Positions 1 through 64,000 of a stretch of 64,000 bases of DNA are shown one piece after another (positions within the stretch are counted from its first letter, which is position 1; each line of letters begins with the position of its first letter). Origin of the DNA: an uncultured virus (IMG/VR IMGVR_UViG_3300038415_000352) (taxonomy: Duplodnaviria; Heunggongvirae; Uroviricota; Caudoviricetes). The notes below the pieces were generated by a model, which was given only the letters and a program-made list of their open reading frames with translations, made no database searches and was not told the DNA's origin. A program made the position numbers and the translations under genes. The stretch is taken from IMG/VR virus record IMGVR_UViG_3300038415_000352. One strand, given 5' to 3'.

Positions 1-276
1 TGGCATTTCCGGAGATACGCGCCGTCGTTCCTTCGCGCCCTCTACCGGCTAAAGCTCGGGATACCGGATGTAATCTACGTTAAGCTAAGGAAGCCCTATC
101 GGGTCCTCGGCGAGGAGGAGACCGGGGAACGTAACTTTCTCGTCCTTCCCGTTCTCGCGGTCGCGGTTCTTTCGGGGGTCGCGCTCTATCTCGTTATCCG
201 GTTCTTCGAGACGCTGGTCGACGTTCCGAAGGGCGTCCGAAAGAAGCCGGTCGACGCGAAGGTAGGACTACGATGA
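1..276 (+). CDS. partial membrane protein (5' end outside window)
   Basis: Frame 1 open from base 1 to TGA at 274-276; one hydrophobic helix; ATGA overlap with next gene. Confidence 0.7.
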   Translation, partial: WHFRRYAPSFLRALYRLKLGIPDVIYVKLRKPYRVLGEEETGERNFLVLPVLAVAVLSGVALYLVIRFFETLVDVPKGVRKKPVDAKVGLR

Positions 277-698
277 GAGACCCGACGAAGAGGCTCGGTC
301 ACCGGCTCCGCCTCGCCGCGAGGACCTACCGTGGCGGGGTCTCGATATTCGTTCTCGCGGTCGGAGCGCTCCTTACTATCCTCGCGGTCGGAGCGTTTAC
401 CCCGCTCGCGCTCCTTCCCCCGTTCCCCCTCGTAAACTCAGCGACGGATACCTCGGTCTGGAACTTTAGTCTCGTCTTCGTAATCGTCGGGCCTATCGTA
501 ACGATAGTCGGGGCCTATATGGTCGGGGCCTATTTTACCGCCCGACGGAAGTTCGAGCACCTCCTTCGGACGAAGAGCAAAGCCGAGTTCCTCCGGAGTA
601 TCCCCGACCTCGAGGACCTCCTTTGGGACCTAACGCCGCGCGACGAGGCCCGGTACGACGAGAAGTGCCGGGAGCTTCACGTCCAGAGGCCGGTATGA
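273..698 (+). CDS. DUF3198-like membrane protein
   Basis: Two TM helices followed by KFEHLL..SKAEFLR.I..LE.L.W.L, recalled as typical of Thermoplasmata DUF3198. Confidence 0.65.
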   Translation: MRDPTKRLGHRLRLAARTYRGGVSIFVLAVGALLTILAVGAFTPLALLPPFPLVNSATDTSVWNFSLVFVIVGPIVTIVGAYMVGAYFTARRKFEHLLRTKSKAEFLRSIPDLEDLLWDLTPRDEARYDEKCRELHVQRPV

Positions 699-1033
699 CC
701 CCGAACCGGATTCGGGACCCGCCGTATAAGCCGGGAGTCGGTTACCTCTTCGCGAACCTAAAACCGAACGGCGAGTGGTACGAGTCGCGGGACCGGGGGA
801 CGGTAAAGAGCCTCTCGATGGCGAAGAGCTACGGGCAGTGGTATCCGCCCGGAACGAAGGTCCGGGTCTACGAGATAGACTCGCGCGCCGGGACGAAGCG
901 CGTCGTCTGGGAAACGGAGGTCCTCCCGCTCCCGTCCGGTATCTCGCCGAAGTCCTGCCTCTCGCTCGACGGGGAGAGGGTCTACTCGAACCCGGAGTTC
1001 GTCCGCGTCGAGCCGCCGAAGGGGGAGCCGTGA
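695..1033 (+). CDS. hypothetical protein
   Basis: ATG at 695 overlaps upstream stop; coupled to downstream GTGA. Confidence 0.65.
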   Translation: MTPNRIRDPPYKPGVGYLFANLKPNGEWYESRDRGTVKSLSMAKSYGQWYPPGTKVRVYEIDSRAGTKRVVWETEVLPLPSGISPKSCLSLDGERVYSNPEFVRVEPPKGEP

Positions 1034-2547
1034 GTAAGGAGTGCCCCCATCGGAACCTCGTCGCCCGCCTCCAAGCGCAGAAGAAGTTCGGCGAGCAGAA
1101 GGGCTACTGTAGCCAGCAGTGTAAAGGGTGGGTCGAGGTCTTCGTTCCCGAGCCGAAGCCGGTAGGGGCGGCCGAGCGATGACCCGCTACTGCCGGCTAT
1201 CCGAGCATAAGGGCGCGAAGGTTCCGGCGAAGGCGTACCTCGTTCGCGTTTACGACGAGGAGAAGCAGACCGAGCTTAGTACGGGCGTAAGGGTCGTACT
1301 CTGCGAGGAGCATTGGAACGACCTAAAGCGGACTATCCTTCTCGGATGGGGGGAACCGGCCCCGTGAGCGATTCTCGGCCCTGCGTGTTCGTTTCCCGGA
1401 CACGGACGCCGCAGGAAATCTGCGGCCAGCCCGAGGACGCCCTAATCCACTCGGACGAGCCGAGACAGCGGGTCGGCTACTTTAACTGCCACCGGTACCG
1501 ACCGCCGAAGGAGACGAAGGGACGATGAGTACTCCGCTCGTAACGAGGTTCCACGGCGCTCGGTTACAGGGGGTCCGTCTCGCGACCTCCCTCGGCGCGC
1601 TCCGCGAGTGCGGCTTCCGGGACTGCCGACATCTCGCCGCGGTCGAGCCGCTCTACGTAATCGTCTACGAGGGTATGCTTATCGCCGTCTGCGAGCGGTG
1701 CTACCGGACCCGCCTCCGTAGGGGGGCGACCGCCGAAGCCGCTCTCGAACTCTCGGAGACGGAGCCATGACTGACCCCGAGACCTCCTTCCTCCTCGCTA
1801 CGTGCGAGGGATGTGGTTGCGGCCGACCGAACCACTGGGGCTACATTGGTCCCTGCCGGAACTGCTTTCTCTGTAACGGGTTCTCCCCGCTTACCGACGA
1901 GGACCGAAAGCGCGCTGAGGAAATCGTCGAGCGGAACTTCCGCGCGACCTTCGATAGGCTTCGGAAGAGGATACCCGGGCTCCGTCTCGGGACGAGGATA
2001 TCATGACCGGCCCCGAGCGACGATGCGCCCAGTGCGGCGAGCCCGGCGAGTACCGCCTTCCGAACGCGCTCGACGTCTACGATGGGGACGGTTCGTGGGA
2101 GCATCTCCGCCCGACGGACCACCCTTTCTCCGTCGGCCCGCTCCCCGCGCTCGATAAGCCCTGTTACAAGTGCCAAGTCTGGACCCGAGGCTGGAAGACC
2201 GGGTCGACCCTGTACTCGAATATATCGGGGGACGTCGAGATACGCTACTGCCCGAAGCACCGGGGGAACGCCGAAGACCGCGAGCAGGTCGTCCGGGACT
2301 TCCTCCGGACGAACTCTCTAGGTACGGTTATGAGCCTCTGGGCCGACGAAGCGTGGAAGGTCCTCGCGAAGACGTTCCCGAAGGAGGCGGCGCGTTAATG
2401 CCGTGGTTCGTAAAGCTCGAGGAAAGCGTCCTCTGTTGTATCTGCGAACGGCTAATGCGAAAAGGAATCGTCGCGTCGACCGACGGGATACGGTTCTGGC
2501 ATCGGTTCGACTGCGTTCCCTCCTCGGCGAAGGTGGCCCCGCTCTAG
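1030..2547 (+). CDS. run of seven translationally coupled small Cys/His-rich (zinc-finger-like) ORFs: 1030-1182, 1179-1367, 1364-1528, 1525-1770, 1767-2006, 2003-2398, 2398-2547
   Basis: Consecutive ATGA/GTGA/TAATG overlaps with GGAG-type SD; CxxC motifs in most. Confidence 0.7.
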
Positions 2548-2564
2548 GTCCGGGGGAGGGTACG

Positions 2565-3296
2565 GTGGGATACGACCTCGCGAAGCATATTCGTTGGGGG
2601 CTCGAACGGTTCCTCCGTCCCGCGCTCCGTCCCTGTCTCGGAGAGATAGTCGAGTGGGGCGGAGTTCAGACGACCGACCGATACGAGTTCCTCGCGTCGC
2701 TCGGTATCCCGGAAGGAGCGGCTCGGTCCTACGATACCGAGCTTGAGACGGCGCTCAAGCAGAACCCGTATGTCCGGGTCGAGGGGCTTCCGTTCTCCGG
2801 TCGGTGGGCCGTAGCCCGGGGTGCGGCTTCGGTCCTCTACGCTATCGCCCGGAGCCGGCGGCCGACGTACGTACTCGAGACCGGGGTCGCGAACGGGTTC
2901 TCGTCCTACGCTATCCTCTCGGCCCTCGCGGCGAACGAGGTCGAGCATCCCGGGGACGGGGGTTTTCTAACGAGCTTCGACCCGGCGCCGGATACCGGCC
3001 GACTCGTTCCCGTCGAGCTTCGGAAAGGCCGTTGGGACCTCGTCCGCGGCGTCTTCGATACTCCCTCGCGGTTCGACCTCTTCTTCCACGATTCGCTACA
3101 TACCTACGCGAATATGCTCCGAGAGTACTGGCTCGCGTGGCCGGGACTACCGGACGGAGGGCTCCTCCTCTCCGACGACGTCGAGAGTAACTTCGCCTTC
3201 ATCGATTTCGCCCGCTCTGTTAGGGTCCGGCCGGCCACGCTCGTCTCGGCCCGTTCCGTCTTCGGGGTACTCGTTAAGCCGGCGGGAGGGCGATGA
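2565..3296 (+). CDS. class I SAM-dependent methyltransferase (Methyltransf_24-like)
   Basis: VLETGVANGFSS, FDLFFHDSLHTY, GGLLLSDD; GTG start after GGGAGG. Confidence 0.85.
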   Translation: MGYDLAKHIRWGLERFLRPALRPCLGEIVEWGGVQTTDRYEFLASLGIPEGAARSYDTELETALKQNPYVRVEGLPFSGRWAVARGAASVLYAIARSRRPTYVLETGVANGFSSYAILSALAANEVEHPGDGGFLTSFDPAPDTGRLVPVELRKGRWDLVRGVFDTPSRFDLFFHDSLHTYANMLREYWLAWPGLPDGGLLLSDDVESNFAFIDFARSVRVRPATLVSARSVFGVLVKPAGGR

Positions 3297-4225
3297 AGGT
3301 CGCGGTTATCGTTACCGCCTACGAGCGGGAGAAGTACCTCCCGGACGCCTTCTTCTCGCTCGCGGTACAGACCGATAAACCGGACGAGGTCGTTCTCGTT
3401 AAGACGCCGGGACGGGCCTCGACCGACCCGTACTATCGCGAACGGGCGACCCGGATTATCGAGGTTCCCGTCGGGACGACGGCGGGCGAGGCGTATCTCG
3501 CCGGGCTCGACGCGACGACGGCGGACGTAGTCTCGTTCCTCGACGACGACGATACGTTCGCGCCGGAGAAGGTCGCGCAGGTACGGGCGACCTTCTCGGA
3601 CCCGGACCTTATAGACCTGAATATCGTCGGCTATCGGCACCGGTACGTCGCGGTCGGAGAGGACCTCGCGACCCCGGTACCGGGTTGGGACCGGACGCAC
3701 CCGATATACTCCGGCCATCGTATCGTCGGCTTCGAAGCGAACGCCCGTTCCGACTACGCTTGGCTCGTCCGTCATTCGTACCTGAATAACTCGACCTACT
3801 CGCTCCGACGGGAAGTCCTCGAGCGGGTCCGGGGAATCCTACCGAAGCTCAACGCCTTCCACGACGCCTTCTTTCTCCTCTCCGCGGTCAGCGCCGGGAA
3901 CGTTCTCTTCTCGCCCGAGCCGCTATCGTACTACCGGTTCCATACGAACGTTACCCATTCCTCCGACGGCCGCGCTACCGGTTCGGACCTCGAGCGCTGG
4001 ATGTCGTTCGTCCCGTACCTCGAGCGTATCGGGCTCTCGCCGCTCGCTCGCTACTTACGGGATGATATGGCCGCGACGAATCCTATCGCCCTCGCCCGTT
4101 CGGGGGGACGGAAGCCGACCGCCACGGAGTGGAGGGCCTATCGCCGAATCGTTCTCCGCCGTCATCAGCCGTACCTCGTACGGGACGGGCTCCGAGCTTA
4201 CTGGCGCTCGCGGGGGAAGGGATGA
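3293..4225 (+). CDS. glycosyltransferase family 2
   Basis: VIVTAYERE.YL, FLDDDD, LSYYRFH. Confidence 0.9.
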   Translation: MKVAVIVTAYEREKYLPDAFFSLAVQTDKPDEVVLVKTPGRASTDPYYRERATRIIEVPVGTTAGEAYLAGLDATTADVVSFLDDDDTFAPEKVAQVRATFSDPDLIDLNIVGYRHRYVAVGEDLATPVPGWDRTHPIYSGHRIVGFEANARSDYAWLVRHSYLNNSTYSLRREVLERVRGILPKLNAFHDAFFLLSAVSAGNVLFSPEPLSYYRFHTNVTHSSDGRATGSDLERWMSFVPYLERIGLSPLARYLRDDMAATNPIALARSGGRKPTATEWRAYRRIVLRRHQPYLVRDGLRAYWRSRGKG

Positions 4226-5253
4226 AGGTCGTCCTAATCGGCGGGGGCGTTCAACCTATCCCCCCGACCGGGTACGGGGCGGTCGAGCGTATCCTCGCCG
4301 ATTTCCAAGCGGCGCTCGTCGCCGCGGGGCACGAAGCGACGGTCGTAAACCGCGTCCGGAAGAAGAGGATGCGGGACGAGTATCCGTTCGCCTTCGAGCT
4401 ACCGCGGCTTCTCCGTAAGCTCGACTACGACGTCCTCCACGCGAATACCCCGGTCGTCGCGAACCGTCTCGCCGGCAAGGGATACCCGTTCGTCTATACG
4501 TCGCACTCGAGGCATTGGTTCTACCGGGAGAAGCTAACGCACGATTGGGGCTACTATCTCGAACGGAGGGCCGTCCGGCGGGCGAGCGCCGTCGTAGCCC
4601 TTACGCCGACCCTCGCGAAGACGATGGCGAAGACCGTAAAGCCCCCGCTCCCTCCGGTAAGCGTGATTCCCTTCGGCGTCGACTCCGAGCGGTTCCGGCC
4701 CGTCCCGGAGCGCCGTACGGGGCGTTACGCGCTAGGGGTCGGGGTCGTACTTCCGCTAAAGCGGTGGCATCTCGCGGCGCGAGCGTTAAAGGGCCTCGGG
4801 ATACACCTCCGTATCGCCGGGCCGATGCCCTCGACCCACTACGCGTACGAGGTCCTACGGGCCGGCGGGGAGGACGTCTCCCTCCTCGGGGAGATACCGA
4901 AGGACTATCTTCTTCGCCTCTACGCCGAGAGTGACTTCCTTATCCACCCGAGCGCGGTCGAGATACTCTCGGCGACCGTCCTCGAGGCGCTCGCCTCGGG
5001 CCTCCCGGTCATCGGGGGGTCGGCGGTCGATTGGGTCGTCGAGAACGATAAGACCGGCTGGTCGCTCTACGACGGCGACGAACTGGTCTTCGTCGAGAAG
5101 ATGCGAGAGAAGGCGTCGATGCTCCTCGCGGACGATTTCCTTCGGCGTTCGATGGGAGCGCAGGCGCGTACCGAGGCGCGCCGCCGGTTCGCTTGGCCAA
5201 AGGTCGTCGCGGAGCATCTCGCGGTCTACGAACGTCTCCGGGAGGCGGGGTAA
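4222..5253 (+). CDS. glycosyltransferase family 4
   Basis: IPP.GYGAVER, VIPFGVD, E....TVLEALASGLPVI. Confidence 0.9.
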   Translation: MKVVLIGGGVQPIPPTGYGAVERILADFQAALVAAGHEATVVNRVRKKRMRDEYPFAFELPRLLRKLDYDVLHANTPVVANRLAGKGYPFVYTSHSRHWFYREKLTHDWGYYLERRAVRRASAVVALTPTLAKTMAKTVKPPLPPVSVIPFGVDSERFRPVPERRTGRYALGVGVVLPLKRWHLAARALKGLGIHLRIAGPMPSTHYAYEVLRAGGEDVSLLGEIPKDYLLRLYAESDFLIHPSAVEILSATVLEALASGLPVIGGSAVDWVVENDKTGWSLYDGDELVFVEKMREKASMLLADDFLRRSMGAQARTEARRRFAWPKVVAEHLAVYERLREAG

Positions 5254-5354
5254 TGGACTGGTGGGCCCTTCCGATTATCGCTATACCCGCGGCGGTAGCG
5301 CTCTTCCTAATCTACTGGGCGATTCGCCGGGAGGTCCGTTCGTGGGGGCCTTAA
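5253..5354 (+). CDS. 33-aa single-TM membrane peptide
   Basis: TAATG overlap; MDWWALPIIAIPAAVALFLIYWAIRRE... Confidence 0.55.
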   Translation: MDWWALPIIAIPAAVALFLIYWAIRREVRSWGP

Positions 5355-6478
5355 GGTTCGTTATCGCGACGCCGACGTTCCCGACCGACCTCTACCTTCC
5401 CGAGCGGTTCCTCGCGATGGGCCTCCGCGACCTCGGGTACGGGGTAACGGTCCTTACGACGGACCAAGCCGTTCGTACGTCCGTCGGGTCGGCGGTCCGT
5501 TCGACCGAGGCCGACGGTATCGAGATTATCCGGCTCCACGCTTGGAAACCGTATCGGGAGCCGCTTCTCGCCCGGGGCCTTCTTAACCCGACGAGACCCG
5601 AGAAGTGGGACTTCGGTATTATCGCGGAGGATTGGAGGCCGTTAAGCCGGGCGTTCGGTACGGCTTTCCGGCTCTGGGGAATCCCCTTCGAGGTTACCTC
5701 GGAACGCGCCGGGTACTTTGCCGGTCCTATCCGGTCGGTCCTCCATAAGCTCGGCGACCGGACGGGGAACGCCGACCTTTGGGACGATTCGGTAGCGGTA
5801 ACCTGCCACTCGACCGCGTCGGTCGAGTTCCATCGGCGTATCGGAGTGCCGGAAAGTAAACTTGCTTACATTCCGGCTTGCGTGGATACCCGCCTATTTC
5901 GTCCCCCGGAGCGTCCTCCGCCTCCGACCGGTCCCGTACGTATCCTCTCGGTCGGGCGGTTCGAGCCGCAGAAGGGACAGGAACCCCTCCTCCGGGCGTT
6001 CGCGGGGATAAAGGGGGCGGAGCTAACCCTGAAGGGCCGGGGGCCGTTGTACGAGCGGCTTAGGGCCGTAGCGAACGAATTAGGCCTAGGTTCTCGGGTC
6101 GTCTTCGACGGTTCGGTCGTCCCCGAGGAGGAGCTACCCGCGTACTACGGACGGTTCGATATCTACGTCCAGCCGAGCCTCGACGAGCCGTTCGGGATGG
6201 CGGCGGTCGAGGCGATGGCCTGCGGGCTTCCGGTCGTAGCGACCGATGCGGGCGGTCTCGCCGACTCCGTTATTCCGGGCGTTAGCGGGTTCCGCGTCCC
6301 GCTAAAGGACGGGGCGGTCGACGTCGGCGAGTTCTCTCGTCGGCTAGGGGACCTCGTCCACTACGGGGTCGAGCAGAGGCATATCGGCGCCGCGGCGCGA
6401 TGGCTCGCCGTCGAGAAGTTCGATAGCCGGGTCGTCGCGGCGAGGCACGTCGAGATAGCGAGGAAAGGGGGGATATGA
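5342..6478 (+). CDS. glycosyltransferase family 4
   Basis: VGRFEPQKG, EPFGMAAVEAMACGLPVV; GTG start after GGAGGT. Confidence 0.9.
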   Translation: MGALRFVIATPTFPTDLYLPERFLAMGLRDLGYGVTVLTTDQAVRTSVGSAVRSTEADGIEIIRLHAWKPYREPLLARGLLNPTRPEKWDFGIIAEDWRPLSRAFGTAFRLWGIPFEVTSERAGYFAGPIRSVLHKLGDRTGNADLWDDSVAVTCHSTASVEFHRRIGVPESKLAYIPACVDTRLFRPPERPPPPTGPVRILSVGRFEPQKGQEPLLRAFAGIKGAELTLKGRGPLYERLRAVANELGLGSRVVFDGSVVPEEELPAYYGRFDIYVQPSLDEPFGMAAVEAMACGLPVVATDAGGLADSVIPGVSGFRVPLKDGAVDVGEFSRRLGDLVHYGVEQRHIGAAARWLAVEKFDSRVVAARHVEIARKGGI

Positions 6479-7437
6479 ACGAACCGATAGGGATTACCGG
6501 CGGGTGCGGGTATATCGGCGGGCTTCTCGTTCGGCGGCTCTCGGCGCTTAGGAGTCGGGTCATCGTAGTCGATAACCATACGGGCCCCGTTCGGGCCTGC
6601 GCGGGCTTCCTCGGGGACGACCATCCGTCCGTAGATATTCGGAACGGGGACCTCGAGCGTATCCTCCGACCCTGCGGCCTTATCGTACATCTCGCGGCGG
6701 TCTCCGGCATCGAACGGGTCGCGAAGGACCGAGGGGCGGCGCTCGCGACGAACGTCGACTCGACGCGGCGTATCGCTACGCTCGCGAAGGAAATCGGTAT
6801 CCCGGTCCTCTTCGCGAGTTCGTTCGCGGTCGTCGGCCCGACGAACGGGCTTACCGTAACCGAGCGTACCGAGCCCCGCCCGGTCTCGCCGTACGCCGAG
6901 CAGAAGCTCCTCGGCGAGACGATACTCCGGGAGACGCTCGGGCGCGGCGGCCCCGGGGGAGCTATCCTCCGGATGACGAACGTCTTTGGCCGGTACCTCG
7001 CGAACGGGCAGGAGGCCGGCCTGCCCCGTTGGGTCGCGAAGGGGACGCTCGTCGATAAGTTCTACGACCTCGCCGGGTCCGGGATGAACCTTCCGGTCTA
7101 CGGTACGGGCGAGCAGGTCCGGAACTACCTCTATATCGGCGACGCGGTCGAGCTATGGCTCCGCGCGATTCGGAAGGCGGAACGGAAGGACGGGATATCG
7201 ACCGTCCCGACGTATATCCTCGCCGGCCCGCAGAACCTCTCGGTGAACGCCGTAGCGAAGGTAGTCCTCGAGGCGACGGAGTCGACCTCTAACCTCTTCC
7301 CGACGGGGAACCCGAGGGTCGGCGAGGTCGCCGAGACCTCTCTTTCGATAGACGATTCGTTTACGACCGGGGTCCTCGGGACCGAGGCGAAGACGACGGT
7401 AAGGGAGTACCTTAGCGGTCTCTCGGGCCCGCGATAG
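6475..7437 (+). CDS. NAD-dependent sugar epimerase/dehydratase
   Basis: TGGCGYIG, VHLAAVS, YAEQK (YxxxK), RNYLYIGD. Confidence 0.9.
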   Translation: MNEPIGITGGCGYIGGLLVRRLSALRSRVIVVDNHTGPVRACAGFLGDDHPSVDIRNGDLERILRPCGLIVHLAAVSGIERVAKDRGAALATNVDSTRRIATLAKEIGIPVLFASSFAVVGPTNGLTVTERTEPRPVSPYAEQKLLGETILRETLGRGGPGGAILRMTNVFGRYLANGQEAGLPRWVAKGTLVDKFYDLAGSGMNLPVYGTGEQVRNYLYIGDAVELWLRAIRKAERKDGISTVPTYILAGPQNLSVNAVAKVVLEATESTSNLFPTGNPRVGEVAETSLSIDDSFTTGVLGTEAKTTVREYLSGLSGPR

Positions 7438-8587
7438 CGGCCGAGTAGATTCCGAAGAGCCGCTCGACGTGCTTCTCGGTCGAGAACTCCTCCCGGACCC
7501 ACTCGCGTCCTTCGAGGGCGAGGGCCCGTTCGTCGTTATAGGAGCCGGCGACGACCGTAAGCGCCGAGGCGAGCGACTCGGGGTTCCCGGGCGGTACGAC
7601 CGTACCGAACTTCCCGACCGTCTCGGGGAGCCCGCCGGCATCCGTTACGATGGTCGGGACCCCGTAGCCGAGCGCCTCGATAGGCGAGTTACCGAGATTC
7701 TCCCACGGGAGCGAGGGGACGGCGAGGACGTGGATTCCCGAGAACCATTCCCGCCGGTCCGTAACCCACCCGTCGAGGGTTACGTTCTCGGTCGGGGGAA
7801 TCGGGAACGGACCGGAGCCGGCGAGCCGTAACCGGGCGCTCGGGAGCGTCTTCCGAAGAAGGGCGAAGGCGTCGAGAAGGACGCCGATACCCTTCTGCCT
7901 CTCGAGCCGACCAAGATAGCCGACGGTAAACGGGGTCGTCGCCGGAGGGGCGGGCGAGTCCGGAACCGGGACCATCGGTCGGAGGAGGGTCGTCGGGCGG
8001 TACCCGAGGTCGTCGAAGACCTTCCGGGTCGCTTCGCTAACGCAGATATACGAGCGGACGCGGGGCTTGATACAGGTATCGAAGGCCATTCGCTTGAGGA
8101 GCTGGAGCGCGAGACCCCGACCGACCGGGCAACCGGTCGTAGCGCAACGGTCTAAGATACCGCCCGGGCAGGACGTTCCGTCCGGGAGCGTTAGCGTAGC
8201 GACGGGGCAGACTAGCTCGGTATCGTGGGCCGTAAAGACGACCGGCTCCTTCCGTCTCGCTATCCACGGGGCGAGGTCGAGGAAGCTATGCCGGAGATGA
8301 TGTAGATGGATAACGTCGGGCCGGACCTCCCCGGCGAGCGACTCGAGCCATTCCTCGAGGCCGCGAGTACCGTAGCCGAGACGGGCCTTTAGCGCGCGGA
8401 TTCGTTCCGACGGGGAGAGGAGGAACGTCCGCATCGGGCCGAGGCTCGGAGGGGGAGGCGCGGTCACGATAGACGCTACGACGTCCGTATGCCCTCGGGC
8501 GTTAAGCGTCGCCGAAAGCCGCTGGATATAGGTCTCGGCTCCGCCGTACGTCGGTCCTTCCCAACCGTTAATCCGGAGTATCCTCAT
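7412..8587 (-). CDS. glycosyltransferase family 4
   Basis: GGAETY, GRLERQKG, ENLGNSPIEALGYG. Confidence 0.9.
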   Translation of the reverse strand: MRILRINGWEGPTYGGAETYIQRLSATLNARGHTDVVASIVTAPPPPSLGPMRTFLLSPSERIRALKARLGYGTRGLEEWLESLAGEVRPDVIHLHHLRHSFLDLAPWIARRKEPVVFTAHDTELVCPVATLTLPDGTSCPGGILDRCATTGCPVGRGLALQLLKRMAFDTCIKPRVRSYICVSEATRKVFDDLGYRPTTLLRPMVPVPDSPAPPATTPFTVGYLGRLERQKGIGVLLDAFALLRKTLPSARLRLAGSGPFPIPPTENVTLDGWVTDRREWFSGIHVLAVPSLPWENLGNSPIEALGYGVPTIVTDAGGLPETVGKFGTVVPPGNPESLASALTVVAGSYNDERALALEGREWVREEFSTEKHVERLFGIYSAAIAGPRDR

Positions 8588-9696
8588 CGCTCTTTCCGAA
8601 TCGATTCGTAAAGCGCGACGTGACGGTCGACCATCTTCTCGGCCGTCCAGTTCGTAACGGCCTTCCTACCGGTCCCCGGGGTATACCAGCTCGGGATATC
8701 GCCGAGCGCGCGGGCCATCTCCTCGGGGGTAGCGACGACCCGACCGGCCCCGGTCGCCGCTAGCTCCCGGGCGGCTCCGGAGTCGAACGCTACGAAGGGG
8801 AGGTCGGCGGCCATCGCCTCGAGGAGGGTAATCCCGAAGCCCTCGAAGGCGCTTCCCTGAACGTAGGCGTCGGCGGCGTGGAAGATATCGAGGAGCGCGC
8901 TCCGGCTTAGTTCGCGGAGGAATACCGCTCGGGTCCCGAGGGACCGGGTAAGGGCGAGGCAGTGCTCTCGGTCGTACGGGTGCCCCGGACGGTCGTTACC
9001 GATTTCGACGAGCCCCCACTCGCCGTTCGTTCGGGCGATAGCTTCGATAAGCCGGTCGACCCGCTTGTTATCCCAGAACCCGCCGACGTAGACGGCGACC
9101 TTCTTCGTTCGGAGGCCGAGCCATTCCCGCGTAATCTTCGTGTCGAGGTACGGCGGCGTATCGAACTCCTCGACCTCGATACCGTTCGGGATTACCGAGA
9201 GTCGTTCGGGAGGGTACCGCCAGCTAAGGACGTGGTTCGCCTCGCCGGCCGTTAGCGCGACGTACCGGTCGAACTTTCGGATACGCCGCGAGAAGTACTG
9301 GTTATAGTAGAGGTAGCGGACGGGGCCCGAGCGCATCCAGTAGTGGTAGAACCCATGGGGCGTAATGACCTGCGGCCAGTCGAACGAGCCCGCGAAGGGG
9401 AGGTAGTAGTCGACGTTCCAGATTCGGTTCCCGTGAACGTGGAAGACGTCGGCGTCGAGGGTCCGTAGCGTCCGGAGGTATCCCTTCGGGAGCCGGTACC
9501 CGGCGAGATGCCGCATCGGGATTCGGAGTACGCGGACGCCTCCGATAGATTCCTCGGTAGGGCACCCGGTCTTCTCCCGGGTTACGACCGTTACCTCGTT
9601 CCCCCGTTTCGCTACGCCCTCGGCGAGGAGCTGAACGACCCGTACGCTTCCCCCGACCGAGGGGAGGTAGTCGAGGACGGCGATAGCTACCTTCAC
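8584..9696 (-). CDS. glycosyltransferase family 4
   Basis: YLPSVGG, VIPNGI, EGFGITLLEAMAA; GTG start at 9696. Confidence 0.9.
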   Translation of the reverse strand: MKVAIAVLDYLPSVGGSVRVVQLLAEGVAKRGNEVTVVTREKTGCPTEESIGGVRVLRIPMRHLAGYRLPKGYLRTLRTLDADVFHVHGNRIWNVDYYLPFAGSFDWPQVITPHGFYHYWMRSGPVRYLYYNQYFSRRIRKFDRYVALTAGEANHVLSWRYPPERLSVIPNGIEVEEFDTPPYLDTKITREWLGLRTKKVAVYVGGFWDNKRVDRLIEAIARTNGEWGLVEIGNDRPGHPYDREHCLALTRSLGTRAVFLRELSRSALLDIFHAADAYVQGSAFEGFGITLLEAMAADLPFVAFDSGAARELAATGAGRVVATPEEMARALGDIPSWYTPGTGRKAVTNWTAEKMVDRHVALYESIRKER

Positions 9697-9848
9697 GGGT
9701 AGTCGTCCCACGGCCAGTCGCCGCTCTGCATCTGTTCGTAGACGTAGCGGTCTAGGTCCTCGAGCCACCAGACGACGAGGAAGAAGACGCCGACGACGAA
9801 GCCGGCTACGGCGGCGATAATCAGGAGCAGAAGGAGAAGGTCGCTCAA
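9693..9848 (-). CDS. small single-TM membrane protein
   Basis: TTG start, hydrophobic LLLLLLIIAAVAGFVVGVFFLVVWW, GTGA overlap with GT4. Confidence 0.5.
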   Translation of the reverse strand: MSDLLLLLLIIAAVAGFVVGVFFLVVWWLEDLDRYVYEQMQSGDWPWDDYP

Positions 9849-9902
9849 CCCCGCTCTCCCGGTTCGTCCGCGAGGAGGAAACGCATCGAAGGCTAACGGC
9901 GT

Positions 9903-9985
9903 CCTAGTATATTTAATAGAATACTAGGCTCCGCCGGGCCGAGTCGCGGTCGGCCGGCCCTAGGCGTAACTTTACTTATACTAGG
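9903..9985. promoter_or_regulatory. divergent promoter region with three ATACTAGG motifs
   Basis: Motifs at 9903-9912 (-), 9919-9928 (+) and 9976-9985 (+) between divergent operons. Confidence 0.7.
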
Positions 9986-10002
9986 ACGGTAATCGGGGGA
10001 CG

Positions 10003-10095
10003 ATGACGGACGAACCGTGGTTCCTTATCCTCTTCGGGTTCGTGCTCGGCGTCGCCGGAACGCTCGCGGTCCTCGTAGCCTTTAGGCTCGTCTGA
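10003..10095 (+). CDS. 30-aa single-TM peptide
   Basis: ATG 17 nt after TTATACTAGG; hydrophobic; TGATG overlap. Confidence 0.55.
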   Translation: MTDEPWFLILFGFVLGVAGTLAVLVAFRLV

Positions 10096-10292
10096 TGCCC
10101 GAGCCCGCGAAGGTAAAGCGTTACCTTCATCTCTGCCCGATTCACGGTTGGGAACTATGCGGGACGTCTGACTCGCTAATCGACCCGTTCGACCCGAACG
10201 CGGACCACGGTTGTTCGATGTGGCGGGACGCGCCGCCCCCTCCGTTTAAGGCGAAGGTCCGGGAGGAGCCTATCGATGCCGCAACCGCTTAA
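10095..10292 (+). CDS. small Cys/His protein
   Basis: Coupled ORF with CPIHG motif. Confidence 0.55.
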   Translation: MPEPAKVKRYLHLCPIHGWELCGTSDSLIDPFDPNADHGCSMWRDAPPPPFKAKVREEPIDAATA

Positions 10293-10440
10293 GGACGCCT
10301 CGGAGAAGAAGAGCAAGTCGATTACCGTCTACCTCGTCCCGGCGAGCTACGAGAAGCTAAAGACGAGGGCTCGGGCGCAGAGCCGCTCGATGACCGGGCT
10401 CGCCGCGCTCTATATCGAAGAGAAGCTCGATGAGGCGTAG
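10276..10440 (+). CDS. ribbon-helix-helix (CopG/Arc-like) DNA-binding protein
   Basis: SITVYL...YEKLK.RA....RSMTGLAALYIEEKL; not in supplied ORF track. Confidence 0.7.
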   Translation: MPQPLKDASEKKSKSITVYLVPASYEKLKTRARAQSRSMTGLAALYIEEKLDEA

Positions 10441-11104
10441 GAGCCCCGATAGAGACGGCGGGAAGTCGATGCGGTGCGGTATCTGCGGGGCGTTCGGGCC
10501 CGAGCATAGCCATCCCGACTACCACTTCGAGGGCGTTCCCGTAAGCGCCTACTTCGTCGAGAAGCTCGCGCCGGAGACCGCTCGATGCGCCGTCTGCGGG
10601 ACCGGATTCGTCCTTCCCGAAGAGAGGGATACGTTCTTGTATCACCTTCAGTCTCACTTTACAGTAGAACCTCCGTCCGAGGCTCCGAAAAAAACCATGC
10701 CCGCAGAAGAGAAGAAGGCGACTCCGCCGAAGCCGAAGGAGAAGAAGCCGAAAGCGCCGAAGGCCGCCGGGGAGAAGAAGGCCCCGAAGGTCCGCAGTCG
10801 GGTCCTCGAGGACCGGGTCTCGAAGGACGGCAAACAGGTAGTCGTCCTCGTCTACGTCCCGAAGGCCGACCTCCCGAAGGTCATGGACCGGGCGAAGCTC
10901 GGCTCGAACTTCGGCGAGTTCGTCCGGACGGTCTGGAAGGACCGGCCCGAGAACCCCCGCGAGTCCGAGATGGCCCAACCGCTCGTCGGGCGCGGCGTCT
11001 ACGTCGAGAAGACCGCGGTCGCGGAAATCAAGAAGTACGAGGAAGCGGGCGGGAACTTCGACCGCTACGTCTACTTCCGCCTAAAGAGCAAGCTCGGGCT
11101 CTAG
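10430..11104 (+). CDS. zinc-finger, Lys/Pro-rich putative DNA-binding protein
   Basis: CGICG and CAVCG...HLQSH motifs with a basic linker. Confidence 0.65.
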   Translation: MRRRSPDRDGGKSMRCGICGAFGPEHSHPDYHFEGVPVSAYFVEKLAPETARCAVCGTGFVLPEERDTFLYHLQSHFTVEPPSEAPKKTMPAEEKKATPPKPKEKKPKAPKAAGEKKAPKVRSRVLEDRVSKDGKQVVVLVYVPKADLPKVMDRAKLGSNFGEFVRTVWKDRPENPRESEMAQPLVGRGVYVEKTAVAEIKKYEEAGGNFDRYVYFRLKSKLGL

Positions 11105-11222
11105 GCCGCTCCGCGCGGCGAAGGCGAACCCTTTCCTCCTTACCTTTTTCTACTCGTTCTCCTTCTCTCGTCCCGATGGCGCAGCGGCGCGACCCGAATC
11201 GACGTAGTCGATTAGGTCGTAA

Positions 11223-11522
11223 ATGTTCGGAGAACGACTCCGCCGCGCGAAGAGAATCGCCCGTCGCCGATACGCCCGCCTCGTAGCGCCCTACCTCCTT
11301 TGGAACGTTCGGGGCGGACTCCCCGGGGACTTCGACCCGTACCGCCGTTCCCGCGGCTGGCCGAAGCCGGTCGGGTTCTACCGGGACTTTAACGGAGCCC
11401 ACGGCCGCTGGTGCTGCACCCGCCCCCATCTAAAGGAGAAGGGGTGGCGGAAGAGGCGGTTCCTAGTACTCCGGGCGCTAAACGAACCGGTAGACCGGGG
11501 GCCGGTAGACCGGGCTCCATAA
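11223..11522 (+). CDS. basic hypothetical protein
   Basis: Arg-rich ORF ending inside repeat copy 1. Confidence 0.4.
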   Translation: MFGERLRRAKRIARRRYARLVAPYLLWNVRGGLPGDFDPYRRSRGWPKPVGFYRDFNGAHGRWCCTRPHLKEKGWRKRRFLVLRALNEPVDRGPVDRAP

Positions 11523-11581
11523 TACGTAATAGAGGCGGCGGTAGACCGGCCGCCGCCCTCTTCCGGGGCGGTCGGGTTAGC
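11488..11581 (+). repeat. about 93-bp direct repeat, copy 1 (three CGGTAGACCGG units plus hairpin)
   Basis: Matches 41828-41920, including a 37-bp identical core TAATACGTAATAGAGGCGGCGGTAGACCGGCCGCCGC. Confidence 0.9.
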
Positions 11582-11617
11582 TTACTTATACTAGGTCGTC
11601 CGTCCCGAGAACTACCG

Positions 11618-12517
11618 ATGCTTACCGCTATCCTACGCGAACGCGAGGACGTCGCAAACGCCCTCGCCGCGCTCGTAGACTACCGGCCGAGCCGGGACCG
11701 CCCTCCGATTCAAGCCTTTCCCCGGAGCGACCATTACGCTCTCGTCGGGACGGCGTTCGACTATCTTCTCCGTTGGGAACTCGAGCGCCGGAACCCGTCC
11801 GCGGTCGACCGCGAATGGGTCGCGACGACTACGGTTACCCGGCTCCTCCCGCTTCTCGGGCCGGAGAAAATCGACCCGTTTACGAAGAGCCTCTACGTAC
11901 GGGTTCACGACGAAGCCGAGGCGTTCCATCGTAGATGGCTCGAGCTTCGGGAGCCGACCCCGAACGACGTAATCCAAGCGGCGCGAATCGTTCTCTGCCT
12001 CGCGAAGATAGACCCCCTCTACCGGGCCGGGGTTGTTCTTCCCGACGTCTACGTCTTCGACCCGCGGGACGTCGAGGATATCGAGACGCTCTACTCGATA
12101 GCTCCGTGGGAGGTCCTCGGCGGTGCTCGCGGCGCGTCCGTCTTACTAAACCCGGACTACGGGGTCTGGAGCCGTCGGCTAGACGGCGCGGACGCCGACC
12201 TCGTCGTAGGGTCGACGCTCGTCGACCTAAAGACGTCGAAGTACAACGATATCGAGAAGCATTTCCCGCAGCTCGTCGGGTACTACGCGCTCGGCGAACT
12301 CTACCGGCAGGACGAGCCGTCGTATCCCGAGGTCGAGCGGGCAGGAATCTACTGGTGCCGGCACGGGTACCTCGAGACGTTCGATACGGCGCCGATTCGG
12401 GAGAACCCCGGATACGAGCGGGCGGTTACCGCTCTTCTCGAGGCGGCCGACGAGATTTCGGCGCGAAAGCGGGCGGCTATCGAAGCCGCGTCCGGTCTAC
12501 TCGTTTCGCCCGAGTAG
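11618..12517 (+). CDS. PD-(D/E)XK nuclease-like protein
   Basis: ADADLV...LVDLKT, QLVGY, VGTAFDYLLR; leaderless ATG after TTATACTAGG. Confidence 0.7.
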   Translation: MLTAILREREDVANALAALVDYRPSRDRPPIQAFPRSDHYALVGTAFDYLLRWELERRNPSAVDREWVATTTVTRLLPLLGPEKIDPFTKSLYVRVHDEAEAFHRRWLELREPTPNDVIQAARIVLCLAKIDPLYRAGVVLPDVYVFDPRDVEDIETLYSIAPWEVLGGARGASVLLNPDYGVWSRRLDGADADLVVGSTLVDLKTSKYNDIEKHFPQLVGYYALGELYRQDEPSYPEVERAGIYWCRHGYLETFDTAPIRENPGYERAVTALLEAADEISARKRAAIEAASGLLVSPE

Positions 12518-12531
12518 GGGGGTCTCGGTGA

Positions 12532-12629
12532 CGGAAGAAAAACTCACGACCCCTGAATCTCGGGGTCAGTTACTGAGCAGAGCACGCCACTATCAAGATA
12601 TCAAGATGCCGGAAGAAAAACTCACGACC
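12532..12629 (+). repeat. 20-bp direct repeat pair CGGAAGAAAAACTCACGACC
   Basis: Copies at 12532-12551 and 12610-12629 with tandem TATCAAGA x2 between. Confidence 0.85.
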
Positions 12630-12665
12630 TTAGATATCTACGGCCGGCTGGTCCGGGGTACCTAG

Positions 12666-14615
12666 ATGCCGGCACCGACGCTCATGGACCTAATCAACTC
12701 CCGGAACCCCGGAGATTCCGGCCTCGCCGTTCGCGTCCACGAGAGACCGATAGGTACGATACCGGCAGGCCGAACGTTCCGAATCGAAGGAACGGGCCGC
12801 CTCTCCGAAGAACAATGGAAGGAACTCGGCGCCTCCGTACCCGGGGCCTTTACCCTCTCGACCCGGTTCGGCCTGCTCCCTATTACGGGGAACGCCTCCG
12901 AGAAGTACCGGACCGTCGCGGGCCGGTACCCCGAGCCGGTCTTCGTCTCGTTCGCGCAGTACGACCCGCTCTCGAGGTACCTCGGACCCTCGGTTCCGGT
13001 TCCTCCGAAGGCGGTCTACGAGGGGCCTATCCTCGGGCCGAAGGCGATAGGCGGGGTAGAGCCGGCGTTCGTTCTCGCGACGTTCCAAGAGACGGCGGCC
13101 CGCCGAGCTATCGCGGAACATCGGTCGATATTCGCCGCGCCGGTCGGAGCCGGGAAGACGGCCGCGGCGCTCGCGGCCGCCGAGACGCTTCTCGCGGACG
13201 GGACGGTCGACCGGGTCGTCGTAACGGTCCCGCGGCGGCTGATACGCGACCCGTGGCTCCACGAATGGGAGCGGTCCTACGGGGAGCGGCCGACGGTCGT
13301 CGACGGGTCTCCCGCGGAGCGGAAGGCGATTTACGCGGCTCCTCGCGACCCGCGCCGATGGCTCGTTAAGTTCGACTCGTTCCGCCTCGACGCGGAGTAT
13401 CTTATCAAGCTCTTCGGGCCGAAGACGTTCTGGGTCGTCGACGAGGTCCACTACCTGAAGAACCCGAGGACGAAACGGTTCAAAGCGGCGAAACGGGCCG
13501 TCGATAGTACCGAGACGGACCGCCGGCTCTTCCTGACGGGGACCATCGTCTACGACCGTACGCTCGATATCTACGGTCCGATAGCGCTCCTCGGGTTCCG
13601 GGTCTGGTCGACGTATAACGAGTTCACGAGCCGGTTCTACCGATTCGAGAGCTACCAGACGCCGAACGGTTGGGTCGAGAAGCCGACGACGATGATTCCG
13701 GGGAGGGTCCCGGAGCTACGGACGGTCCTGAATACCGTCGCCTATATCCCTACGAGGGACGAGGTAGAACTCGAGCTTCCGCCGGTCCGCCGGGGCCCGG
13801 AGGTCGACGTAACGGTCGAGCTATCGAAGGCGGAGGAGCGAGCCTACGAGGTCCTCGTTACGACGCCGCTCCAGCGCGAACTCGAGATAATGGGCGAGCG
13901 GGTATGGACCGATACCGAGCGGAACCTCCTCGCGATTCTCTCGCTCGAGCGGTCGTTCTCGGCGGACCCCGGGACCCTCCTAGCGTCCGAGTCGGAACGC
14001 GCGTACGCCGCTATCGAAGAGTTCGGCCGGGAGGAGTGGCAGAAGTTAAGCCCGGGGACGAAGCTCAAGCGGGTCCTCGCGGACCTCGGCGAGATAGCCC
14101 GGGAGGACGCGGATACGAAGGTCGTCATCTTTACGTCGTTCGAGCGGACGCTCGGGGTCCTGCGGTCGATTCGTTCGAGCGGGCGAAAGACCGATGAGGA
14201 CGGGGAGGAAATCGACCCGGGCGAGGTCCTCGCCCGTTCGGTCTTCTTCGACGGGTCGCTTACCGAGGCGGCCGGCGCGGCGGTCCTCGAGAGCTTCAAG
14301 ACCGACCCGAACGTCCGGTTCCTCTTCTCGACGGACGCGGGCGGGGTAGGGATTAACCTTCAGGAGGTCGCGTCCCGGGTTATCCACGTGGACGACCCGC
14401 TCTCGCTCGGACAACGAGCGCAGCGCGAAGGGCGGGTCTGGAGGAGGGGTCAGCGGAAGCCGGTTATCATCGCCCGGTACGCGCTCGGTTCCTCCGAGCG
14501 GCTCTTCGCGCGTCTCGGCGAGCTTCTCCCGGGCGGCTCGGTCGTCGACGCCCGTATCCGGGAACTCCTAGAGGTAAAGGAGTCCGAGAAGCGCCGTCTG
14601 CTCGGGACCGGGTAG
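12666..14615 (+). CDS. SNF2-family (SF2) helicase/translocase
   Basis: PVGAGKT, VVDEVHYLKN, LTGT, STDAGGVGINLQ, QREGRVWRRGQ. Confidence 0.9.
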   Translation: MPAPTLMDLINSRNPGDSGLAVRVHERPIGTIPAGRTFRIEGTGRLSEEQWKELGASVPGAFTLSTRFGLLPITGNASEKYRTVAGRYPEPVFVSFAQYDPLSRYLGPSVPVPPKAVYEGPILGPKAIGGVEPAFVLATFQETAARRAIAEHRSIFAAPVGAGKTAAALAAAETLLADGTVDRVVVTVPRRLIRDPWLHEWERSYGERPTVVDGSPAERKAIYAAPRDPRRWLVKFDSFRLDAEYLIKLFGPKTFWVVDEVHYLKNPRTKRFKAAKRAVDSTETDRRLFLTGTIVYDRTLDIYGPIALLGFRVWSTYNEFTSRFYRFESYQTPNGWVEKPTTMIPGRVPELRTVLNTVAYIPTRDEVELELPPVRRGPEVDVTVELSKAEERAYEVLVTTPLQRELEIMGERVWTDTERNLLAILSLERSFSADPGTLLASESERAYAAIEEFGREEWQKLSPGTKLKRVLADLGEIAREDADTKVVIFTSFERTLGVLRSIRSSGRKTDEDGEEIDPGEVLARSVFFDGSLTEAAGAAVLESFKTDPNVRFLFSTDAGGVGINLQEVASRVIHVDDPLSLGQRAQREGRVWRRGQRKPVIIARYALGSSERLFARLGELLPGGSVVDARIRELLEVKESEKRRLLGTG

Positions 14616-14687
14616 ACCGGGCTAGCGTTACTAATACTTAGTACGCGGTAGACCCGTCCGGTCTACCGCAGAGTTAAGGAGCGAAGC

Positions 14688-15338
14688 ATGCCGAAATCCG
14701 ACGGGAAAAAAAGAGGCGTTTTTAGCGCGAAGGTCGACCCGGAAGTCAAGCTCGCGCTCGATGAGCTACTGAAGGCCGGGCGGGAGTCGGGTAAGACGAC
14801 CGACGAGATTCTACGGGGAATCCTCCCGCCGAAGGCGGTCGTACCCGCGAGCGACGCCGCGGCGACCCCCTCGCTCCTACCGCCCGGGGAGGGGGATAAG
14901 GGCTGGACGGACCCGCTCGACCTACCGCTCGAGCCGGGAGGGACGGCGACCGAAGACGTTCTCGCGCACGTCGAGGCGCCCGACGAGGTCGAGACCGGGA
15001 AGAAGAAGGAGAAGCCCCCATCGCTCTTCGATAACTGGGGCCTCTACGCTCGGCTTATCGAGCGGATACCGCAGCCTCGGCTGACCCGGTACCGCGAGAA
15101 GGTCCTCCGTACGCTCGTCGTCTATCCCGCCCGTCCCGTCGACCCGAAGAAGTTCCCGACGAGCGTCGAGGTAACCTTCGAGAACGCGCTCCTCGCGTCG
15201 GCGCCGGCGTTTACGGCGGACGAGCGGGCCCTTCTCTTTACGCTCCATCCGCGGCTCGCCCTCGCTTTCTATACGAACCTGATTATCGGCCGCGCCGGGC
15301 AGGGGACCGATATCGATACCGCTCGGGGAGGCCGGTAA
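14688..15338 (+). CDS. hypothetical protein with N-terminal RHH-like region
   Basis: VFSAKVDPEVKLALDEL; coupled to the MCM-like gene. Confidence 0.65.
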   Translation: MPKSDGKKRGVFSAKVDPEVKLALDELLKAGRESGKTTDEILRGILPPKAVVPASDAAATPSLLPPGEGDKGWTDPLDLPLEPGGTATEDVLAHVEAPDEVETGKKKEKPPSLFDNWGLYARLIERIPQPRLTRYREKVLRTLVVYPARPVDPKKFPTSVEVTFENALLASAPAFTADERALLFTLHPRLALAFYTNLIIGRAGQGTDIDTARGGR

Positions 15339-15339
15339 G

Positions 15340-16737
15340 ATGCCCGACCCGGAGCCGAACGGGACCGAGATACCCTACGACGAGTTCGGGGCCGAGGAGT
15401 ACGACTTCGAACCGCCGAACTTCCTCGAGGAGGCGCTCCACGGACCCCCGACGCTCGAGCCCGAGCGTCCCGAACGGGCGATAGGGCCGAACCCCGATAT
15501 CCTCGGTCTCGCCGAGGACTACCTCCGCTCGGCGAACGCGACGGTCTGGGTCCGTCGGTCGATTCCGATTCTCTTCGCCTCGTTCGGGGCGAAGGTCGCC
15601 GACCAGCATAACCTCCGCCATCCGATTCATTACTACGGTCCCGAGGCGCCGTACCGGTACCTCTACCATATCACGAACCTCGGCGCGTCGGGGCATAATA
15701 AGGGCGCGACTGTCGACGCCTTCTTCCGAATCGTCGGGGACGACGGTCCGGATGGTCCTCCTATCGTCCCGACCTACGACTTTAAGGGGGGCTCTATCGA
15801 GTCGATTCGCGGGGGAATCTTCGAGGCGGCCATCCCGCAGGGGAAGGGTAAGCCCCTTCCGGTCCTCTTGACCCGACCGGGGTCGCTCGAGCGGACGGAC
15901 GGCGGGTATATCCATATCCCGGAGTTCTCGCAGCTCGCGGCGCTCGAGGAACGGTCGGGCGGCGCGATTCAATCGCTCCTCGCGTGGACGGATAACGGCG
16001 TCATGTCCTACGATACGCTCTCGGGGGCCTCGGTCGAGTTCGGCTCCTCGACGACGCTTATCGTCGGTCTCCAGCCCGATAAGCTGAACGCTACGGAGAC
16101 GACGGTCCTCGGCTGGAACCGGCGGACGGCCTACGAGGTATTCGCGCCACCGACGACCGAGGAATCGAAGCCCGAGAACCGTCCCGAGGCGACGAGGGGA
16201 GACCCCGAGAAGCTCGCGACGCTCCGCGGGGCGCTCCGTCAGCTCGTACGGAGCTACGCTCCGACGGCTATCGACTGGACGTCGTTCCGCCGCTGGCTCT
16301 CGAAGGGGTACGAGGCGCAGCTCCTGAATTGGCCGGACGAATCGCTCCTCTACTCGCTCGCGCTCGGCTTCTACCTCGTCTCGGGGGGACGGTGGACCGG
16401 GAAGCTCTCGATTCCCGTACCGGAGTGGCTGAACGACCGGCTCCGGGCGGCCGTTTCGTCGAAGCGACGGGCTCGTATCGACCCGGTCTACCGGGCGGCG
16501 CTCGACTGTATCGAGGTTCTTCGGGACCCCTACGTTCTACGGGCCCCGCGGGAGGACCGGATACTCGTCGAAATCCTCGCGGCGCGACTCTCGCTCCCGG
16601 AGGAGAGGGTCTGGGAGGCGCTCCCGATTATCTCGAAGTTCGGGCCGGCGGTTCGGCATAAGGACGACGATGACGTAGACCGCTGGTACCGGAGCGGGGT
16701 CCTAGACGCCGGCGGGAAGGCGCCGACGGGGGCCTAG
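15340..16737 (+). CDS. divergent MCM-like AAA+ helicase
   Basis: PGSLERTDGGYIHIPEF resembles MCM GxLxxADGGxxxIDEF; degenerate Walker A GASGHNKG; WNRR possible Arg finger. Confidence 0.6.
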   Translation: MPDPEPNGTEIPYDEFGAEEYDFEPPNFLEEALHGPPTLEPERPERAIGPNPDILGLAEDYLRSANATVWVRRSIPILFASFGAKVADQHNLRHPIHYYGPEAPYRYLYHITNLGASGHNKGATVDAFFRIVGDDGPDGPPIVPTYDFKGGSIESIRGGIFEAAIPQGKGKPLPVLLTRPGSLERTDGGYIHIPEFSQLAALEERSGGAIQSLLAWTDNGVMSYDTLSGASVEFGSSTTLIVGLQPDKLNATETTVLGWNRRTAYEVFAPPTTEESKPENRPEATRGDPEKLATLRGALRQLVRSYAPTAIDWTSFRRWLSKGYEAQLLNWPDESLLYSLALGFYLVSGGRWTGKLSIPVPEWLNDRLRAAVSSKRRARIDPVYRAALDCIEVLRDPYVLRAPREDRILVEILAARLSLPEERVWEALPIISKFGPAVRHKDDDDVDRWYRSGVLDAGGKAPTGA

Positions 16738-16958
16738 AGTTCGCCGTCCTCGATGAGCCGATGGAGGCCGTCGTAGACGTACGAACTGACCGTCGGGGGC
16801 TCCGCTCCGGGCTCGGGCTCCTTCAGGAACTCGGCCTTATCCTTCTCGACCTGCCGCTTGACCCGAGAGACTATCCAGCGGGGGAGGGAAACCGACATGA
16901 TTTCCTTCTCATCCCGGTCCCCGTTAGCGGTCTTTCGGACTTTAAGCGGTCGCGCCAT
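16734..16958 (-). CDS. RHH-like regulator
   Basis: IMSVSLPRWIV...TVSSYV; TTTATTATA box about 25 nt upstream of ATG. Confidence 0.6.
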   Translation of the reverse strand: MARPLKVRKTANGDRDEKEIMSVSLPRWIVSRVKRQVEKDKAEFLKEPEPGAEPPTVSSYVYDGLHRLIEDGEL

Positions 16959-17381
16959 CGAAACCCCTATCCGGAGACCCGTATAATAAACCTCGGCCGG
17001 AACCGTTCGCCCGTACGAGGACCTTCGCATACGAGTAAAATAATCAGGTCCGTACGCTCCTCAAAAACCGATTCTACTTATACCTCGAACTCTTAGGACT
17101 CGGCACGGACGCACGGACGGAGGGCCTATTCCCAATAACGAGCCGCTAGGTCATTCGACCCCTGATTTAGCCTCCGTCTCGGGGTGGGGTTCTCTCTGCT
17201 CGTTCGTCGGTCTCTCCGGGCCCGGGACCCGGCTCGTTCCGGATTCCTCCTCCTCCCGTTCAAGGCGCTCTTCGGAACTGTTCTCGTCGGAATCTACGGA
17301 TTCTACGGACTCTCCGGAGTTGCGAGAATCGAGTTTAATAATCAATCCTGACGCTTCTCCCCTGCGCGGAGAAGGGCTTAC

Positions 17382-18521
17382 ATGACCGATATCGAGACTA
17401 TCGAAAGCGTCTTTGGCGTCCCGAACAGTCCGAACGTAGGGAAAATCCCTCCGCCGATACGGCAGAAGCTCAACCGTATCCGGGAGATGTTCAACCTCGA
17501 TACGAAGGAGAAGGTCGCCGACCTAAAGGACCGGTACGTAAGGCTCGTGAACGTCCCGGCGGTCGCGGGCCTCGGCGATTCGAAGTGGCAGATGGCCTAC
17601 CGGGGAATCCCCGGAATCTACGGGAACGAACTCTACGCCCCGAAGAGCGAGACCTTCCTCTTCTGGTACGCGGCGGCGACCGGCCGGCCGCTTCTCATGT
17701 CGAAGGGACAGTCCTCCGGTACCTACCTCGTTCCGGTCTTCGGCCTCGCGAAGTCGGGCTCTCCCGACTCGCCCTACGAGGGGCCGGTCCGGCTCCTTAT
17801 CTTCGGGTTCGCCGACGAGACGGGCGCGAAGCGTATCATCGAGGCGCTCGTTCCGGGGACCCTCTACGTCGTCTCCGCGAAGGTCCAGCAGGGAACGCCC
17901 CACGGGGTCCTCCCGCCCGGGACCGTCGGAACGCTTAACATGAACGCGAGCGACGAGTTCGCTCCGGCGCCGGCGGGAACGGCGCTTCCGTGGTCCGACC
18001 CAGTAGCGCGTCTCTTCGGCTCCTTCCCGGAGACCCCGCTCGCCGACGTCCTCCTAAAGCCAGTCGCGAGGGTAATCTACCGGGTATCGGGCTCGGTCGA
18101 GGCGGGGAACCTGACCTCGCAATCGAACGGCTCGGCCGGCGGCTGGCTGAAGATTATCGACGACTCGATTACCGACCGCGCTATCCTCGAGAAGGTCGGC
18201 GGCGGTCTCTTCTTCTTCCTCCCGAGGCACGAGGTCGCGAAGGCTCGCCTCGCGAATGGCTCGGTCGTCGAGGCGCTCGTCTCGCTCTACGAACGGAAGG
18301 AGCGGACCCCTACGACCGGGGAGGCGACGGGGAATATCGCCCCGAACTGGGCCTGCAATGCGTTCTCGCTTCGGGTCCTCGTCGCGAACGAGAACCCGAA
18401 CGCGGCCGTCCCCGAGCCGGGGAGGACGGCGCTCTCGATTCAGGGCGGCTCTGCGCCTCCGCCGGGGATGGTCGATGGTCTCGGCCTCGGCCTAGGGGCG
18501 GAAGACGGCCTAGGAGTCTAG
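17382..18521 (+). CDS. putative OB-fold ssDNA-binding (RPA/SSB-like) protein
   Basis: Beta-rich repeats (YRVSGSV...LKIIDDS...GSVVEALV), flexible acidic tail, position in the replication operon. Confidence 0.45.
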   Translation: MTDIETIESVFGVPNSPNVGKIPPPIRQKLNRIREMFNLDTKEKVADLKDRYVRLVNVPAVAGLGDSKWQMAYRGIPGIYGNELYAPKSETFLFWYAAATGRPLLMSKGQSSGTYLVPVFGLAKSGSPDSPYEGPVRLLIFGFADETGAKRIIEALVPGTLYVVSAKVQQGTPHGVLPPGTVGTLNMNASDEFAPAPAGTALPWSDPVARLFGSFPETPLADVLLKPVARVIYRVSGSVEAGNLTSQSNGSAGGWLKIIDDSITDRAILEKVGGGLFFFLPRHEVAKARLANGSVVEALVSLYERKERTPTTGEATGNIAPNWACNAFSLRVLVANENPNAAVPEPGRTALSIQGGSAPPPGMVDGLGLGLGAEDGLGV

Positions 18522-18525
18522 ACCG

Positions 18526-19485
18526 ATGACGACGCCGCCGAAGACCCTCGCGGACCTCGCCGCCGCTCACGCCCCGACGACCGTAGCGACGAAGGAGGAC
18601 GAGGAGTTCGAGAAGGCCATCGCGAAGGAGTATAAGGTCTCCATCGAGATGATACATACCCTTCGGCGGACGGTCGCTCCGCCGGAGGCGACCCTCGCCG
18701 ATATCGCGATGTACCTCGCGACCTGCGTCCGCCTTAACCTCGACCCGTTCACGCGGCAAATCTACCTCCTCCGGATTAAGGGGAAGAACGTCCTCCAAAT
18801 CGGCATCGACGGGATGTTCGGTCTCGCCGAGAATACGAAGGAGTACGACGGCTGCGACGCTCCGGTCTATGCGTATAAGGACCAGAAGCTCTTCTCGGCG
18901 ACCGTTCGGGTCTACCGTAAGGGAATGAACCGTCCTATCGAGGCGACGGCGATTTTCTCCGAGTACGCCTTCTATCAGGAGCCGGGGTCGGCGTGGGCGC
19001 GGATGCCGAGCCACATGCTCGGAATCGCCGCGTACCGTATCGCGCTCCGACGGGCGTTCCCGCGGACGCTCTCCGGGCTCTACGGCCCCGAGGAGATGGC
19101 CTACGCGGATACGGAGGCGAAGCCGGTCCCGCCGCCCGACCGTCCGGCGCTTACCGACGGCGGCCTTACGGACGAGACGAAGAACGACCTCGAGACCCGA
19201 CCGGCCGCTACGCCGCCGGTCGTCCCGCCGCTCGTTCCACCCCCTCTACCCCCCTCGGAGGCCCCGGCAGCGCCCGTTCCAGCGGCCCTACCGCCTATCC
19301 CCGCGGGTTCCGTACTACGGTCGAGCGAGGACGTCGCGGCTCCGACGGCTACGGCCCCGGTCGTCGTTCCTCCTCCGCCCGCTCCGGAACCTCCCGCGCC
19401 GGTCGTTACGGCCCCTCCGGAGCCGGTCGCTCCGAAGGCTAGGGCTCCCTCTCCTCCCGCTTCGCCGGAGGACCTCGTTATATGA
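18526..19485 (+). CDS. bet: Bet/RecT (Red-beta-like) single-strand annealing recombinase
   Basis: LDPFTRQIY, QIGIDG, W..MP.HML..A...ALRRAFP..LSGLY..EEM. Confidence 0.9.
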   Translation: MTTPPKTLADLAAAHAPTTVATKEDEEFEKAIAKEYKVSIEMIHTLRRTVAPPEATLADIAMYLATCVRLNLDPFTRQIYLLRIKGKNVLQIGIDGMFGLAENTKEYDGCDAPVYAYKDQKLFSATVRVYRKGMNRPIEATAIFSEYAFYQEPGSAWARMPSHMLGIAAYRIALRRAFPRTLSGLYGPEEMAYADTEAKPVPPPDRPALTDGGLTDETKNDLETRPAATPPVVPPLVPPPLPPSEAPAAPVPAALPPIPAGSVLRSSEDVAAPTATAPVVVPPPPAPEPPAPVVTAPPEPVAPKARAPSPPASPEDLVI

Positions 19486-20426
19486 ACGCATCGAACGGAA
19501 ACGGAACGCTCGTCGCCTCGCCGACCGAACTCTCGCGAATCATCCGGCTCCTTACCGGAAAGGGGGGCGGCGGGAACCTCCCGTTCCCGAAAATCGACCT
19601 TTCGATAGAGGATACCGGCGGCGGAGCGATACGGGCCTTCTCGGAGCACGCGAACGCTCTCGAGACCGCGATGGTCCGCGTCTCGTGGCCGACGGACGGC
19701 GCCGGCGCCTTCGCGCTCGCCCTCTCGACCCCGGAGAAGATGATAGACTACCTGGAGGGGCTCTGCATCCCCGACGTTCCCGTAGAGCTACGGTACGACG
19801 AGAGCCTCGGCCGTCTCGACCTCGCGAACGGGACGAATCGTATCGCGCTCCCGACGATTCCCTTCGGCGACGTTCCCCGGTCGAAGCGGGAGGGTCTCTG
19901 GACGACGACCTCCGAGGGCGTAGCGGTCTCGTCCGACCCGAAGAAGCGGCCGGACGAGGGGGCGTCCCTCGCCGACTACCCGGCGAAGGGGTTCCTCGTC
20001 GCCCGGATATCGCGGACTACGCTCGAGCGGGTCCTCGCGGCGGGTTCGATTATCCTCTCGCACGGCTTCCGGGCGGCGCTCGTACGGTTCTCGTTCGCGG
20101 GTGGGAAGGGCGCGGTCGAAATCGCCGACCCGAAGGACCCGAAGGGCGAGCGGGTCGACCTAGCGCTCCCGACGCTCGGGATTACCCCGACGGTCGACGA
20201 TACGTTCCCGGTCCTCTACTCGGGCGTCGACTCGCTCTGGGAGTCGCTCCGTAAGTCGAAGGCCGACGAGTTTACGCTCGTCCACTTCGCCGGCCGGGAT
20301 GGCGAGAAGCCCGAGTCACGGGTCAATCTCGCGTTCGAGGAGAAGGCGGAGGACGGCCGGTCGCTCCTACGGTATACGCAGGTCTTCGCGACGCATCGCG
20401 ACCCGAGGGCGAAGAAGGAAGCCTAG
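19482..20426 (+). CDS. putative divergent sliding clamp (PCNA/gp45-like)
   Basis: Two alpha/beta repeats of clamp-like size; same operon as RFC and PolB; inferred from context. Confidence 0.45.
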   Translation: MNASNGNGTLVASPTELSRIIRLLTGKGGGGNLPFPKIDLSIEDTGGGAIRAFSEHANALETAMVRVSWPTDGAGAFALALSTPEKMIDYLEGLCIPDVPVELRYDESLGRLDLANGTNRIALPTIPFGDVPRSKREGLWTTTSEGVAVSSDPKKRPDEGASLADYPAKGFLVARISRTTLERVLAAGSIILSHGFRAALVRFSFAGGKGAVEIADPKDPKGERVDLALPTLGITPTVDDTFPVLYSGVDSLWESLRKSKADEFTLVHFAGRDGEKPESRVNLAFEEKAEDGRSLLRYTQVFATHRDPRAKKEA

Positions 20427-20442
20427 GGCGAGGACGTCGGAC

Positions 20443-21651
20443 GTGGCGCTCGACCTCTCCCGCGAGCAGTATTCCGAGGTCCTCTCGGACCTCCGGCTCG
20501 GGACCTTCCCGAGACAGGCGGGTACGCCCGGTCGGGTAACGCTCGGGGGATGGAACTCGTTCTTCCGCTGGTTCGAGGGGAACTACGGGAGAGCGGTTCC
20601 GATGTTCATCTCGCATAACGCCTACGAGACGCCGGCGCTTGGCGGGCCTATCGACGTGAACCGGTTCGTCTTCTCGGCGACGTTCGGCGATATGGATACG
20701 GGAGACGGCTCGGGGCTCCGTCCCGGCGAGGTCGAGAGCGAGGTCGTCCGCGTAGAGGAGTGGGTCGAGTCCGAGGGCCTCGCGCACGCTTGGAAGTTCT
20801 CGGGGTCGTATATCGACGGCCAGCCCGCCGGGTTCCATCTCCGTATCGGCTGGAAGAGCGAGCCCCGGCATCGGGTCTACCTTACCCGTTGGGAGAGCGC
20901 CTTCTGGCGGGGCCTAAAGCACCAGCTCGGGCTCCGGTCGGTAAATATCGTCTGCGCCGAGCCCGCCCGCTTCGAGCGGCTCCCGTATACGCCGTACGTC
21001 CACCATAAGGACCCGCTCTCGAAGGAGTGGAAGAAGGAAGCGAACTACTGCGTCCCGGTTCCGCACGACTGGATTCGCGAGGGTCGCTTCGATAAGGTCC
21101 GGGACCTATCGTTCTCGCCCTACGACGTCGGTCCGGTCTGGGTCCCCGGAAAGGAGCCGACCCTCGAGACCTACGTTCGTACGAAGGGATGGGAGGTCTT
21201 CTCGCACGAGGCCGAGGCGTTCCACCCCGCCCCGACGGGCGAGGAGTACGCGGCGACGGGAAACGCTATCGACCTCGCGAAGCTCCTGATTCCCGAGAAG
21301 CTCTGCCTCCGTACGCTTCCGTACGGGGCGAATCCTAGGCACGAAGTCCGGCGTGCATGGATTATCGATATCCTCGCGACCGACCCGGACGGTTGGACCG
21401 AACCCGAAATACAAGCCTTCGTCGACGGCGTCGCGGAAGAGTCGAAGTGGGAGGACCGGGGGAATACGAGCCGTCGCCGGTATCAGGTCGCCTACCATTG
21501 GAAGCGGAAGTACAAGCCGAAGTCCTGTAACGAGCTTCGGGAGAAAGGGGTCTGCGTCGCGAACGCGATTACCGACTGTTCGCTCTTCCCGAAGGCGTTC
21601 CCGGAGGAGTTCGCCGAGTACCGGAAGAACCACCCGGAGGGAGGGAAATGA
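20443..21651 (+). CDS. archaeo-eukaryotic primase, PriS-PriL fusion
   Basis: GDMD (DxD), FSG...GFHL, RLPYT; C-terminal PriL-like LC, HEVR, SCNELREKGVC...C. Confidence 0.8.
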   Translation: MALDLSREQYSEVLSDLRLGTFPRQAGTPGRVTLGGWNSFFRWFEGNYGRAVPMFISHNAYETPALGGPIDVNRFVFSATFGDMDTGDGSGLRPGEVESEVVRVEEWVESEGLAHAWKFSGSYIDGQPAGFHLRIGWKSEPRHRVYLTRWESAFWRGLKHQLGLRSVNIVCAEPARFERLPYTPYVHHKDPLSKEWKKEANYCVPVPHDWIREGRFDKVRDLSFSPYDVGPVWVPGKEPTLETYVRTKGWEVFSHEAEAFHPAPTGEEYAATGNAIDLAKLLIPEKLCLRTLPYGANPRHEVRRAWIIDILATDPDGWTEPEIQAFVDGVAEESKWEDRGNTSRRRYQVAYHWKRKYKPKSCNELREKGVCVANAITDCSLFPKAFPEEFAEYRKNHPEGGK

Positions 21652-21956
21652 TAGAGATAGCCCGGAACCACGAACGGGTCGTCGACTTCGAAGAGGAGAC
21701 GGGGTCCTCGGACGGGGGCGCGGCGGTCGAAGACGCCCGGAGGCTCTGCGCGACGTGCGGGATGGTCCATATTCCGGGAGAGGCGTGTCCGTGAAGCCCG
21801 GCTACCTCGTCGAGCGCGAGCATGTCGGCCACCTGACCTACGAGCCGCCGCTCTGCCAGCAGGAGGAGGAGCGGCTCCGTCGGCTACGGGAAGGGACGGC
21901 GCGTCGGGCCCGAGAGGTCGAGGACCGACGTACGCTCGCTAAGGAGAAGAACAATC

Positions 21957-22169
21957 ATGAGCAGTGAGATTCCCGCGAGACGACAACAGCGTATCTTCTA
22001 CGAGGAGCGCGACGACTCGGGGAAGGTCGTCCTTCGGCAGATTATCGGCTTCCCGACGATTCGGGAGGACGGTAGCGTCTATATCGAGCGACCCGGGAAC
22101 ACGAACGTCCTTATCCGGTCGTTCCATAAGATGGAGGACTACGCGCCGACGAACGGAGATACGAAGTGA
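21957..22169 (+). CDS. hypothetical protein
   Basis: AAGGAG SD; coupled ORF. Confidence 0.55.
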   Translation: MSSEIPARRQQRIFYEERDDSGKVVLRQIIGFPTIREDGSVYIERPGNTNVLIRSFHKMEDYAPTNGDTK

Positions 22170-22311
22170 GCGCTAGCCTCTCGAGACCGCCCCGCTTCCG
22201 TATCTGGGTCCTTCGTCCTCGGCCCTGCGGGCACCGGCATCGGCACTTCTCCGAGATACTCGCCTGTATCGAGAAGAACGGGAACCCGGGCTTTACTCGG
22301 AGGCTCGTGCG

Positions 22312-23241
22312 ATGAACCCCGAGGACCTACGGCCCGCGACCCTCGAGGAAATCGTCGGGCAGGGAAACGCGGTCCGCGTTCTAAAGAGCCTCGCCGCGAA
22401 AGCGAACGACGGCTCCGGGTTCCCGATACCCTCGCTCCTTTTCTTCGGCCCGCCGGGCGTCGGGAAGACGACGGCGGCGATAGCGTTCGCGAAGGAACTC
22501 CTCGGCCCGCTCTGGAGGGAGAACTTCTTCGAGATGAATGCATCGGACGACCGGGGCATCGATACCGTCCGGGACCGGATTATCCCGTACGTCGATAGTA
22601 TGCCCTCGGACGGCGCGCCCTTCAAGATTCTCTTCCTCGACGAGGCGGATATGCTTACCCCCGAGGCGCAGGCCGCGCTCCGCCGGACGATGGAGACCGG
22701 TTCGGAGACGACCCGGTTCATCCTAGCGGCGAACCGCGTCTCGAAGGTAATCGACGCGCTTCGTTCCCGGACGCTCCCGATTCCGTTCCGTCCTCTCTCC
22801 GACGCCGAGATACGGCGGGTCGTCGACGAGGCCGCGAAGAAGGTCGGTCTGACCCTAGACCCGACGACGGTCGACGCTATCGTTCTCGTCGCCGAGGGGC
22901 AGGCGAGAGACGCGGTAAACCTCCTCCTCGGCGGGGGGAACGGGGCGGAGAACTACCTGACGATAACCTCGAAGGTCGAGGCGCTCTTTAAGGGGACCGG
23001 ACCGGTCGTCGACCGCGTCGAGGACTTTACCGGTTGGGTCCGCGTCGAGGGCTATTCGGATATCGAGCGGGTCCTCCTAACCATCGAGCGGGCGGTCGTC
23101 GCGAAGGGGCTCGTTCCGAAGGAGAAGATTCCGCGGGTATCCTACGAGGCGGCGAGTTCGGCCTTCCGGGTAGCGCAGGGTCTCGCGGCCCCGGTTCTCG
23201 AGGTCCGCGCGTTCCTCTATCGCGTTCTCGGGGCGGTCTAA
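22312..23241 (+). CDS. rfcS: replication factor C small subunit (clamp loader)
   Basis: LRP.TL.EIVGQ, GPPGVGKTT, EMNASDDRGID, LDEAD, AQAALRRTME. Confidence 0.95.
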   Translation: MNPEDLRPATLEEIVGQGNAVRVLKSLAAKANDGSGFPIPSLLFFGPPGVGKTTAAIAFAKELLGPLWRENFFEMNASDDRGIDTVRDRIIPYVDSMPSDGAPFKILFLDEADMLTPEAQAALRRTMETGSETTRFILAANRVSKVIDALRSRTLPIPFRPLSDAEIRRVVDEAAKKVGLTLDPTTVDAIVLVAEGQARDAVNLLLGGGNGAENYLTITSKVEALFKGTGPVVDRVEDFTGWVRVEGYSDIERVLLTIERAVVAKGLVPKEKIPRVSYEAASSAFRVAQGLAAPVLEVRAFLYRVLGAV

Positions 23242-23525
23242 GAAAGGGTGTTACATGAAGGAGAACCTAACGAATCCGGACTTCCGGATAAGCGCCGAGG
23301 AGATGGACCGGATTATCGAACGTCTCGAGAAGCGCGCGGAAACGGAGCCGTCCGCGAAGGCCGAACTCGAGTCGTGGAAGAACGCACGGAACAGGGTACG
23401 AGGATGAAGGTCTGGTGCGAGAAATGCGGTAGGTGGCTTAAGCTGACCCGCCGTTGGTTCGAGAAGCGCGTACACCAAGCCGGTACCGAGACGCACGAGG
23501 TCTACCTCGTCCCCCCGGTGAGACG

Positions 23526-23816
23526 ATGACCGGTAGCCCTCTCGCCTATACGACGCCCGGGGATATCGCCCGGCACGGGGAGTTTATCGACTTCGTCGCG
23601 CTAGGTCATCTACCGACGGGTAAGATGCCCCGGTTCCGGGTCGTTACCGTCGAGGGGAAGGAAGGGCTCGGCGATATCAAGTGGTACGGCGCGTGGTGGT
23701 GCTACGTCTTCGAACCCGACGGCCAGACTATCTACGAGAAGAAGTGCCTTCGGGATATCGCGCAGTTCCTCGACGACCTTACGGCGGAATGGAAGGCGGG
23801 GCGGAAGCATGTTTAA
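23526..23816 (+). CDS. hypothetical protein
   Basis: Coupled ORF; LG.IKWYGAW..Y.F.P...T.Y...CL.DI pattern of small phage proteins. Confidence 0.6.
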   Translation: MTGSPLAYTTPGDIARHGEFIDFVALGHLPTGKMPRFRVVTVEGKEGLGDIKWYGAWWCYVFEPDGQTIYEKKCLRDIAQFLDDLTAEWKAGRKHV

Positions 23817-24333
23817 CTTTAGGGTCCACGAGGTCGCCGGGGATAAGACCGCCGGAGCGGTCTTCGATATCGACCGGCTCTACCGCTATTCGCTTTGGCG
23901 GGTCTGGAACGAGAAGCTCCCGAAGGTCCTCTTCGTAATGCTTAACCCGTCGACGGCGGACGAGAAGGTCCTCGACCCGACGGTTACTCGGTGCGTCGGC
24001 TACGCGAAGAGATGGGGCTACGGGGGTTTACTCGTCGGGAACCTCTTCGCCCTTCGGGCGACGAACCCGAAGCGCCTCTACTCGGCGAGGGACCCGGTAG
24101 GCCCGACGAACGATGCCGCGCTCCTCGGGATGCTTCCCGACGTCGAACTCGTTGTCGCCGCGTGGGGAAACTATGGAGGCTACCTGAACCGGGGACCCTA
24201 CGTCGCGAAGATGCTCGTACGAGTTGAAGCCCTCGGGGTTACGAAGAACGGCCACCCGGCGCACCCGCTCTATCTTCGGGGCGAGAAGGCGCCCGCGCCG
24301 TTCTCGTACGCAGAACCGGGAGGGAAGCGATGA
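23809..24333 (+). CDS. DUF1643 family protein
   Basis: YRYSLWR.W, MLNPSTAD...DPT, NLFA.RAT.P, AAWG, P.HPLY. Confidence 0.9.
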   Translation: MFNFRVHEVAGDKTAGAVFDIDRLYRYSLWRVWNEKLPKVLFVMLNPSTADEKVLDPTVTRCVGYAKRWGYGGLLVGNLFALRATNPKRLYSARDPVGPTNDAALLGMLPDVELVVAAWGNYGGYLNRGPYVAKMLVRVEALGVTKNGHPAHPLYLRGEKAPAPFSYAEPGGKR

Positions 24334-25247
24334 CCTACTCGATAGCCTCGCCGAACGGCGACCTCGTCGTCTACTTCGCCGACGCCGCTTGGATGGACGA
24401 GGTCCCGAACGAGTCGGTCGACCTCGTCGTGACCTCGCCTCCCTACGGGGTCGGTCTCCGGTACGGCGTCCCGGGGGCGACGCCCGGCCTGAACGATACG
24501 GGCTACTCGGGGACTAAGGGACAGGTTGAGCGGCCGGTAATGTCGATGGAGGACTACGGCGAGTACCTCCGGCGGCTCGAGCCGGTCTGGCGCGAGACGT
24601 ACCGGAAGATGAAGCCCGGCGCGTACGCCGCGCTGAACGTCGCCTCTATCCACGCGAAGTCGGAGTACTTCGGGCACTCGTTCGTCCTCCCGACCTCGGA
24701 GGATACGTCGAACTTCTGGAGGTTCAAGCTCGAGGCCGAGTACCGCTGGCGGTACCTTTGGCTCGCGATGCGCTCGAATACGAACGGGACAGATAACCCG
24801 CCGGTCTTCTTCGGCTCGTACCCGCTCCCGCTCGAGGGGCAGATACTCCGTCAGGTCGAGGATATCCTCATCTTCCGGAAGCCGCGGCCCGAGGGATGGG
24901 AGATGCCCGAGGAGCGGAAGGAGCGGAGGAAGCTCTCGAAGCTCTCGAAGGAGGACTGGCGGACGACGTTCTCGCAGGTATGGGAGTTCCCGGGGGCCCG
25001 CTCGGAGACGTCGAACGGTACGACCCATCCCGCCGTCTTTCCTATCGAGCTTCCGCTTCGGCTTATCCGCGGCTACTCCTGTATCGGCGATACGGTCCTC
25101 GACCCGTTCCTCGGGACCGGGACGACCCTCCTCGCCGCTAAGACGACGGGTCGGAGGGGAATCGGCTACGAGGTCGAGCGGACCTACGAGCCGCTTATCA
25201 TCTCTAAGCTATCGCTCGGCGAAGCGAGCCTCGGCGCGGAGTGGTAG
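24330..25247 (+). CDS. DNA methyltransferase, beta class (probably N4-cytosine)
   Basis: VTSPPY precedes HPAVFP and VLDPFLGTGTT. Confidence 0.9.
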   Translation: MTYSIASPNGDLVVYFADAAWMDEVPNESVDLVVTSPPYGVGLRYGVPGATPGLNDTGYSGTKGQVERPVMSMEDYGEYLRRLEPVWRETYRKMKPGAYAALNVASIHAKSEYFGHSFVLPTSEDTSNFWRFKLEAEYRWRYLWLAMRSNTNGTDNPPVFFGSYPLPLEGQILRQVEDILIFRKPRPEGWEMPEERKERRKLSKLSKEDWRTTFSQVWEFPGARSETSNGTTHPAVFPIELPLRLIRGYSCIGDTVLDPFLGTGTTLLAAKTTGRRGIGYEVERTYEPLIISKLSLGEASLGAEW

Positions 25248-25249
25248 AG

Positions 25250-27877
25250 ATGCCGCAGACCGGGCGGGTCTTCCGAACCTCCTATCACCTTTCCCCGGGC
25301 GGAGAGCTTCTCGTCGACGCGTACGGGCGGGACGTCGAGGGTAAGCGTATCTCGAGGGTCATCTCGGGCTGCCGGCCGTACTTTTACGTCGGCGCCGGCG
25401 AGGAATCCGTCGCCCGTTCGATTCCCGAGGTCGTTTCGGTCGAGCCCGGTCCGCTCGACGTCCGCTCCTCGCCGACGGTCCGGGTCTACGCTCGGTACCC
25501 GTTCGACGTCCCGAAGCTCCGAAGCCGGTTCCGGCGGCACTACGAGGCCGACATTTTCTTCGATACCCGGGTCCGCATCGACTACGGTCTCCGCTACGCG
25601 ACCTTACCCGATATCGAACCGGTACCGATTTCGCAGGTAACGATTCCTCCGCGTCCGGTCGTCGTTCCGCGAATCCTCTATATCGATATCGAGGTTTCCG
25701 ACCTCTACGGGTTCGCGTCGCCGGACGACCCGAAGAACGCGGTCCTCTCCGTCGCGTTCGCGGATACGTATACGAACCGCTACGGTATCATCTACCACGG
25801 CCCGAGGGTCGACCTCGCGGCGGTCCGGGCGGCGTTCCCGGTCGAGATTCGGGAGGAGGTCCGTCTCTTCCCGGTCGACTCCGAGGCGAACGTCGTCGAT
25901 TCGTTCGGCGAGCTTCTCCGGAAGATAGAGCCCGACGTAGTCTCGGCGTGGAACCTCTACGAGTACGACGCTCCGTATCTCGCCGGGCGGACGAAGCGTC
26001 TCCTCGAGACGGTCCGTTCCTCGGATATGACGCTCGTCTACGAATCCTTCGACGTCGACCGCGAGCGCTACCACGGGGTCTATCGGCACCGGGGCCGGTA
26101 CGCGCTCGGCGACTGCCTCGCGATTCACCGGAAGAAGAAGCCGAAGCAGGGCTCGCATGCGCTGAACTCCGTCGCGATGGAGAAGTTCGGTTACGGGAAG
26201 GTCGACCGTCCGGGCGGCGTCGCGGAGCTACTTCGGACGGACCCGGCACGATTCGCCGCCTACAATCTCTTCGACGTCTACCTCCTCCGGAAAATCGACG
26301 AGGCCGAGAACCTTCTCCCGTACTGGCTCCAGATAGTCGAACTCGCCGAGACGGACGGGGTCGACTACCTCCATAACTCCCGGCTCTGGGACGGCTTCCT
26401 CCTTCGGGAGGCCCGTATCTCCGGGAAGGTCGAGGCGGTCCTCGACTCGAAGGACTTCGCCCCCGAGGGCCAGCGGGAGGGACGGGCGGCCGAGGTCTTC
26501 GATACGAAGACGGGTATCCACCCGTGGGTCATCGCGCTCGACCTCTCGGGGGAGTACCCGAGCATCATCCGTACGTTTAATATCTCTCCCGAGACGCGGA
26601 ACCCCCCGCCCGAGGTGCCGGCGTTCGTTCTACCGACCGGCGGGCGGTACCGGAAGGAACCGCCGGGGCTTATCCCACGGGCCCTCGCCCGTATCGCTCA
26701 CGTTCGGGGTAGCGCGAAAGCGACCGCGAAGTCGAGCCCGCCGGGGTCGAAGGTGCGGGAGGACGCGGAGACCCTCGCCGATGCGCTGAAGTATATCGTG
26801 AACAGCGCCGCGGGAATCATGGGCTCGCAGCACTGGCGGATGGCCTCCGTCGATATGTTCGAAGACGTTACCGGGATGGCGCGCCGGCAGCTTAACTGGA
26901 ATAAGAGCCACCTCGAGGACCCGGCGTGGCTCGGGAAGGTCCTCGCCGATATAGGAGGCGAGTGGCGCGGCGAGGTCGTTCTCGGCGATACCGATTCCTG
27001 CTACGTAAAGCTCTACCGGAACGGCCAGCCCGGCTCGGACTTCGAGACGGTCGTACGGGCGACGAAGCTCCTCGCCGCGGCGCTCAACGAGTCCTACGCC
27101 GAGTTCGTAACGAGCGGCGGCGCTACGCAGAACTTTACCTCCGTCGATATCGAGGGGATATTCGCTCCGCTCCGGACGCTCCCCCGGGCAGGTTCCGAGG
27201 AGTCGGCGAAGAAGCGGTACTACGGGTCGTATATCTGGCGGGACGGGTTCGACCTTCGGAACGAGCCGCCCGACTCGCCGGGCCGGCTAAAGACGTCCGG
27301 GCTCGAGACGAAACGCTGGAACAACGCCCCGGTAACGAAGGACGTCCAGACGAGAATCATCGGGTTCGTCCTTCGCGACCGTCCTATCGACGAGATAGAG
27401 CGGTACGTCGACTCCGTACGGACCGAGGTCTACGCGGGGCTCCGCGACGAGGACCTCGCTATCCCGGCGAAGATGGGCCGCGACTTCCGGGAGTACGAAC
27501 GGTCGTACTCGTTCGGTAAGGAGGAAGGCGACGCCGGCTACGTCGAGGACTCCTCGGGGCGCCGGCGGAAGAAGCCGGCCGCGCCGCCGTTCCTACGGGC
27601 GATTCGCGCGTACTCCGAGGCGACGGGAAAGGCGATTCGGGCCGGCGACGAGTTCCGTTGGTTCTTCGTAACGGCTATCGAAGGGCCGAACGGACGGGAC
27701 TCGACGGTCCGGGAGTTCGCGATACCGTACGGGACGACGATAGCCGAGGCCCGGGCTCGCGGTCTTTCGTTCGACCTCGACCGGAAGCTACTCTACGAGA
27801 AGACGGTCTGGGAACCGGCGACGCACGTAGAGCCTCGCCTCGCGGCGGGAACGACGTCGCTCGCGGAGGAGTGGTGA
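25250..27877 (+). CDS. polB: family B DNA polymerase
   Basis: Exo DIE / WN..YD.PYL / YN..D; pol DLSGEYPSII, K...NS..G, GDTDS, KKRY, GLE..R. Confidence 0.95.
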   Translation: MPQTGRVFRTSYHLSPGGELLVDAYGRDVEGKRISRVISGCRPYFYVGAGEESVARSIPEVVSVEPGPLDVRSSPTVRVYARYPFDVPKLRSRFRRHYEADIFFDTRVRIDYGLRYATLPDIEPVPISQVTIPPRPVVVPRILYIDIEVSDLYGFASPDDPKNAVLSVAFADTYTNRYGIIYHGPRVDLAAVRAAFPVEIREEVRLFPVDSEANVVDSFGELLRKIEPDVVSAWNLYEYDAPYLAGRTKRLLETVRSSDMTLVYESFDVDRERYHGVYRHRGRYALGDCLAIHRKKKPKQGSHALNSVAMEKFGYGKVDRPGGVAELLRTDPARFAAYNLFDVYLLRKIDEAENLLPYWLQIVELAETDGVDYLHNSRLWDGFLLREARISGKVEAVLDSKDFAPEGQREGRAAEVFDTKTGIHPWVIALDLSGEYPSIIRTFNISPETRNPPPEVPAFVLPTGGRYRKEPPGLIPRALARIAHVRGSAKATAKSSPPGSKVREDAETLADALKYIVNSAAGIMGSQHWRMASVDMFEDVTGMARRQLNWNKSHLEDPAWLGKVLADIGGEWRGEVVLGDTDSCYVKLYRNGQPGSDFETVVRATKLLAAALNESYAEFVTSGGATQNFTSVDIEGIFAPLRTLPRAGSEESAKKRYYGSYIWRDGFDLRNEPPDSPGRLKTSGLETKRWNNAPVTKDVQTRIIGFVLRDRPIDEIERYVDSVRTEVYAGLRDEDLAIPAKMGRDFREYERSYSFGKEEGDAGYVEDSSGRRRKKPAAPPFLRAIRAYSEATGKAIRAGDEFRWFFVTAIEGPNGRDSTVREFAIPYGTTIAEARARGLSFDLDRKLLYEKTVWEPATHVEPRLAAGTTSLAEEW

Positions 27878-28686
27878 CGCCTCTTCCCGGTCACGTCTCT
27901 ACCGCCGTCGACCTCGTTACCTCGTACCTGACGGACCCGTCGTTACAGGAGCATCCGTTCCTCGCTCTCGGCGAATACGGCCTCGGCCGGGGGCATTACC
28001 TCGCCGATACGATTCGGCGGAACGGGTTCGTTCCGCGATGGCTCTACGAACCGGTCGCGCTTCCCGCTTCGGACCTCGACGGGAACGCTCTCTTTCCCGT
28101 CTACGACGTCCCGAAGGCGCAGATTCGTAACCTTCCCGCGCCCTCTATCGTTCTCGTCCCGTCGAGCTTCGACCGGAAGAGCGCTACCTACCGGGGCTGG
28201 CTATGGGCGCCGTTCGGCCGTCCCGAGTCGTGGAATATCACCGACGTTCTCGCCGCTCGGGGCCTTCCGGTCGAGGCGGCGGAAGGGAACCCGGCGTACG
28301 GACCGGCGATTCGCGCCGCGGAGGTCCTCCAGATGACCGGGGTCCTTCTTACTTCGGAGCCGCCGAAGTCGAGGACCTGGTCCGAGTTCCGTAACGGCGG
28401 CTCGCCGCCGGTCGAGGACGGGCTCCTCCCGTACTACCTCGCCTATACGTTCCCGACGACCGACTCGTCGTTCAACCGGGGTCTCTGGATTAGGTCACGG
28501 CTCGCTCGCGAGTCGTTCGGCGAGTGTATCCTCGACGCGATTCGGAATCGGATACCGACGACCGAGCTTCGCTTCCCGAGGGTCCTCTCGTACCAGAAGC
28601 CGAAGCCGCGAGAGGAACCCGAGACGAAGACCGACGTAGCCTCGGCCGCGGTCCTGACGAAGTCGTACGCTATCGATTGGGGGTAA
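27874..28686 (+). CDS. hypothetical protein, possibly a degenerate clamp-loader large subunit
   Basis: Degenerate P-loop GEYGLGRG; in replication operon; aromatic C-terminal tail SYAIDWG. Confidence 0.4.
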   Translation: MTPLPGHVSTAVDLVTSYLTDPSLQEHPFLALGEYGLGRGHYLADTIRRNGFVPRWLYEPVALPASDLDGNALFPVYDVPKAQIRNLPAPSIVLVPSSFDRKSATYRGWLWAPFGRPESWNITDVLAARGLPVEAAEGNPAYGPAIRAAEVLQMTGVLLTSEPPKSRTWSEFRNGGSPPVEDGLLPYYLAYTFPTTDSSFNRGLWIRSRLARESFGECILDAIRNRIPTTELRFPRVLSYQKPKPREEPETKTDVASAAVLTKSYAIDWG

Positions 28687-28688
28687 AG

Positions 28689-30578
28689 ATGGCGGTAGAA
28701 GAGTACGGAGCGGTTACGAAGGTCGAGGTCGACGGCGCGAGGAAGTTCCTTCATCTCCTTTCGAGCGCGCCGCTCGAGGTATCGCGCTACGCGCCGGTCG
28801 GCGAGGGGGACGAGCTATTCGGCGAGAACGGGACGGTCTATATCCGGGCGAGGAACGGTCGGGCGGCGCTCTTCCCGGCGTTCGATATCGCGGAGGACCT
28901 AAAGCCGGGTTGGCCGACGATTCGCTTTAAGGAGGTCGAGACCGAGGAGGAAGAGGCCGGGTACCGCAAGCTCGCGGCGTTCCACTACCGCGGCTCGGGG
29001 CTCTACGGTCGGCGGGTCCCGGTAATCGCGCGGGTCGACGACCCGTTCTGGCCGAAGGTCGTCGGGTATATCGAGCTGACGACCGATATGATGATGAACG
29101 CGCCGCGGAACCGTCTCGTCGGGTCCGGCTACGACGACCCGAACGGGTTCGGCTGGCCGGCGAACGACGACTCGGTCGAGAAGCTAAAGGACCGGGTGAA
29201 CCTCTTCGTACGGGTCGGCCGTATCGTCGTCGTCCCCGAGATTCGGGGTGCCGGGCTCGGCTACGCCCTCTACCGGTACGCCTGCCGGTACGCTAACGAG
29301 CGGTTCTACGTCGGCGGCTACGTCCCGTACTTCATTCTCGCTATCGCGGATTCGTTAAAGTACATCCCGACGGCGGAGAAGGCCGGGTTCGTCTTCGCCG
29401 GCTATACAACCGGGAACGCGGATACTATCGCCGAGGACATTCGGAAGTCGTTCGCCGATATCGACATGCTCCGCGCCCGGGACCAGCAGGGCGAGCTTAC
29501 GAACCGGGGGATAATCGCGCTCCAGCTCCGGTACGCGGAACGGATTAAGGAGGCCGCCGACCGGCTGAAGCTGACGCCCGAGGGTACCGCGGCGCTCCTA
29601 TCGAAGCCGGCCGAGGAACTCTCGGACGACGAGTACGCGATTCTCTACCCTATCCTGCGGTTCCCGAAGCCCGTCTACTTCAAAGGGCTGAACCCGCACG
29701 CCGAGGCGTATATCGAGCGGCGGGTAAAGGAACTCGGGCTAAAGGCCGAGGACTTCGACCCGAGGGTCCTCGTTACGCCTCTCTCGTCGCCGTTCGTTCT
29801 GAGCGGGACGTCCGTTACGGTCATCTCCTCGATACCCTCGTCGAAGCGGGTACGTTCCGTCGAGCAGGGCTTCGGTCTTCACCCGGAGAACCTCGCGGAT
29901 ACGGTCATCTCGGACCTCTCGCTCGAGATTCCGCCGAGGTCGACGCTCCTGATTACCGGGCCGTCCGGCTCGGGGAAGTCGCTTCTCCTTTCGCTCCTGA
30001 CCCGGTCGCTCGCGCCCTCGTCGAAGGTCGAGGTAACGGGGTCGGTAGATATCCCGGAGGACGCGGTCTTCGCCCGGCTCGTCCCGCTCGAACCCGACGT
30101 TCCTCTCGTCGACCAGCTCGTTCCCGAGGCGCCCGATATCCGCCCGGCGCTCTTCCTCCTGAATACCGCCGCTCTTTCCGAGGCGCACTCCTATCTCAAG
30201 CGGTTCCGGGACCTCTCGGCCGGGCAACAGTACCGGGCGATGATAGCGAAGATGGTCGGGAGCGGGGCGAACGTCTGGGTCGCCGACGAGTTCTGCTCGG
30301 CGATAGACCCGATTACGGCGCCGCTCGTCGCGGCGAATCTACGGAAGGTCGCGAGGCGCCTCGGGGCGACCGTTATCGTCGCGGCGCCGCACTCCTCGGC
30401 GTTCGTTCGTCAGCTCGCGCCGGATATCGTCGTCCAGTTCCTCCCCGGACGGGCGCATAAGGTAGTCTCCGGGGCGGAGTTCGTCTCGTATCTCGACGGG
30501 TATAAGCCGCCGACGAACGAGGAGCCGCCGCCGGAGTTCTCGGGTCTCTCGATAAAGTCGTTGGGGGAAGAATGGTAG
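28689..30578 (+). CDS. GNAT acetyltransferase / ABC ATPase fusion
   Basis: FHYR, RIVVVPEIRGAGLG (GNAT motif A); GPSGSGKS, LSAGQ, ADEF. Confidence 0.85.
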   Translation: MAVEEYGAVTKVEVDGARKFLHLLSSAPLEVSRYAPVGEGDELFGENGTVYIRARNGRAALFPAFDIAEDLKPGWPTIRFKEVETEEEEAGYRKLAAFHYRGSGLYGRRVPVIARVDDPFWPKVVGYIELTTDMMMNAPRNRLVGSGYDDPNGFGWPANDDSVEKLKDRVNLFVRVGRIVVVPEIRGAGLGYALYRYACRYANERFYVGGYVPYFILAIADSLKYIPTAEKAGFVFAGYTTGNADTIAEDIRKSFADIDMLRARDQQGELTNRGIIALQLRYAERIKEAADRLKLTPEGTAALLSKPAEELSDDEYAILYPILRFPKPVYFKGLNPHAEAYIERRVKELGLKAEDFDPRVLVTPLSSPFVLSGTSVTVISSIPSSKRVRSVEQGFGLHPENLADTVISDLSLEIPPRSTLLITGPSGSGKSLLLSLLTRSLAPSSKVEVTGSVDIPEDAVFARLVPLEPDVPLVDQLVPEAPDIRPALFLLNTAALSEAHSYLKRFRDLSAGQQYRAMIAKMVGSGANVWVADEFCSAIDPITAPLVAANLRKVARRLGATVIVAAPHSSAFVRQLAPDIVVQFLPGRAHKVVSGAEFVSYLDGYKPPTNEEPPPEFSGLSIKSLGEEW

Positions 30579-31189
30579 ACCGTGGGCCGAACCCTCTAAC
30601 GGCGGGGTTCTGGGAACGGGCCGAGCGGTATAACGCGACGTTCGGGAAGCTCTACCCGGGCTCGAAGTTCCATAACGACGATAACCGAATCGTCGCCGCG
30701 ACGTGGTTTACGGGGAACGACTACCGGAACCGCTCGCGGCTTTACGGCGCGTACCCGCCGCAGTTCCTCCCGCGGGTCCGGTCGCTCTTCGAGGACGTTC
30801 CCCCCGAGCGGGTCCTCCATCTCTTCGCGGGTTCGGTCGTTCCGCTACCGGGCGAGGTCACCCTCGATGCGAGCCCGGAGTTCCGGCCGACAGTTATCGG
30901 GGACGCCGAGGACGTCGCGGTTCTATTCGGGAAGAAGTTCTACCTAATCCTCGCCGACCCGCCGTACTCACCCGCCGACGCCGAGAAGTACGGAGCGAAG
31001 ATGCCGAACGTCCCGAAGGTCGTCTCCGCCTGCGCCGAGATACTCGAGCCCGGCGGCTACCTTGGCTGGCTCTCTACGACGTGGCCTATGTTCTCAAAGG
31101 AGCGGCTCTCGCTCGTCGGCCACGTCGCGATTATCCGCTCGACGATGCACCGGACCCGGAGCTGGTTCGTCTTCCGGAGGGTCGCTTAG
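30572..31189 (+). CDS. small N6-adenine methyltransferase-like protein
   Basis: YGAYP, VLHLFAG, ILADPPY. Confidence 0.8.
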   Translation: MVDRGPNPLTAGFWERAERYNATFGKLYPGSKFHNDDNRIVAATWFTGNDYRNRSRLYGAYPPQFLPRVRSLFEDVPPERVLHLFAGSVVPLPGEVTLDASPEFRPTVIGDAEDVAVLFGKKFYLILADPPYSPADAEKYGAKMPNVPKVVSACAEILEPGGYLGWLSTTWPMFSKERLSLVGHVAIIRSTMHRTRSWFVFRRVA

Positions 31190-31483
31190 ATGGCGGCGAA
31201 GAACGGCGCTCCGCCGAAGAGGAATAACGGCTGCGCCCACGAACGGACGGTGGTCGTCTCCCCGCTCTCGTGGCAGTGGACCCCGAAGGGCGTCCGCGCG
31301 AAAGGACGTTGTATCGATTGCGGCTTCGAGGGAATGGTCCTTTCGGAGGGAACGGTACGGGGACTCTCGGCGGCGAGCCTCCGCTGGAATACGGATAACG
31401 TGACCGAGACCGGCCGCGAGCCGGTCGACCCGCTCGTCGGGAGCCCTTCCCTAATCGCCGAGACGAAACGGAGGCGGAGGTAG
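31190..31483 (+). CDS. zinc-ribbon protein
   Basis: CAH...CIDCG; TAGATG coupling. Confidence 0.55.
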   Translation: MAAKNGAPPKRNNGCAHERTVVVSPLSWQWTPKGVRAKGRCIDCGFEGMVLSEGTVRGLSAASLRWNTDNVTETGREPVDPLVGSPSLIAETKRRRR

Positions 31484-31903
31484 ATGCCCGTAAACCGGAA
31501 GCGCGACGCGACCCGCGGGAGCGGCTACGAGAAGCGTATCAAGCTCCTTTGGGAGAAGGAGGGCTATCTCGTCCACCGAGCGCAGCGGGCCGCCGTCTTC
31601 CTCGGCCCGGGACGGATGTTCTCGCGTCGGGTCGACCTCTTCGGGTCGTTCGACCTCGCCGGCCTACGCCGCGGTCTACCGGTCCGTCTCGCGCAGGTCG
31701 GGACGCTTACGAACCGCTCGCATAAGCGGGAGCAGATAGAGCCGGCGCTCGCCTACGTCGACCCGAGCGATGGACGGACGCTCGTCGAGATTTGGTCGTG
31801 GGGAAAGTACCGGGACGAGGGCTACGGATTCCTCCGCGAGGTCTATACTTCCGAGGGCTGGAAGCTCGCCGGTTTCGTCCCCTCGAAAGAGGTACCGAGG
31901 TGA
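31484..31903 (+). CDS. Holliday junction resolvase-like PD-(D/E)XK nuclease
   Basis: RGSGYE, GYLVHR, DLFGSFDL, LAQV. Confidence 0.7.
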   Translation: MPVNRKRDATRGSGYEKRIKLLWEKEGYLVHRAQRAAVFLGPGRMFSRRVDLFGSFDLAGLRRGLPVRLAQVGTLTNRSHKREQIEPALAYVDPSDGRTLVEIWSWGKYRDEGYGFLREVYTSEGWKLAGFVPSKEVPR

Positions 31904-31910
31904 GCTAGGA

Positions 31911-32111
31911 ATGGGCGATTGGCGTTGGCAGTACGGTCCCGCGCCCTGCCCCGAGTGCGGGAACTCGTTCCCGACGATAGGAGCGATGGTCGGCCACCTC
32001 CAGCGAGTGCACCGGGTCTTCGACAACCGGAGGATATCGGAGATAGCGTGGAAGCTACGGCTCGAACTCTCATCGGGTTCGGTTCGTCTTCCCATAGCGA
32101 ACGGGAGATAG
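31911..32111 (+). CDS. C2H2 zinc-finger protein
   Basis: CPECGNSF.....VGHLQRVH. Confidence 0.7.
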   Translation: MGDWRWQYGPAPCPECGNSFPTIGAMVGHLQRVHRVFDNRRISEIAWKLRLELSSGSVRLPIANGR

Positions 32112-32113
32112 CG

Positions 32114-32500
32114 ATGGCCTGCGAGCGGAGGCTGGTAAACCGACGCTATATCGACCGCCTCCGCCGCCGTCTCTACCGGGCGCGTCGGGACCGGTGCCTC
32201 GCCTGCTGGGTACGTCGGTCGCTTGCGCGTCTCGAATGGGCGCATCGCCGTCCGACCGGGCTTAATGGATGGGGAAGGGGACGCCTCGACCGTCTTATGG
32301 ACGTAAAGAGGCATCCGCGCGCCTACGCTCTCCTCTGTAAGGACTGCCATAAGCTCTTCGATACGGACGTCCTCCACGCCCCCTCGAAGGGGCAGGGCTG
32401 GCGATGCGACCTCCTCGCTCCTACCGAGCTACGCCGTATCCTACGGTACGCCGACGCGGACGTAGGGTATAGTATCGGCTCTTCGCCTGACGTCTCGTAG
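32114..32500 (+). CDS. HNH endonuclease-like protein
   Basis: CLAC...LEWAH...LLCKDCH. Confidence 0.75.
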   Translation: MACERRLVNRRYIDRLRRRLYRARRDRCLACWVRRSLARLEWAHRRPTGLNGWGRGRLDRLMDVKRHPRAYALLCKDCHKLFDTDVLHAPSKGQGWRCDLLAPTELRRILRYADADVGYSIGSSPDVS

Positions 32501-32591
32501 AAATACTAGGACGTCTCTCCGACGTTCGATGCCGAAGTTCGACCCGGGGCAACAGCGGGGGGCCGGAGAGAATCCCGGTCCGCATCCGCAT

Positions 32592-32665
32592 ACCCCCGTA
32601 GAATAACTCGGCAAGTTCACCGGGCTCTGGCCCCGGTAGTAAGGGTTCGAATCCCTTCGGGGGAA
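32592..32665 (+). tRNA. tRNA-Gln(CTG)
   Basis: Cloverleaf; loop CT-CTG-GC; A1.A72 mismatch. Confidence 0.9.
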
Positions 32666-32670
32666 CCTCT

Positions 32671-32743
32671 ACTCCCGTGGAGTAACAGGAAAGCCCATCG
32701 GGCCTTGGACCCGAAGGTGAAGGTTCGAGTCCTTCCGGGAGTA
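32671..32743 (+). tRNA. tRNA-Gln(TTG)
   Basis: Loop CC-TTG-GA (C33); A1-U72. Confidence 0.9.
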
Positions 32744-32744
32744 T

Positions 32745-32816
32745 GGCCTCCGTAGTGTAGCGGTTGCATAGCGGACCGTGAATCCGCGGGGCCGGGTTCA
32801 ATCCCCGGCGGAGGCC
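32745..32816 (+). tRNA. tRNA-His(GTG)
   Basis: Loop CC-GTG-AA (C33); encoded G-1 and C73. Confidence 0.9.
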
Positions 32817-32827
32817 CTTTTCCTGAG

Positions 32828-32912
32828 CGGAGGGAGGGGGATTCGAACCCCCAACTCGCCGAAGCGAGACGGGCTTAGCATGCCCGCGCCGTACCGATTG
32901 GGCCATCCCTCC
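32828..32912 (-). tRNA. tRNA-Ser(GCT)
   Basis: Loop AT-GCT-AA; long variable arm; G73. Confidence 0.9.
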
Positions 32913-32922
32913 ATCGCGCGAG

Positions 32923-33005
32923 TGGTCGGGGCCGGACTCGCACCGGCGACGTTTCCTTCGTAGCGCCTCTTGGGGGCGCCGGCGTCGCTACTGACCCACC
33001 CGACC
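32923..33005 (-). tRNA. tRNA-Leu(CAA)
   Basis: Loop CC-CAA-GA (C33); long variable arm; irregular D arm. Confidence 0.75.
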
Positions 33006-33008
33006 GAA

Positions 33009-33084
33009 CGCACCCGAGGGGATTCGGACCCCTGTTCTTCCGCGTTCGAAGCGCGGCGCCATTTCCAAGCTAGGCGACGGGTGC
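33009..33084 (-). tRNA. tRNA-Arg(TCG)
   Basis: Loop CT-TCG-AA. Confidence 0.9.
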
Positions 33085-33096
33085 ACGGCGGTCGAG

Positions 33097-33171
33097 CGGG
33101 CTCGAGGGGATTCGAACCCCTAACCTCCACCTTCGCGGGGTGGCGCAATATCCGAGTTATGCGACGAGCCC
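33097..33171 (-). tRNA. tRNA-Arg(GCG)
   Basis: Loop CC-GCG-AA (C33); GCG anticodon is archaeal-type. Confidence 0.9.
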
Positions 33172-33178
33172 GGTCGAA

Positions 33179-33262
33179 TGGAGGGAGCAGGATTCGAACC
33201 TGCGATGTTTCCTCGTACGGGGTTCTAGGCCCCGCGCCGTCACCGGACTGAGCCACCCCTCC
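33179..33262 (-). tRNA. tRNA-Leu(TAG)
   Basis: Loop CC-TAG-AA (C33); long variable arm; A73. Confidence 0.9.
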
Positions 33263-33449
33263 GTAGGAGGGGGCCCGTCGCCTACGGAGATAACCGTAGA
33301 CGACGCAGGAGGAGCGGACCGCACCGCAATGGATTACTTCGCCGAGGGTCCTGCTTCATCTGACGGAGCTACGCGAGTTCTCGTACTTATAGATAGCGCG
33401 ACTCTGACTAATCGAACCTATGTACTAGGACGAGACGTCTAGATACCTA

Positions 33450-34007
33450 ATGTCGATTCGGTCTTCGGAGCGCCGGCGTCAATACCAGCGATTATGGAGA
33501 AGGATACACTACTCGAAGGACCGTAGGGTCGTCGAGGCGGCGATTACGGAACTACGTACGAACTTCGCCGAAGTACAGAGGCTGTCTCCTACGGAGGCGA
33601 AGCGCCGACGGGTTCTTCGGGCTAGGAACTGGAATAAGAGTCATCGAGAATGGGCTCGTAATTGGTGGCGGTCTCGGCGCCTTTCGATTCGTCTCAGGGT
33701 CCTCGAGCACTACGGAGGTCGACCTCCTAAGTGCGAGTGTTGCGGCGAGAGGCACCTCGCCTTCCTTACTATCGACCATATAAGGGGAGGCGGTTCGAGG
33801 GACCGGGACCGGAACGGTTACAAGTACTCGGGCTCGAGAGGATATGCTCGCCTGGTCCGAGAGGGATTCCCAAAAGGTTTCCGAGTTCTATGCTATAACT
33901 GTAACTGCGCGGAGCAGTTCGCGGGCGGGTGCCCCCATAGGAGTATGGGGCGACCCGGATTTGAACCGGAGTCTCGGCGTTCCAAGCGCCGGAGCCTACC
34001 AGACTAG
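33450..34007 (+). CDS. freestanding HNH (homing-type) endonuclease inside the tRNA array
   Basis: CECCGE...LTIDHI..GG, VLCYNCN...CPH; 3' end antisense to tRNA-Pro. Confidence 0.85.
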   Translation: MSIRSSERRRQYQRLWRRIHYSKDRRVVEAAITELRTNFAEVQRLSPTEAKRRRVLRARNWNKSHREWARNWWRSRRLSIRLRVLEHYGGRPPKCECCGERHLAFLTIDHIRGGGSRDRDRNGYKYSGSRGYARLVREGFPKGFRVLCYNCNCAEQFAGGCPHRSMGRPGFEPESRRSKRRSLPD

Positions 34008-34018
34008 CCTATCGCCCC
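33946..34018 (-). tRNA. tRNA-Pro(TGG)
   Basis: Loop CT-TGG-AA. Confidence 0.9.
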
Positions 34019-34031
34019 GGGATTACGGGGG

Positions 34032-34106
34032 TGGGCTCGGCCGGATTCGAACCGACGTCCCTCGGTCTGGAGCCGAGTGTCCTGAACCGGACTAGACGAC
34101 GAACCC
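34032..34106 (-). tRNA. tRNA-Trp(CCA)
   Basis: Loop CT-CCA-GA; C9 and U11-A24. Confidence 0.9.
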
Positions 34107-34121
34107 TTTGCGGATGCCGAA

Positions 34122-34207
34122 CGGTAGCGGCAGGATTCGAACCTGCAAGTTCCCGAGGGAACAGCGGTTTTCGGGACCGCCGAAATACCTGATTATCCGA
34201 CGCTACC
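34122..34207 (-). tRNA. tRNA-Ser(CGA)
   Basis: Loop CC-CGA-AA (C33); long variable arm; G73. Confidence 0.85.
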
Positions 34208-34380
34208 TCGCGGTCTAGTAGGGCTCTATCGCCAACGGAGCGATGAGCCGAGACTAGACCGCGAAAGCGGTGGGGGGAGAGGGCCGCGTCGATAGTTCCG
34301 TAGCTCCATTTCGGTCCTCTCCTTCGGCGTACCTTAGGTATCGAGTCGAGGGAAGCGCGGGTATATCTAACTACCGAGAG

Positions 34381-34453
34381 TGCGGACGCGGGGATTTGAA
34401 CCCCGACCTTCGCGTTGGAGGCGCGAGGTCCTGCCGGATTAGACGACGTCCGC
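34381..34453 (-). tRNA. tRNA-Gly(TCC)
   Basis: Loop CC-TCC-AA (C33). Confidence 0.9.
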
Positions 34454-34462
34454 ATAGTCGGA

Positions 34463-34534
34463 TGGCCCTTCCCGGAGTTGCGCCGGGATTTGGTCTTTGT
34501 AGGAGACCCGCCCTCGCTGTTAGACTAAAGGGCC
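34463..34534 (-). tRNA. tRNA-Val(TAC)
   Basis: Loop CC-TAC-AA (C33); atypical T loop CGCAACT. Confidence 0.8.
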
Positions 34535-34549
34535 GACCGAGCCCGCGAA

Positions 34550-34622
34550 TGGACGCGCGGGGATTCGAACCCCGATTTTCGGAGTTGCGGACTCCGCCGT
34601 TTTCCGATTAGCGTACGCGCCC
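34550..34622 (-). tRNA. tRNA-Ala(CGC)
   Basis: Loop TC-CGC-AA (C33); G3.U70. Confidence 0.85.
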
Positions 34623-34878
34623 GCTCCCGGGCGGACCGACCATTGGTCCTTCCTCCTCCCGAGGTACGAGCGCTGCCATCGAAAGGACGAGGATACTCGT
34701 CCTACTTAGAGGCTTCGAGAAGTTCGCAGGAACCCCCGGCCCAGCAGTACCGTTCCGGATTTCGCCGGACCGTCTGTCCCCGGGCCCGAGGTCCCGTTCA
34801 GGATAGGGAACGTTCGGGTAGATAAACTCTACGAGGAATTATGTAGAGGGAGCGCTCCTACTCGGCCGAAGAGGTGAA

Positions 34879-34951
34879 GGGTCCGTGGCGTCAATGGTAG
34901 CGCACCGGGCTCTTAACCCGCGAGGTGCGAGTTCGAATCTCGCCGGACCCA
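34879..34951 (+). tRNA. tRNA-Lys(CTT)
   Basis: Loop CT-CTT-AA. Confidence 0.9.
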
Positions 34952-34979
34952 CTCGCCCCGCTAAGGCTCGTATCCCGAT

Positions 34980-35050
34980 CCCGCCGTCGTTCAATGGTAG
35001 GACCGACGGCCGTAGACCGTCAGATGCCCGTTCAACTCGGGCCGGCGGGA
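34980..35050 (+). tRNA. tRNA-Tyr(GTA)
   Basis: Loop CC-GTA-GA (C33); C1-G72 and short variable loop (archaeal type). Confidence 0.9.
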
Positions 35051-35104
35051 CTACGCTAGGCTATCGCGAGCGAACGAGCCTCCGAGATTGAGCGCGGCCT
35101 CCGC

Positions 35105-35178
35105 GCTCCTCTAGTCTAACTCGGTAAGGATGCGGGGTCCTCGGCCCCGCGGTGCGCGTTCGAATCGCGCGAGGAGCA
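35105..35178 (+). tRNA. tRNA-Glu(CTC)
   Basis: Loop TC-CTC-GG (C33). Confidence 0.9.
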
Positions 35179-35184
35179 TTATAG

Positions 35185-35255
35185 GGTTCCGTGGTTCAGC
35201 GGTAGAATCCTCCGTTGTCGGCGGAGGGACCCGGGTTCAACTCCCGGCGGAACCG
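35185..35255 (+). tRNA. tRNA-Asp(GTC)
   Basis: Loop TT-GTC-GG; G73. Confidence 0.9.
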
Positions 35256-35294
35256 ATTTATTCTAGGAGACGTATCGCGCTGCGATGTCGCAGT

Positions 35295-35408
35295 CCACCC
35301 GTTCTTCGGAGTCGCCCGGCGTACGGCCGGTGGTACTCCCCCGCGGTCGGGGCAAGACCGCTACGCTAGCCGCGGACGGAGAGATGGTAGGCCCCGTCGA
35401 ACGGGTGG
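35295..35408 (+). ncRNA. putative structured non-coding RNA (multi-branch) within the tRNA operon
   Basis: 10-bp closing stem CCACCCGTTC/GAACGGGTGG enclosing three hairpins. Confidence 0.45.
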
Positions 35409-35443
35409 GCCCACGAACCGACCCGGGCCCGTTTAAACCGTAG

Positions 35444-35516
35444 GCTCTCGTAGTCTAGTCGGAAAGGATACCGCGCCTTCGACGCGGCGGTCCGAGTTCG
35501 AATCTCGGCGAGAGCA
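35444..35516 (+). tRNA. tRNA-Glu(TTC)
   Basis: Loop CC-TTC-GA (C33). Confidence 0.9.
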
Positions 35517-35525
35517 TTCATCCGC

Positions 35526-35598
35526 GGGTTCGTAGCTTAATCGGTAGAGCACCCGGCCTTTAACCGGCGAGACGAGGGTCCAAATCCCTCCGAGCCCA
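35526..35598 (+). tRNA. tRNA-Lys(TTT)
   Basis: Loop CC-TTT-AA (C33). Confidence 0.9.
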
Positions 35599-35601
35599 CT
35601 C

Positions 35602-35672
35602 GGGGGTCTCGTCTATTAGGAGGACTCCGTGCCGAAGACGCGGAAAAGCCGGTGCAAGTCCGGCGGCCCCCA
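35602..35672 (+). tRNA. tRNA-Phe(GAA)
   Basis: Loop CC-GAA-GA (C33). Confidence 0.85.
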
Positions 35673-35710
35673 CCTACCTAATTTATACTAGGCCGAGTAT
35701 AGCCGCTACG

Positions 35711-35935
35711 ATGCCCGCGACCGTCGAGCGAGTCTTCGAAGTAATCTTGAAGTCGAAGGAGGGCGTTACGGCTGACGAGGTAGCGAGCGCGCTCGGTATC
35801 GAACGGAAGGTAGCGACGTTCCTTATCCTCGACCTCGTTACCGCGAAGCGCGTCGAACGGGCAGGGTTCCGGGAAATCGTTCGGCCGACCGCGACGTCGA
35901 AGGGGCTCGCTGCGGCGTTCTTCCGCGCTTCGTAG
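35711..35935 (+). CDS. winged helix-turn-helix protein
   Basis: GVTADEVASALGI...LDLV..KRVER; leaderless after TTATACTAGG. Confidence 0.75.
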   Translation: MPATVERVFEVILKSKEGVTADEVASALGIERKVATFLILDLVTAKRVERAGFREIVRPTATSKGLAAAFFRAS

Positions 35936-35976
35936 TCGCGTTACGTTACTTATACTAGGGACGCTAATCCCGCCGT

Positions 35977-36159
35977 ATGCCCGCCGATAAGGTTACCGCG
36001 AACGCGAGCGGCGTCGAAATCCCCGACTATATCTGGAAGAGCATGTCGAAGGCCCAGCAGAAGAGCGTAACCGACGCCCTCGTAGTCGTCTACGACTCGA
36101 TGGCGAAGGTCTCGAAGATGATGGTCCGAATCGTTAAGGAGCAGGTCGACTCGTCGTAG
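35977..36159 (+). CDS. hypothetical protein
   Basis: ATG 17 nt after TTATACTAGG. Confidence 0.65.
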   Translation: MPADKVTANASGVEIPDYIWKSMSKAQQKSVTDALVVVYDSMAKVSKMMVRIVKEQVDSS

Positions 36160-36257
36160 GTTCTTTATCCTAGTCGGGCTCTCGGTAGTTCGGAACTACA
36201 CCGATGACGCCTCGAACGAATAGTCGGATACGGCGCGGCCCGCTGATTACGCAGGGC

Positions 36258-36332
36258 GGGCGCGTCGCATAGTAGCTACTGCGCCGGGCTTATAACCCGA
36301 AGTGGACGGGGGTGCAATTCCCTCCGCGCCCA
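36258..36332 (+). tRNA. tRNA-Ile(TAT)
   Basis: Loop CT-TAT-AA; A73. Confidence 0.85.
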
Positions 36333-36340
36333 TACATTCT

Positions 36341-36412
36341 GCAGGCGAGTCCCCACGGCGGGGAACCGAGCTGTTAACTCGGCCGTAGTACGTTCAACTC
36401 GTACCGCCTGCG
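36341..36412 (+). tRNA. tRNA-Asn(GTT)
   Basis: Loop CT-GTT-AA; G73; A8. Confidence 0.85.
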
Positions 36413-36419
36413 CTTCGTC

Positions 36420-36490
36420 GGGCGTATCTTCTATCGGAAGGAAACGAGGCTGATATCCCCGGAAGCGAGGTTCGACTCCTCGTACGCCCA
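36420..36490 (+). tRNA. tRNA-Ile(GAT)
   Basis: Loop CT-GAT-AT; one mismatch in the anticodon stem. Confidence 0.85.
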
Positions 36491-36504
36491 TCGGAGCGCT
36501 CGGA

Positions 36505-36575
36505 TGCGGTCGCCGGGAATCGAACCCGGTTCTCCTCGATGGCGACGAGGGGTCCTACCGGTAGACTACGACCGC
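36505..36575 (-). tRNA. tRNA-Gly(GCC)
   Basis: Loop TC-GCC-AT (C33). Confidence 0.9.
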
Positions 36576-36581
36576 GCGGAG

Positions 36582-36669
36582 CGCCCTCGGTGGGATTCGA
36601 ACCCACGTTGCGACCTTTCGGTCTACGGCTTAGAAGTCCGTTGCCTCGTCCGAGCTAGGCTACGAGGGC
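36582..36669 (-). tRNA. tRNA-Arg(TCT) with extended variable arm
   Basis: Loop CT-TCT-AA; variable hairpin GACC-GAAA-GGTC. Confidence 0.85.
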
Positions 36670-36728
36670 ATGCCGTCGGCCCGCCGACCGACCTTCCCTC
36701 TTCGCCTCTCGAGCGCGTTCATCTTCGA

Positions 36729-36799
36729 TAGCGGAGGAGAGAGTCGAACTCCCGTCTCGGGCTTATGAGGCCCGTAGGCTTCCGTTGTCCCACCCCGCT
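36729..36799 (-). tRNA. tRNA-Met(CAT), initiator-like acceptor stem
   Basis: AGCGGGG with A1-U72; loop CT-CAT-AA. Confidence 0.9.
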
Positions 36800-36851
36800 A
36801 GGCTCCGAGAGAGCGGAGGTCCTAAATAAATCCCCCGTTCTTGACTCGAGC

Positions 36852-36922
36852 GGGCCTCTAGGCTAATGGAAAACTCCGTCGTTGGCGTCGACGGGTTCGG
36901 GGTTCGAGTCCCCGGGGGTCCA
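36852..36922 (+). tRNA. tRNA-Ala(GGC)
   Basis: Loop TT-GGC-GT; G3.U70. Confidence 0.85.
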
Positions 36923-37037
36923 CTCCGAGAAGAGGGTCGCTAAACGGGGAGGCCGCTACACCCCCGCGCCTTCCGAGGCGGTAGCGCGTCTCGGTCGGCG
37001 CCTATCTCGTCGTCGTTTCGACGACCGTCCAGCACCC

Positions 37038-37253
37038 TTACGGGCTGGAACTCTTAGGTCGGTCCCCGTACATGTAATCTCCCTCGTGGTGCCCGAGCGC
37101 CCGGAGATGGCCGCGGAACGAGCGGCCTCGGGTATTCGAGTTCCTCGCGCGGGAGCGGAAGCCGCAGTCCGCGCAGACCCTCCCGGTTCGATGGATTCAG
37201 GGCTCGCGCTCTAGGAGCGGTACGACGGGATTCCCTACGCCCTTCGCGAGCAT
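37038..37253 (-). pseudogene. C2H2-like zinc-finger ORF interrupted by in-frame TGA (pseudogene or readthrough)
   Basis: MLAKGVGNPVVPLLEREP*IHRTGRVCADCGF...FRGHLRALGH; TATTTACA box about 25 nt upstream. Confidence 0.45.
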
Positions 37254-37284
37254 CGTTATCGACGAAGGCTCCTCTTGTAAATAG

Positions 37285-37355
37285 AGCCACCGACGGGAGT
37301 CGAACCCGCATCCCCGGCTTACCGTACCGGGATTCGTCCGCCGAACTGCGGTGGC
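37285..37355 (-). tRNA. tRNA-Thr(GGT)
   Basis: Loop AC-GGT-AA (C33); U73; C8/G14. Confidence 0.85.
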
Positions 37356-37362
37356 ATAGGAA

Positions 37363-37433
37363 AGCCCCGGAAGGGAGTTGAACCCTTCTGGACGGTTTTG
37401 CGGACCGTCGCGTATCCGACCTGCCCCCGGGGC
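37363..37433 (-). tRNA. tRNA-Cys(GCA)
   Basis: Loop CC-GCA-AA (C33); U73; G8. Confidence 0.85.
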
Positions 37434-37434
37434 A

Positions 37435-37505
37435 TGCCGCCGGAGAGATTCGAACTCCCACCGACGCTTTACGGAGGCGCCAGACTCCCGTTATCCTACG
37501 GCGGC
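37435..37505 (-). tRNA. tRNA-Thr(CGT)
   Basis: Loop TC-CGT-AA (C33). Confidence 0.85.
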
Positions 37506-37509
37506 GCAG

Positions 37510-37581
37510 AGCCGCTCTTCGGATTTGGACCGAAATCCCCGACTTACAGGGTCGGGATTCTAACCGTTGAACTAGAGCGGC
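37510..37581 (-). tRNA. tRNA-Thr(TGT)
   Basis: Loop CC-TGT-AA (C33); U73. Confidence 0.9.
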
Positions 37582-37748
37582 GGGGGCGAATGGCCTACCG
37601 GCTCTCTGTAAGCCGACAGGTAGTAAGTCGCGTTCGCCCGTGCCGCATACGTAGCTCGCCCGAGGAGCGAGCTAGGGTATAAACCTCGCGACGCGCCGTT
37701 CCTCGTCCGAAATAGGTTACATATACTAGGCTCGCCTATCCCGTTCCG

Positions 37749-38567
37749 ATGACGCCCGAGAAGAACCCGTGGGACGCCGAGACGGTCTACGCCCTCCTCC
37801 AGCACGTCGACGAAGCGACCTACGTACGCGGAATCTTCTCTACGAAGGAGAAGGCCCAACGCGCGCAGAACGACCTGACGGGGGAGTCGAAGTACGAGGA
37901 CGACCTGATTCAGAAGCGCCTCCCGAGCCGTCGGGCCCTCGTCCGGGAGGCGGGCGTTCCTCGGAAGGACGGGAACTACCCCGAGACCCTTAGCTCGATT
38001 ATCCACGGGGCCCTGCAAGTCCTCGCCCTACGCGGGGACGTCGTTACGGTCGAGACGGAGTACCATCGGTTCTGGGCGGTTCGAACGCCCCGTACCGAGG
38101 CGGCGGTCGCCGAACTCGAGAAGAGGAATAAGTGGGACCGCTGGCGCGACCGTATCCTAGGGTTCCCGAAGGAGCGTCCGGTCTTTACGTCCGAGGTCCT
38201 TCGGGGATGGACCGACGAGGAGGAGCGCGTAAAGGCGGCGCACCGGGCGAAAATCGAGGCGCTCTCGACGCGGGCCGAGGAGTCTCTACGAGGCCGGCTC
38301 GGCGCCGAGTGGGTCTCGGAGTGGACGATTCGTGACTTCCTGACGCACCGGGAGGTACGGTTCGGTCCGATTCACTACTGGACGTGGGACCCCTCTATCG
38401 ACCACGACGATACGCGGGAGGCGGTCGACCTCTGCCTCGAGAAGGGGACGGTCCTACGGGCCGTAGACTTCCCGACGAAGGGGAACGTCCTACTCGCTTA
38501 CAAGAACCCCGAGTCCGAGGCGGCGCTCGCGGCGTGGAAGGAACGGGCTACGAAGGGGGCGGCGTAG
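37749..38567 (+). CDS. hypothetical protein
   Basis: Leaderless ATG after ATATACTAGG; N-terminal VYAL...GIFSTKEKA phage-like motif. Confidence 0.75.
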   Translation: MTPEKNPWDAETVYALLQHVDEATYVRGIFSTKEKAQRAQNDLTGESKYEDDLIQKRLPSRRALVREAGVPRKDGNYPETLSSIIHGALQVLALRGDVVTVETEYHRFWAVRTPRTEAAVAELEKRNKWDRWRDRILGFPKERPVFTSEVLRGWTDEEERVKAAHRAKIEALSTRAEESLRGRLGAEWVSEWTIRDFLTHREVRFGPIHYWTWDPSIDHDDTREAVDLCLEKGTVLRAVDFPTKGNVLLAYKNPESEAALAAWKERATKGAA

Positions 38568-39736
38568 ATGGCCGTCGAGACCGTCTCCGAATACCTCGAA
38601 CGTCTCGACCCGCAGACGGGAGGCGCCTTTGGCGGGCTCGGTCGACCGACCGAGTACCGGGACGCGAAGGGGTTCCCGGTCTACCCCGCCGGCGGCGAGG
38701 GCGGCTTTCCGGTAGCGTGGTGGGGGTCTACGCTCCAGACCCGCGATACAACGATTTGCTCCCTTACGCCCGAGGAACTCGGATGCGACCCCGGGGAGCG
38801 TCTAGACCCGGACGAGCGATGGGCGATGGAACTCGCGCAGGAGGTAGAGTAGATGGCGCGGAAGGTCTATACGACCGAGGCGAAGCTCCGAGGGTCTATC
38901 TCGATAGACGGAGTAGTCTTCGACGAGGGGAAGGTCCTCTCCCGGGCCTACCGTACGTCCGGCCCGGAGGGTCAGACGTGGGTCAAGCATAAGCTCGTCC
39001 TCCCGGGAAAGACCCACGTATTCCGTATCGTTATCGACGAGAAGGCCGAGGAACTCCTCTCCGAAATTATGGTCGACGTCATCGAACGCGCGATGCTTAA
39101 CGGCCGACGAAAGCGGGTGGTGAAGTAGATGCCGACCGAGGTCTTCGGCTTCTCCGTTTTCGTTCGCGCCGTTAGCAAAGAGGCCGCCGAGGAGGAGCTA
39201 GAGCATCTCCTCGACCAAGCCGGCTACTCCGAGAACGTCCACGGCTACGAACTCGGCGGACCTATCGACGCGAAGAAAGAACAGGACCGGATGAAGGAGT
39301 AGGCGATGTGCGTTCGGTGCGCCTCCTATAAGCCCTGTAAGTGCCCCTGCGGGTACGCCCGTAAGTGCGCTCCCGGTCACGGGCCCCGGGGCGCCCGCCT
39401 CTGCGGGAAGTGTACGCACTACGTTCGGAGGCCCGAACCATGACGCTCCGCGCCGAGTCGAGTCCGTTAGATACCGTAGTCCCACCACCTACGGTACCCC
39501 ACTCCGGTTCGGCGTCATCGCGCGACAACGGGTCGCGAGAACCCTCCGCTAGAATAGGCGCGGAGATAGGAGGGACCCGTTCGGGGCCGGCTTCGGCCGG
39601 CCCCGTTAACCTCCCGGGCCTTCTTCCCTGCTCGGAGTGGGTCCGGTGCCGGTACTGCGGCCGGTCGCTCCCGAACTCGCACCAACGGAAGGCGCACGAA
39701 CGGGTCGAAGAGCGGCGCCTAGGTAAAATACCGTAA
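38568..39736 (+). CDS. five coupled small ORFs: 38568-38852, 38853-39128, 39129-39302, 39306-39443 (Cys-rich), 39440-39736 (C2H2-like)
   Basis: TAGATG/ATGA coupling and consistent codon style. Confidence 0.6.
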
Positions 39737-39788
39737 GTCTCGTCGCTCGCCGTAACGTTACTTATACTAGGCTCGTTATAATCCCGCC

Positions 39789-40187
39789 GTGCGTGGAGTA
39801 GATACCGGTCGTCTCGTCACCCTCTACGAAGGGGGTTCTCCGCCGTCGGACCTCGCTCTCCAGTTTAAGGTCTCGCAGGATACCGTTAAGCGGCTCCTCC
39901 GGAAGAACGGCGTATCGATTCGCCCGCAGGGCCGGCCGGTCGGCTGGCGGAAGCTCGACTCGAAGGAAATCGAGCGCCGGAAGCGAATCGCCCTTCGGTC
40001 GAATACGTGGGAGCGGTACCGGAAGAAGGCGGGTCTCCCGGCGAAGTACAACGCCCGTCTCGACCGGCGTTACGGGGTCCGTCTCGCCTGCTTCCTCTGT
40101 AAGACGAAGGTCTCGACCGAGACCGGCCGGATTAACGGGTACCGCCGACAGCTCTGCCGAAGGTGCTTCCGGAGGCTACCGAAGTGA
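39789..40187 (+). CDS. HTH plus zinc-ribbon protein
   Basis: LYEGG.....LA.QF.VS..TV.R.L...GV.IR; CFLC, CRRC. Confidence 0.7.
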   Translation: MRGVDTGRLVTLYEGGSPPSDLALQFKVSQDTVKRLLRKNGVSIRPQGRPVGWRKLDSKEIERRKRIALRSNTWERYRKKAGLPAKYNARLDRRYGVRLACFLCKTKVSTETGRINGYRRQLCRRCFRRLPK

Positions 40188-41092
40188 GCGCCGGCCGTTC
40201 CCTCCTCGGCGGGGAGAACGACCGTTGCGCGGCCTGCGGTTCTCCTCTTGCCTCGGCGAACGGGGAACGCTATTGCTCGTCCTGCGGAATCGTCGCGGAA
40301 GACCAGCCTATCGAGTCGGAGTACGCGAACCCGAGCGCCGTCCCGCTCTCGCTCGCCGCTACGCACGAAGCGGCTCCTATCCGGACGACGAAGACGAGCA
40401 AGATATCGCCGAGGGACTACGCGGGGAGGCGGGTCGAGAGCTACCGTTCGTTCCTGCGGCTCTTCGAAGAGGAGAAGCGCCAGCTTAGGACGAACCGGGC
40501 GTTCGCCTATATCCCGGTAATCTACCGGATTACGGGACTGATGGGCCTCCCGCGGTATATCGCGGTACGCGCGGTCGTCCTCGAGCGGGAGATGTTCCGG
40601 CGAAGACTCGCACGGGGGTACCCGGTCGACGCGAGCGCGGCCGTCGCGATTATGCTTGCCGCCCGGGAACAGGGAATCGTCTTCTCGTTCCACGACCTAG
40701 GCGATAGGGCCGACGAGAACTGGCGTCGAATCGCGAGCCTCTACCGAAAGGTACGGCGGGAACTCCTCGTCGATGCGAAGATACCGACCGCCGAGGACTA
40801 TATCCGAAAGGCGGCGTTCGAGCTAGAGGTCTCCGGCGTCCTCCGGGATGAGGCTATCGCGCTCGCGAAGGAGCTGACGGAGAACGCGCCTACGGGCGCC
40901 GGTCCCGTATCGGTAGCGGCGGCGATGGCGTGGAGGGTCTGGAGTCGTCCTCTCGCGCTTACGAAGAGCCGGCTCGCGAAGGTCTTCGGGATAACGGAGG
41001 TCTCGGTCCGTTCGGCGCTCCACGTCTACTTCCCTGACGAAATCGGGGAGGCGCCCTCGGTACGCGCGAGGCGACGGGCGAGCCGGGGATGA
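40184..41092 (+). CDS. tfb: transcription initiation factor IIB (TFB)-like protein
   Basis: N-terminal Zn ribbon CAACG...YCSSCGIV; two cyclin repeats; LAKVFGITEVSVR. Confidence 0.85.
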   Translation: MSAGRSLLGGENDRCAACGSPLASANGERYCSSCGIVAEDQPIESEYANPSAVPLSLAATHEAAPIRTTKTSKISPRDYAGRRVESYRSFLRLFEEEKRQLRTNRAFAYIPVIYRITGLMGLPRYIAVRAVVLEREMFRRRLARGYPVDASAAVAIMLAAREQGIVFSFHDLGDRADENWRRIASLYRKVRRELLVDAKIPTAEDYIRKAAFELEVSGVLRDEAIALAKELTENAPTGAGPVSVAAAMAWRVWSRPLALTKSRLAKVFGITEVSVRSALHVYFPDEIGEAPSVRARRRASRG

Positions 41093-41685
41093 GCGATAAC
41101 CCCGAAGGTATCGGCCTCCTAGCGGTCGCTAACGCGGCTCCCCGCGGTCGAGCGGTCCTCTACTCGTACTACCCTATCGATACCGCCGAGGAGGTCGCCC
41201 TCCTGAAGCTAATCGAAGCGTCGGACCTTCACGTCGACGTGGTCGACCGTCGGGTCGGGACCCCGATCGACCATCCCTCGTGGAACGAGGCTATCGAGGC
41301 GGCGCGGTCTTCCCGGGCGACCGTAATACTCCTCCCGAACGATTCGTCGCTCGGGCCGGTCTCCTACTCGGGTCTCCTAGAGGACGTACTCCCGAAGCTC
41401 GAGACGGAGAAGCTCCGTATGCGAGCCGTACCTCCGGGTATCTTCGATTCGGCCGACCCGAAGTTCGTCGGAGCGGTAACTTGGGCCGCGGAGAGCGTCG
41501 TCCGGTTCCGGGAGTCGAAACGGAAGAAGAAGTACGCGCCCTGTATGTGCGGGCACCGGGTCACGAAGCCGGGGGGCGAGGGTCATAACCTAATCGCGGG
41601 GGAGATAGGCCCTTGCCGGAAGACCTCCTGCGGCTGCTCTATCTACCGCCCGAAGGACCTGCGTCTAATGGGGAAGGGGCGGTAG
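41089..41685 (+). CDS. degenerate serine-recombinase-fold protein with C-terminal Cys cluster
   Basis: Resolvase-like spacing but YxRVS replaced by YSYYP. Confidence 0.35.
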   Translation: MSDNPEGIGLLAVANAAPRGRAVLYSYYPIDTAEEVALLKLIEASDLHVDVVDRRVGTPIDHPSWNEAIEAARSSRATVILLPNDSSLGPVSYSGLLEDVLPKLETEKLRMRAVPPGIFDSADPKFVGAVTWAAESVVRFRESKRKKKYAPCMCGHRVTKPGGEGHNLIAGEIGPCRKTSCGCSIYRPKDLRLMGKGR

Positions 41686-41827
41686 GTACGGACTACGGTA
41701 CGCTGCTCGGGTTCGTGGAACTCGTAGCCCTTTGGTTCGCCGCGGGATGGCTAATCGGGAAGGTAGCCCTCGCTCTACTCCGCCCGTGGAATCGGGGCTG
41801 TCGGAAGTGGGTCTACTAGGTAAGGGG

Positions 41828-41920
41828 CGGTAGACCGGAGGCCGGTAGACCGGCGTCTCTAATACGTAATAGAGGCGGCGGTAGACCGGCCGCCGCTCTC
41901 TTCCGGTCGGTCGGGCTAGC
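41828..41920 (+). repeat. about 93-bp direct repeat, copy 2
   Basis: Matches 11488-11581; abuts the recombinase stop codon. Confidence 0.9.
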
Positions 41921-42968
41921 CGTCGCCGGCCGGGCCGGTCGTATCCTTCGGCCGGAATAGGTTCTCGCTCGCTTTCCGAACGGCGTTCGCTACGTCGGCG
42001 TCGACGACCCGGGTATAGATTTGGGTCGTCGCGACCGAGGCGTGGCCGAGCGTCGTCTGGATAGCGCGGAGGTTCGCGCCTCCCCGCAGGAGCGAGGCGG
42101 CGTACGAGTGCCTTAGCTGATGTGGCGTAAGGGTCGCGGCGAGGTTCGATTCCCGTCCCTCGCGTTTCCGGGTAAGGTCGATGAGCTCGGCGACCTCCGT
42201 AAGGATTCGTTCGACCCGTCGAGCCTCGATAGGGAAGAGCGGGTCGAGGTACTTAATCTCGGGATGCTCGGCGAGGTAGGCGTCGATAGCTCCGAAGACG
42301 ACCTCGGGCCGGAGAAGGAACGCCCGCCGGTCCTTATCCTCCTTCCCGGATTTGACGAAGAGCGCCCCCTCGTCGCGGAGGAGGGACTCTCTCGTAAGGG
42401 AGATGACCTCGGAGAGTCGGAGCCCCCCGTACGCGAGTACCTTTAGGAGCGCCCCGTCCCGTACGCCCTTCCGGGTCAGCTCGGCGAACGTAACGAGGTC
42501 CTCGACGTCTTCGGACGAGAGGACTACCGGGTCGTGTTGCCCCGGAGCGAACCGGGGAATCTCCTTCGGGGGGACTACGATATCGAGCGCCCGGAAGAGT
42601 GCGAGGACTGCGGTCGAGTACGTCTTTAGGGAACCGTTCGGGTCGCGCTTCGCGTCGGGGTTCTTCTCATGGAATCGAGCCGAGTACGCGACGAGGAAGC
42701 CGACGAGTTCCTCGGACCCCGCCCGTTCGACCGGTACGCCGAGGCTTTCGCAGTAATCGATGAACCGACGGGCGACGCTCCGGTAGTTCCGCTTCGTCCG
42801 CTCTGACTTCCCGAGGAGCGACCGCTCGAGAATCGCGAGGGCGTCGGGCCTAGGCTCTGAGGGAGCGTTCCCGGAGGGTCTGGGGGTCGGGGACGGGGCT
42901 CCGGACGAGCCGGCATCGCTGGACAGAGGGGTATCAGATTGTTTAGAGGCCGATTCGGGCGCTCCCAT
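41916..42968 (-). CDS. XerC/D-type tyrosine recombinase (integrase)
   Basis: GLRLSE, GKEDKDR, TPHQLRHSYA, LGHAS..TTQIYT. Confidence 0.95.
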   Translation of the reverse strand: MGAPESASKQSDTPLSSDAGSSGAPSPTPRPSGNAPSEPRPDALAILERSLLGKSERTKRNYRSVARRFIDYCESLGVPVERAGSEELVGFLVAYSARFHEKNPDAKRDPNGSLKTYSTAVLALFRALDIVVPPKEIPRFAPGQHDPVVLSSEDVEDLVTFAELTRKGVRDGALLKVLAYGGLRLSEVISLTRESLLRDEGALFVKSGKEDKDRRAFLLRPEVVFGAIDAYLAEHPEIKYLDPLFPIEARRVERILTEVAELIDLTRKREGRESNLAATLTPHQLRHSYAASLLRGGANLRAIQTTLGHASVATTQIYTRVVDADVANAVRKASENLFRPKDTTGPAGDG

Positions 42969-43036
42969 CGGTCTCCCCGAGGTCCTCGCACCCTAAAAGG
43001 ACGTCTTTCGGTTGGAATCCGTATTGGATTCAGTCG

Positions 43037-43064
43037 GGGAAGTGTAAGGTAACTTACTTTTTAG
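43037..43064. other. dif/attP-like 11-6-11 recombination site candidate
   Basis: GGGAAGTGTAA-GGTAAC-TTACTTTTTAG just upstream of the recombinase. Confidence 0.4.
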
Positions 43065-43148
43065 TTCGTCGAACCATCTACGTGCGCGCGTTCTCGCTTC
43101 GGTAGGTTTAAGCCTAACGCCGTGGCACCGAACAATCGCGGTTCCCGA

Positions 43149-43538
43149 TTAACTAGCAGAGGCGCGCCGTCTCTTCCCCCGGTGGGTCCAACGATACGGG
43201 AGGGGAGGGCGGACGCGCTCCTCGGCCTCGCGGATGGCCGCGGCCCTCCTCCGACCCGCCGGAGTATTCGCGAGACCGAGCCGGTCCGGCTGGCCCTTAT
43301 CGCGAACGAACTTGAGAGCGGGCTCGCCCTTCTCGAGGTCGTTACGGACGAACTCGATTACGTCGGCGGGGGAGACTAGCTCGGCCCGCGGACTTACCCT
43401 CGCGTCGCTCGGGCGGTTCGGGTTGATGAAGAAGAATCGGTTCCCCCCTCGGTAACAGAGAATCCCGTACTTCGCTACCGTCTCGAGGAACTCTCTCTCG
43501 GTTATCGTCTCTCGGTACTCGCGGGGTATAGCACTCAT
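43149..43538 (-). CDS. hypothetical protein
   Basis: Leaderless ATG 19 nt after TTATACTAGG on the minus strand. Confidence 0.7.
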   Translation of the reverse strand: MSAIPREYRETITEREFLETVAKYGILCYRGGNRFFFINPNRPSDARVSPRAELVSPADVIEFVRNDLEKGEPALKFVRDKGQPDRLGLANTPAGRRRAAAIREAEERVRPPLPYRWTHRGKRRRASAS

Positions 43539-43634
43539 CGTCTCCTCCGAAGCCGTCCCTAGTATAAACGGGAAATCGTTCGAAGAGCGCTACCGGCGCT
43601 TAACTTATTTAGCCTAGGAGGGCCTACCCGGTTC

Positions 43635-44531
43635 GTGCCGAACTGGCCTTCCCTACCGCTGGAGAACAAGCGAGAGTACGTCCAGAAGATTGTAGGGCTC
43701 GCCTCGCCCCTACCCGGAGGCTCGAAGATAGACGCCCCCCGGGTCGCCGAGTACCTACGGGCTCGGACGGAGGGGACGTCCCTCGTCGAGTTTACCGAGA
43801 CGGAGCGTCGTATCCTCCGGGTCGTCGTCGACCATCGGGCGAAGCTGACGTTTAAGGCCCCGAAGGGCGAAGCGCCGGCTCCGGAGGAAGCGCCGTCCCC
43901 GCCGGCGGGTCCCGCCGAGGTCGAGCCGGTAGCTCCGTCGGCCGAGTCCCTCGTAACGGTCGAAGCGCCCGAGGCGCCGACCCCGTTAGAGGAAGGTATC
44001 GCCGTACCGGAGGAGGAACCTCCCGTTCCCGATTCATCGCGCCCTACGCCCTCAGCGGACGTACCGGGTCCTCAACCGCCGCCCTATAACGAGCAGGGGC
44101 AACCCGAAGGAGAGGATACGGGACCCCACCCGACGGACGAGGCGCCGATTATCCCCGTCGTAGGGGAAGCGCCCCCTCCGCCGGCCTCGCCGTCCGACTC
44201 CGAACTCTTCGCGAATACCGGTCTCTACGGCCCGGTCCCGCATATCGTCCGTCCGCTCCATACTTGGTCGGGGGTTACCCGCGACGCGGAGAAGCTCGAG
44301 CTAGAGGAGGAGGACGACGGGCATATCCGCCGGCCTATCCCCGAGAAGCTGAAGATAGAAGGGCTGACCGACGAGGAGCTAGTTCGCCTTATCCTCGATA
44401 CCTCGAGGGAGGACCGGGAGGCGCTCCGTAAGCGGACGGCCCGGGTCGCTACGCAGGCCGAGCGAATCGCGAGTATCCTCGATATCGTCGATATCTTCGT
44501 AGACCTTCGGCGGGCCCCGAAGGGACCCTAG
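43635..44531 (+). CDS. Pro/Glu-rich hypothetical protein
   Basis: GTG after TTATTTA box; low-complexity linker. Confidence 0.7.
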   Translation: MPNWPSLPLENKREYVQKIVGLASPLPGGSKIDAPRVAEYLRARTEGTSLVEFTETERRILRVVVDHRAKLTFKAPKGEAPAPEEAPSPPAGPAEVEPVAPSAESLVTVEAPEAPTPLEEGIAVPEEEPPVPDSSRPTPSADVPGPQPPPYNEQGQPEGEDTGPHPTDEAPIIPVVGEAPPPPASPSDSELFANTGLYGPVPHIVRPLHTWSGVTRDAEKLELEEEDDGHIRRPIPEKLKIEGLTDEELVRLILDTSREDREALRKRTARVATQAERIASILDIVDIFVDLRRAPKGP

Positions 44532-44540
44532 GAGCTAACG

Positions 44541-45134
44541 ATGTCCGAAGTGAACGTATCGCACTTTATCGCCCTCAAGCGAGAGGACCGCCGGGTCTTC
44601 GACCGCCTTACGGAGATATTCGGCGGGAAGGCCATCGCCGTCGAACGGTCCCTCGAGTGGGCGATTAAGAAGGGCGTTCCGAACGACCCGACGTTCCCTT
44701 CGTTCCCGCAAATCCACGTACACCTCTCGCGGAACTACCGGGCGGAATACGAGCCGAGCCATCTCGCGAATATGCTCCACTCGGCGCTCCGGGCGTTCTG
44801 GGCGCGGTACGCCGACGGCTATACCGAGCCCCCCGACGTCTGGTTCTGGGCGGTCGACCTTCCGAAGAGCCTTATCGACTCGACTGCGACCCGGGCGTTC
44901 GAAGCGGGGAAGGACCCGAACGTCGAGAACTTCGAGGTCCTCCGTCTCGCCCTCGAGCGGGTTCGCGAGACGCTCCCGAAGGAGACGTCCGTCCCGGTCG
45001 ATATCCCGACCGATAAGGCGACGCGGCTCCTCTTCGCCGAGGTCCAAGCGGAGTGCGATAAGCTCCACCTCGATGTCGATACGCTCCTCATCTCAGCGTT
45101 CGAGGCCGAGGAAAAGAAGCGGAGGCCGGCGTAG
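44541..45134 (+). CDS. hypothetical protein
   Basis: AGGAG SD; TAGATG coupling. Confidence 0.7.
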   Translation: MSEVNVSHFIALKREDRRVFDRLTEIFGGKAIAVERSLEWAIKKGVPNDPTFPSFPQIHVHLSRNYRAEYEPSHLANMLHSALRAFWARYADGYTEPPDVWFWAVDLPKSLIDSTATRAFEAGKDPNVENFEVLRLALERVRETLPKETSVPVDIPTDKATRLLFAEVQAECDKLHLDVDTLLISAFEAEEKKRRPA

Positions 45135-46172
45135 ATGCTCCGGGAAGCCGCGCTCGCCTTCGCCCTCGTTATCCTAATCGCCGTCCCGACAGCGACGGCG
45201 GCGCCAGCGGCCGGTCCTCCGCCGTGGAAAATCGTCGTCGCGGACCAGAACGTCTCGCTCGGTACTCCGATTACGTTCTTCGTCTACGGGCCGCTCAACG
45301 GGACGTTCAACGTTACGCTAACCCCGCTCTTCTTCAATACTACGGTCCCGGTCTTTTTCCATACCTATACGATGCCGAACGGGACCGCGACGAATAAGTC
45401 GAACCCGTCGATGCTCGTTTCGATACCGACCCGCGCCCTGACCTACGGCGGTTACCAGCTCGTCGTCACGAACCTTACTCTCCATATCGGCGTCGGGACC
45501 GAGACGTTCTACATGGTCTCCGCGCAGAACGATACCGTACTCGCCGAGGAACTCACGACCGTCTGGGAAGAGATTAACATTACTTCCCTCCGCGAGTTAA
45601 GCCTCCTCTACGAGCAGACGCAACTCGAGTATCAGGTCGAGGAGCTATTCTGGGTCTGCGTCGCCGAGTTTATCGTCTTCGCATTCCTCGTCGTCGTAAC
45701 TCGGACCGGAGCGGCGAACCGTCGTTGGGGCCGGGTTATCCGTCGCTGGGGCCACGACCTAATCTACGGTAGGACGGACTCCGACCCGTGGGCCGGCGGC
45801 GAGCCTCCGAACCCGGTCCCGCAACCGGATATCCGGAGGGTCTGGAAGTCGAAGCTCTTCCCCGAGTGCGATACCTGCGTAACCCCGACGTCCTACGAGG
45901 AGAAGGTCCTCCATCTCCGGCAGGACCACCGGGTCCCGCACCCGAAGGTTCCCCGCGACCTCTACAAGAGTATCCCCGACGTAAAGCTCGCGATGTCGAA
46001 GCTCGATAAGCAGGAGCCGGCTCCGGCGAAGCTCGAGGACGCGCTCGACGAGATTCCCGGCGACGCCTTCGAGGACCTCGAGAAGAACGTCCCGAGGACG
46101 GCCTTAAGCCCTCCGAAGCGCTTCTCGTTCCGTAAGGCGTCGGCAACGAGCCCGGATATTGAGGTACCGTAA
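45135..46172 (+). CDS. type I membrane protein (signal peptide, NxT-rich ectodomain, TM, cytoplasmic Zn finger)
   Basis: Hydrophobic N-terminus, multiple NxS/T sequons, CDTC...HLRQDH. Confidence 0.8.
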   Translation: MLREAALAFALVILIAVPTATAAPAAGPPPWKIVVADQNVSLGTPITFFVYGPLNGTFNVTLTPLFFNTTVPVFFHTYTMPNGTATNKSNPSMLVSIPTRALTYGGYQLVVTNLTLHIGVGTETFYMVSAQNDTVLAEELTTVWEEINITSLRELSLLYEQTQLEYQVEELFWVCVAEFIVFAFLVVVTRTGAANRRWGRVIRRWGHDLIYGRTDSDPWAGGEPPNPVPQPDIRRVWKSKLFPECDTCVTPTSYEEKVLHLRQDHRVPHPKVPRDLYKSIPDVKLAMSKLDKQEPAPAKLEDALDEIPGDAFEDLEKNVPRTALSPPKRFSFRKASATSPDIEVP

Positions 46173-46174
46173 CG

Positions 46175-47296
46175 ATGGCGAATAAGCAACCGCGCCCGTA
46201 CTACGAGCGCTTCCGGTCGGACGTGGTCGGAATCTACTTCGGCCTCGCGATTATGGTCCTCGGCTACTTCCTCTTCTCGAACTACACGCAGGGCTGGACG
46301 TGGTCGCTCGGGAGCCCTTCTATCTGGCTCCTGATAGGCTGGTCTGTCCTCGCGGGCGGGGCGGTAACGTGGGGCTTTATCGCCGGCTTCCGCCAGCGGA
46401 CGCGGAAGGTCGCGGCGGGGAACCACCTCTTCGAGCTATCGCATCCGAAGCCGATTAAGGTCACGACGCACCACCACCAGATTAACCCGGACGTTCTGAC
46501 GCAGGTCCTCCCCGAATCCTATAAGGACGATATCGAGCAGGCGCTCGCCGTTCCTCCCGGAACGGACGGGAAGGGCTTCGACGTCCCGCTCGAGATACTC
46601 GAACCGGGCGGGGTCGACGCCTTCGGCTTCCACTCGCTCGAGGGCGGAGGACAGGGGTATATCCTGACCCGCGGGAAGACGCAGACCATCGACCTCGGCG
46701 TTATCACGATTATCCCGCATACGCTCGAGCCCGTCGACCATACGAAGGTCCCGGCCGAGGTCATTACCTACCTCGAGCAGACCCGTTCGAACTTTAAGCG
46801 GAACTCCTCGCCTATCTACGAGGTCGGTCCGCTCGACTCCGGGATGGAGGAATGGCTCGGGAAGTCGCAATCGGCGCAGTCCTCGGTCCTCCGGCAGATA
46901 GGGTTCGAGGGCCTCGCTGAGATGTTCGTCGACCGTCTCGAGAACCTCCTCTTTACTTCGAATAACTCCCCGAAGCTACGGGCCGCGTGGAACAACGACG
47001 CGAAGGCCGCGCTCGCGAAGGCGTTCGCCGAATGGCTGAAGGCGCAACCGGCGCTCGCCGTCGCGATGGGGAACGGCGAGGCGGGGAAGGACTTCTGGCG
47101 CTCGTACGCTCTCTCCCTCCTCTCCGAGCTGAACCGCTCGAACGCGAGCCTCGAACTCAAGCAGGATACTATCTACGAGCACGACCGGCACGAGTACAAC
47201 GTAGCGAAGAAGCGGAACCGTATCGTCGGCGCCCCGCCGGCGACGAGCCCCGTCTACGACCTCGCGAGCCGGCCGCCCTCGGAGTATAACGTCTAG
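46175..47296 (+). CDS. membrane protein with two N-terminal TM helices
   Basis: Hydropathy pattern. Confidence 0.8.
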   Translation: MANKQPRPYYERFRSDVVGIYFGLAIMVLGYFLFSNYTQGWTWSLGSPSIWLLIGWSVLAGGAVTWGFIAGFRQRTRKVAAGNHLFELSHPKPIKVTTHHHQINPDVLTQVLPESYKDDIEQALAVPPGTDGKGFDVPLEILEPGGVDAFGFHSLEGGGQGYILTRGKTQTIDLGVITIIPHTLEPVDHTKVPAEVITYLEQTRSNFKRNSSPIYEVGPLDSGMEEWLGKSQSAQSSVLRQIGFEGLAEMFVDRLENLLFTSNNSPKLRAAWNNDAKAALAKAFAEWLKAQPALAVAMGNGEAGKDFWRSYALSLLSELNRSNASLELKQDTIYEHDRHEYNVAKKRNRIVGAPPATSPVYDLASRPPSEYNV

Positions 47297-47304
47297 GAGG
47301 GACG

Positions 47305-48003
47305 ATGCCCGATTCCTCCGTAAACGCCCTCGTTCCGGGGACGACCCGGGACGAGCATACGGCCCCGGTCCTCCGGGAAATCGGGGAGCTAATCATGCTC
47401 GAGCGGTCGCTCGGGACCTGCAAGAATAACGAGGAACGGTACAACGTCCTCGTTACTATCGTCGAGCGGGAGCTACCGTACGCCCTCGAGGTCCCGCCGC
47501 CGGCGAAGAAGGGGACCGCCGAGTACGCCCGTTGGGAGAAGGATATGGCGGCGATGGAGAAGGTCCTCGTCGACTTTACGAACCTTCCCGCCCCGTCGAT
47601 GCCGACGCCGTACGCGAACCCGCTCCGCGGCGGGGAGGATACGGCCTACCAGTACCTTCTCCCCGGCGGGCGGAACCTCGGGACTATCGAGGCGGAGCAT
47701 ACCCCGTACGTCCTTCCGACGATTCTCCGGCCCGAGACGGAGAAGGCGTACCACCGTGCGATGATTCCCGTCCGTCGGATGAAGATAGCGATTCGCCGGG
47801 TCCTCAAGCGCTACGGAATCTGGACCGAGAATACCGAGGTCGCCCTCCGGCTATCGGACTGGTCGGACGAGCACGGCCGGCAGAAGATTACCGGCGCGTA
47901 CGTCCCGCCGTCGGAAGGTGATAGCGGACCGAGCGAGGAGGTCGGGGAAATCGAGGACGAGGAAGCCGAGGAGGGGCTCGGGTTCATGGACCCCGAGCTT
48001 TAG
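47305..48003 (+). CDS. hypothetical protein with acidic tail
   Basis: GGAGG SD; same operon as the ATPase. Confidence 0.75.
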   Translation: MPDSSVNALVPGTTRDEHTAPVLREIGELIMLERSLGTCKNNEERYNVLVTIVERELPYALEVPPPAKKGTAEYARWEKDMAAMEKVLVDFTNLPAPSMPTPYANPLRGGEDTAYQYLLPGGRNLGTIEAEHTPYVLPTILRPETEKAYHRAMIPVRRMKIAIRRVLKRYGIWTENTEVALRLSDWSDEHGRQKITGAYVPPSEGDSGPSEEVGEIEDEEAEEGLGFMDPEL

Positions 48004-48006
48004 GGG

Positions 48007-49605
48007 ATGCCCTCGAAACCTCCCTTCGATGCGCGGGCCTACGCGACCCGGATGGTCGGCCGCGCGGTCGAGGATACGCTCATCCGTTCGCGGCGTCCGC
48101 TCAAGCTGAAGGAGATTCGGGTCCTCGCGTCGTACCTAACGATGAACCCGAAGGTCTCGACGTGGTGGATTACCGAGGCTATCTCGTACGCCCGGCGCGG
48201 CGATATCCAGAACGCGCAGTTCCAAGCAGGACTCCGCGACGCGCTTTGGGAACAGTGGAATATCCTCCGCCGCGACTCCTCGACCCCGGACGCTATCTAC
48301 CAGACCCTCCACGCGTACTTCTATCCGTCCGCGGGGGTCGAGTCGTACCTTCTCCGCCCCGACTACGCCTACGTAAAGGACCTCTGTATCGCGGGCGGGA
48401 CCGCGGTCTACTCCGGGCCGAAGGGCTCGGGGAAGACGGATATCGCGACCTCGGATATCGCGAAGCTCGCCGGCCTAAAGAAGGACCATCTCGAGAACGG
48501 GGCGAAGTCCCGGCTCGCGGTCTACCACCGGGCGGGCGGCCGGTTCTTCAAACCCCTCGACGATATTACGGAGATGGACCTCGACCGGGTCGTCGCCGAG
48601 CCCGAGCCCGAGCCGCTCGAGCCGCTCTCGAAGAACCCGAGCCGCCCGAGGAAGCTCGACCTCTATAACGCGAAGTACGTCAAGTTCCCGACGAACATTT
48701 CGATATCGAAGAAGTCTATCGTCGGCGGGGATATCCAGTTCGGGGGCCGCGTCTCGGATATCGTCCTCGACTCGCTCAAGAACGACGAGGCGGGCGGGAT
48801 GTCCGATATCTACCTCGACGAGTTCGGTATCGCCGCGAACAAGCGCCGGGGGATGACGACGGCGGCGTGGGTCATCGGGCAGTTCCTCGCGACCCACCGG
48901 AAGTTCTACTCGGCCATCGGCGTCATCGCGCAGGACGCCGTTCGTCAGCTCTCGGCGGAACTCGTCGAGAACGCGCAGACCCATATCGAGAAGCCGTCGA
49001 TTACGGAACTCGACGAGGCGATTATCTCGGTCTCGGGCCTCTTCTACCAGCAGCGGTTCCGCGACGTCCCGCCCTCGCCGGTCGTCTTCGATACGCAGTC
49101 GAACGCCTCGTTCTTCCCCGACATTACGCTAACGACCGTCTGGGATTACGTCTCGGCGAAGCAACGGGAGATGATTGAGATAGAGGGGGTCGAGTGGAAC
49201 CACCTTATCGAACTGAAGATAGCCCGGGAGTTCATCGAGAAGAACCGGGCGACGGTAAAGGACCTCGCCGAGGGGCGGAGCGGAATCCTCCGGTCGGAGA
49301 TTCGTACCTACCTCGGGAAGCAGGACCCGACGACCGGGAAGCTCTATACGCCGGAGCGGGTCGCGCGTATCCTCGCCGAGGACCTCGAGCAGGACTGGAA
49401 GAAGGAGGTCCTCCCTATCGTCAAGCAGGTCGTCGCGGATATGGCCGAGGAGGACCGCCAGCGGAAGGAGCGCGGCGGTAAGCCCCCGACCCCCGAGGAG
49501 ATTCAGGCGCAGTACGAGAAGGATAAGCAGGTCGCCGAGAATATCCCGGTGACCGAGGATAACGAGGACGAGCCCGAGGAGCCGAGGGTCGAAGAGGGGA
49601 CCTAG
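48007..49605 (+). CDS. P-loop ATPase, FtsK-HerA/Zot-like (candidate genome packaging or extrusion motor)
   Basis: GPKGSGKT, IYLDEFG, HRKF...IGVIAQ. Confidence 0.7.
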   Translation: MPSKPPFDARAYATRMVGRAVEDTLIRSRRPLKLKEIRVLASYLTMNPKVSTWWITEAISYARRGDIQNAQFQAGLRDALWEQWNILRRDSSTPDAIYQTLHAYFYPSAGVESYLLRPDYAYVKDLCIAGGTAVYSGPKGSGKTDIATSDIAKLAGLKKDHLENGAKSRLAVYHRAGGRFFKPLDDITEMDLDRVVAEPEPEPLEPLSKNPSRPRKLDLYNAKYVKFPTNISISKKSIVGGDIQFGGRVSDIVLDSLKNDEAGGMSDIYLDEFGIAANKRRGMTTAAWVIGQFLATHRKFYSAIGVIAQDAVRQLSAELVENAQTHIEKPSITELDEAIISVSGLFYQQRFRDVPPSPVVFDTQSNASFFPDITLTTVWDYVSAKQREMIEIEGVEWNHLIELKIAREFIEKNRATVKDLAEGRSGILRSEIRTYLGKQDPTTGKLYTPERVARILAEDLEQDWKKEVLPIVKQVVADMAEEDRQRKERGGKPPTPEEIQAQYEKDKQVAENIPVTEDNEDEPEEPRVEEGT

Positions 49606-49679
49606 TCGCCCTCCCCGAGGAATCGGGAAGGTTACTTATACTAGGACGCTCCCTTACCGGGCGAGGAGGCCGCACGAAG

Positions 49680-52314
49680 ATGAGTTTCGGAGTACCCGAG
49701 GTTACGCGCCATAAGAGACCGCCTAAGTTCGATACGGGCCGCTTCTCGCGGTTCGTCGTCGATAAGGTCCGAGTGACCCTTCCCGACGGCCGAGAAGTCG
49801 AGGGGTTCTACAACGTCCAGCCGAACAACGCCCGCTTCTGGTTCGAGGTCGACGGCGCTTGGTATAGCGGCCCGGTCCTCGGCCTCGCGGGGCATCATCG
49901 CGGGTTGATGGACGATAACGGGACGCGGGCGTACGTCGACCTTCGGAAGTTCGTCTTACCGCCGAAGAGGGAGTAGATGCCCGATACTCCCCCTCCCGAA
50001 TCGAACCGGAAGTCCCGGGTCCTCGAGATAGCCGAACGTATCGACTACGCGAAGAAGGAAGAGGCCGCCGCCGAGCGGAAGCTCGCCGAGATGAAGCGCG
50101 TCTACGAGGAGACTCGGGCCTCGACCCTCGCATCTCTTACTCGAACCCGGGAACATCTTTCCGACCTCTCGAAGGAGCTATCGGTCGAGGCCGAGGCGCT
50201 CCGCGCCGGTAGTCCTACGCCGCCGACCCCCGAGCCCGGTACCCGTACTCCTCGCGCGAAGCCGATGGCGAGGGCGGAGGCCGAGCGGCGCTTCGGTCCC
50301 GTCGTCTGGGACGTCGAGGGGCATAACGTCCTCCGCCGCGAACTCGTCCGCTTCGTAACGAACCGGGCGGCGACGACGTTCTCCGACTTCGAGAGGTACT
50401 ACGTCGGCGCCGGCGGAACCGCCGGGAGCGCCCATACCGTCTGGGGCTCTCTCCTCGCCTACGGCCGGACGAAGGGATGGGTGCACGGGGAGGGCGGGCG
50501 GAAGAGCGAGTTCTATATCGCCCACCCGACGAACGGACTCGACCTCGCGACCGCTACCCCTGCCGAGAAGGACCGTCTCCTCGACGAGGCGCGAGCCGCG
50601 CAAGAGGCTTCACGGCGAAGGCCCGGTCCGCCCGCTTGGATACCGGAGAGAGGGTTAGAGTCCCTCGAAGTCCGTCGGTTCGGTCTCACCCTACGGCGGT
50701 TTCCTCACCACCGGCCAAATCGCGGGCGGACCCTATGACGCCATTGCAGGCGCTAATCAATAACGCCCGTCGGGTCCGCGAGGGCGCTATCGCCCGGATG
50801 CGGATTCTCTCCCGGGACTTCGACCGGGCCGCCTTCCTCCACGAGGAGGCCGAGTACCGGTCTCTTCGGGCCGAGACCGAACCCGCGCATCGAGTCGCCG
50901 AGGCCGCTCGGGAGAAAGCCTCGGAGAAGACGCTCGCGCTCTACGAGTCGTGGGCCCGAACGTTTACCGGGGCCGAGGCCGCCGCGTCTACGGTCCGGGA
51001 ACTCCGTAAGGAGCGGAAGGGATGAGGACCCGGAAGTGCCGGAAGTGCGGTGCGGCCCTAACCGCGAAGGCGGCCGAGGTTATCGTTACGCCCCAACTCC
51101 GTAGGTCCCTCGGGAGCTGGATACGGCCGCCGAAGCTCGGCGAGGGAGAGGTCCTTATCTGCGTCCGGTGCCGCCTCGAGTTCGCCCGGGAGCAGATGAA
51201 GGATACCGAGGAACCGGAATGACCGACTGCGTAGCATGTACGGAAGCTATCGCCGAGTCCCTCCGTTGGGCGCGCGGCGACCCGATACACGCGCGGGACG
51301 TTATGGCGATTCAGTTCGTCGACGCGCACGTCCAGCGGGAGCCGAACGGTCCCGATAAGGAGCTACTCGCTACGGCGCGCGGCTACCTCCATCTCGCTCA
51401 ATACTACCGCCGGATTCTCGAGACGCTCGAGGCGAAGGGGGGTAAGGCGTGACGGCGAAGCTAGACTACGGGACGGTACTAGGTTTCGCCCTCGCCGCTA
51501 TCGTCGTTCTCTTCTACGTAGTGATGTTCTACAGCTTCTCGAAGGCGGACGGCTGGCTAACGCTCGCCGATTTCGCTACGGCGGGGCTCGCCGTCGGCGT
51601 CCTAGCTATCCTCGACGGCCGGCTCGCGAAGCGGACGCCTCTCTCTACGGTAAGGAGGAAGACATGACGAAGAAGGTACGGGTCGACGACGAAGTAAACC
51701 ATCTCGAGGAGATAGTCGACGGGATTAGCTCGGACCTCCGCCGCCGTTCTCCGCGGAAGGCGTCCCCGGCTCCGGAGGTAAAGACGTCCGACGAGCCCGG
51801 TTACGTCTGGCTGAACGGGAAGCGATATCGGAATACCGGCCCCGTCGGTCGGCTAGACGACGGGACGATGGTCGGAGCGAAGCTCGTCGAGGCCCCGCCC
51901 GAAGATTTCGGCCGTCCGATTCCGGCGGTCCGCCATCCGCCGGAGCTATCGGGGAGGTACTCGGACGGGAGCGGGATGTTCGTACCGAAGGGCGCGATGG
52001 GAACGCTTAACGTTCCGTCGCCGGCGGTACCTCCCGGGGCAACTATCCCGGCTCCCCGAGAGGCGTGGGACGAGACGGAGGAGCCCGAGGAACCGGTACC
52101 TCTTCGGTATCGCGGCGCCGCGGTCGCCCAGTACTTCGCCGCCTTAATCGTTCTCGGCCTCTCGGGGGCGGCTCTCTACTATACTTGGGGAACCCTCGCC
52201 CGGTTCAACCTCGTTATCCTCCTCGCTATCGTTCTTCTCTCGGTCGCGTTCGCCGCCGGCGGTATTGCGAACTTCTTCGCCCTGAATCGCCGGTCTTACG
52301 GTCCACCCGCATAG
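49680..52314 (+). CDS. seven coupled hypothetical ORFs: 49680-49976, 49977-50738, 50735-51025, 51022-51222, 51219-51452, 51449-51667 (membrane), 51664-52314 (C-terminal TMs)
   Basis: Promoter motif at 49636-49645; continuous stop/start overlaps. Confidence 0.65.
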
Positions 52315-52335
52315 GGAGGAACAGGAGAAAGAAAA

Positions 52336-52818
52336 ATGGAAAAGGGAAAGTGGAAGAGCTGAACGGGACTCGGGGTCGCGGCGAGCGCGGTCCTCGCGTT
52401 GGGAATCGGAGTAGCGATGGCGGTCGCGATTTTCTCGCAGACGATTCCGACCGTCGCCGGGACGCCGGCCGCGCTTACGCTCGGGCCCTGCGGGAATACG
52501 CTCGTCGCTACGCCGAGCGCCGTACCGTACGGGGGCGGCCTCGTTATCGCCTCATGCGCGGGGACGGGTAGCGGCGAGGCGTTCGACGTCGGGAGTACGA
52601 CTACCTCGGTAACGCCGACGTTCAGCCTACCCGGCGGGGCGTCCGACCTCTACGTTCTTCCGGCCGCCGATACCCCGACTACGACCTGCGGGAGCGATTC
52701 GAGCGCCGTAGCGCTTACGTCCGGTAGCCCGATGACCTTCGGAGCTACCGGGGCGTATAACTACTGCATCGACGCGACCGGGGGATTCACGTCCTTCGAC
52801 GTCTCGTGGTCCCAGTAG
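52336..52818 (+). CDS. secreted or membrane-anchored beta-rich protein with in-frame TGA at codon 9
   Basis: Purine-rich SD leader, then MEKGKWKS*TGLGVAASAVLALGIG...; frame stays open to 52818. Confidence 0.65.
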
Positions 52819-52844
52819 GCCTAGCGCCGAACCCTTTCCCCCGC

Positions 52845-52875
52845 CGGGCCCCTAACGGGGCCCCGGCCCTCTTTA
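52845..52875 (+). terminator. GC hairpin followed by T-rich tract
   Basis: GCCGGGCCCC-TAAC-GGGGCCCCGGC then CTCTTT. Confidence 0.45.
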
Positions 52876-52923
52876 TCTTCTCGAAGATAGGTTAGATGTA
52901 CTAGGACGTCCGTCTCGTAGCCG

Positions 52924-53399
52924 ATGGAAGAGACGGACGCCCCGGCCGTAGCTGACCGCCGAATCCGGCGCGCGGTCGCTAACGTCGTCGCCGGGAAGTT
53001 CGACCGCGAGGGCCTCGAACCCTTCGAGCGGTGTCCGTGGTCGAACGACCCGGACTTCCGGGGCGAGAGCCATCCGCATAACGCGGGCTACGGCTTCTCT
53101 AGAAGGACCGGACGGTGCGCGGTCTGCGGGAAGTCGGTACGGCTCGTCGAGGATTACTGCGGAGGGGTCCTCGTTCGCTTCCGGCTCGCCCGCGGGTAAT
53201 GTACGAGGTCATCGTCCGCTGGCCCGGCTACGACGGCTCCTACGCGCTCGGGCCGTTCCCTACTAGAGAGGAGGCTCGGCTCGTCGTCCGGTGGCTCCGC
53301 ACTTTTACCTTTCCTCCCGGCCGATATGGAATCGGTCGGCTTGTCGAGGTAAACGCCGGCGCGCCGAAATCAGCTCTCGGCCGATTAAACAGGCGTTAG
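52924..53399 (+). CDS. two small ORFs: 52924-53199 (Zn ribbon) and 53199-53399
   Basis: Leaderless after ATGTACTAGG; TAATG overlap. Confidence 0.55.
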
Positions 53400-53469
53400 T
53401 AGTTAAGTATCCCCTACGGCGGTAGGGGTCATCGGGGAGGAACCCCCGAAAGAAGGAGCAAAAAGAACT

Positions 53470-54327
53470 ATGGCGGACTTGAGTCAGTTGGGAAACTTGG
53501 CCGGAGCGGGGCTCATCCTCGTGGTGGGCGTCCTGTTCCTAGCCTTCGCGGCGGCGGCCTTTTATTTCGGCCGCGGTCGAGGAGCGAAGGCCGCGGGCTG
53601 GATGGCGATTATCGGTGTACTCATCATCGTGGTCGTCGCTATCCCGGTCGCGCTGTTGGCTACGCCGAGTTCGAGTGTCGCCCCGCCCCCGGTCGCCGGG
53701 TCGGCGGTTAGCGTTCTCGAGAACTCGGGAATCGGTCTCGCGACGGGCGTGACGTGGAACGCGCAGACGAACATCCTCTCGGTCGACATCGGCTACAACT
53801 ACACCGCGAAGGAGTACGTCATCGCGTCGGCGAACACGACCCCGACGGGAGGGTCTCCGACGTTCAACAAGGCGTACGTCATCCTGCCGCTGAACCTGAT
53901 TCGGACGGACGCGCTGAACTCGACCTACGCCTTCCCGCTACAGGTAACGAGCGTTCCGACGTTTACGACCCTGACGGCCCCCACGACCGTCTACTCGTTC
54001 GTCGGGTACACGGCCGCGACGGGAACGACTACGAGCGCTTGGCAGATGAAGTGGTCGGCGGGAACGACCGCCGGGCAGTACTCTACCGTGGTCGCTCCGA
54101 CCGTGACGACGAACGTTCTTCCGGGCTCGTTGGCGGTTACCGCCTTCTCGAGCGCGAAGACCGTTCTCCAGATTTCGCTCGCGGGCGGGAACTCGACGGC
54201 TGCCCTGGCCCCGTGGAACGCCGGTATCACCACGTTCCAGACGTTCAACATGCCCGTAACCATCGGGCAGGGAACGCCGGCGCTCGTAACGGTTCAGTTC
54301 ATCTGGACCGGCTACGCGAACAACTAG
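53470..54327 (+). CDS. membrane-anchored Thr-rich protein, candidate major virion/envelope protein
   Basis: Two N-terminal TMs, beta-rich ectodomain, own TTAAGTA box, strong SD leader, distinct codon usage. Confidence 0.6.
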   Translation: MADLSQLGNLAGAGLILVVGVLFLAFAAAAFYFGRGRGAKAAGWMAIIGVLIIVVVAIPVALLATPSSSVAPPPVAGSAVSVLENSGIGLATGVTWNAQTNILSVDIGYNYTAKEYVIASANTTPTGGSPTFNKAYVILPLNLIRTDALNSTYAFPLQVTSVPTFTTLTAPTTVYSFVGYTAATGTTTSAWQMKWSAGTTAGQYSTVVAPTVTTNVLPGSLAVTAFSSAKTVLQISLAGGNSTAALAPWNAGITTFQTFNMPVTIGQGTPALVTVQFIWTGYANN

Positions 54328-54402
54328 GCGGGTCGGAGCGAGAACCCGGTAAGAAGGAAACTCTCGGAGGACCAAAGACCTTCGGACGGACGGAGAGCGA
54401 CC

Positions 54403-54741
54403 ATGCGGACGGGGGCGGCGACTCGAAGTAGCGTACGCCCCCGTCCGAACCCCTTCCTGCCTTCCTATTCCTCTTCTCTACGAGCGAACCCGCGAGGCGT
54501 CTCGCCCGCGCTTATCGGGCTCGTAATCCTATCCGTAGCGGTAGTCGTCGCGTTCACCTTCCTCGGCCTCGTTGTCGCCTCGATATCCTTCCCTCTCGTC
54601 TTCGAGGGCGTTCTCATCCTCGTAGTCGGCCTTACCCTCGGCTTCCTCGTCCGCGGGGCGCTAGCGCTCTACGCGGGTATCGCCTTCGTTATTATCGGGG
54701 CGGTCGTTATCGTCCTATCCGTCGTAGGAGTGATATCGTAG
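54403..54741 (+). CDS. small multi-TM protein with class III-like leader
   Basis: NPRG/VSPALIGLVIL. Confidence 0.7.
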   Translation: MRTGAATRSSVRPRPNPFLPSYSSSLRANPRGVSPALIGLVILSVAVVVAFTFLGLVVASISFPLVFEGVLILVVGLTLGFLVRGALALYAGIAFVIIGAVVIVLSVVGVIS

Positions 54742-54993
54742 ATGCCGAAGACGAAGGCGACTATCGAAGAGGTCCGCCAAGCCGTTAAGGAGCATCCCGG
54801 AGAACCGCGCGAGTTCTACGTCGGCTACCTATCGAGCCGCCATACGTACGCGTCGATTCGGGAAGCCATCCGGCGGGCGGTAGCCGACGGGGACGTCGAG
54901 GTCAAGAAGACCGGGCCCCGCCGGAACAACCGCCGCCTCTACCCGAACCTACCGGAGGACCGCGGCGTTCGCTACCCGTGGCAGAAGGAGTAA
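54742..54993 (+). CDS. winged-helix-like small protein (ends QKE)
   Basis: Helix pattern plus wing; TAGATG coupling. Confidence 0.65.
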   Translation: MPKTKATIEEVRQAVKEHPGEPREFYVGYLSSRHTYASIREAIRRAVADGDVEVKKTGPRRNNRRLYPNLPEDRGVRYPWQKE

Positions 54994-54998
54994 AGAAG

Positions 54999-55328
54999 AT
55001 GTCGAGGGACTACCAGCTCTGGCTCGCGACGGACGGGGAGATTCGGGTCGACGTCGAGATGCCTACGCCCGCCCGACGGGGACGGAAGGGCGGAACGATG
55101 TGGCTCCCGAGCGCGGAGAACTTTACTCACGAGGAGGCCGAGGAGGTCCTCACGATGATTGCGAACCGTAGCCGGTTCAATAACCGGACGATGTACCTTA
55201 ACGGCGGGGACGCTCTCGGGAGCGGGCCGTGGTCGTCCGTCCGGGAACACGAGCTTCTTACGAAGTTCGAGGCCGACGTTCGGGCGGTCGGAGAGCGGGT
55301 TAAGGAACGGACGAACAAGCGCGAGTAG
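54999..55328 (+). CDS. soluble hypothetical protein (ends KRE)
   Basis: SD-led ATG. Confidence 0.65.
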   Translation: MSRDYQLWLATDGEIRVDVEMPTPARRGRKGGTMWLPSAENFTHEEAEEVLTMIANRSRFNNRTMYLNGGDALGSGPWSSVREHELLTKFEADVRAVGERVKERTNKRE

Positions 55329-55347
55329 AGGAAAAGGAGAAAGGAAG

Positions 55348-55611
55348 ATGGCGGGGAAGAAGTGGGCGAAACACGTACACATGAAGCGCGGCGGTCTCCA
55401 TGGTTGGTGCGAGCACTGCCCGGCGCGGGTCCGTCACGCGGCCCTGCGGACCGGGGCCCGGGAGGACGGAGCGGCCGTAATCTGGATGCGACTGAACTAC
55501 CTCGCGAACGTCGCGAACCGGGAGAACAACTTCCGGCTCCACGAAGTCGCGCGGACCGACCAGCGTTGGGTCGCGGCGAACCTCGAGCATAAGGACCTTC
55601 GGCGGGAGTAG
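55348..55611 (+). CDS. basic small protein ending RRE; resembles viral DUF5771-type proteins
   Basis: RH.AL......G...I..RLN.L...D..WV pattern (recalled, unverified). Confidence 0.65.
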   Translation: MAGKKWAKHVHMKRGGLHGWCEHCPARVRHAALRTGAREDGAAVIWMRLNYLANVANRENNFRLHEVARTDQRWVAANLEHKDLRRE

Positions 55612-55615
55612 ACCG

Positions 55616-55834
55616 ATGCCTCGTCTCTCCGAATCCCGTCGGGGCGTTAGCGCGGGCGGGGCGGTCCTCGGGACTATCGTCCTGATTATCGGCATCCTCG
55701 GACTCCTCCTGACGACCTCGAGTTCGTTCTTCGGGATGTCCGTCGACCTCGGGGCGGTCTGGAGTAACGTAATCGCGTGGGGCTTCCTCGTCGTCGGGCT
55801 CTTCGTAGCCGTCGTCTGCTGGTGGAGGCTCTAG
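55616..55834 (+). CDS. two-TM protein with class III-like leader
   Basis: SRRG/VSAGGAVLGTIVLII. Confidence 0.7.
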   Translation: MPRLSESRRGVSAGGAVLGTIVLIIGILGLLLTTSSSFFGMSVDLGAVWSNVIAWGFLVVGLFVAVVCWWRL

Positions 55835-55836
55835 CG

Positions 55837-56205
55837 ATGCCCGGCCCGTACCGCGAGGAGAAGACCTACGTCGGGCCGTACTACCGGGACGGTACTCGAG
55901 TACCGGGACACCCGTCCCACGCGCTCGTCGGGACGCCGGTCTTCCTCGTCCTCTTCCGTAAGAAGGACGTCCGCGTCTCGGGCGGGACGCGGGCGAACCC
56001 TCGGAATAAGCTCTACAAGTGGCACCTGAAGGGCCGCTTCCGAACCGAGAAGGCCGCGGAGAACGAGCGGCGCCGGTTAATGGCCGAGGGTTACCACGCT
56101 ATCGTCGAGGAGGTCGGAGGCCGGGCGAAGATGCCCTCGCTCCACGAACTCCTGACCGACGCGAACCGCGAGGACCGATTCCAGCGGCAGATGCGGAGGG
56201 AGTAG
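55837..56205 (+). CDS. soluble protein ending RRE
   Basis: YVGPYYRDGTRVPGH motif; stop context CGGAGGGAGTAG. Confidence 0.7.
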   Translation: MPGPYREEKTYVGPYYRDGTRVPGHPSHALVGTPVFLVLFRKKDVRVSGGTRANPRNKLYKWHLKGRFRTEKAAENERRRLMAEGYHAIVEEVGGRAKMPSLHELLTDANREDRFQRQMRRE

Positions 56206-56691
56206 ATGCCGAAGAAGGGCTACCCGCGCTATCCCGGACGAAGGCTCCGGTCGTCGGAGTTCGAAGGGGTCGTCGTAGTCCCTCGCTGGTCCTCCGCTTC
56301 GTACGGGGACCTATGGAATCTCGGGAATCGAATCTCGGGCGGCTTCGGGTTCTGGAGGTCGAGCGAACTCTTTAACCACCCGCACCCCGAGGTCATGGTA
56401 AAGGCGTGGTTCGACGCCCTTCGGGAGAAGGGGTATTCGCCGGAGGACGCGGTCCTCTACGGCGACTGGTCGGACGGCCGGCATATCGCCGACAACCTTA
56501 CACCGACGACTACCTACGCCGAGTTTAAGGCGATGGTAAAGCGGAACGCTCGGTCGGTCGAAGAGGTCCATAAGGAGAACGCGAGCTACCGCGAGAACCC
56601 GGAGGTTAAGCGGGAAATCGAGATTTACCTCGGCCCGTACCATACCGAGGAGTACACCGATTTCCAGCGCCGTGCGATGATGTCGGAGTAA
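56206..56691 (+). CDS. soluble protein (ends MSE)
   Basis: TAGATG coupling. Confidence 0.7.
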   Translation: MPKKGYPRYPGRRLRSSEFEGVVVVPRWSSASYGDLWNLGNRISGGFGFWRSSELFNHPHPEVMVKAWFDALREKGYSPEDAVLYGDWSDGRHIADNLTPTTTYAEFKAMVKRNARSVEEVHKENASYRENPEVKREIEIYLGPYHTEEYTDFQRRAMMSE

Positions 56692-56695
56692 GAAG

Positions 56696-56905
56696 ATGGC
56701 GACTACCTACTTAGTCCTCGTAACCGACCGTCGCGCGTACTCGGCCTATAAGGTCTACCGCGCGGGGATTCGTACGCGGAAGGAAGCTATCGCTATCGCG
56801 AAGCGGTACGCGAAGCGGCGGCACGACCAGACGAAGGTTACCCGCCTCCCCGGATACGTTACCGTCTGGGAATCCTACCGCCCCGACTTCGTTCGGAGGG
56901 AGTAG
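56696..56905 (+). CDS. soluble protein ending RRE
   Basis: CGGAGGGAGTAG. Confidence 0.7.
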   Translation: MATTYLVLVTDRRAYSAYKVYRAGIRTRKEAIAIAKRYAKRRHDQTKVTRLPGYVTVWESYRPDFVRRE

Positions 56906-57148
56906 ATGGTCGAACAGGTCAAGATGACGATTATCTGCGACGGGGCGACCGATGCCGTTCAGCGTGCTATGGCCGAGGCGATGTATGGCGCGGCGGCTCA
57001 GGTCTGGCGGGCGTGGCACCATAACTCGAAGGAACCCGACCTCGGCCTCGACCTGATGGTCGCGACTGACGAAGCAGGGAACGACCTCCTTCATCCCGGG
57101 TATAAGGTCGACCAGTCTCGCCTCGACCGGACCGTTCGGAGGGAGTAG
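56906..57148 (+). CDS. soluble protein ending RRE
   Basis: CGGAGGGAGTAG. Confidence 0.7.
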   Translation: MVEQVKMTIICDGATDAVQRAMAEAMYGAAAQVWRAWHHNSKEPDLGLDLMVATDEAGNDLLHPGYKVDQSRLDRTVRRE

Positions 57149-57520
57149 ATGCCGCTAAAGTACCCCGAGTCCGAGTACGGCGAGTACTACAACGCCGAAG
57201 GTAAGCGGGTTCGCTACCCCTCGCGATTGTTCAAGAACGACCGGGCATCCGACGTCAATCGAGCTACCGATGGCGCTCTCGGGCGGACGCCGACCGGAGT
57301 CCTCCGGACGATTCGGGACGAAATACGGCGTACCTATTTGTTCGTGCGCGATACGTACGGCGTGCAGGCACCGGACTATAACGGACCCGACGCGGTCCAG
57401 TACTTCGGCCGACCCCATTCGCCGGAGTTCGTTCGGAGCCAGAAGATAGAATCCGCGGCTATCAATCGGATTACCGCGGAGCTACGAAAGCGCGAAGGTT
57501 CGGCCGCCCGGAGGGAGTAG
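57149..57520 (+). CDS. soluble protein ending RRE
   Basis: CGGAGGGAGTAG. Confidence 0.7.
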   Translation: MPLKYPESEYGEYYNAEGKRVRYPSRLFKNDRASDVNRATDGALGRTPTGVLRTIRDEIRRTYLFVRDTYGVQAPDYNGPDAVQYFGRPHSPEFVRSQKIESAAINRITAELRKREGSAARRE

Positions 57521-57694
57521 ATGCATCCGCTCGCTATCGGTCTCGGAATCCTCCTCTTCCTCGCGGGTATCGCGCTTCTCTTCCTCGGCGCGGTCGCGGC
57601 TATCTTTACGATAGGGGGCTTCTTCGCTATCGGCGTCGGCGGCTGGCTCGTCATCGGCGGCGGGGTCCTCATCCTCGCGGGGGTCTTCCTATGA
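57521..57694 (+). CDS. 57-aa two-TM hydrophobic protein
   Basis: MHPLAIGLGILLFLAG...; not in supplied ORF track. Confidence 0.7.
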   Translation: MHPLAIGLGILLFLAGIALLFLGAVAAIFTIGGFFAIGVGGWLVIGGGVLILAGVFL

Positions 57695-57906
57695 AGGAGA
57701 GTCTCGTCCTCAAGCGAATCGACGATAAGATAGACGAGGCGGTTAAGGCGGCGCAGGACCCGCGGGCCGATTCGATGACCCGCTACGGCCGGCAGATGTT
57801 CGCGAACGGCCTACGCCTCGCTCGCGATATGATTGCTACGGACGATGACCTAGCCTTCCCCGCCCTTACGCCCCGAGAGATGGCTCGACGGGCTCGGAGG
57901 GAGTAG
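57691..57906 (+). CDS. soluble protein ending RRE
   Basis: CGGAGGGAGTAG. Confidence 0.7.
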   Translation: MKESLVLKRIDDKIDEAVKAAQDPRADSMTRYGRQMFANGLRLARDMIATDDDLAFPALTPREMARRARRE

Positions 57907-58149
57907 ATGGTCGAACGCGAATCCCGTTACGGATTCCTCCGTCACTACGCGCAGGGTTGGGTCCTCGATAGCGTCTACGATACCGAGACGGAGGCCCGGA
58001 AGGTTGCCGAGAAGGAGACGGAGTCTCCCCCGGACGCTGAGGGCGTTCTTCTCGTTAAGCTCCTCGGCTCCGTCTCGAAGGGAAGGTACCGCTCCTACGA
58101 CCCGTTCCCGGAGGGGAACTTTACGATGACGCCGGTTCGGAGGGAGTGA
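57907..58149 (+). CDS. soluble protein ending RRE
   Basis: CGGAGGGAGTGA with no coupled downstream start. Confidence 0.7.
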   Translation: MVERESRYGFLRHYAQGWVLDSVYDTETEARKVAEKETESPPDAEGVLLVKLLGSVSKGRYRSYDPFPEGNFTMTPVRRE

Positions 58150-58187
58150 CTTTCCGCTACTAAGGAGAATGAAGGAGGAAAAGGAAA

Positions 58188-58478
58188 ATGTGGAACGAAG
58201 AGCGTAGACTAAGGGCGAACGAACGAGCCGTCGCGGGGGTAGCCGGGCACCCGGTTATCGTCGGGTTAATCTTTGCGGTAATCGCGCTCGTACTCCTCGC
58301 GATTCTGGACCCCGCCGCGGTCGTCGTCTCGTTCGCGGCGATTCTGGTCATCTTCGGGGCGTTCCTCTTCGGAGCAACGGCCCGAATCGGTCATCTCTGG
58401 GGAGCGCTCGCCGGTGTCCTTCTCCTACTGGTAGGGGTTGTCCTACTTGTAGTCGGATGGACTCTCGGTATCCCGTAG
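58188..58478 (+). CDS. three-TM protein with class III-like leader
   Basis: LRANERA/VAG... Confidence 0.7.
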   Translation: MWNEERRLRANERAVAGVAGHPVIVGLIFAVIALVLLAILDPAAVVVSFAAILVIFGAFLFGATARIGHLWGALAGVLLLLVGVVLLVVGWTLGIP

Positions 58479-58488
58479 GAGTAGGACG

Positions 58489-58767
58489 ATGCCGAAGTTC
58501 TTCGAGTGGCCCCGGAACCTACGAGGCGACGAACGGGGGATAGACAAGATTCTCGGGTGGATACTCGGCATCGCCGTTATCCTCCTCCTCGTCATCGTCC
58601 TCGTCGATATCCAGTACCTCGCGGCTATCGTCGCTATCCTCCTCGGGGCGGTCATCCTCTACGTCGGGAAGGGGAACGTGATTACTAGCGTCATCGGCGG
58701 TATCGTGGCGGTCGTCGGCGTGGTTCTACTCTTCATGGTCGCGGTCGGAGGGAGTCTGCATCTCTAG
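58489..58767 (+). CDS. three-TM protein with class III-like leader
   Basis: LRGDERG/IDKILGWILG. Confidence 0.7.
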   Translation: MPKFFEWPRNLRGDERGIDKILGWILGIAVILLLVIVLVDIQYLAAIVAILLGAVILYVGKGNVITSVIGGIVAVVGVVLLFMVAVGGSLHL

Positions 58768-58786
58768 GCAGGGGAGGGTATAGGTC

Positions 58787-59248
58787 GTGGCGCACGCTTG
58801 GGTCTGGGCAGTAGTCTCGCTCGGGGTAATTATTGCCGTCGCCTCCTTCGCCCCGCTCCCCGGGTACTACGACGTCCAAGTGAGCGTTACGGCCGGCGAG
58901 CTAGCCCTAATCTTTACGACCGTCTTCTGGATACAGAGCGTTAACTCGCACGTTACGGGTCAGTCGACTATCCTCGACTGGGGCGGTCTACTCGGGATAG
59001 GGCCCCCGGCGCTAACGGCTACGTTCACGATGACCGTCTGCCTCGGGTCCTCTCATTGTACCTCGAAGTCGGAGAACCAATGGTTCCCGAGCATCCCGAT
59101 AATCAACGGGGGCTCCCTTACGGCGACGACGAACTTCGAACTCGGGTATATCCCCGCGGGGAACTACCCGATTTCCGTTACGCTGACCCAGAGCGGCTCG
59201 TCCGTCGCGACTGGCTCGGGGAGCATCTGCGTCGGGGGAGGATGCTGA
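58787..59248 (+). CDS. membrane-anchored beta-rich protein
   Basis: Hydrophobic N-terminus; Ser/Thr-rich. Confidence 0.7.
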   Translation: MAHAWVWAVVSLGVIIAVASFAPLPGYYDVQVSVTAGELALIFTTVFWIQSVNSHVTGQSTILDWGGLLGIGPPALTATFTMTVCLGSSHCTSKSENQWFPSIPIINGGSLTATTNFELGYIPAGNYPISVTLTQSGSSVATGSGSICVGGGC

Positions 59249-59700
59249 TGCCGACCGTCTGGCTCGACGAGAACGGCCATACGATTCCCTACGACCCGTT
59301 CGTCGACCATCCGATGTGCCCCTGCGGAGCGATACCGACTCGCCTCGTCGAGGTCGACGAGAACGGGAAGCTCGTCGCGGGCGACCCGAACGACCGTTGG
59401 GTCCTCGGGACCGGCGAGGCGCGCCGAGGGAAGACCGTACGGGCCCGCTACGACCTCTACGGCCACCCGACCATCGGGGAGCACCAGTACGACCGCCTAA
59501 CGAAGGCCCTCGTACGGAAGGGAACGGTCGGGGTCGTTACCGGAGCGGCGTGGGCCGGGGAGCCCGGACCCGGCGAGCCTATTCGGGTCGGCGTCCGCTG
59601 GAACCCGCGGCTCGTCGGGACCTACAAGTTCACCGAGGGGAAAGGTCGCCAGCCCCTCGAGGTAATCGAGGAAGACGCCTCGGCGATTCGGAGGGAGTAG
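59248..59700 (+). CDS. soluble protein ending RRE
   Basis: TGATG overlap; CGGAGGGAGTAG. Confidence 0.7.
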   Translation: MPTVWLDENGHTIPYDPFVDHPMCPCGAIPTRLVEVDENGKLVAGDPNDRWVLGTGEARRGKTVRARYDLYGHPTIGEHQYDRLTKALVRKGTVGVVTGAAWAGEPGPGEPIRVGVRWNPRLVGTYKFTEGKGRQPLEVIEEDASAIRRE

Positions 59701-60099
59701 ATGGGGTGGACGTGCTTTACGCCCGAGCGGGGGGCGCGGACGGAGGAGCTACTTCGTAGCGAACTCGGCGGCGAGGGCGGCTACGAAATCCTCGGTATCG
59801 CCGTTCGGAAGGCGGAGTTCTACGACGTCGGCGTCCGTTCTTCGGTCGCCTACCTCGCCGTCCGGAGCAAGAACTACCCGACGCCGTCGGCGCTCGTCGT
59901 CCTCGTTACCCGGAAGAACGGCGCGTTCTGCTACAAGGATATGTCGGAGGATATGGGTCCGAACGAGGACCATTGCCCCGAGAGTATCCTCCGCCTCCTC
60001 GGCCCGATTACCGGCGACGAGATGGGCTACGCCCGAGCTTGGCGGGAGCGGGCGTGGGCGAACCTCGGGAAGGCCCCGCCGGAACTACGGAGGGAGTAA
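59701..60099 (+). CDS. DUF6927-like mobile-element protein with RRE tail
   Basis: MGW...YKDM.E.MGP....CP.SIL.LL......YA.AWRER (family recalled). Confidence 0.65.
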   Translation: MGWTCFTPERGARTEELLRSELGGEGGYEILGIAVRKAEFYDVGVRSSVAYLAVRSKNYPTPSALVVLVTRKNGAFCYKDMSEDMGPNEDHCPESILRLLGPITGDEMGYARAWRERAWANLGKAPPELRRE

Positions 60100-60101
60100 G
60101 A

Positions 60102-60353
60102 ATGGACCCACGCTGGATAGCCTCGACCGCGATTCTGCTGACCGGGCTCGGGATGCTCCTCGTCGGGCACTTCTATGGGGTATCGGAATACCTCGTCTTC
60201 GGGGTTATCGTCCTCGTCCTCGGTATCGTGCTCTCGGCGGCGTTCGCAGGGCTTACCGACTGGCGGGCGTTAATCATCCTGACCTTCGGACTCCTCATCT
60301 TCTTTACGCTCGCCGACGTCTACAACCTCTTCGGTCTATCGGGGTGGGTCTGA
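60102..60353 (+). CDS. three-TM small membrane protein
   Basis: Hydropathy pattern. Confidence 0.7.
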   Translation: MDPRWIASTAILLTGLGMLLVGHFYGVSEYLVFGVIVLVLGIVLSAAFAGLTDWRALIILTFGLLIFFTLADVYNLFGLSGWV

Positions 60354-60383
60354 GGCTCAACGGAATAGGAAGGAGAAAGGAAC

Positions 60384-62108
60384 ATGAAGCAGATACTAGC
60401 GTTCGTGATAGGGGTAGCTCTCTTGGTCGACGTCTCTCTCTTCGTCGGCCTCGGGTTCGGTTTCGGAGCCCTCTCCGTGACCGGCTCGAACAATCTACAG
60501 ACCTGTAACTCGTCGGACCAGTACTGCTGGACGATGAGCCCGGGTTGGGCCTCCCCCGATAAGCAGCAGGGAATCCAAATCAATATCGAGTCGAGCGTCC
60601 AGCAGGGAGCGAATCCGATTACGACGATGCTCTCGGGGGACCAGAGTACCTCGGTCAGCTTCGGTATGTACGCGCAACTTTCTCCGTACGACGCCTGCCC
60701 TCGGTCGGGCGCTTGGCAGGGCGGTTACGAAGCGTGGTGGGTTATCGTCTGGCCCCAGTCCGTCTCGGGGTCTATCGACGGGACGCAGTTCACGGGCTCG
60801 ACCTGGTCGGGGCAGAACCTCGCCCAGAACGATAGTATCTCGGCGGGCCTCGCGGACCTAGTCGGTTGCCAAGCCGGTACGGGATACAACGATAACGGAC
60901 CGACCGGGAACCTCTATACGCATACGGTAACGCTTACCGGGCTCTACCCCGTCATGACGATGAATCTCTACTTCGGTACGTACGGACAGTGGTGCGATAA
61001 GTACGCGGGTTCCGTTACGAACCAATGCTACGGTCTCTCGCAGGCGATTACCGAAACCTACGGGGCCGGAACGGGGAATAACGGAGGCTGGAACGCCGAA
61101 GCCTCGGCCTCGTTCGTCTGGCAGTCCGCGCAGGCTTCCTTCCAGTTCGTCGACCCGCAGAACAACTATAACGGCGGGACGCTAACCGCGATTTTCTATA
61201 CCGCCTATAACGGGGCGAACGGCTACAAGTTCTCTATCGATACCCCGTCGGAACGGCCGAACGGCGGCCAGCTCGATACGAACTTCGCGAATAACCCGAT
61301 GACGATTCCGAACTTCTGTACTACGGGATGCGAGTACAAGTGGGCTATCCCGAAGACCCTCGATACGAACCTCTCGGGGCACGACGTCCAATGGGACCTT
61401 TGGTCCGGAGTCCTCTCGGCCTCGACGGTAGCGGAGCAGATAACGCAGTTCACCGTTATCAATCCACTCTACGCTCCGACGACCCCCGTCGTTACCTATA
61501 CGAGTAGCGGAGCGGGCATCTACCCGGCGGTCGGCGATACGGTTACCCTGACCGTCTACTCGAACGCCTCGCAGGACTCGGGGATGGTCCAGAGCATCGA
61601 CGTCGAGGTCTACTACCTCTCCCCGGGGCAGGGCGTATCGTCCGCGCCTTCGTGCGGTTCGGCTCCGGCTTGGGTGACGCCCTGCCCGAACGGGCAAATC
61701 CTCGTCGTAACGCACGACGGAAAGAACGCGGTCGGGACGTACACCTTTAAGGTAAACCCGCCCATCGGAGATACGGCTATCGCGGTCGCGGCGGTATCCG
61801 CCTCGAATATCTCCCCGTCGCTCTTCGGCTACCAACTTATCAGCATTAAGGCTTCCGACTGCGCGCCGGGCGCTACCTGCGACCCGCTTCAGTCGGGGGT
61901 AACGACTTGGGAGATTATCGGGCCGATACTCCTGATGGGGGCTTTCATCCTAGGGGCGGTCCTCCTCGTCCTACTCGTTCCGATACCGCCGTGGGTCCGC
62001 TTCGCGCTACCTATCGCGGTCGTAGCCATACTGATACTCCTCTATGCCCTCGGCTGGATAACGGGGCTCTTCGTACCCGGCGGAGCCTTTAACTCGGCGG
62101 TGGCTTAG
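60384..62108 (+). CDS. large surface or spike-like protein (N-terminal anchor, C-terminal TM hairpin)
   Basis: Ser/Thr/Gly/Asn-rich ectodomain with Cys pairs and NxS/T sequons. Confidence 0.75.
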   Translation: MKQILAFVIGVALLVDVSLFVGLGFGFGALSVTGSNNLQTCNSSDQYCWTMSPGWASPDKQQGIQINIESSVQQGANPITTMLSGDQSTSVSFGMYAQLSPYDACPRSGAWQGGYEAWWVIVWPQSVSGSIDGTQFTGSTWSGQNLAQNDSISAGLADLVGCQAGTGYNDNGPTGNLYTHTVTLTGLYPVMTMNLYFGTYGQWCDKYAGSVTNQCYGLSQAITETYGAGTGNNGGWNAEASASFVWQSAQASFQFVDPQNNYNGGTLTAIFYTAYNGANGYKFSIDTPSERPNGGQLDTNFANNPMTIPNFCTTGCEYKWAIPKTLDTNLSGHDVQWDLWSGVLSASTVAEQITQFTVINPLYAPTTPVVTYTSSGAGIYPAVGDTVTLTVYSNASQDSGMVQSIDVEVYYLSPGQGVSSAPSCGSAPAWVTPCPNGQILVVTHDGKNAVGTYTFKVNPPIGDTAIAVAAVSASNISPSLFGYQLISIKASDCAPGATCDPLQSGVTTWEIIGPILLMGAFILGAVLLVLLVPIPPWVRFALPIAVVAILILLYALGWITGLFVPGGAFNSAVA

Positions 62109-62124
62109 GGGAGGAGAAAAGAAA

Positions 62125-63336
62125 ATGAGCGCACAGGTCGGCGGAGTACTAACGGCGGTCGGAGCTATCGGGCTCGTTATCGGGATTCTCGGAGCGTTCG
62201 GTATCGTTCCCGGTCTCGCGGTAACCTGCGTCTCGAACTGCGGTACCGGGATTACTCCCTCGTTCTCGGTATCCCAGAACGGGTATGCGATTTACCTGAA
62301 CGATACGTCCCACTGGGCGAACTCGGCCGATAGGAACGGCTACCTGACGTTAAGCGTCAATTGGGGCGATAGTACGCCGGCCTCGGCCTTTACGCCCCCG
62401 AATAACCAGCTCCCTATCTCGCACATGTTCGAGCACGTCTACGTCGCGGCCGGGACCTATACGGTAGCAGAGACTATCGCGCACGAACAATGCGCCGGCG
62501 GGCGGGGCGGCGTCCACTGCAAGACGACCGATATCGTCGCGCAGGGTCAGTTCGCCATCTCGGGCATCGGGGGGCAGAACAAGTACGTCCCGGGCTTTAC
62601 CTATACGACTGCGACGGGGAACGTCGTTAACGTTAAGGATACCTCGACGACCTACGGCTCCCCGACCCTGACCTCGATTAAGTTCGTCTGGGGCGACGGG
62701 TCTACGAACAGCCCGACGGCGCTCGGGTTCTCCCTCTCGCATACCTACGCCGCCGCCGGGAACTATACCGCTACGGAGACGATATCGTGGACCTACGTCG
62801 GCGAGCCCTTCTCGGCGCCGTTCTCGACTACGATACCGGTAGGCTGCTCCAGTTGTACGAACGTAGTGACCGTTAACGTAGACTTTTCGACGAGCTTCGT
62901 AAACTACACGCTGGCGGTAAAGGATACCTCGACGACCGTCGGCTCTCCGACGGTTACGGGTCTAGCGCTCGCTTGGGGCGACGGCCAGACGGGTTCGGCG
63001 AAGGCGCTCGGGGCTAACTTTACCCATACCTACTCGACGTACGGGAACTACTCGCTTACCGAGACCGTATCGTGGACCTACTCGGGGAACTCGTACTCGG
63101 CGACCTCGAACGCTACGGTATCGCTCCCCTGCTTCGGGACTTGCGGAACGAAGACGAACACGACGACGAACTCGACCTTCTCGTTCAACCTCGTAACGGG
63201 AGTCCTTATCGTCGGGTTCGGAACGCTCGCCCTCCTCGGGTTCCTCGTAATGCGGTTCCCGGTCTACGGAACGGTCATCATCCTCGTCATGTTCGCGCTC
63301 GGCGGGGCCATCGGCTACGTAGTCGGGGGTCTCTAG
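62125..63336 (+). CDS. PKD-repeat surface protein
   Basis: Three DTS...WGD...HxY..G.Y...ET repeats with N- and C-terminal TMs. Confidence 0.85.
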   Translation: MSAQVGGVLTAVGAIGLVIGILGAFGIVPGLAVTCVSNCGTGITPSFSVSQNGYAIYLNDTSHWANSADRNGYLTLSVNWGDSTPASAFTPPNNQLPISHMFEHVYVAAGTYTVAETIAHEQCAGGRGGVHCKTTDIVAQGQFAISGIGGQNKYVPGFTYTTATGNVVNVKDTSTTYGSPTLTSIKFVWGDGSTNSPTALGFSLSHTYAAAGNYTATETISWTYVGEPFSAPFSTTIPVGCSSCTNVVTVNVDFSTSFVNYTLAVKDTSTTVGSPTVTGLALAWGDGQTGSAKALGANFTHTYSTYGNYSLTETVSWTYSGNSYSATSNATVSLPCFGTCGTKTNTTTNSTFSFNLVTGVLIVGFGTLALLGFLVMRFPVYGTVIILVMFALGGAIGYVVGGL

Positions 63337-63365
63337 GGACGCTCTAAGGGAAAGGAGGAAAGAAG

Positions 63366-64000
63366 ATGAATCAGTGGTCGGGAATCCTAGCGGTAATCGG
63401 GGTCGTCGGGCTCCTCGTCGGAATCTTCGGGGCTATCGGGACGATTCCCGGCCTCGCAGTAACCTGCCCGACGACCGCTATCGTAGGGGGTAGCACGGCG
63501 TTACCCCGCTGCGGCGGTACTCCCGAGATTACGGCGTACCTTACGGTCGCCCCGGGAACGACCGGCGCGAACGTTACCATCTCGGGGGCCTACTACCCCT
63601 CGGGGATGACGCAACCCGTCGTCTCGTTAAGTATCGATAGCGCGTCGGTCGCGCTCACCGCGACTACGAAGGTAAACTCGGTAGACGCCTATACGAATGG
63701 GCCCGCGTTCTACACGCTCTCACCGGGGAACCATACCGCAAAGGCGACCGCTACGTCTTCGTATCTCGGAACGAAGTACTCGGCTACGAGCGAGTCTATC
63801 GCGTTCATCGTCGGGTCGAACTCGCGGTGCCAGATAAACTGCAATACGACGAAGTGGTCGATTACCCCCGCGTTCAAGTATACCTCGACCTCGGCCGGGG
63901 TCCTTACGGTAATCGATACCTCTACAGTAAGCGGCGTTACCGGGGTCACGTTCGCTTGGACCTTCGGGGACGGCAGTACCGGCTCGGGTTCGAATGCGAC
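63366..64000 (+). CDS. PKD-repeat surface protein paralog (3' end outside window)
   Basis: N-terminus GI.GA.G..PGLAVTC shared with the previous gene; DTS...WTFGDG at window end. Confidence 0.8.
   Translation, partial: MNQWSGILAVIGVVGLLVGIFGAIGTIPGLAVTCPTTAIVGGSTALPRCGGTPEITAYLTVAPGTTGANVTISGAYYPSGMTQPVVSLSIDSASVALTATTKVNSVDAYTNGPAFYTLSPGNHTAKATATSSYLGTKYSATSESIAFIVGSNSRCQINCNTTKWSITPAFKYTSTSAGVLTVIDTSTVSGVTGVTFAWTFGDGSTGSGSNA

What the first reader, a model, noticed from the sequence alone, without database searches (positions are those of the whole stretch)
32592..37581. 19 of 32 tRNAs replace the near-invariant U33 with C
Seen: C33 in Gln(TTG), His, Leu(CAA), Arg(GCG), Leu(TAG), Ser(CGA), Gly(TCC), Val, Ala(CGC), Tyr, Glu(CTC), Glu(TTC), Lys(TTT), Phe, Gly(GCC), Cys and all three Thr. 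Their stems and identity elements (G3.U70, G-1/C73, U73, C1-G72) are intact, so this is not random decay. Known: U33 forms the anticodon U-turn and is almost universal, and anticodon-loop nucleases (PrrC, RloC, VapC, HEPN toxins) read this loop. Inference: convergent escape from a host or element-encoded tRNase, or genome-encoded C33 that is edited to U, by analogy to C8-to-U8 editing in Methanopyrus.
Basis: partly seen in the sequence, partly recalled or inferred. Interest (0 to 1): 0.85.

Follow-up and report, generated by a model that had tools for sequence, protein, structure and literature searches.

The report
Archaeal mobile element's C33-rich tRNA set
A roughly 100-kb mobile element of an uncultured archaeon carries its own full set of 32 transfer RNA genes, and 19 of them have C where nearly all tRNAs have the U just before the anticodon; the pattern is real and confined to that one position, but why it exists is still unknown.

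Summary
The genes are intact, archaeal in type and cover all 20 amino acids.

The shift is confined to position 33. C/(C+T) there is 0.59, against 0.05 in host tRNAs. All other unpaired positions give 0.45 against 0.42. The binned host genome has U33 in 30 of 31 tRNAs. Its one exception, tRNA-Glu(UUC), had C33 in 19 of 19 related genomes sampled, so this lineage already decodes with a C33 tRNA.

Three published viral tRNA sets gave 0/35, 2/30 and 1/33 C33.

The element is about 97-100 kb and probably circular. No deaminase, THUMP protein or known tRNase was recognised in it.

The C33 share matches what a free pyrimidine would show at this element's base composition, 0.61-0.78. U33 is kept more often in ANN-decoding tRNAs.

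My best reading is that the U-only rule at position 33 has been lifted and the tRNAs work as C33. Nuclease or enzyme escape is plausible but unshown. Editing is unlikely. No expression data or related array could be obtained.

The parts
32592..32665 (+). tRNA-Gln(CTG), U33 at 32626; A1/A72 mismatch
32671..32743 (+). tRNA-Gln(TTG), C33 at 32704
32746..32817 (+). tRNA-His(GTG), C33 at 32777; encoded G-1 at 32745, C73
32827..32912 (-). tRNA-Ser(GCT), U33 at 32880
32922..33005 (-). tRNA-Leu(CAA), C33 at 32973; G55
   Evidence: below Rfam gathering
33008..33085 (-). tRNA-Arg(TCG), U33 at 33050; C55
33096..33171 (-). tRNA-Arg(GCG), C33 at 33137
33179..33262 (-). tRNA-Leu(TAG), C33 at 33228
33450..34007 (+). 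ORF (185 aa) inside the array, weak HNH-endonuclease likeness
   Evidence: phrog_2255, E 1.8e-6; no Pfam, PADLOC or NCBIfam match
33946..34018 (-). tRNA-Pro(TGG), U33 at 33985
34030..34106 (-). tRNA-Trp(CCA), U33 at 34071
34122..34207 (-). tRNA-Ser(CGA), C33 at 34174
34380..34453 (-). tRNA-Gly(TCC), C33 at 34420
34463..34534 (-). tRNA-Val(TAC), C33 at 34502; missed by ARAGORN; C54, G55
34550..34622 (-). tRNA-Ala(CGC), C33 at 34590; G3-U70
34879..34952 (+). tRNA-Lys(CTT), U33 at 34911
34980..35051 (+). tRNA-Tyr(GTA), C33 at 35011; C1-G72
   Evidence: below Rfam gathering
35105..35178 (+). tRNA-Glu(CTC), C33 at 35139
   Evidence: below Rfam gathering
35185..35255 (+). tRNA-Asp(GTC), U33 at 35216
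35444..35516 (+). tRNA-Glu(TTC), C33 at 35477; same loop CCTTCGA as the host tRNA-Glu(UUC); 77% identical to it
35526..35599 (+). tRNA-Lys(TTT), C33 at 35558; C55
35602..35674 (+). tRNA-Phe(GAA), C33 at 35633; G55
36258..36332 (+). tRNA-Ile(TAT), U33 at 36290; G55
36341..36413 (+). tRNA-Asn(GTT), U33 at 36372; A8
   Evidence: below Rfam gathering
36420..36490 (+). tRNA-Ile(GAT), U33 at 36451
36505..36575 (-). tRNA-Gly(GCC), C33 at 36544
36581..36669 (-). tRNA-Arg(TCT), U33 at 36635; unusually long extra arm
36727..36800 (-). initiator-type tRNA-Met(CAT), U33 at 36768; A1-U72, GGG/CCC anticodon stem
36852..36923 (+). tRNA-Ala(GGC), U33 at 36883; G3-U70
   Evidence: below Rfam gathering
37284..37355 (-). 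tRNA-Thr(GGT), C33 at 37324; A32, C8
37363..37433 (-). tRNA-Cys(GCA), C33 at 37402; G8, U73
   Evidence: below Rfam gathering
37435..37505 (-). tRNA-Thr(CGT), C33 at 37474
37509..37581 (-). tRNA-Thr(TGT), C33 at 37549; C55
25241..27877 (+). family B DNA polymerase of the element; the marker used to look for relatives
40163..41092 (+). TFIIB-like transcription factor, an archaeal-type mark of the element
41916..42968 (-). tyrosine integrase

Best explanation
The 32 genes are a working, archaeal-type tRNA set covering all 20 amino acids. They sit on an extrachromosomal element of about 97-100 kb, a virus or plasmid, of an uncultured archaeon.

On this element the rule that position 33 must be U has been lifted. 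The position behaves as a free pyrimidine, and C has accumulated to the share that the element's G+C-rich composition predicts. Every other conserved or unpaired tRNA position stays as in the host. The tRNAs are used as C33 tRNAs and are not edited.

This is possible because the host lineage's translation machinery already works with a C33 tRNA: its own tRNA-Glu(UUC) has C33 in every genome sampled. U33 is kept preferentially where another enzyme probably needs it, namely in ANN-decoding tRNAs that receive t6A37.

Shown: the site-specific shift, the intact genes, the contrast with the host, the host's C33 tRNA-Glu, and the match to the compositional expectation.

Inferred: that the tRNAs are expressed and charged; that C33 costs little in this host; and that weaker selection on tRNAs that duplicate the host's set (possibly helped by a benefit of being invisible to enzymes that read U33) lets C33 persist.
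For: Position-specific shift:
- C/(C+T) at position 33 is 0.59 in the element and 0.05 in host tRNAs (p = 3e-5).
- Pooled unpaired positions other than 33 give 0.45 against 0.42 (p = 0.48). Stems give 0.78 against 0.77.

Gene integrity:
- 31 of 32 acceptor stems and 32 of 32 T stems are fully paired.
- G53, C56, A58 and C61 are present in 32 of 32.
- C33 and U33 genes score alike in Rfam: means of about 52.5 and 54.7 bits by my hand tally.

Fit to the neutral expectation:
- C/(C+T) is 0.783 at four-fold degenerate sites. G+C is 0.608 in the array's spacers.
- The observed 19/32 (0.59) fits 0.6 (p = 1). The 15/21 (0.71) in non-ANN decoders fits anything from 0.6 to 0.85.

Other points:
- Many independent changes: nearest-neighbour state agrees in 16 of 32, and five isoacceptor pairs are discordant.
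- Host tolerance: the tRNA-Glu(UUC) loop is CCTTCGA in G001 and in 19 of 19 sampled genomes of the host order. The anticodon-stem sequence varies among them while staying paired in 18 of the 19. The same loop pattern is found in 7 of 10 sampled genomes of the host family.
- ANN decoders have C33 in 4 of 11, against 15 of 21 for the rest (p = 0.07). C33 blocks t6A37 synthesis by the E. coli and yeast enzymes (PMC8887486, passages read).
- Natural C33 elongator tRNAs are on record: Sulfolobales tRNA-Cys (PMC7668247, passage read).
Against: - Host tRNAs of similar G+C content keep U33 in 30 of 31. C33 is therefore not free of cost in this lineage, and the weaker-selection argument is an inference.
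- Redundancy with host tRNAs does not by itself release U33 elsewhere. HGTV-1 has 0/35 C33, Bxz1 2/30 and Myrna 1/33, although their arrays have 49-62% G+C.
- A share of 0.59 is also what partial positive selection offset by constraints would give. Frequency alone cannot separate the two models.
- The ANN trend is weak (p = 0.07). All three Thr tRNAs and Lys-UUU break it.
- No expression, charging or modification data exist.
- No related array was available, so conservation or flipping of C33 over time could not be measured.
Confidence: 0.45

Rival explanations
1. C33 was selected because it removes a handle used by a factor that reads the anticodon loop of many tRNAs. That factor could be a broad anticodon-loop nuclease of the host's defences or of the element itself, or a host modification enzyme. 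Under this reading the element's tRNA set keeps translation going while host tRNAs are attacked.
For: - The same single-base change occurs in 19 unrelated tRNAs, at one position only.
- In 12 host/element anticodon pairs, the loops are identical in 2 (Glu-UUC, Lys-CUU). In 5 they differ only by U33 to C33, and in 5 they differ by that change plus another loop position. This is my hand comparison.
- A full set for all 20 amino acids is what a takeover or rescue set would need.
- The excess over three published viral sets is large.
- Published precedents: phage tRNAs with loop substitutions predicted or shown to resist VapC, PrrC, PARIS and retron effectors (PMC10264068, passages read; PMC11464382 and PMC11555353, search listing only).
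- A tRNase that cuts between positions 32 and 33 exists (PMC11724271, passages).
- U33C abolishes Cm32 formation by an archaeal TrmJ (PMC4105751, passage).
Against: - No nuclease, HEPN, PrrC/RloC-like or other known tRNA-targeting protein was recognised among the element proteins scanned: 112 in Pfam, 58 in PHROGs, 87 in PADLOC and 56 in NCBIfam.
- The host bin gives one PIN match only.
- Thirteen tRNAs keep U33, six of them non-ANN decoders, and would stay exposed.
- The C33 share does not exceed the neutral expectation.
- At least one loop nuclease, the yeast gamma-toxin, cuts U33C substrates just as well (PMC2275089, passage).
Confidence: 0.3
2. The C33 is encoded but converted to U33 in the RNA by a cytidine deaminase, as C8 is in Methanopyrus kandleri.
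For: A genomic C sits at a position that is otherwise U, in many tRNAs at once. The host tRNA-Glu(UUC) shares it, so a host enzyme could in principle serve both.
Against: - No deaminase or THUMP domain was found in any scanned element protein.
- The host bin has a single cytidine-deaminase-fold ORF of 143 aa with no RNA-binding domain. The bin is only 86% complete.
- C33 in the host tRNA-Glu(UUC) is held in 19 of 19 genomes. If the RNA needed U, a gene with T would do the same job without an enzyme.
- There are no RNA data either way.
Confidence: 0.05
3. The array is decaying: the tRNAs are no longer used, and C33 is one sign of lost function.
For: Some other near-invariant positions have also changed. 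U8 is replaced in 3 of 32, U55 in 7 of 32 and U54 in 1 of 32, and there is one A1/A72 mismatch. Seven of 32 genes fall below Rfam's gathering score.
Against: - All stems are kept, although the tRNAs are only 44-77% identical to host orthologues.
- G53, C56, A58 and C61 are invariant.
- Identity elements for Ala, His, Tyr, Cys and the initiator are intact.
- Position 33 is never a purine.
- The set is complete, and identical in five independent assemblies.
Confidence: 0.05

Closest known systems
Near-complete tRNA sets of large viruses: haloarchaeal virus HGTV-1 and cluster C mycobacteriophages Bxz1 and Myrna
   Same: A dense array of about 30-35 tRNA genes covering nearly all amino acids on a large mobile genome. 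No CCA end is encoded here (0 of 32).
   Different: Those sets keep U33. ARAGORN calls give 0/35 C33 in HGTV-1, 2/30 in Bxz1 and 1/33 in Myrna, against 19/32 here. No DNA or protein similarity to any record of the phage collection was found for the array. No capsid or terminase was recognised, so whether this element is a virus is open.
Nuclease-insensitive phage tRNAs (C1 mycobacteriophage tRNAs against VapC; T5 tRNAs against PrrC, PARIS and retron effectors)
   Same: Element-encoded tRNAs differ from the host's by substitutions inside the anticodon loop.
   Different: There the substitutions are specific to each tRNA and sit in the known cleavage site of a known nuclease. Here one and the same position changes across 19 tRNAs, and no nuclease is known. 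The host is an archaeon. The eLife paper's main text does not mention position 33 (zero hits for 'U33' and 'position 33'). Its supplementary tables were not read.
Natural C33 tRNAs: initiator tRNA-Met of multicellular eukaryotes; tRNA-Cys(GCA) of Sulfolobales
   Same: C33 is encoded and used as such, which shows that decoding does not strictly need U33.
   Different: Those are single tRNA species per genome. Here C33 is in 59% of a whole set, and a further fixed case, tRNA-Glu(UUC), sits in the host lineage.
C8-to-U8 tRNA editing by CDAT8 in Methanopyrus kandleri
   Same: A genomic C at an invariant U position in many tRNAs of an archaeal system.
   Different: The defining enzyme, a cytidine deaminase fused to THUMP, was not found in the element or the host bin. 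The position differs, and no RNA evidence exists.

Membership tests
tRNA genes (Rfam RF00005) | Cloverleaf with a 7-bp acceptor stem and a 5-bp T stem | tested here: met
   Acceptor stem 7/7 paired in 31 of 32 and 6/7 in one. T stem 5/5 paired in 32 of 32.
tRNA genes (Rfam RF00005) | Score at or above the family's gathering threshold | tested here: met
   25 of 32 pass at 43-61 bits. Thr-GGT scores 37.4 bits in the identical G001 copy. The other six are called by ARAGORN only.
tRNA genes (Rfam RF00005) | Invariant T-loop residues G53, C56, A58 and C61 | tested here: met
   32 of 32 for each.
tRNA genes (Rfam RF00005) | U33 (the U-turn base) | tested here: not met
   13 of 32 have U and 19 of 32 have C. 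This departure is the finding itself.
Nuclease-insensitive viral tRNAs | Anticodon-loop substitution relative to the host tRNA with the same anticodon | tested here: met
   10 of 12 host/element pairs differ in the loop, and all 10 include U33 to C33 (hand comparison).
Nuclease-insensitive viral tRNAs | A host or rival-element tRNase that cuts the host version | tested here: inconclusive
   None was recognised in the element. There is one PIN match in the 86%-complete host bin. Most element proteins match no family.
Nuclease-insensitive viral tRNAs | Demonstrated resistance of the viral tRNA to cleavage | not testable with these tools
   Needs cleavage assays.
C-to-U tRNA editing (CDAT8 type) | Cytidine deaminase domain joined to an RNA-binding THUMP domain | tested here: not met
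   No PF00383 or THUMP match in the 112 element proteins scanned. The host has one 143-aa stand-alone deaminase-fold ORF.
C-to-U tRNA editing (CDAT8 type) | The RNA carries U where the gene carries C | not testable with these tools
   No RNA run was listed for this stretch.
Naturally C33 tRNAs used as such | C33 encoded and conserved across related genomes | tested here: met
   Met for the host tRNA-Glu(UUC): 19 of 19 sampled genomes plus G001. For the element's own tRNAs there are only near-identical copies, so conservation could not be tested.

The most novel reading that the evidence does not exclude
The element carries an 'orthogonalised' tRNA set. A factor in this virus-host system, either a host defence nuclease or the element's own host-shutoff enzyme, recognises the universal U33 of the anticodon loop. 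By switching to C33 the element's tRNAs escape it, while the host lineage's ribosomes, which already use a C33 tRNA-Glu, read them normally.

This would be the first tRNA-based counter-defence in archaea. It would also be the first case in which a universal tRNA base, rather than a tRNA-specific sequence, is the contested site.
Probability: 0.25. Interest if true: 0.85.

Novelty: new variant of a known kind. Interest (0 to 1): 0.62.

Why it matters
U33 is one of the most conserved bases in biology and is taught as required for the anticodon U-turn. Here a complete tRNA set has C33 in most members, and a host lineage carries a fixed C33 elongator tRNA. Together they give a natural system for asking three things: how much decoding really needs U33; which enzymes read it (t6A, Cm32, nucleases); and whether mobile elements exploit that.

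It also extends large virus-like tRNA sets with altered anticodon loops from bacteriophages to an archaeal element.

I found no paper describing C33-rich viral or plasmid tRNA sets in three full-text searches. Supplementary tables of the phage-tRNA papers were not read.

Tried and rejected
- **Relatives with arrays.**
  - megablast and blastn of the array against the phage collection gave no match.
  - The ABC-ATPase protein against viral contigs gave 7 distant loci, one with 4 tRNAs (3 with U33 and one ARAGORN call with G33) and no array.
  - The DNA polymerase against viral and genome contigs gave none.
  - The polymerase across 186 genomes of the host order gave one 50%-identical relative, on a 2,950-bp contig without tRNAs. 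That genome has no array.
  - The metagenome scan gave four contigs with a 100% identical polymerase and distant polymerases without arrays. ARAGORN was run on 60 of the 80 loci.
  - The four identical copies and G001:C123 show 0-2 differences across 5.2 kb, none in a tRNA. No comparative signal could be had.
- **Expression or editing.** No RNA holder was listed.
- **General GC drift.** Rejected.
- **Inheritance of C33 from one duplicated ancestor.** Rejected.
- **Strand bias.** C33 is in 7 of 14 plus-strand and 12 of 18 minus-strand genes (hand tally). No pattern.
- **Dependence on the anticodon.** Hand tallies show no rule for position 34 (U 7/11, G 7/12, C 5/9), position 35, or codon strength (strong 4/7, intermediate 11/16, weak 4/9). 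Only U36 shows a trend.
- **The ORF just upstream of the array (28524-30575).** I tested whether it is a tRNA enzyme.
  - The Atlas features suggest a GNAT-like N-terminal part (0.90, a lead only).
  - The fold model is mediocre (pLDDT 65). Foldseek saw only the ABC ATPase domain.
  - Bacterial homologues at about 30% identity have no tRNAs nearby.
  - I dropped it as unrelated to the finding.
- **A second host genome.** A 100%-complete genome of the same genus gave only 31 Rfam tRNA matches, no more than G001, so I did not fetch it.
- **Earlier notes of this scan.** None exist for this genome.

Full report
**1. The observation**

ARAGORN finds 31 tRNA genes between 32592 and 37581. Rfam's tRNA model adds one more at 34463-34534 on the minus strand. 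Its sequence reads as tRNA-Val(TAC) with the loop CCTACAA.

Reading the base before each anticodon gives C in 18 of the 31 ARAGORN genes. With Val that is 19 of 32. A second parse and a coordinate check agree. Position 33 is never a purine. Among the 25 genes above Rfam's gathering score, 14 have C33 (my tally).

The set covers all 20 amino acids. It carries archaeal identity marks: an initiator-type Met with A1-U72 and a GGG/CCC anticodon stem, Tyr with C1-G72, His with an encoded G-1 (base 32745) and C73, and both Ala with G3-U70. No gene encodes CCA (0 of 32).

**2. Is it more than drift or decay?**

The acceptor stem is fully paired in 31 of 32 genes; Gln-CUG has A1/A72. The T stem is fully paired in 32 of 32. 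G53, C56, A58 and C61 are present in 32 of 32.

Other near-invariant uridines are mostly kept. U8 is present in 29 of 32 and U54 in 31 of 32. U55 is present in 25 of 32, replaced by G four times and by C three times. There is some loosening elsewhere, but nothing like position 33, and it does not lean consistently towards C.

I compared the element's tRNAs with 22 host tRNAs parsed the same way:
- Position 33: C/(C+T) is 0.59 against 0.05 (p = 3e-5).
- All other unpaired positions pooled: 0.45 against 0.42 (p = 0.48).
- Stems: 0.78 against 0.77.
- Position 32 leans towards C, 0.80 against 0.55 (p = 0.07).

**3. The host**

The window's own assembly is not held. The nearest genome, G001, shares 97% of the window's sampled words. 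It is a 2.2-Mb, 130-contig bin, 86% complete. The array lies there on a 9.7-kb contig, C123.

Rfam finds 32 further tRNA matches on other contigs. Two are the same sequence, which leaves 31 distinct tRNAs. ARAGORN called 24 of them. I read the other seven from the sequence; they carry introns, some of them in the T loop.

Thirty have U33. One, tRNA-Glu(UUC) on a 102-kb contig, has the loop CCTTCGA. The second refuter, "host tRNAs similarly C33-rich", also fails: 19/32 against 1/31 gives p = 1.2e-6.

The exception is informative. A blastn of the array against 186 genomes of the host order found the array only in G001. It also showed that the element's tRNA-Glu(UUC) is the one tRNA that cross-matches host genomes.

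I fetched the host tRNA-Glu(UUC) from 19 of those genomes. I chose them among the best matches and the most contiguous assemblies, so they are not a random sample. All 19 have CCTTCGA, while the anticodon-stem sequence varies among them; it stays fully paired in 18 of the 19.

A pattern search for this loop with its D-arm context hit 7 of 10 sampled genomes of the host family. In the phylum sample it hit 41 of 401, and the hits outside the family are near the chance level: the reversed-pattern control gave about a dozen. This lineage has therefore long decoded with a C33 elongator tRNA.

**4. The element**

The window holds these genes:
- a glycosyltransferase cluster
- an SNF2 helicase
- RecT
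- an RFC-like ATPase
- a DNA methylase
- a family B polymerase
- an ABC-type ATPase
- a TFIIB-like protein
- a tyrosine integrase
- PKD-domain proteins

Most other ORFs match nothing.

Four metagenome contigs carry a 100% identical polymerase and the same array. Three of them are 97.7-101.9 kb long, and the shared segment sits at different offsets in them. On one, the window would overrun the contig end. I infer a circular or circularly permuted genome of about 97-100 kb.

In G001 the element is split over about ten contigs. I read the roughly 33 kb outside the window from C76 and C78. It encodes a 2,474-aa protein, fn3 and PKD proteins and a TatC homologue.

No capsid or terminase was recognised, so "virus or plasmid" stays open. 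Three things tie the element to this host: its glycosyltransferase genes are 68-73% identical at the DNA level to G001 chromosomal contigs; its G+C content is similar; and its tRNA identity marks are archaeal.

**5. The proposed mechanisms**

*Editing.* No deaminase or THUMP domain was found among 112 element proteins in Pfam or 56 in NCBIfam. The host bin has one 143-aa stand-alone cytidine-deaminase-fold ORF.

*Nuclease escape.* PADLOC on 87 element proteins gave only helicase, methylase and ATPase hits. The host bin gave one PIN match.

Published work cuts both ways. Phage tRNAs with loop substitutions are proposed or shown to resist host tRNases (PMC10264068, passages read). A tRNase that cuts between positions 32 and 33 exists (PMC11724271). 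But the yeast gamma-toxin cuts U33C substrates just as well (PMC2275089).

C33 also blocks modification enzymes. It abolishes Cm32 formation by an archaeal TrmJ (PMC4105751) and t6A37 formation by the E. coli and yeast systems (PMC8887486).

**6. How the C33 state is distributed**

The element's tRNAs are old and divergent. They are at most 73% identical to one another and 44-77% identical to host tRNAs with the same anticodon. The closest relative within the array shares the position-33 state in 16 of 32 cases. The Gln, Arg, Lys, Ala and Ser isoacceptor pairs are discordant. There have therefore been many independent changes.

I found no dependence on strand, on position 34 or 35, or on codon strength (hand tallies). 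The only trend is that ANN decoders, which have U36 and are the t6A37 substrates, carry C33 in 4 of 11, against 15 of 21 for the rest (p = 0.07). This fits the published anti-determinant role of C33, but the three Thr tRNAs and Lys-UUU break it.

**7. The quantitative test**

If position 33 were simply a free pyrimidine, its C share should approach the element's neutral composition. That composition is C/(C+T) = 0.783 at four-fold degenerate sites and G+C = 0.608 in the array's non-coding spacers.

The observed values are 0.59 overall, 0.71 in non-ANN decoders and 0.36 in ANN decoders. The overall share fits 0.6 (p = 1) and is below 0.8 (p = 0.007). The non-ANN share fits the whole range. No selection for C is therefore needed to explain the number. 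What needs explaining is why the U-only constraint is gone here.

**8. Controls**

- The archaeal virus HGTV-1 (array region 49% G+C) has C33 in 0 of 35 ARAGORN calls: 32 have U, and 3 doubtful calls have A.
- Mycobacteriophage Bxz1 has 2 of 30 (array 62% G+C).
- Myrna has 1 of 33 (60% G+C).

Being viral, redundant with host tRNAs and G+C-rich does not by itself release U33. This element is exceptional.

Earlier unchecked notes of this scan report C33 in 7-12 tRNAs of several uncultured high-GC phage arrays, and sporadic flipping of C33 in archaeal tRNAs. They are leads only. My three published controls do not show the "common in phage tRNAs generally" claim. The "codon strength" rule from one note does not hold here.

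**9. Verdict**

I put the readings in this order:
- **About 0.45.** Position 33 has become a tolerated free pyrimidine on this element, in a host lineage that demonstrably decodes with C33. U33 is retained where another enzyme needs it, and the tRNAs work as C33.
- **About 0.3.** The change is positively selected because it hides the tRNAs from a nuclease or enzyme that reads U33.
- **About 0.05 each.** Editing, and decay.
- **The rest** is left for explanations I have not thought of.

The two leading readings can be separated by tRNA sequencing and by related arrays. I could obtain neither: no RNA run was listed, and every copy found is near-identical.

They were only among the 186 genomes searched.

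Noticed in passing
L018 (G001:C117:50016-50090) and L039-L057: The host lineage's own tRNA-Glu(UUC) has the loop CCTTCGA (C32-C33) in G001 and in 19 of 19 sampled genomes of the order (two genera). The anticodon-stem sequence varies among them; it stays fully paired in 18 of the 19. The host tRNA-Glu(CUC) keeps U33. This looks like a fixed natural C33 elongator tRNA.
   Followed up: partly
window 36258-36332: The element encodes tRNA-Ile(UAU). Its only CAU tRNA is initiator-like (36727-36800). It therefore has no elongator Met and no CAU-type Ile2 tRNA that would need agmatidine.
   Followed up: no
window 36581-36669: tRNA-Arg(UCU) is 89 nt long, with an extra-arm hairpin (GACC GAAA GGTC) in the variable region. 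Long extra arms are normally limited to Leu and Ser (and bacterial Tyr).
   Followed up: no
window: Leu-CAA 32922-33005, Val 34463-34534, Phe 35602-35674, Ile-TAT 36258-36332 (G55); Arg-TCG 33008-33085, Lys-TTT 35526-35599, Thr-TGT 37509-37581 (C55): Seven tRNAs lack U55, the pseudouridine-55 site. Three lack U8: Asn has A8, Thr-GGT has C8 and Cys has G8. Host tRNAs have U at both positions in 22 of 22.
   Followed up: partly
window 28524-30575 (probable start about 28689): A two-part protein lies just upstream of the array: an N-terminal part with GNAT-like features (a lead only) and a C-terminal ABC ATPase. It is followed by a methyltransferase-like ORF (30572-31186). Only 5 homologues turned up among 5.8 billion proteins. 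Relatives at about 30% identity sit in chromosomes of diverse bacterial MAGs, with no tRNAs nearby. Weak PADLOC hits to MADS components (mad3, mad2).
   Followed up: partly
window 33450-34007: A 185-aa ORF with weak HNH-endonuclease likeness sits inside the tRNA array. It may be a homing-type insertion.
   Followed up: no
whole window; L058-L061; L138-L140: The element is about 97-100 kb. It was assembled as near-identical contigs with different end points in several metagenomes, so it is probably circular. It encodes PolB, an RFC-like ATPase, RecT, an SNF2 helicase, a TFIIB-like protein, an integrase, TatC, a 2,474-aa protein and many fn3/PKD proteins. No capsid or terminase was recognised, so its nature (virus or plasmid) is open.
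   Followed up: partly
window 293-684, 4232-5230, 7437-9642: Glycosyltransferase and neighbouring genes are 68-73% identical at the DNA level to chromosomal contigs of G001 (C4, C56, C19). This suggests gene exchange between host and element.
   Followed up: no
L025, L027, L028, L008 (G001 host contigs): Several host tRNA genes carry introns at non-canonical sites, including the T loop. ARAGORN and Rfam therefore miss or truncate them. A 100%-complete genome of the genus yields only 31 Rfam tRNA matches.
   Followed up: no
window 36071-36072: The only differences within the array region among the five assemblies are two adjacent bases (CC in the window, TT in L060). They lie in the small ORF 35977-36159, not in a tRNA.
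   Followed up: no
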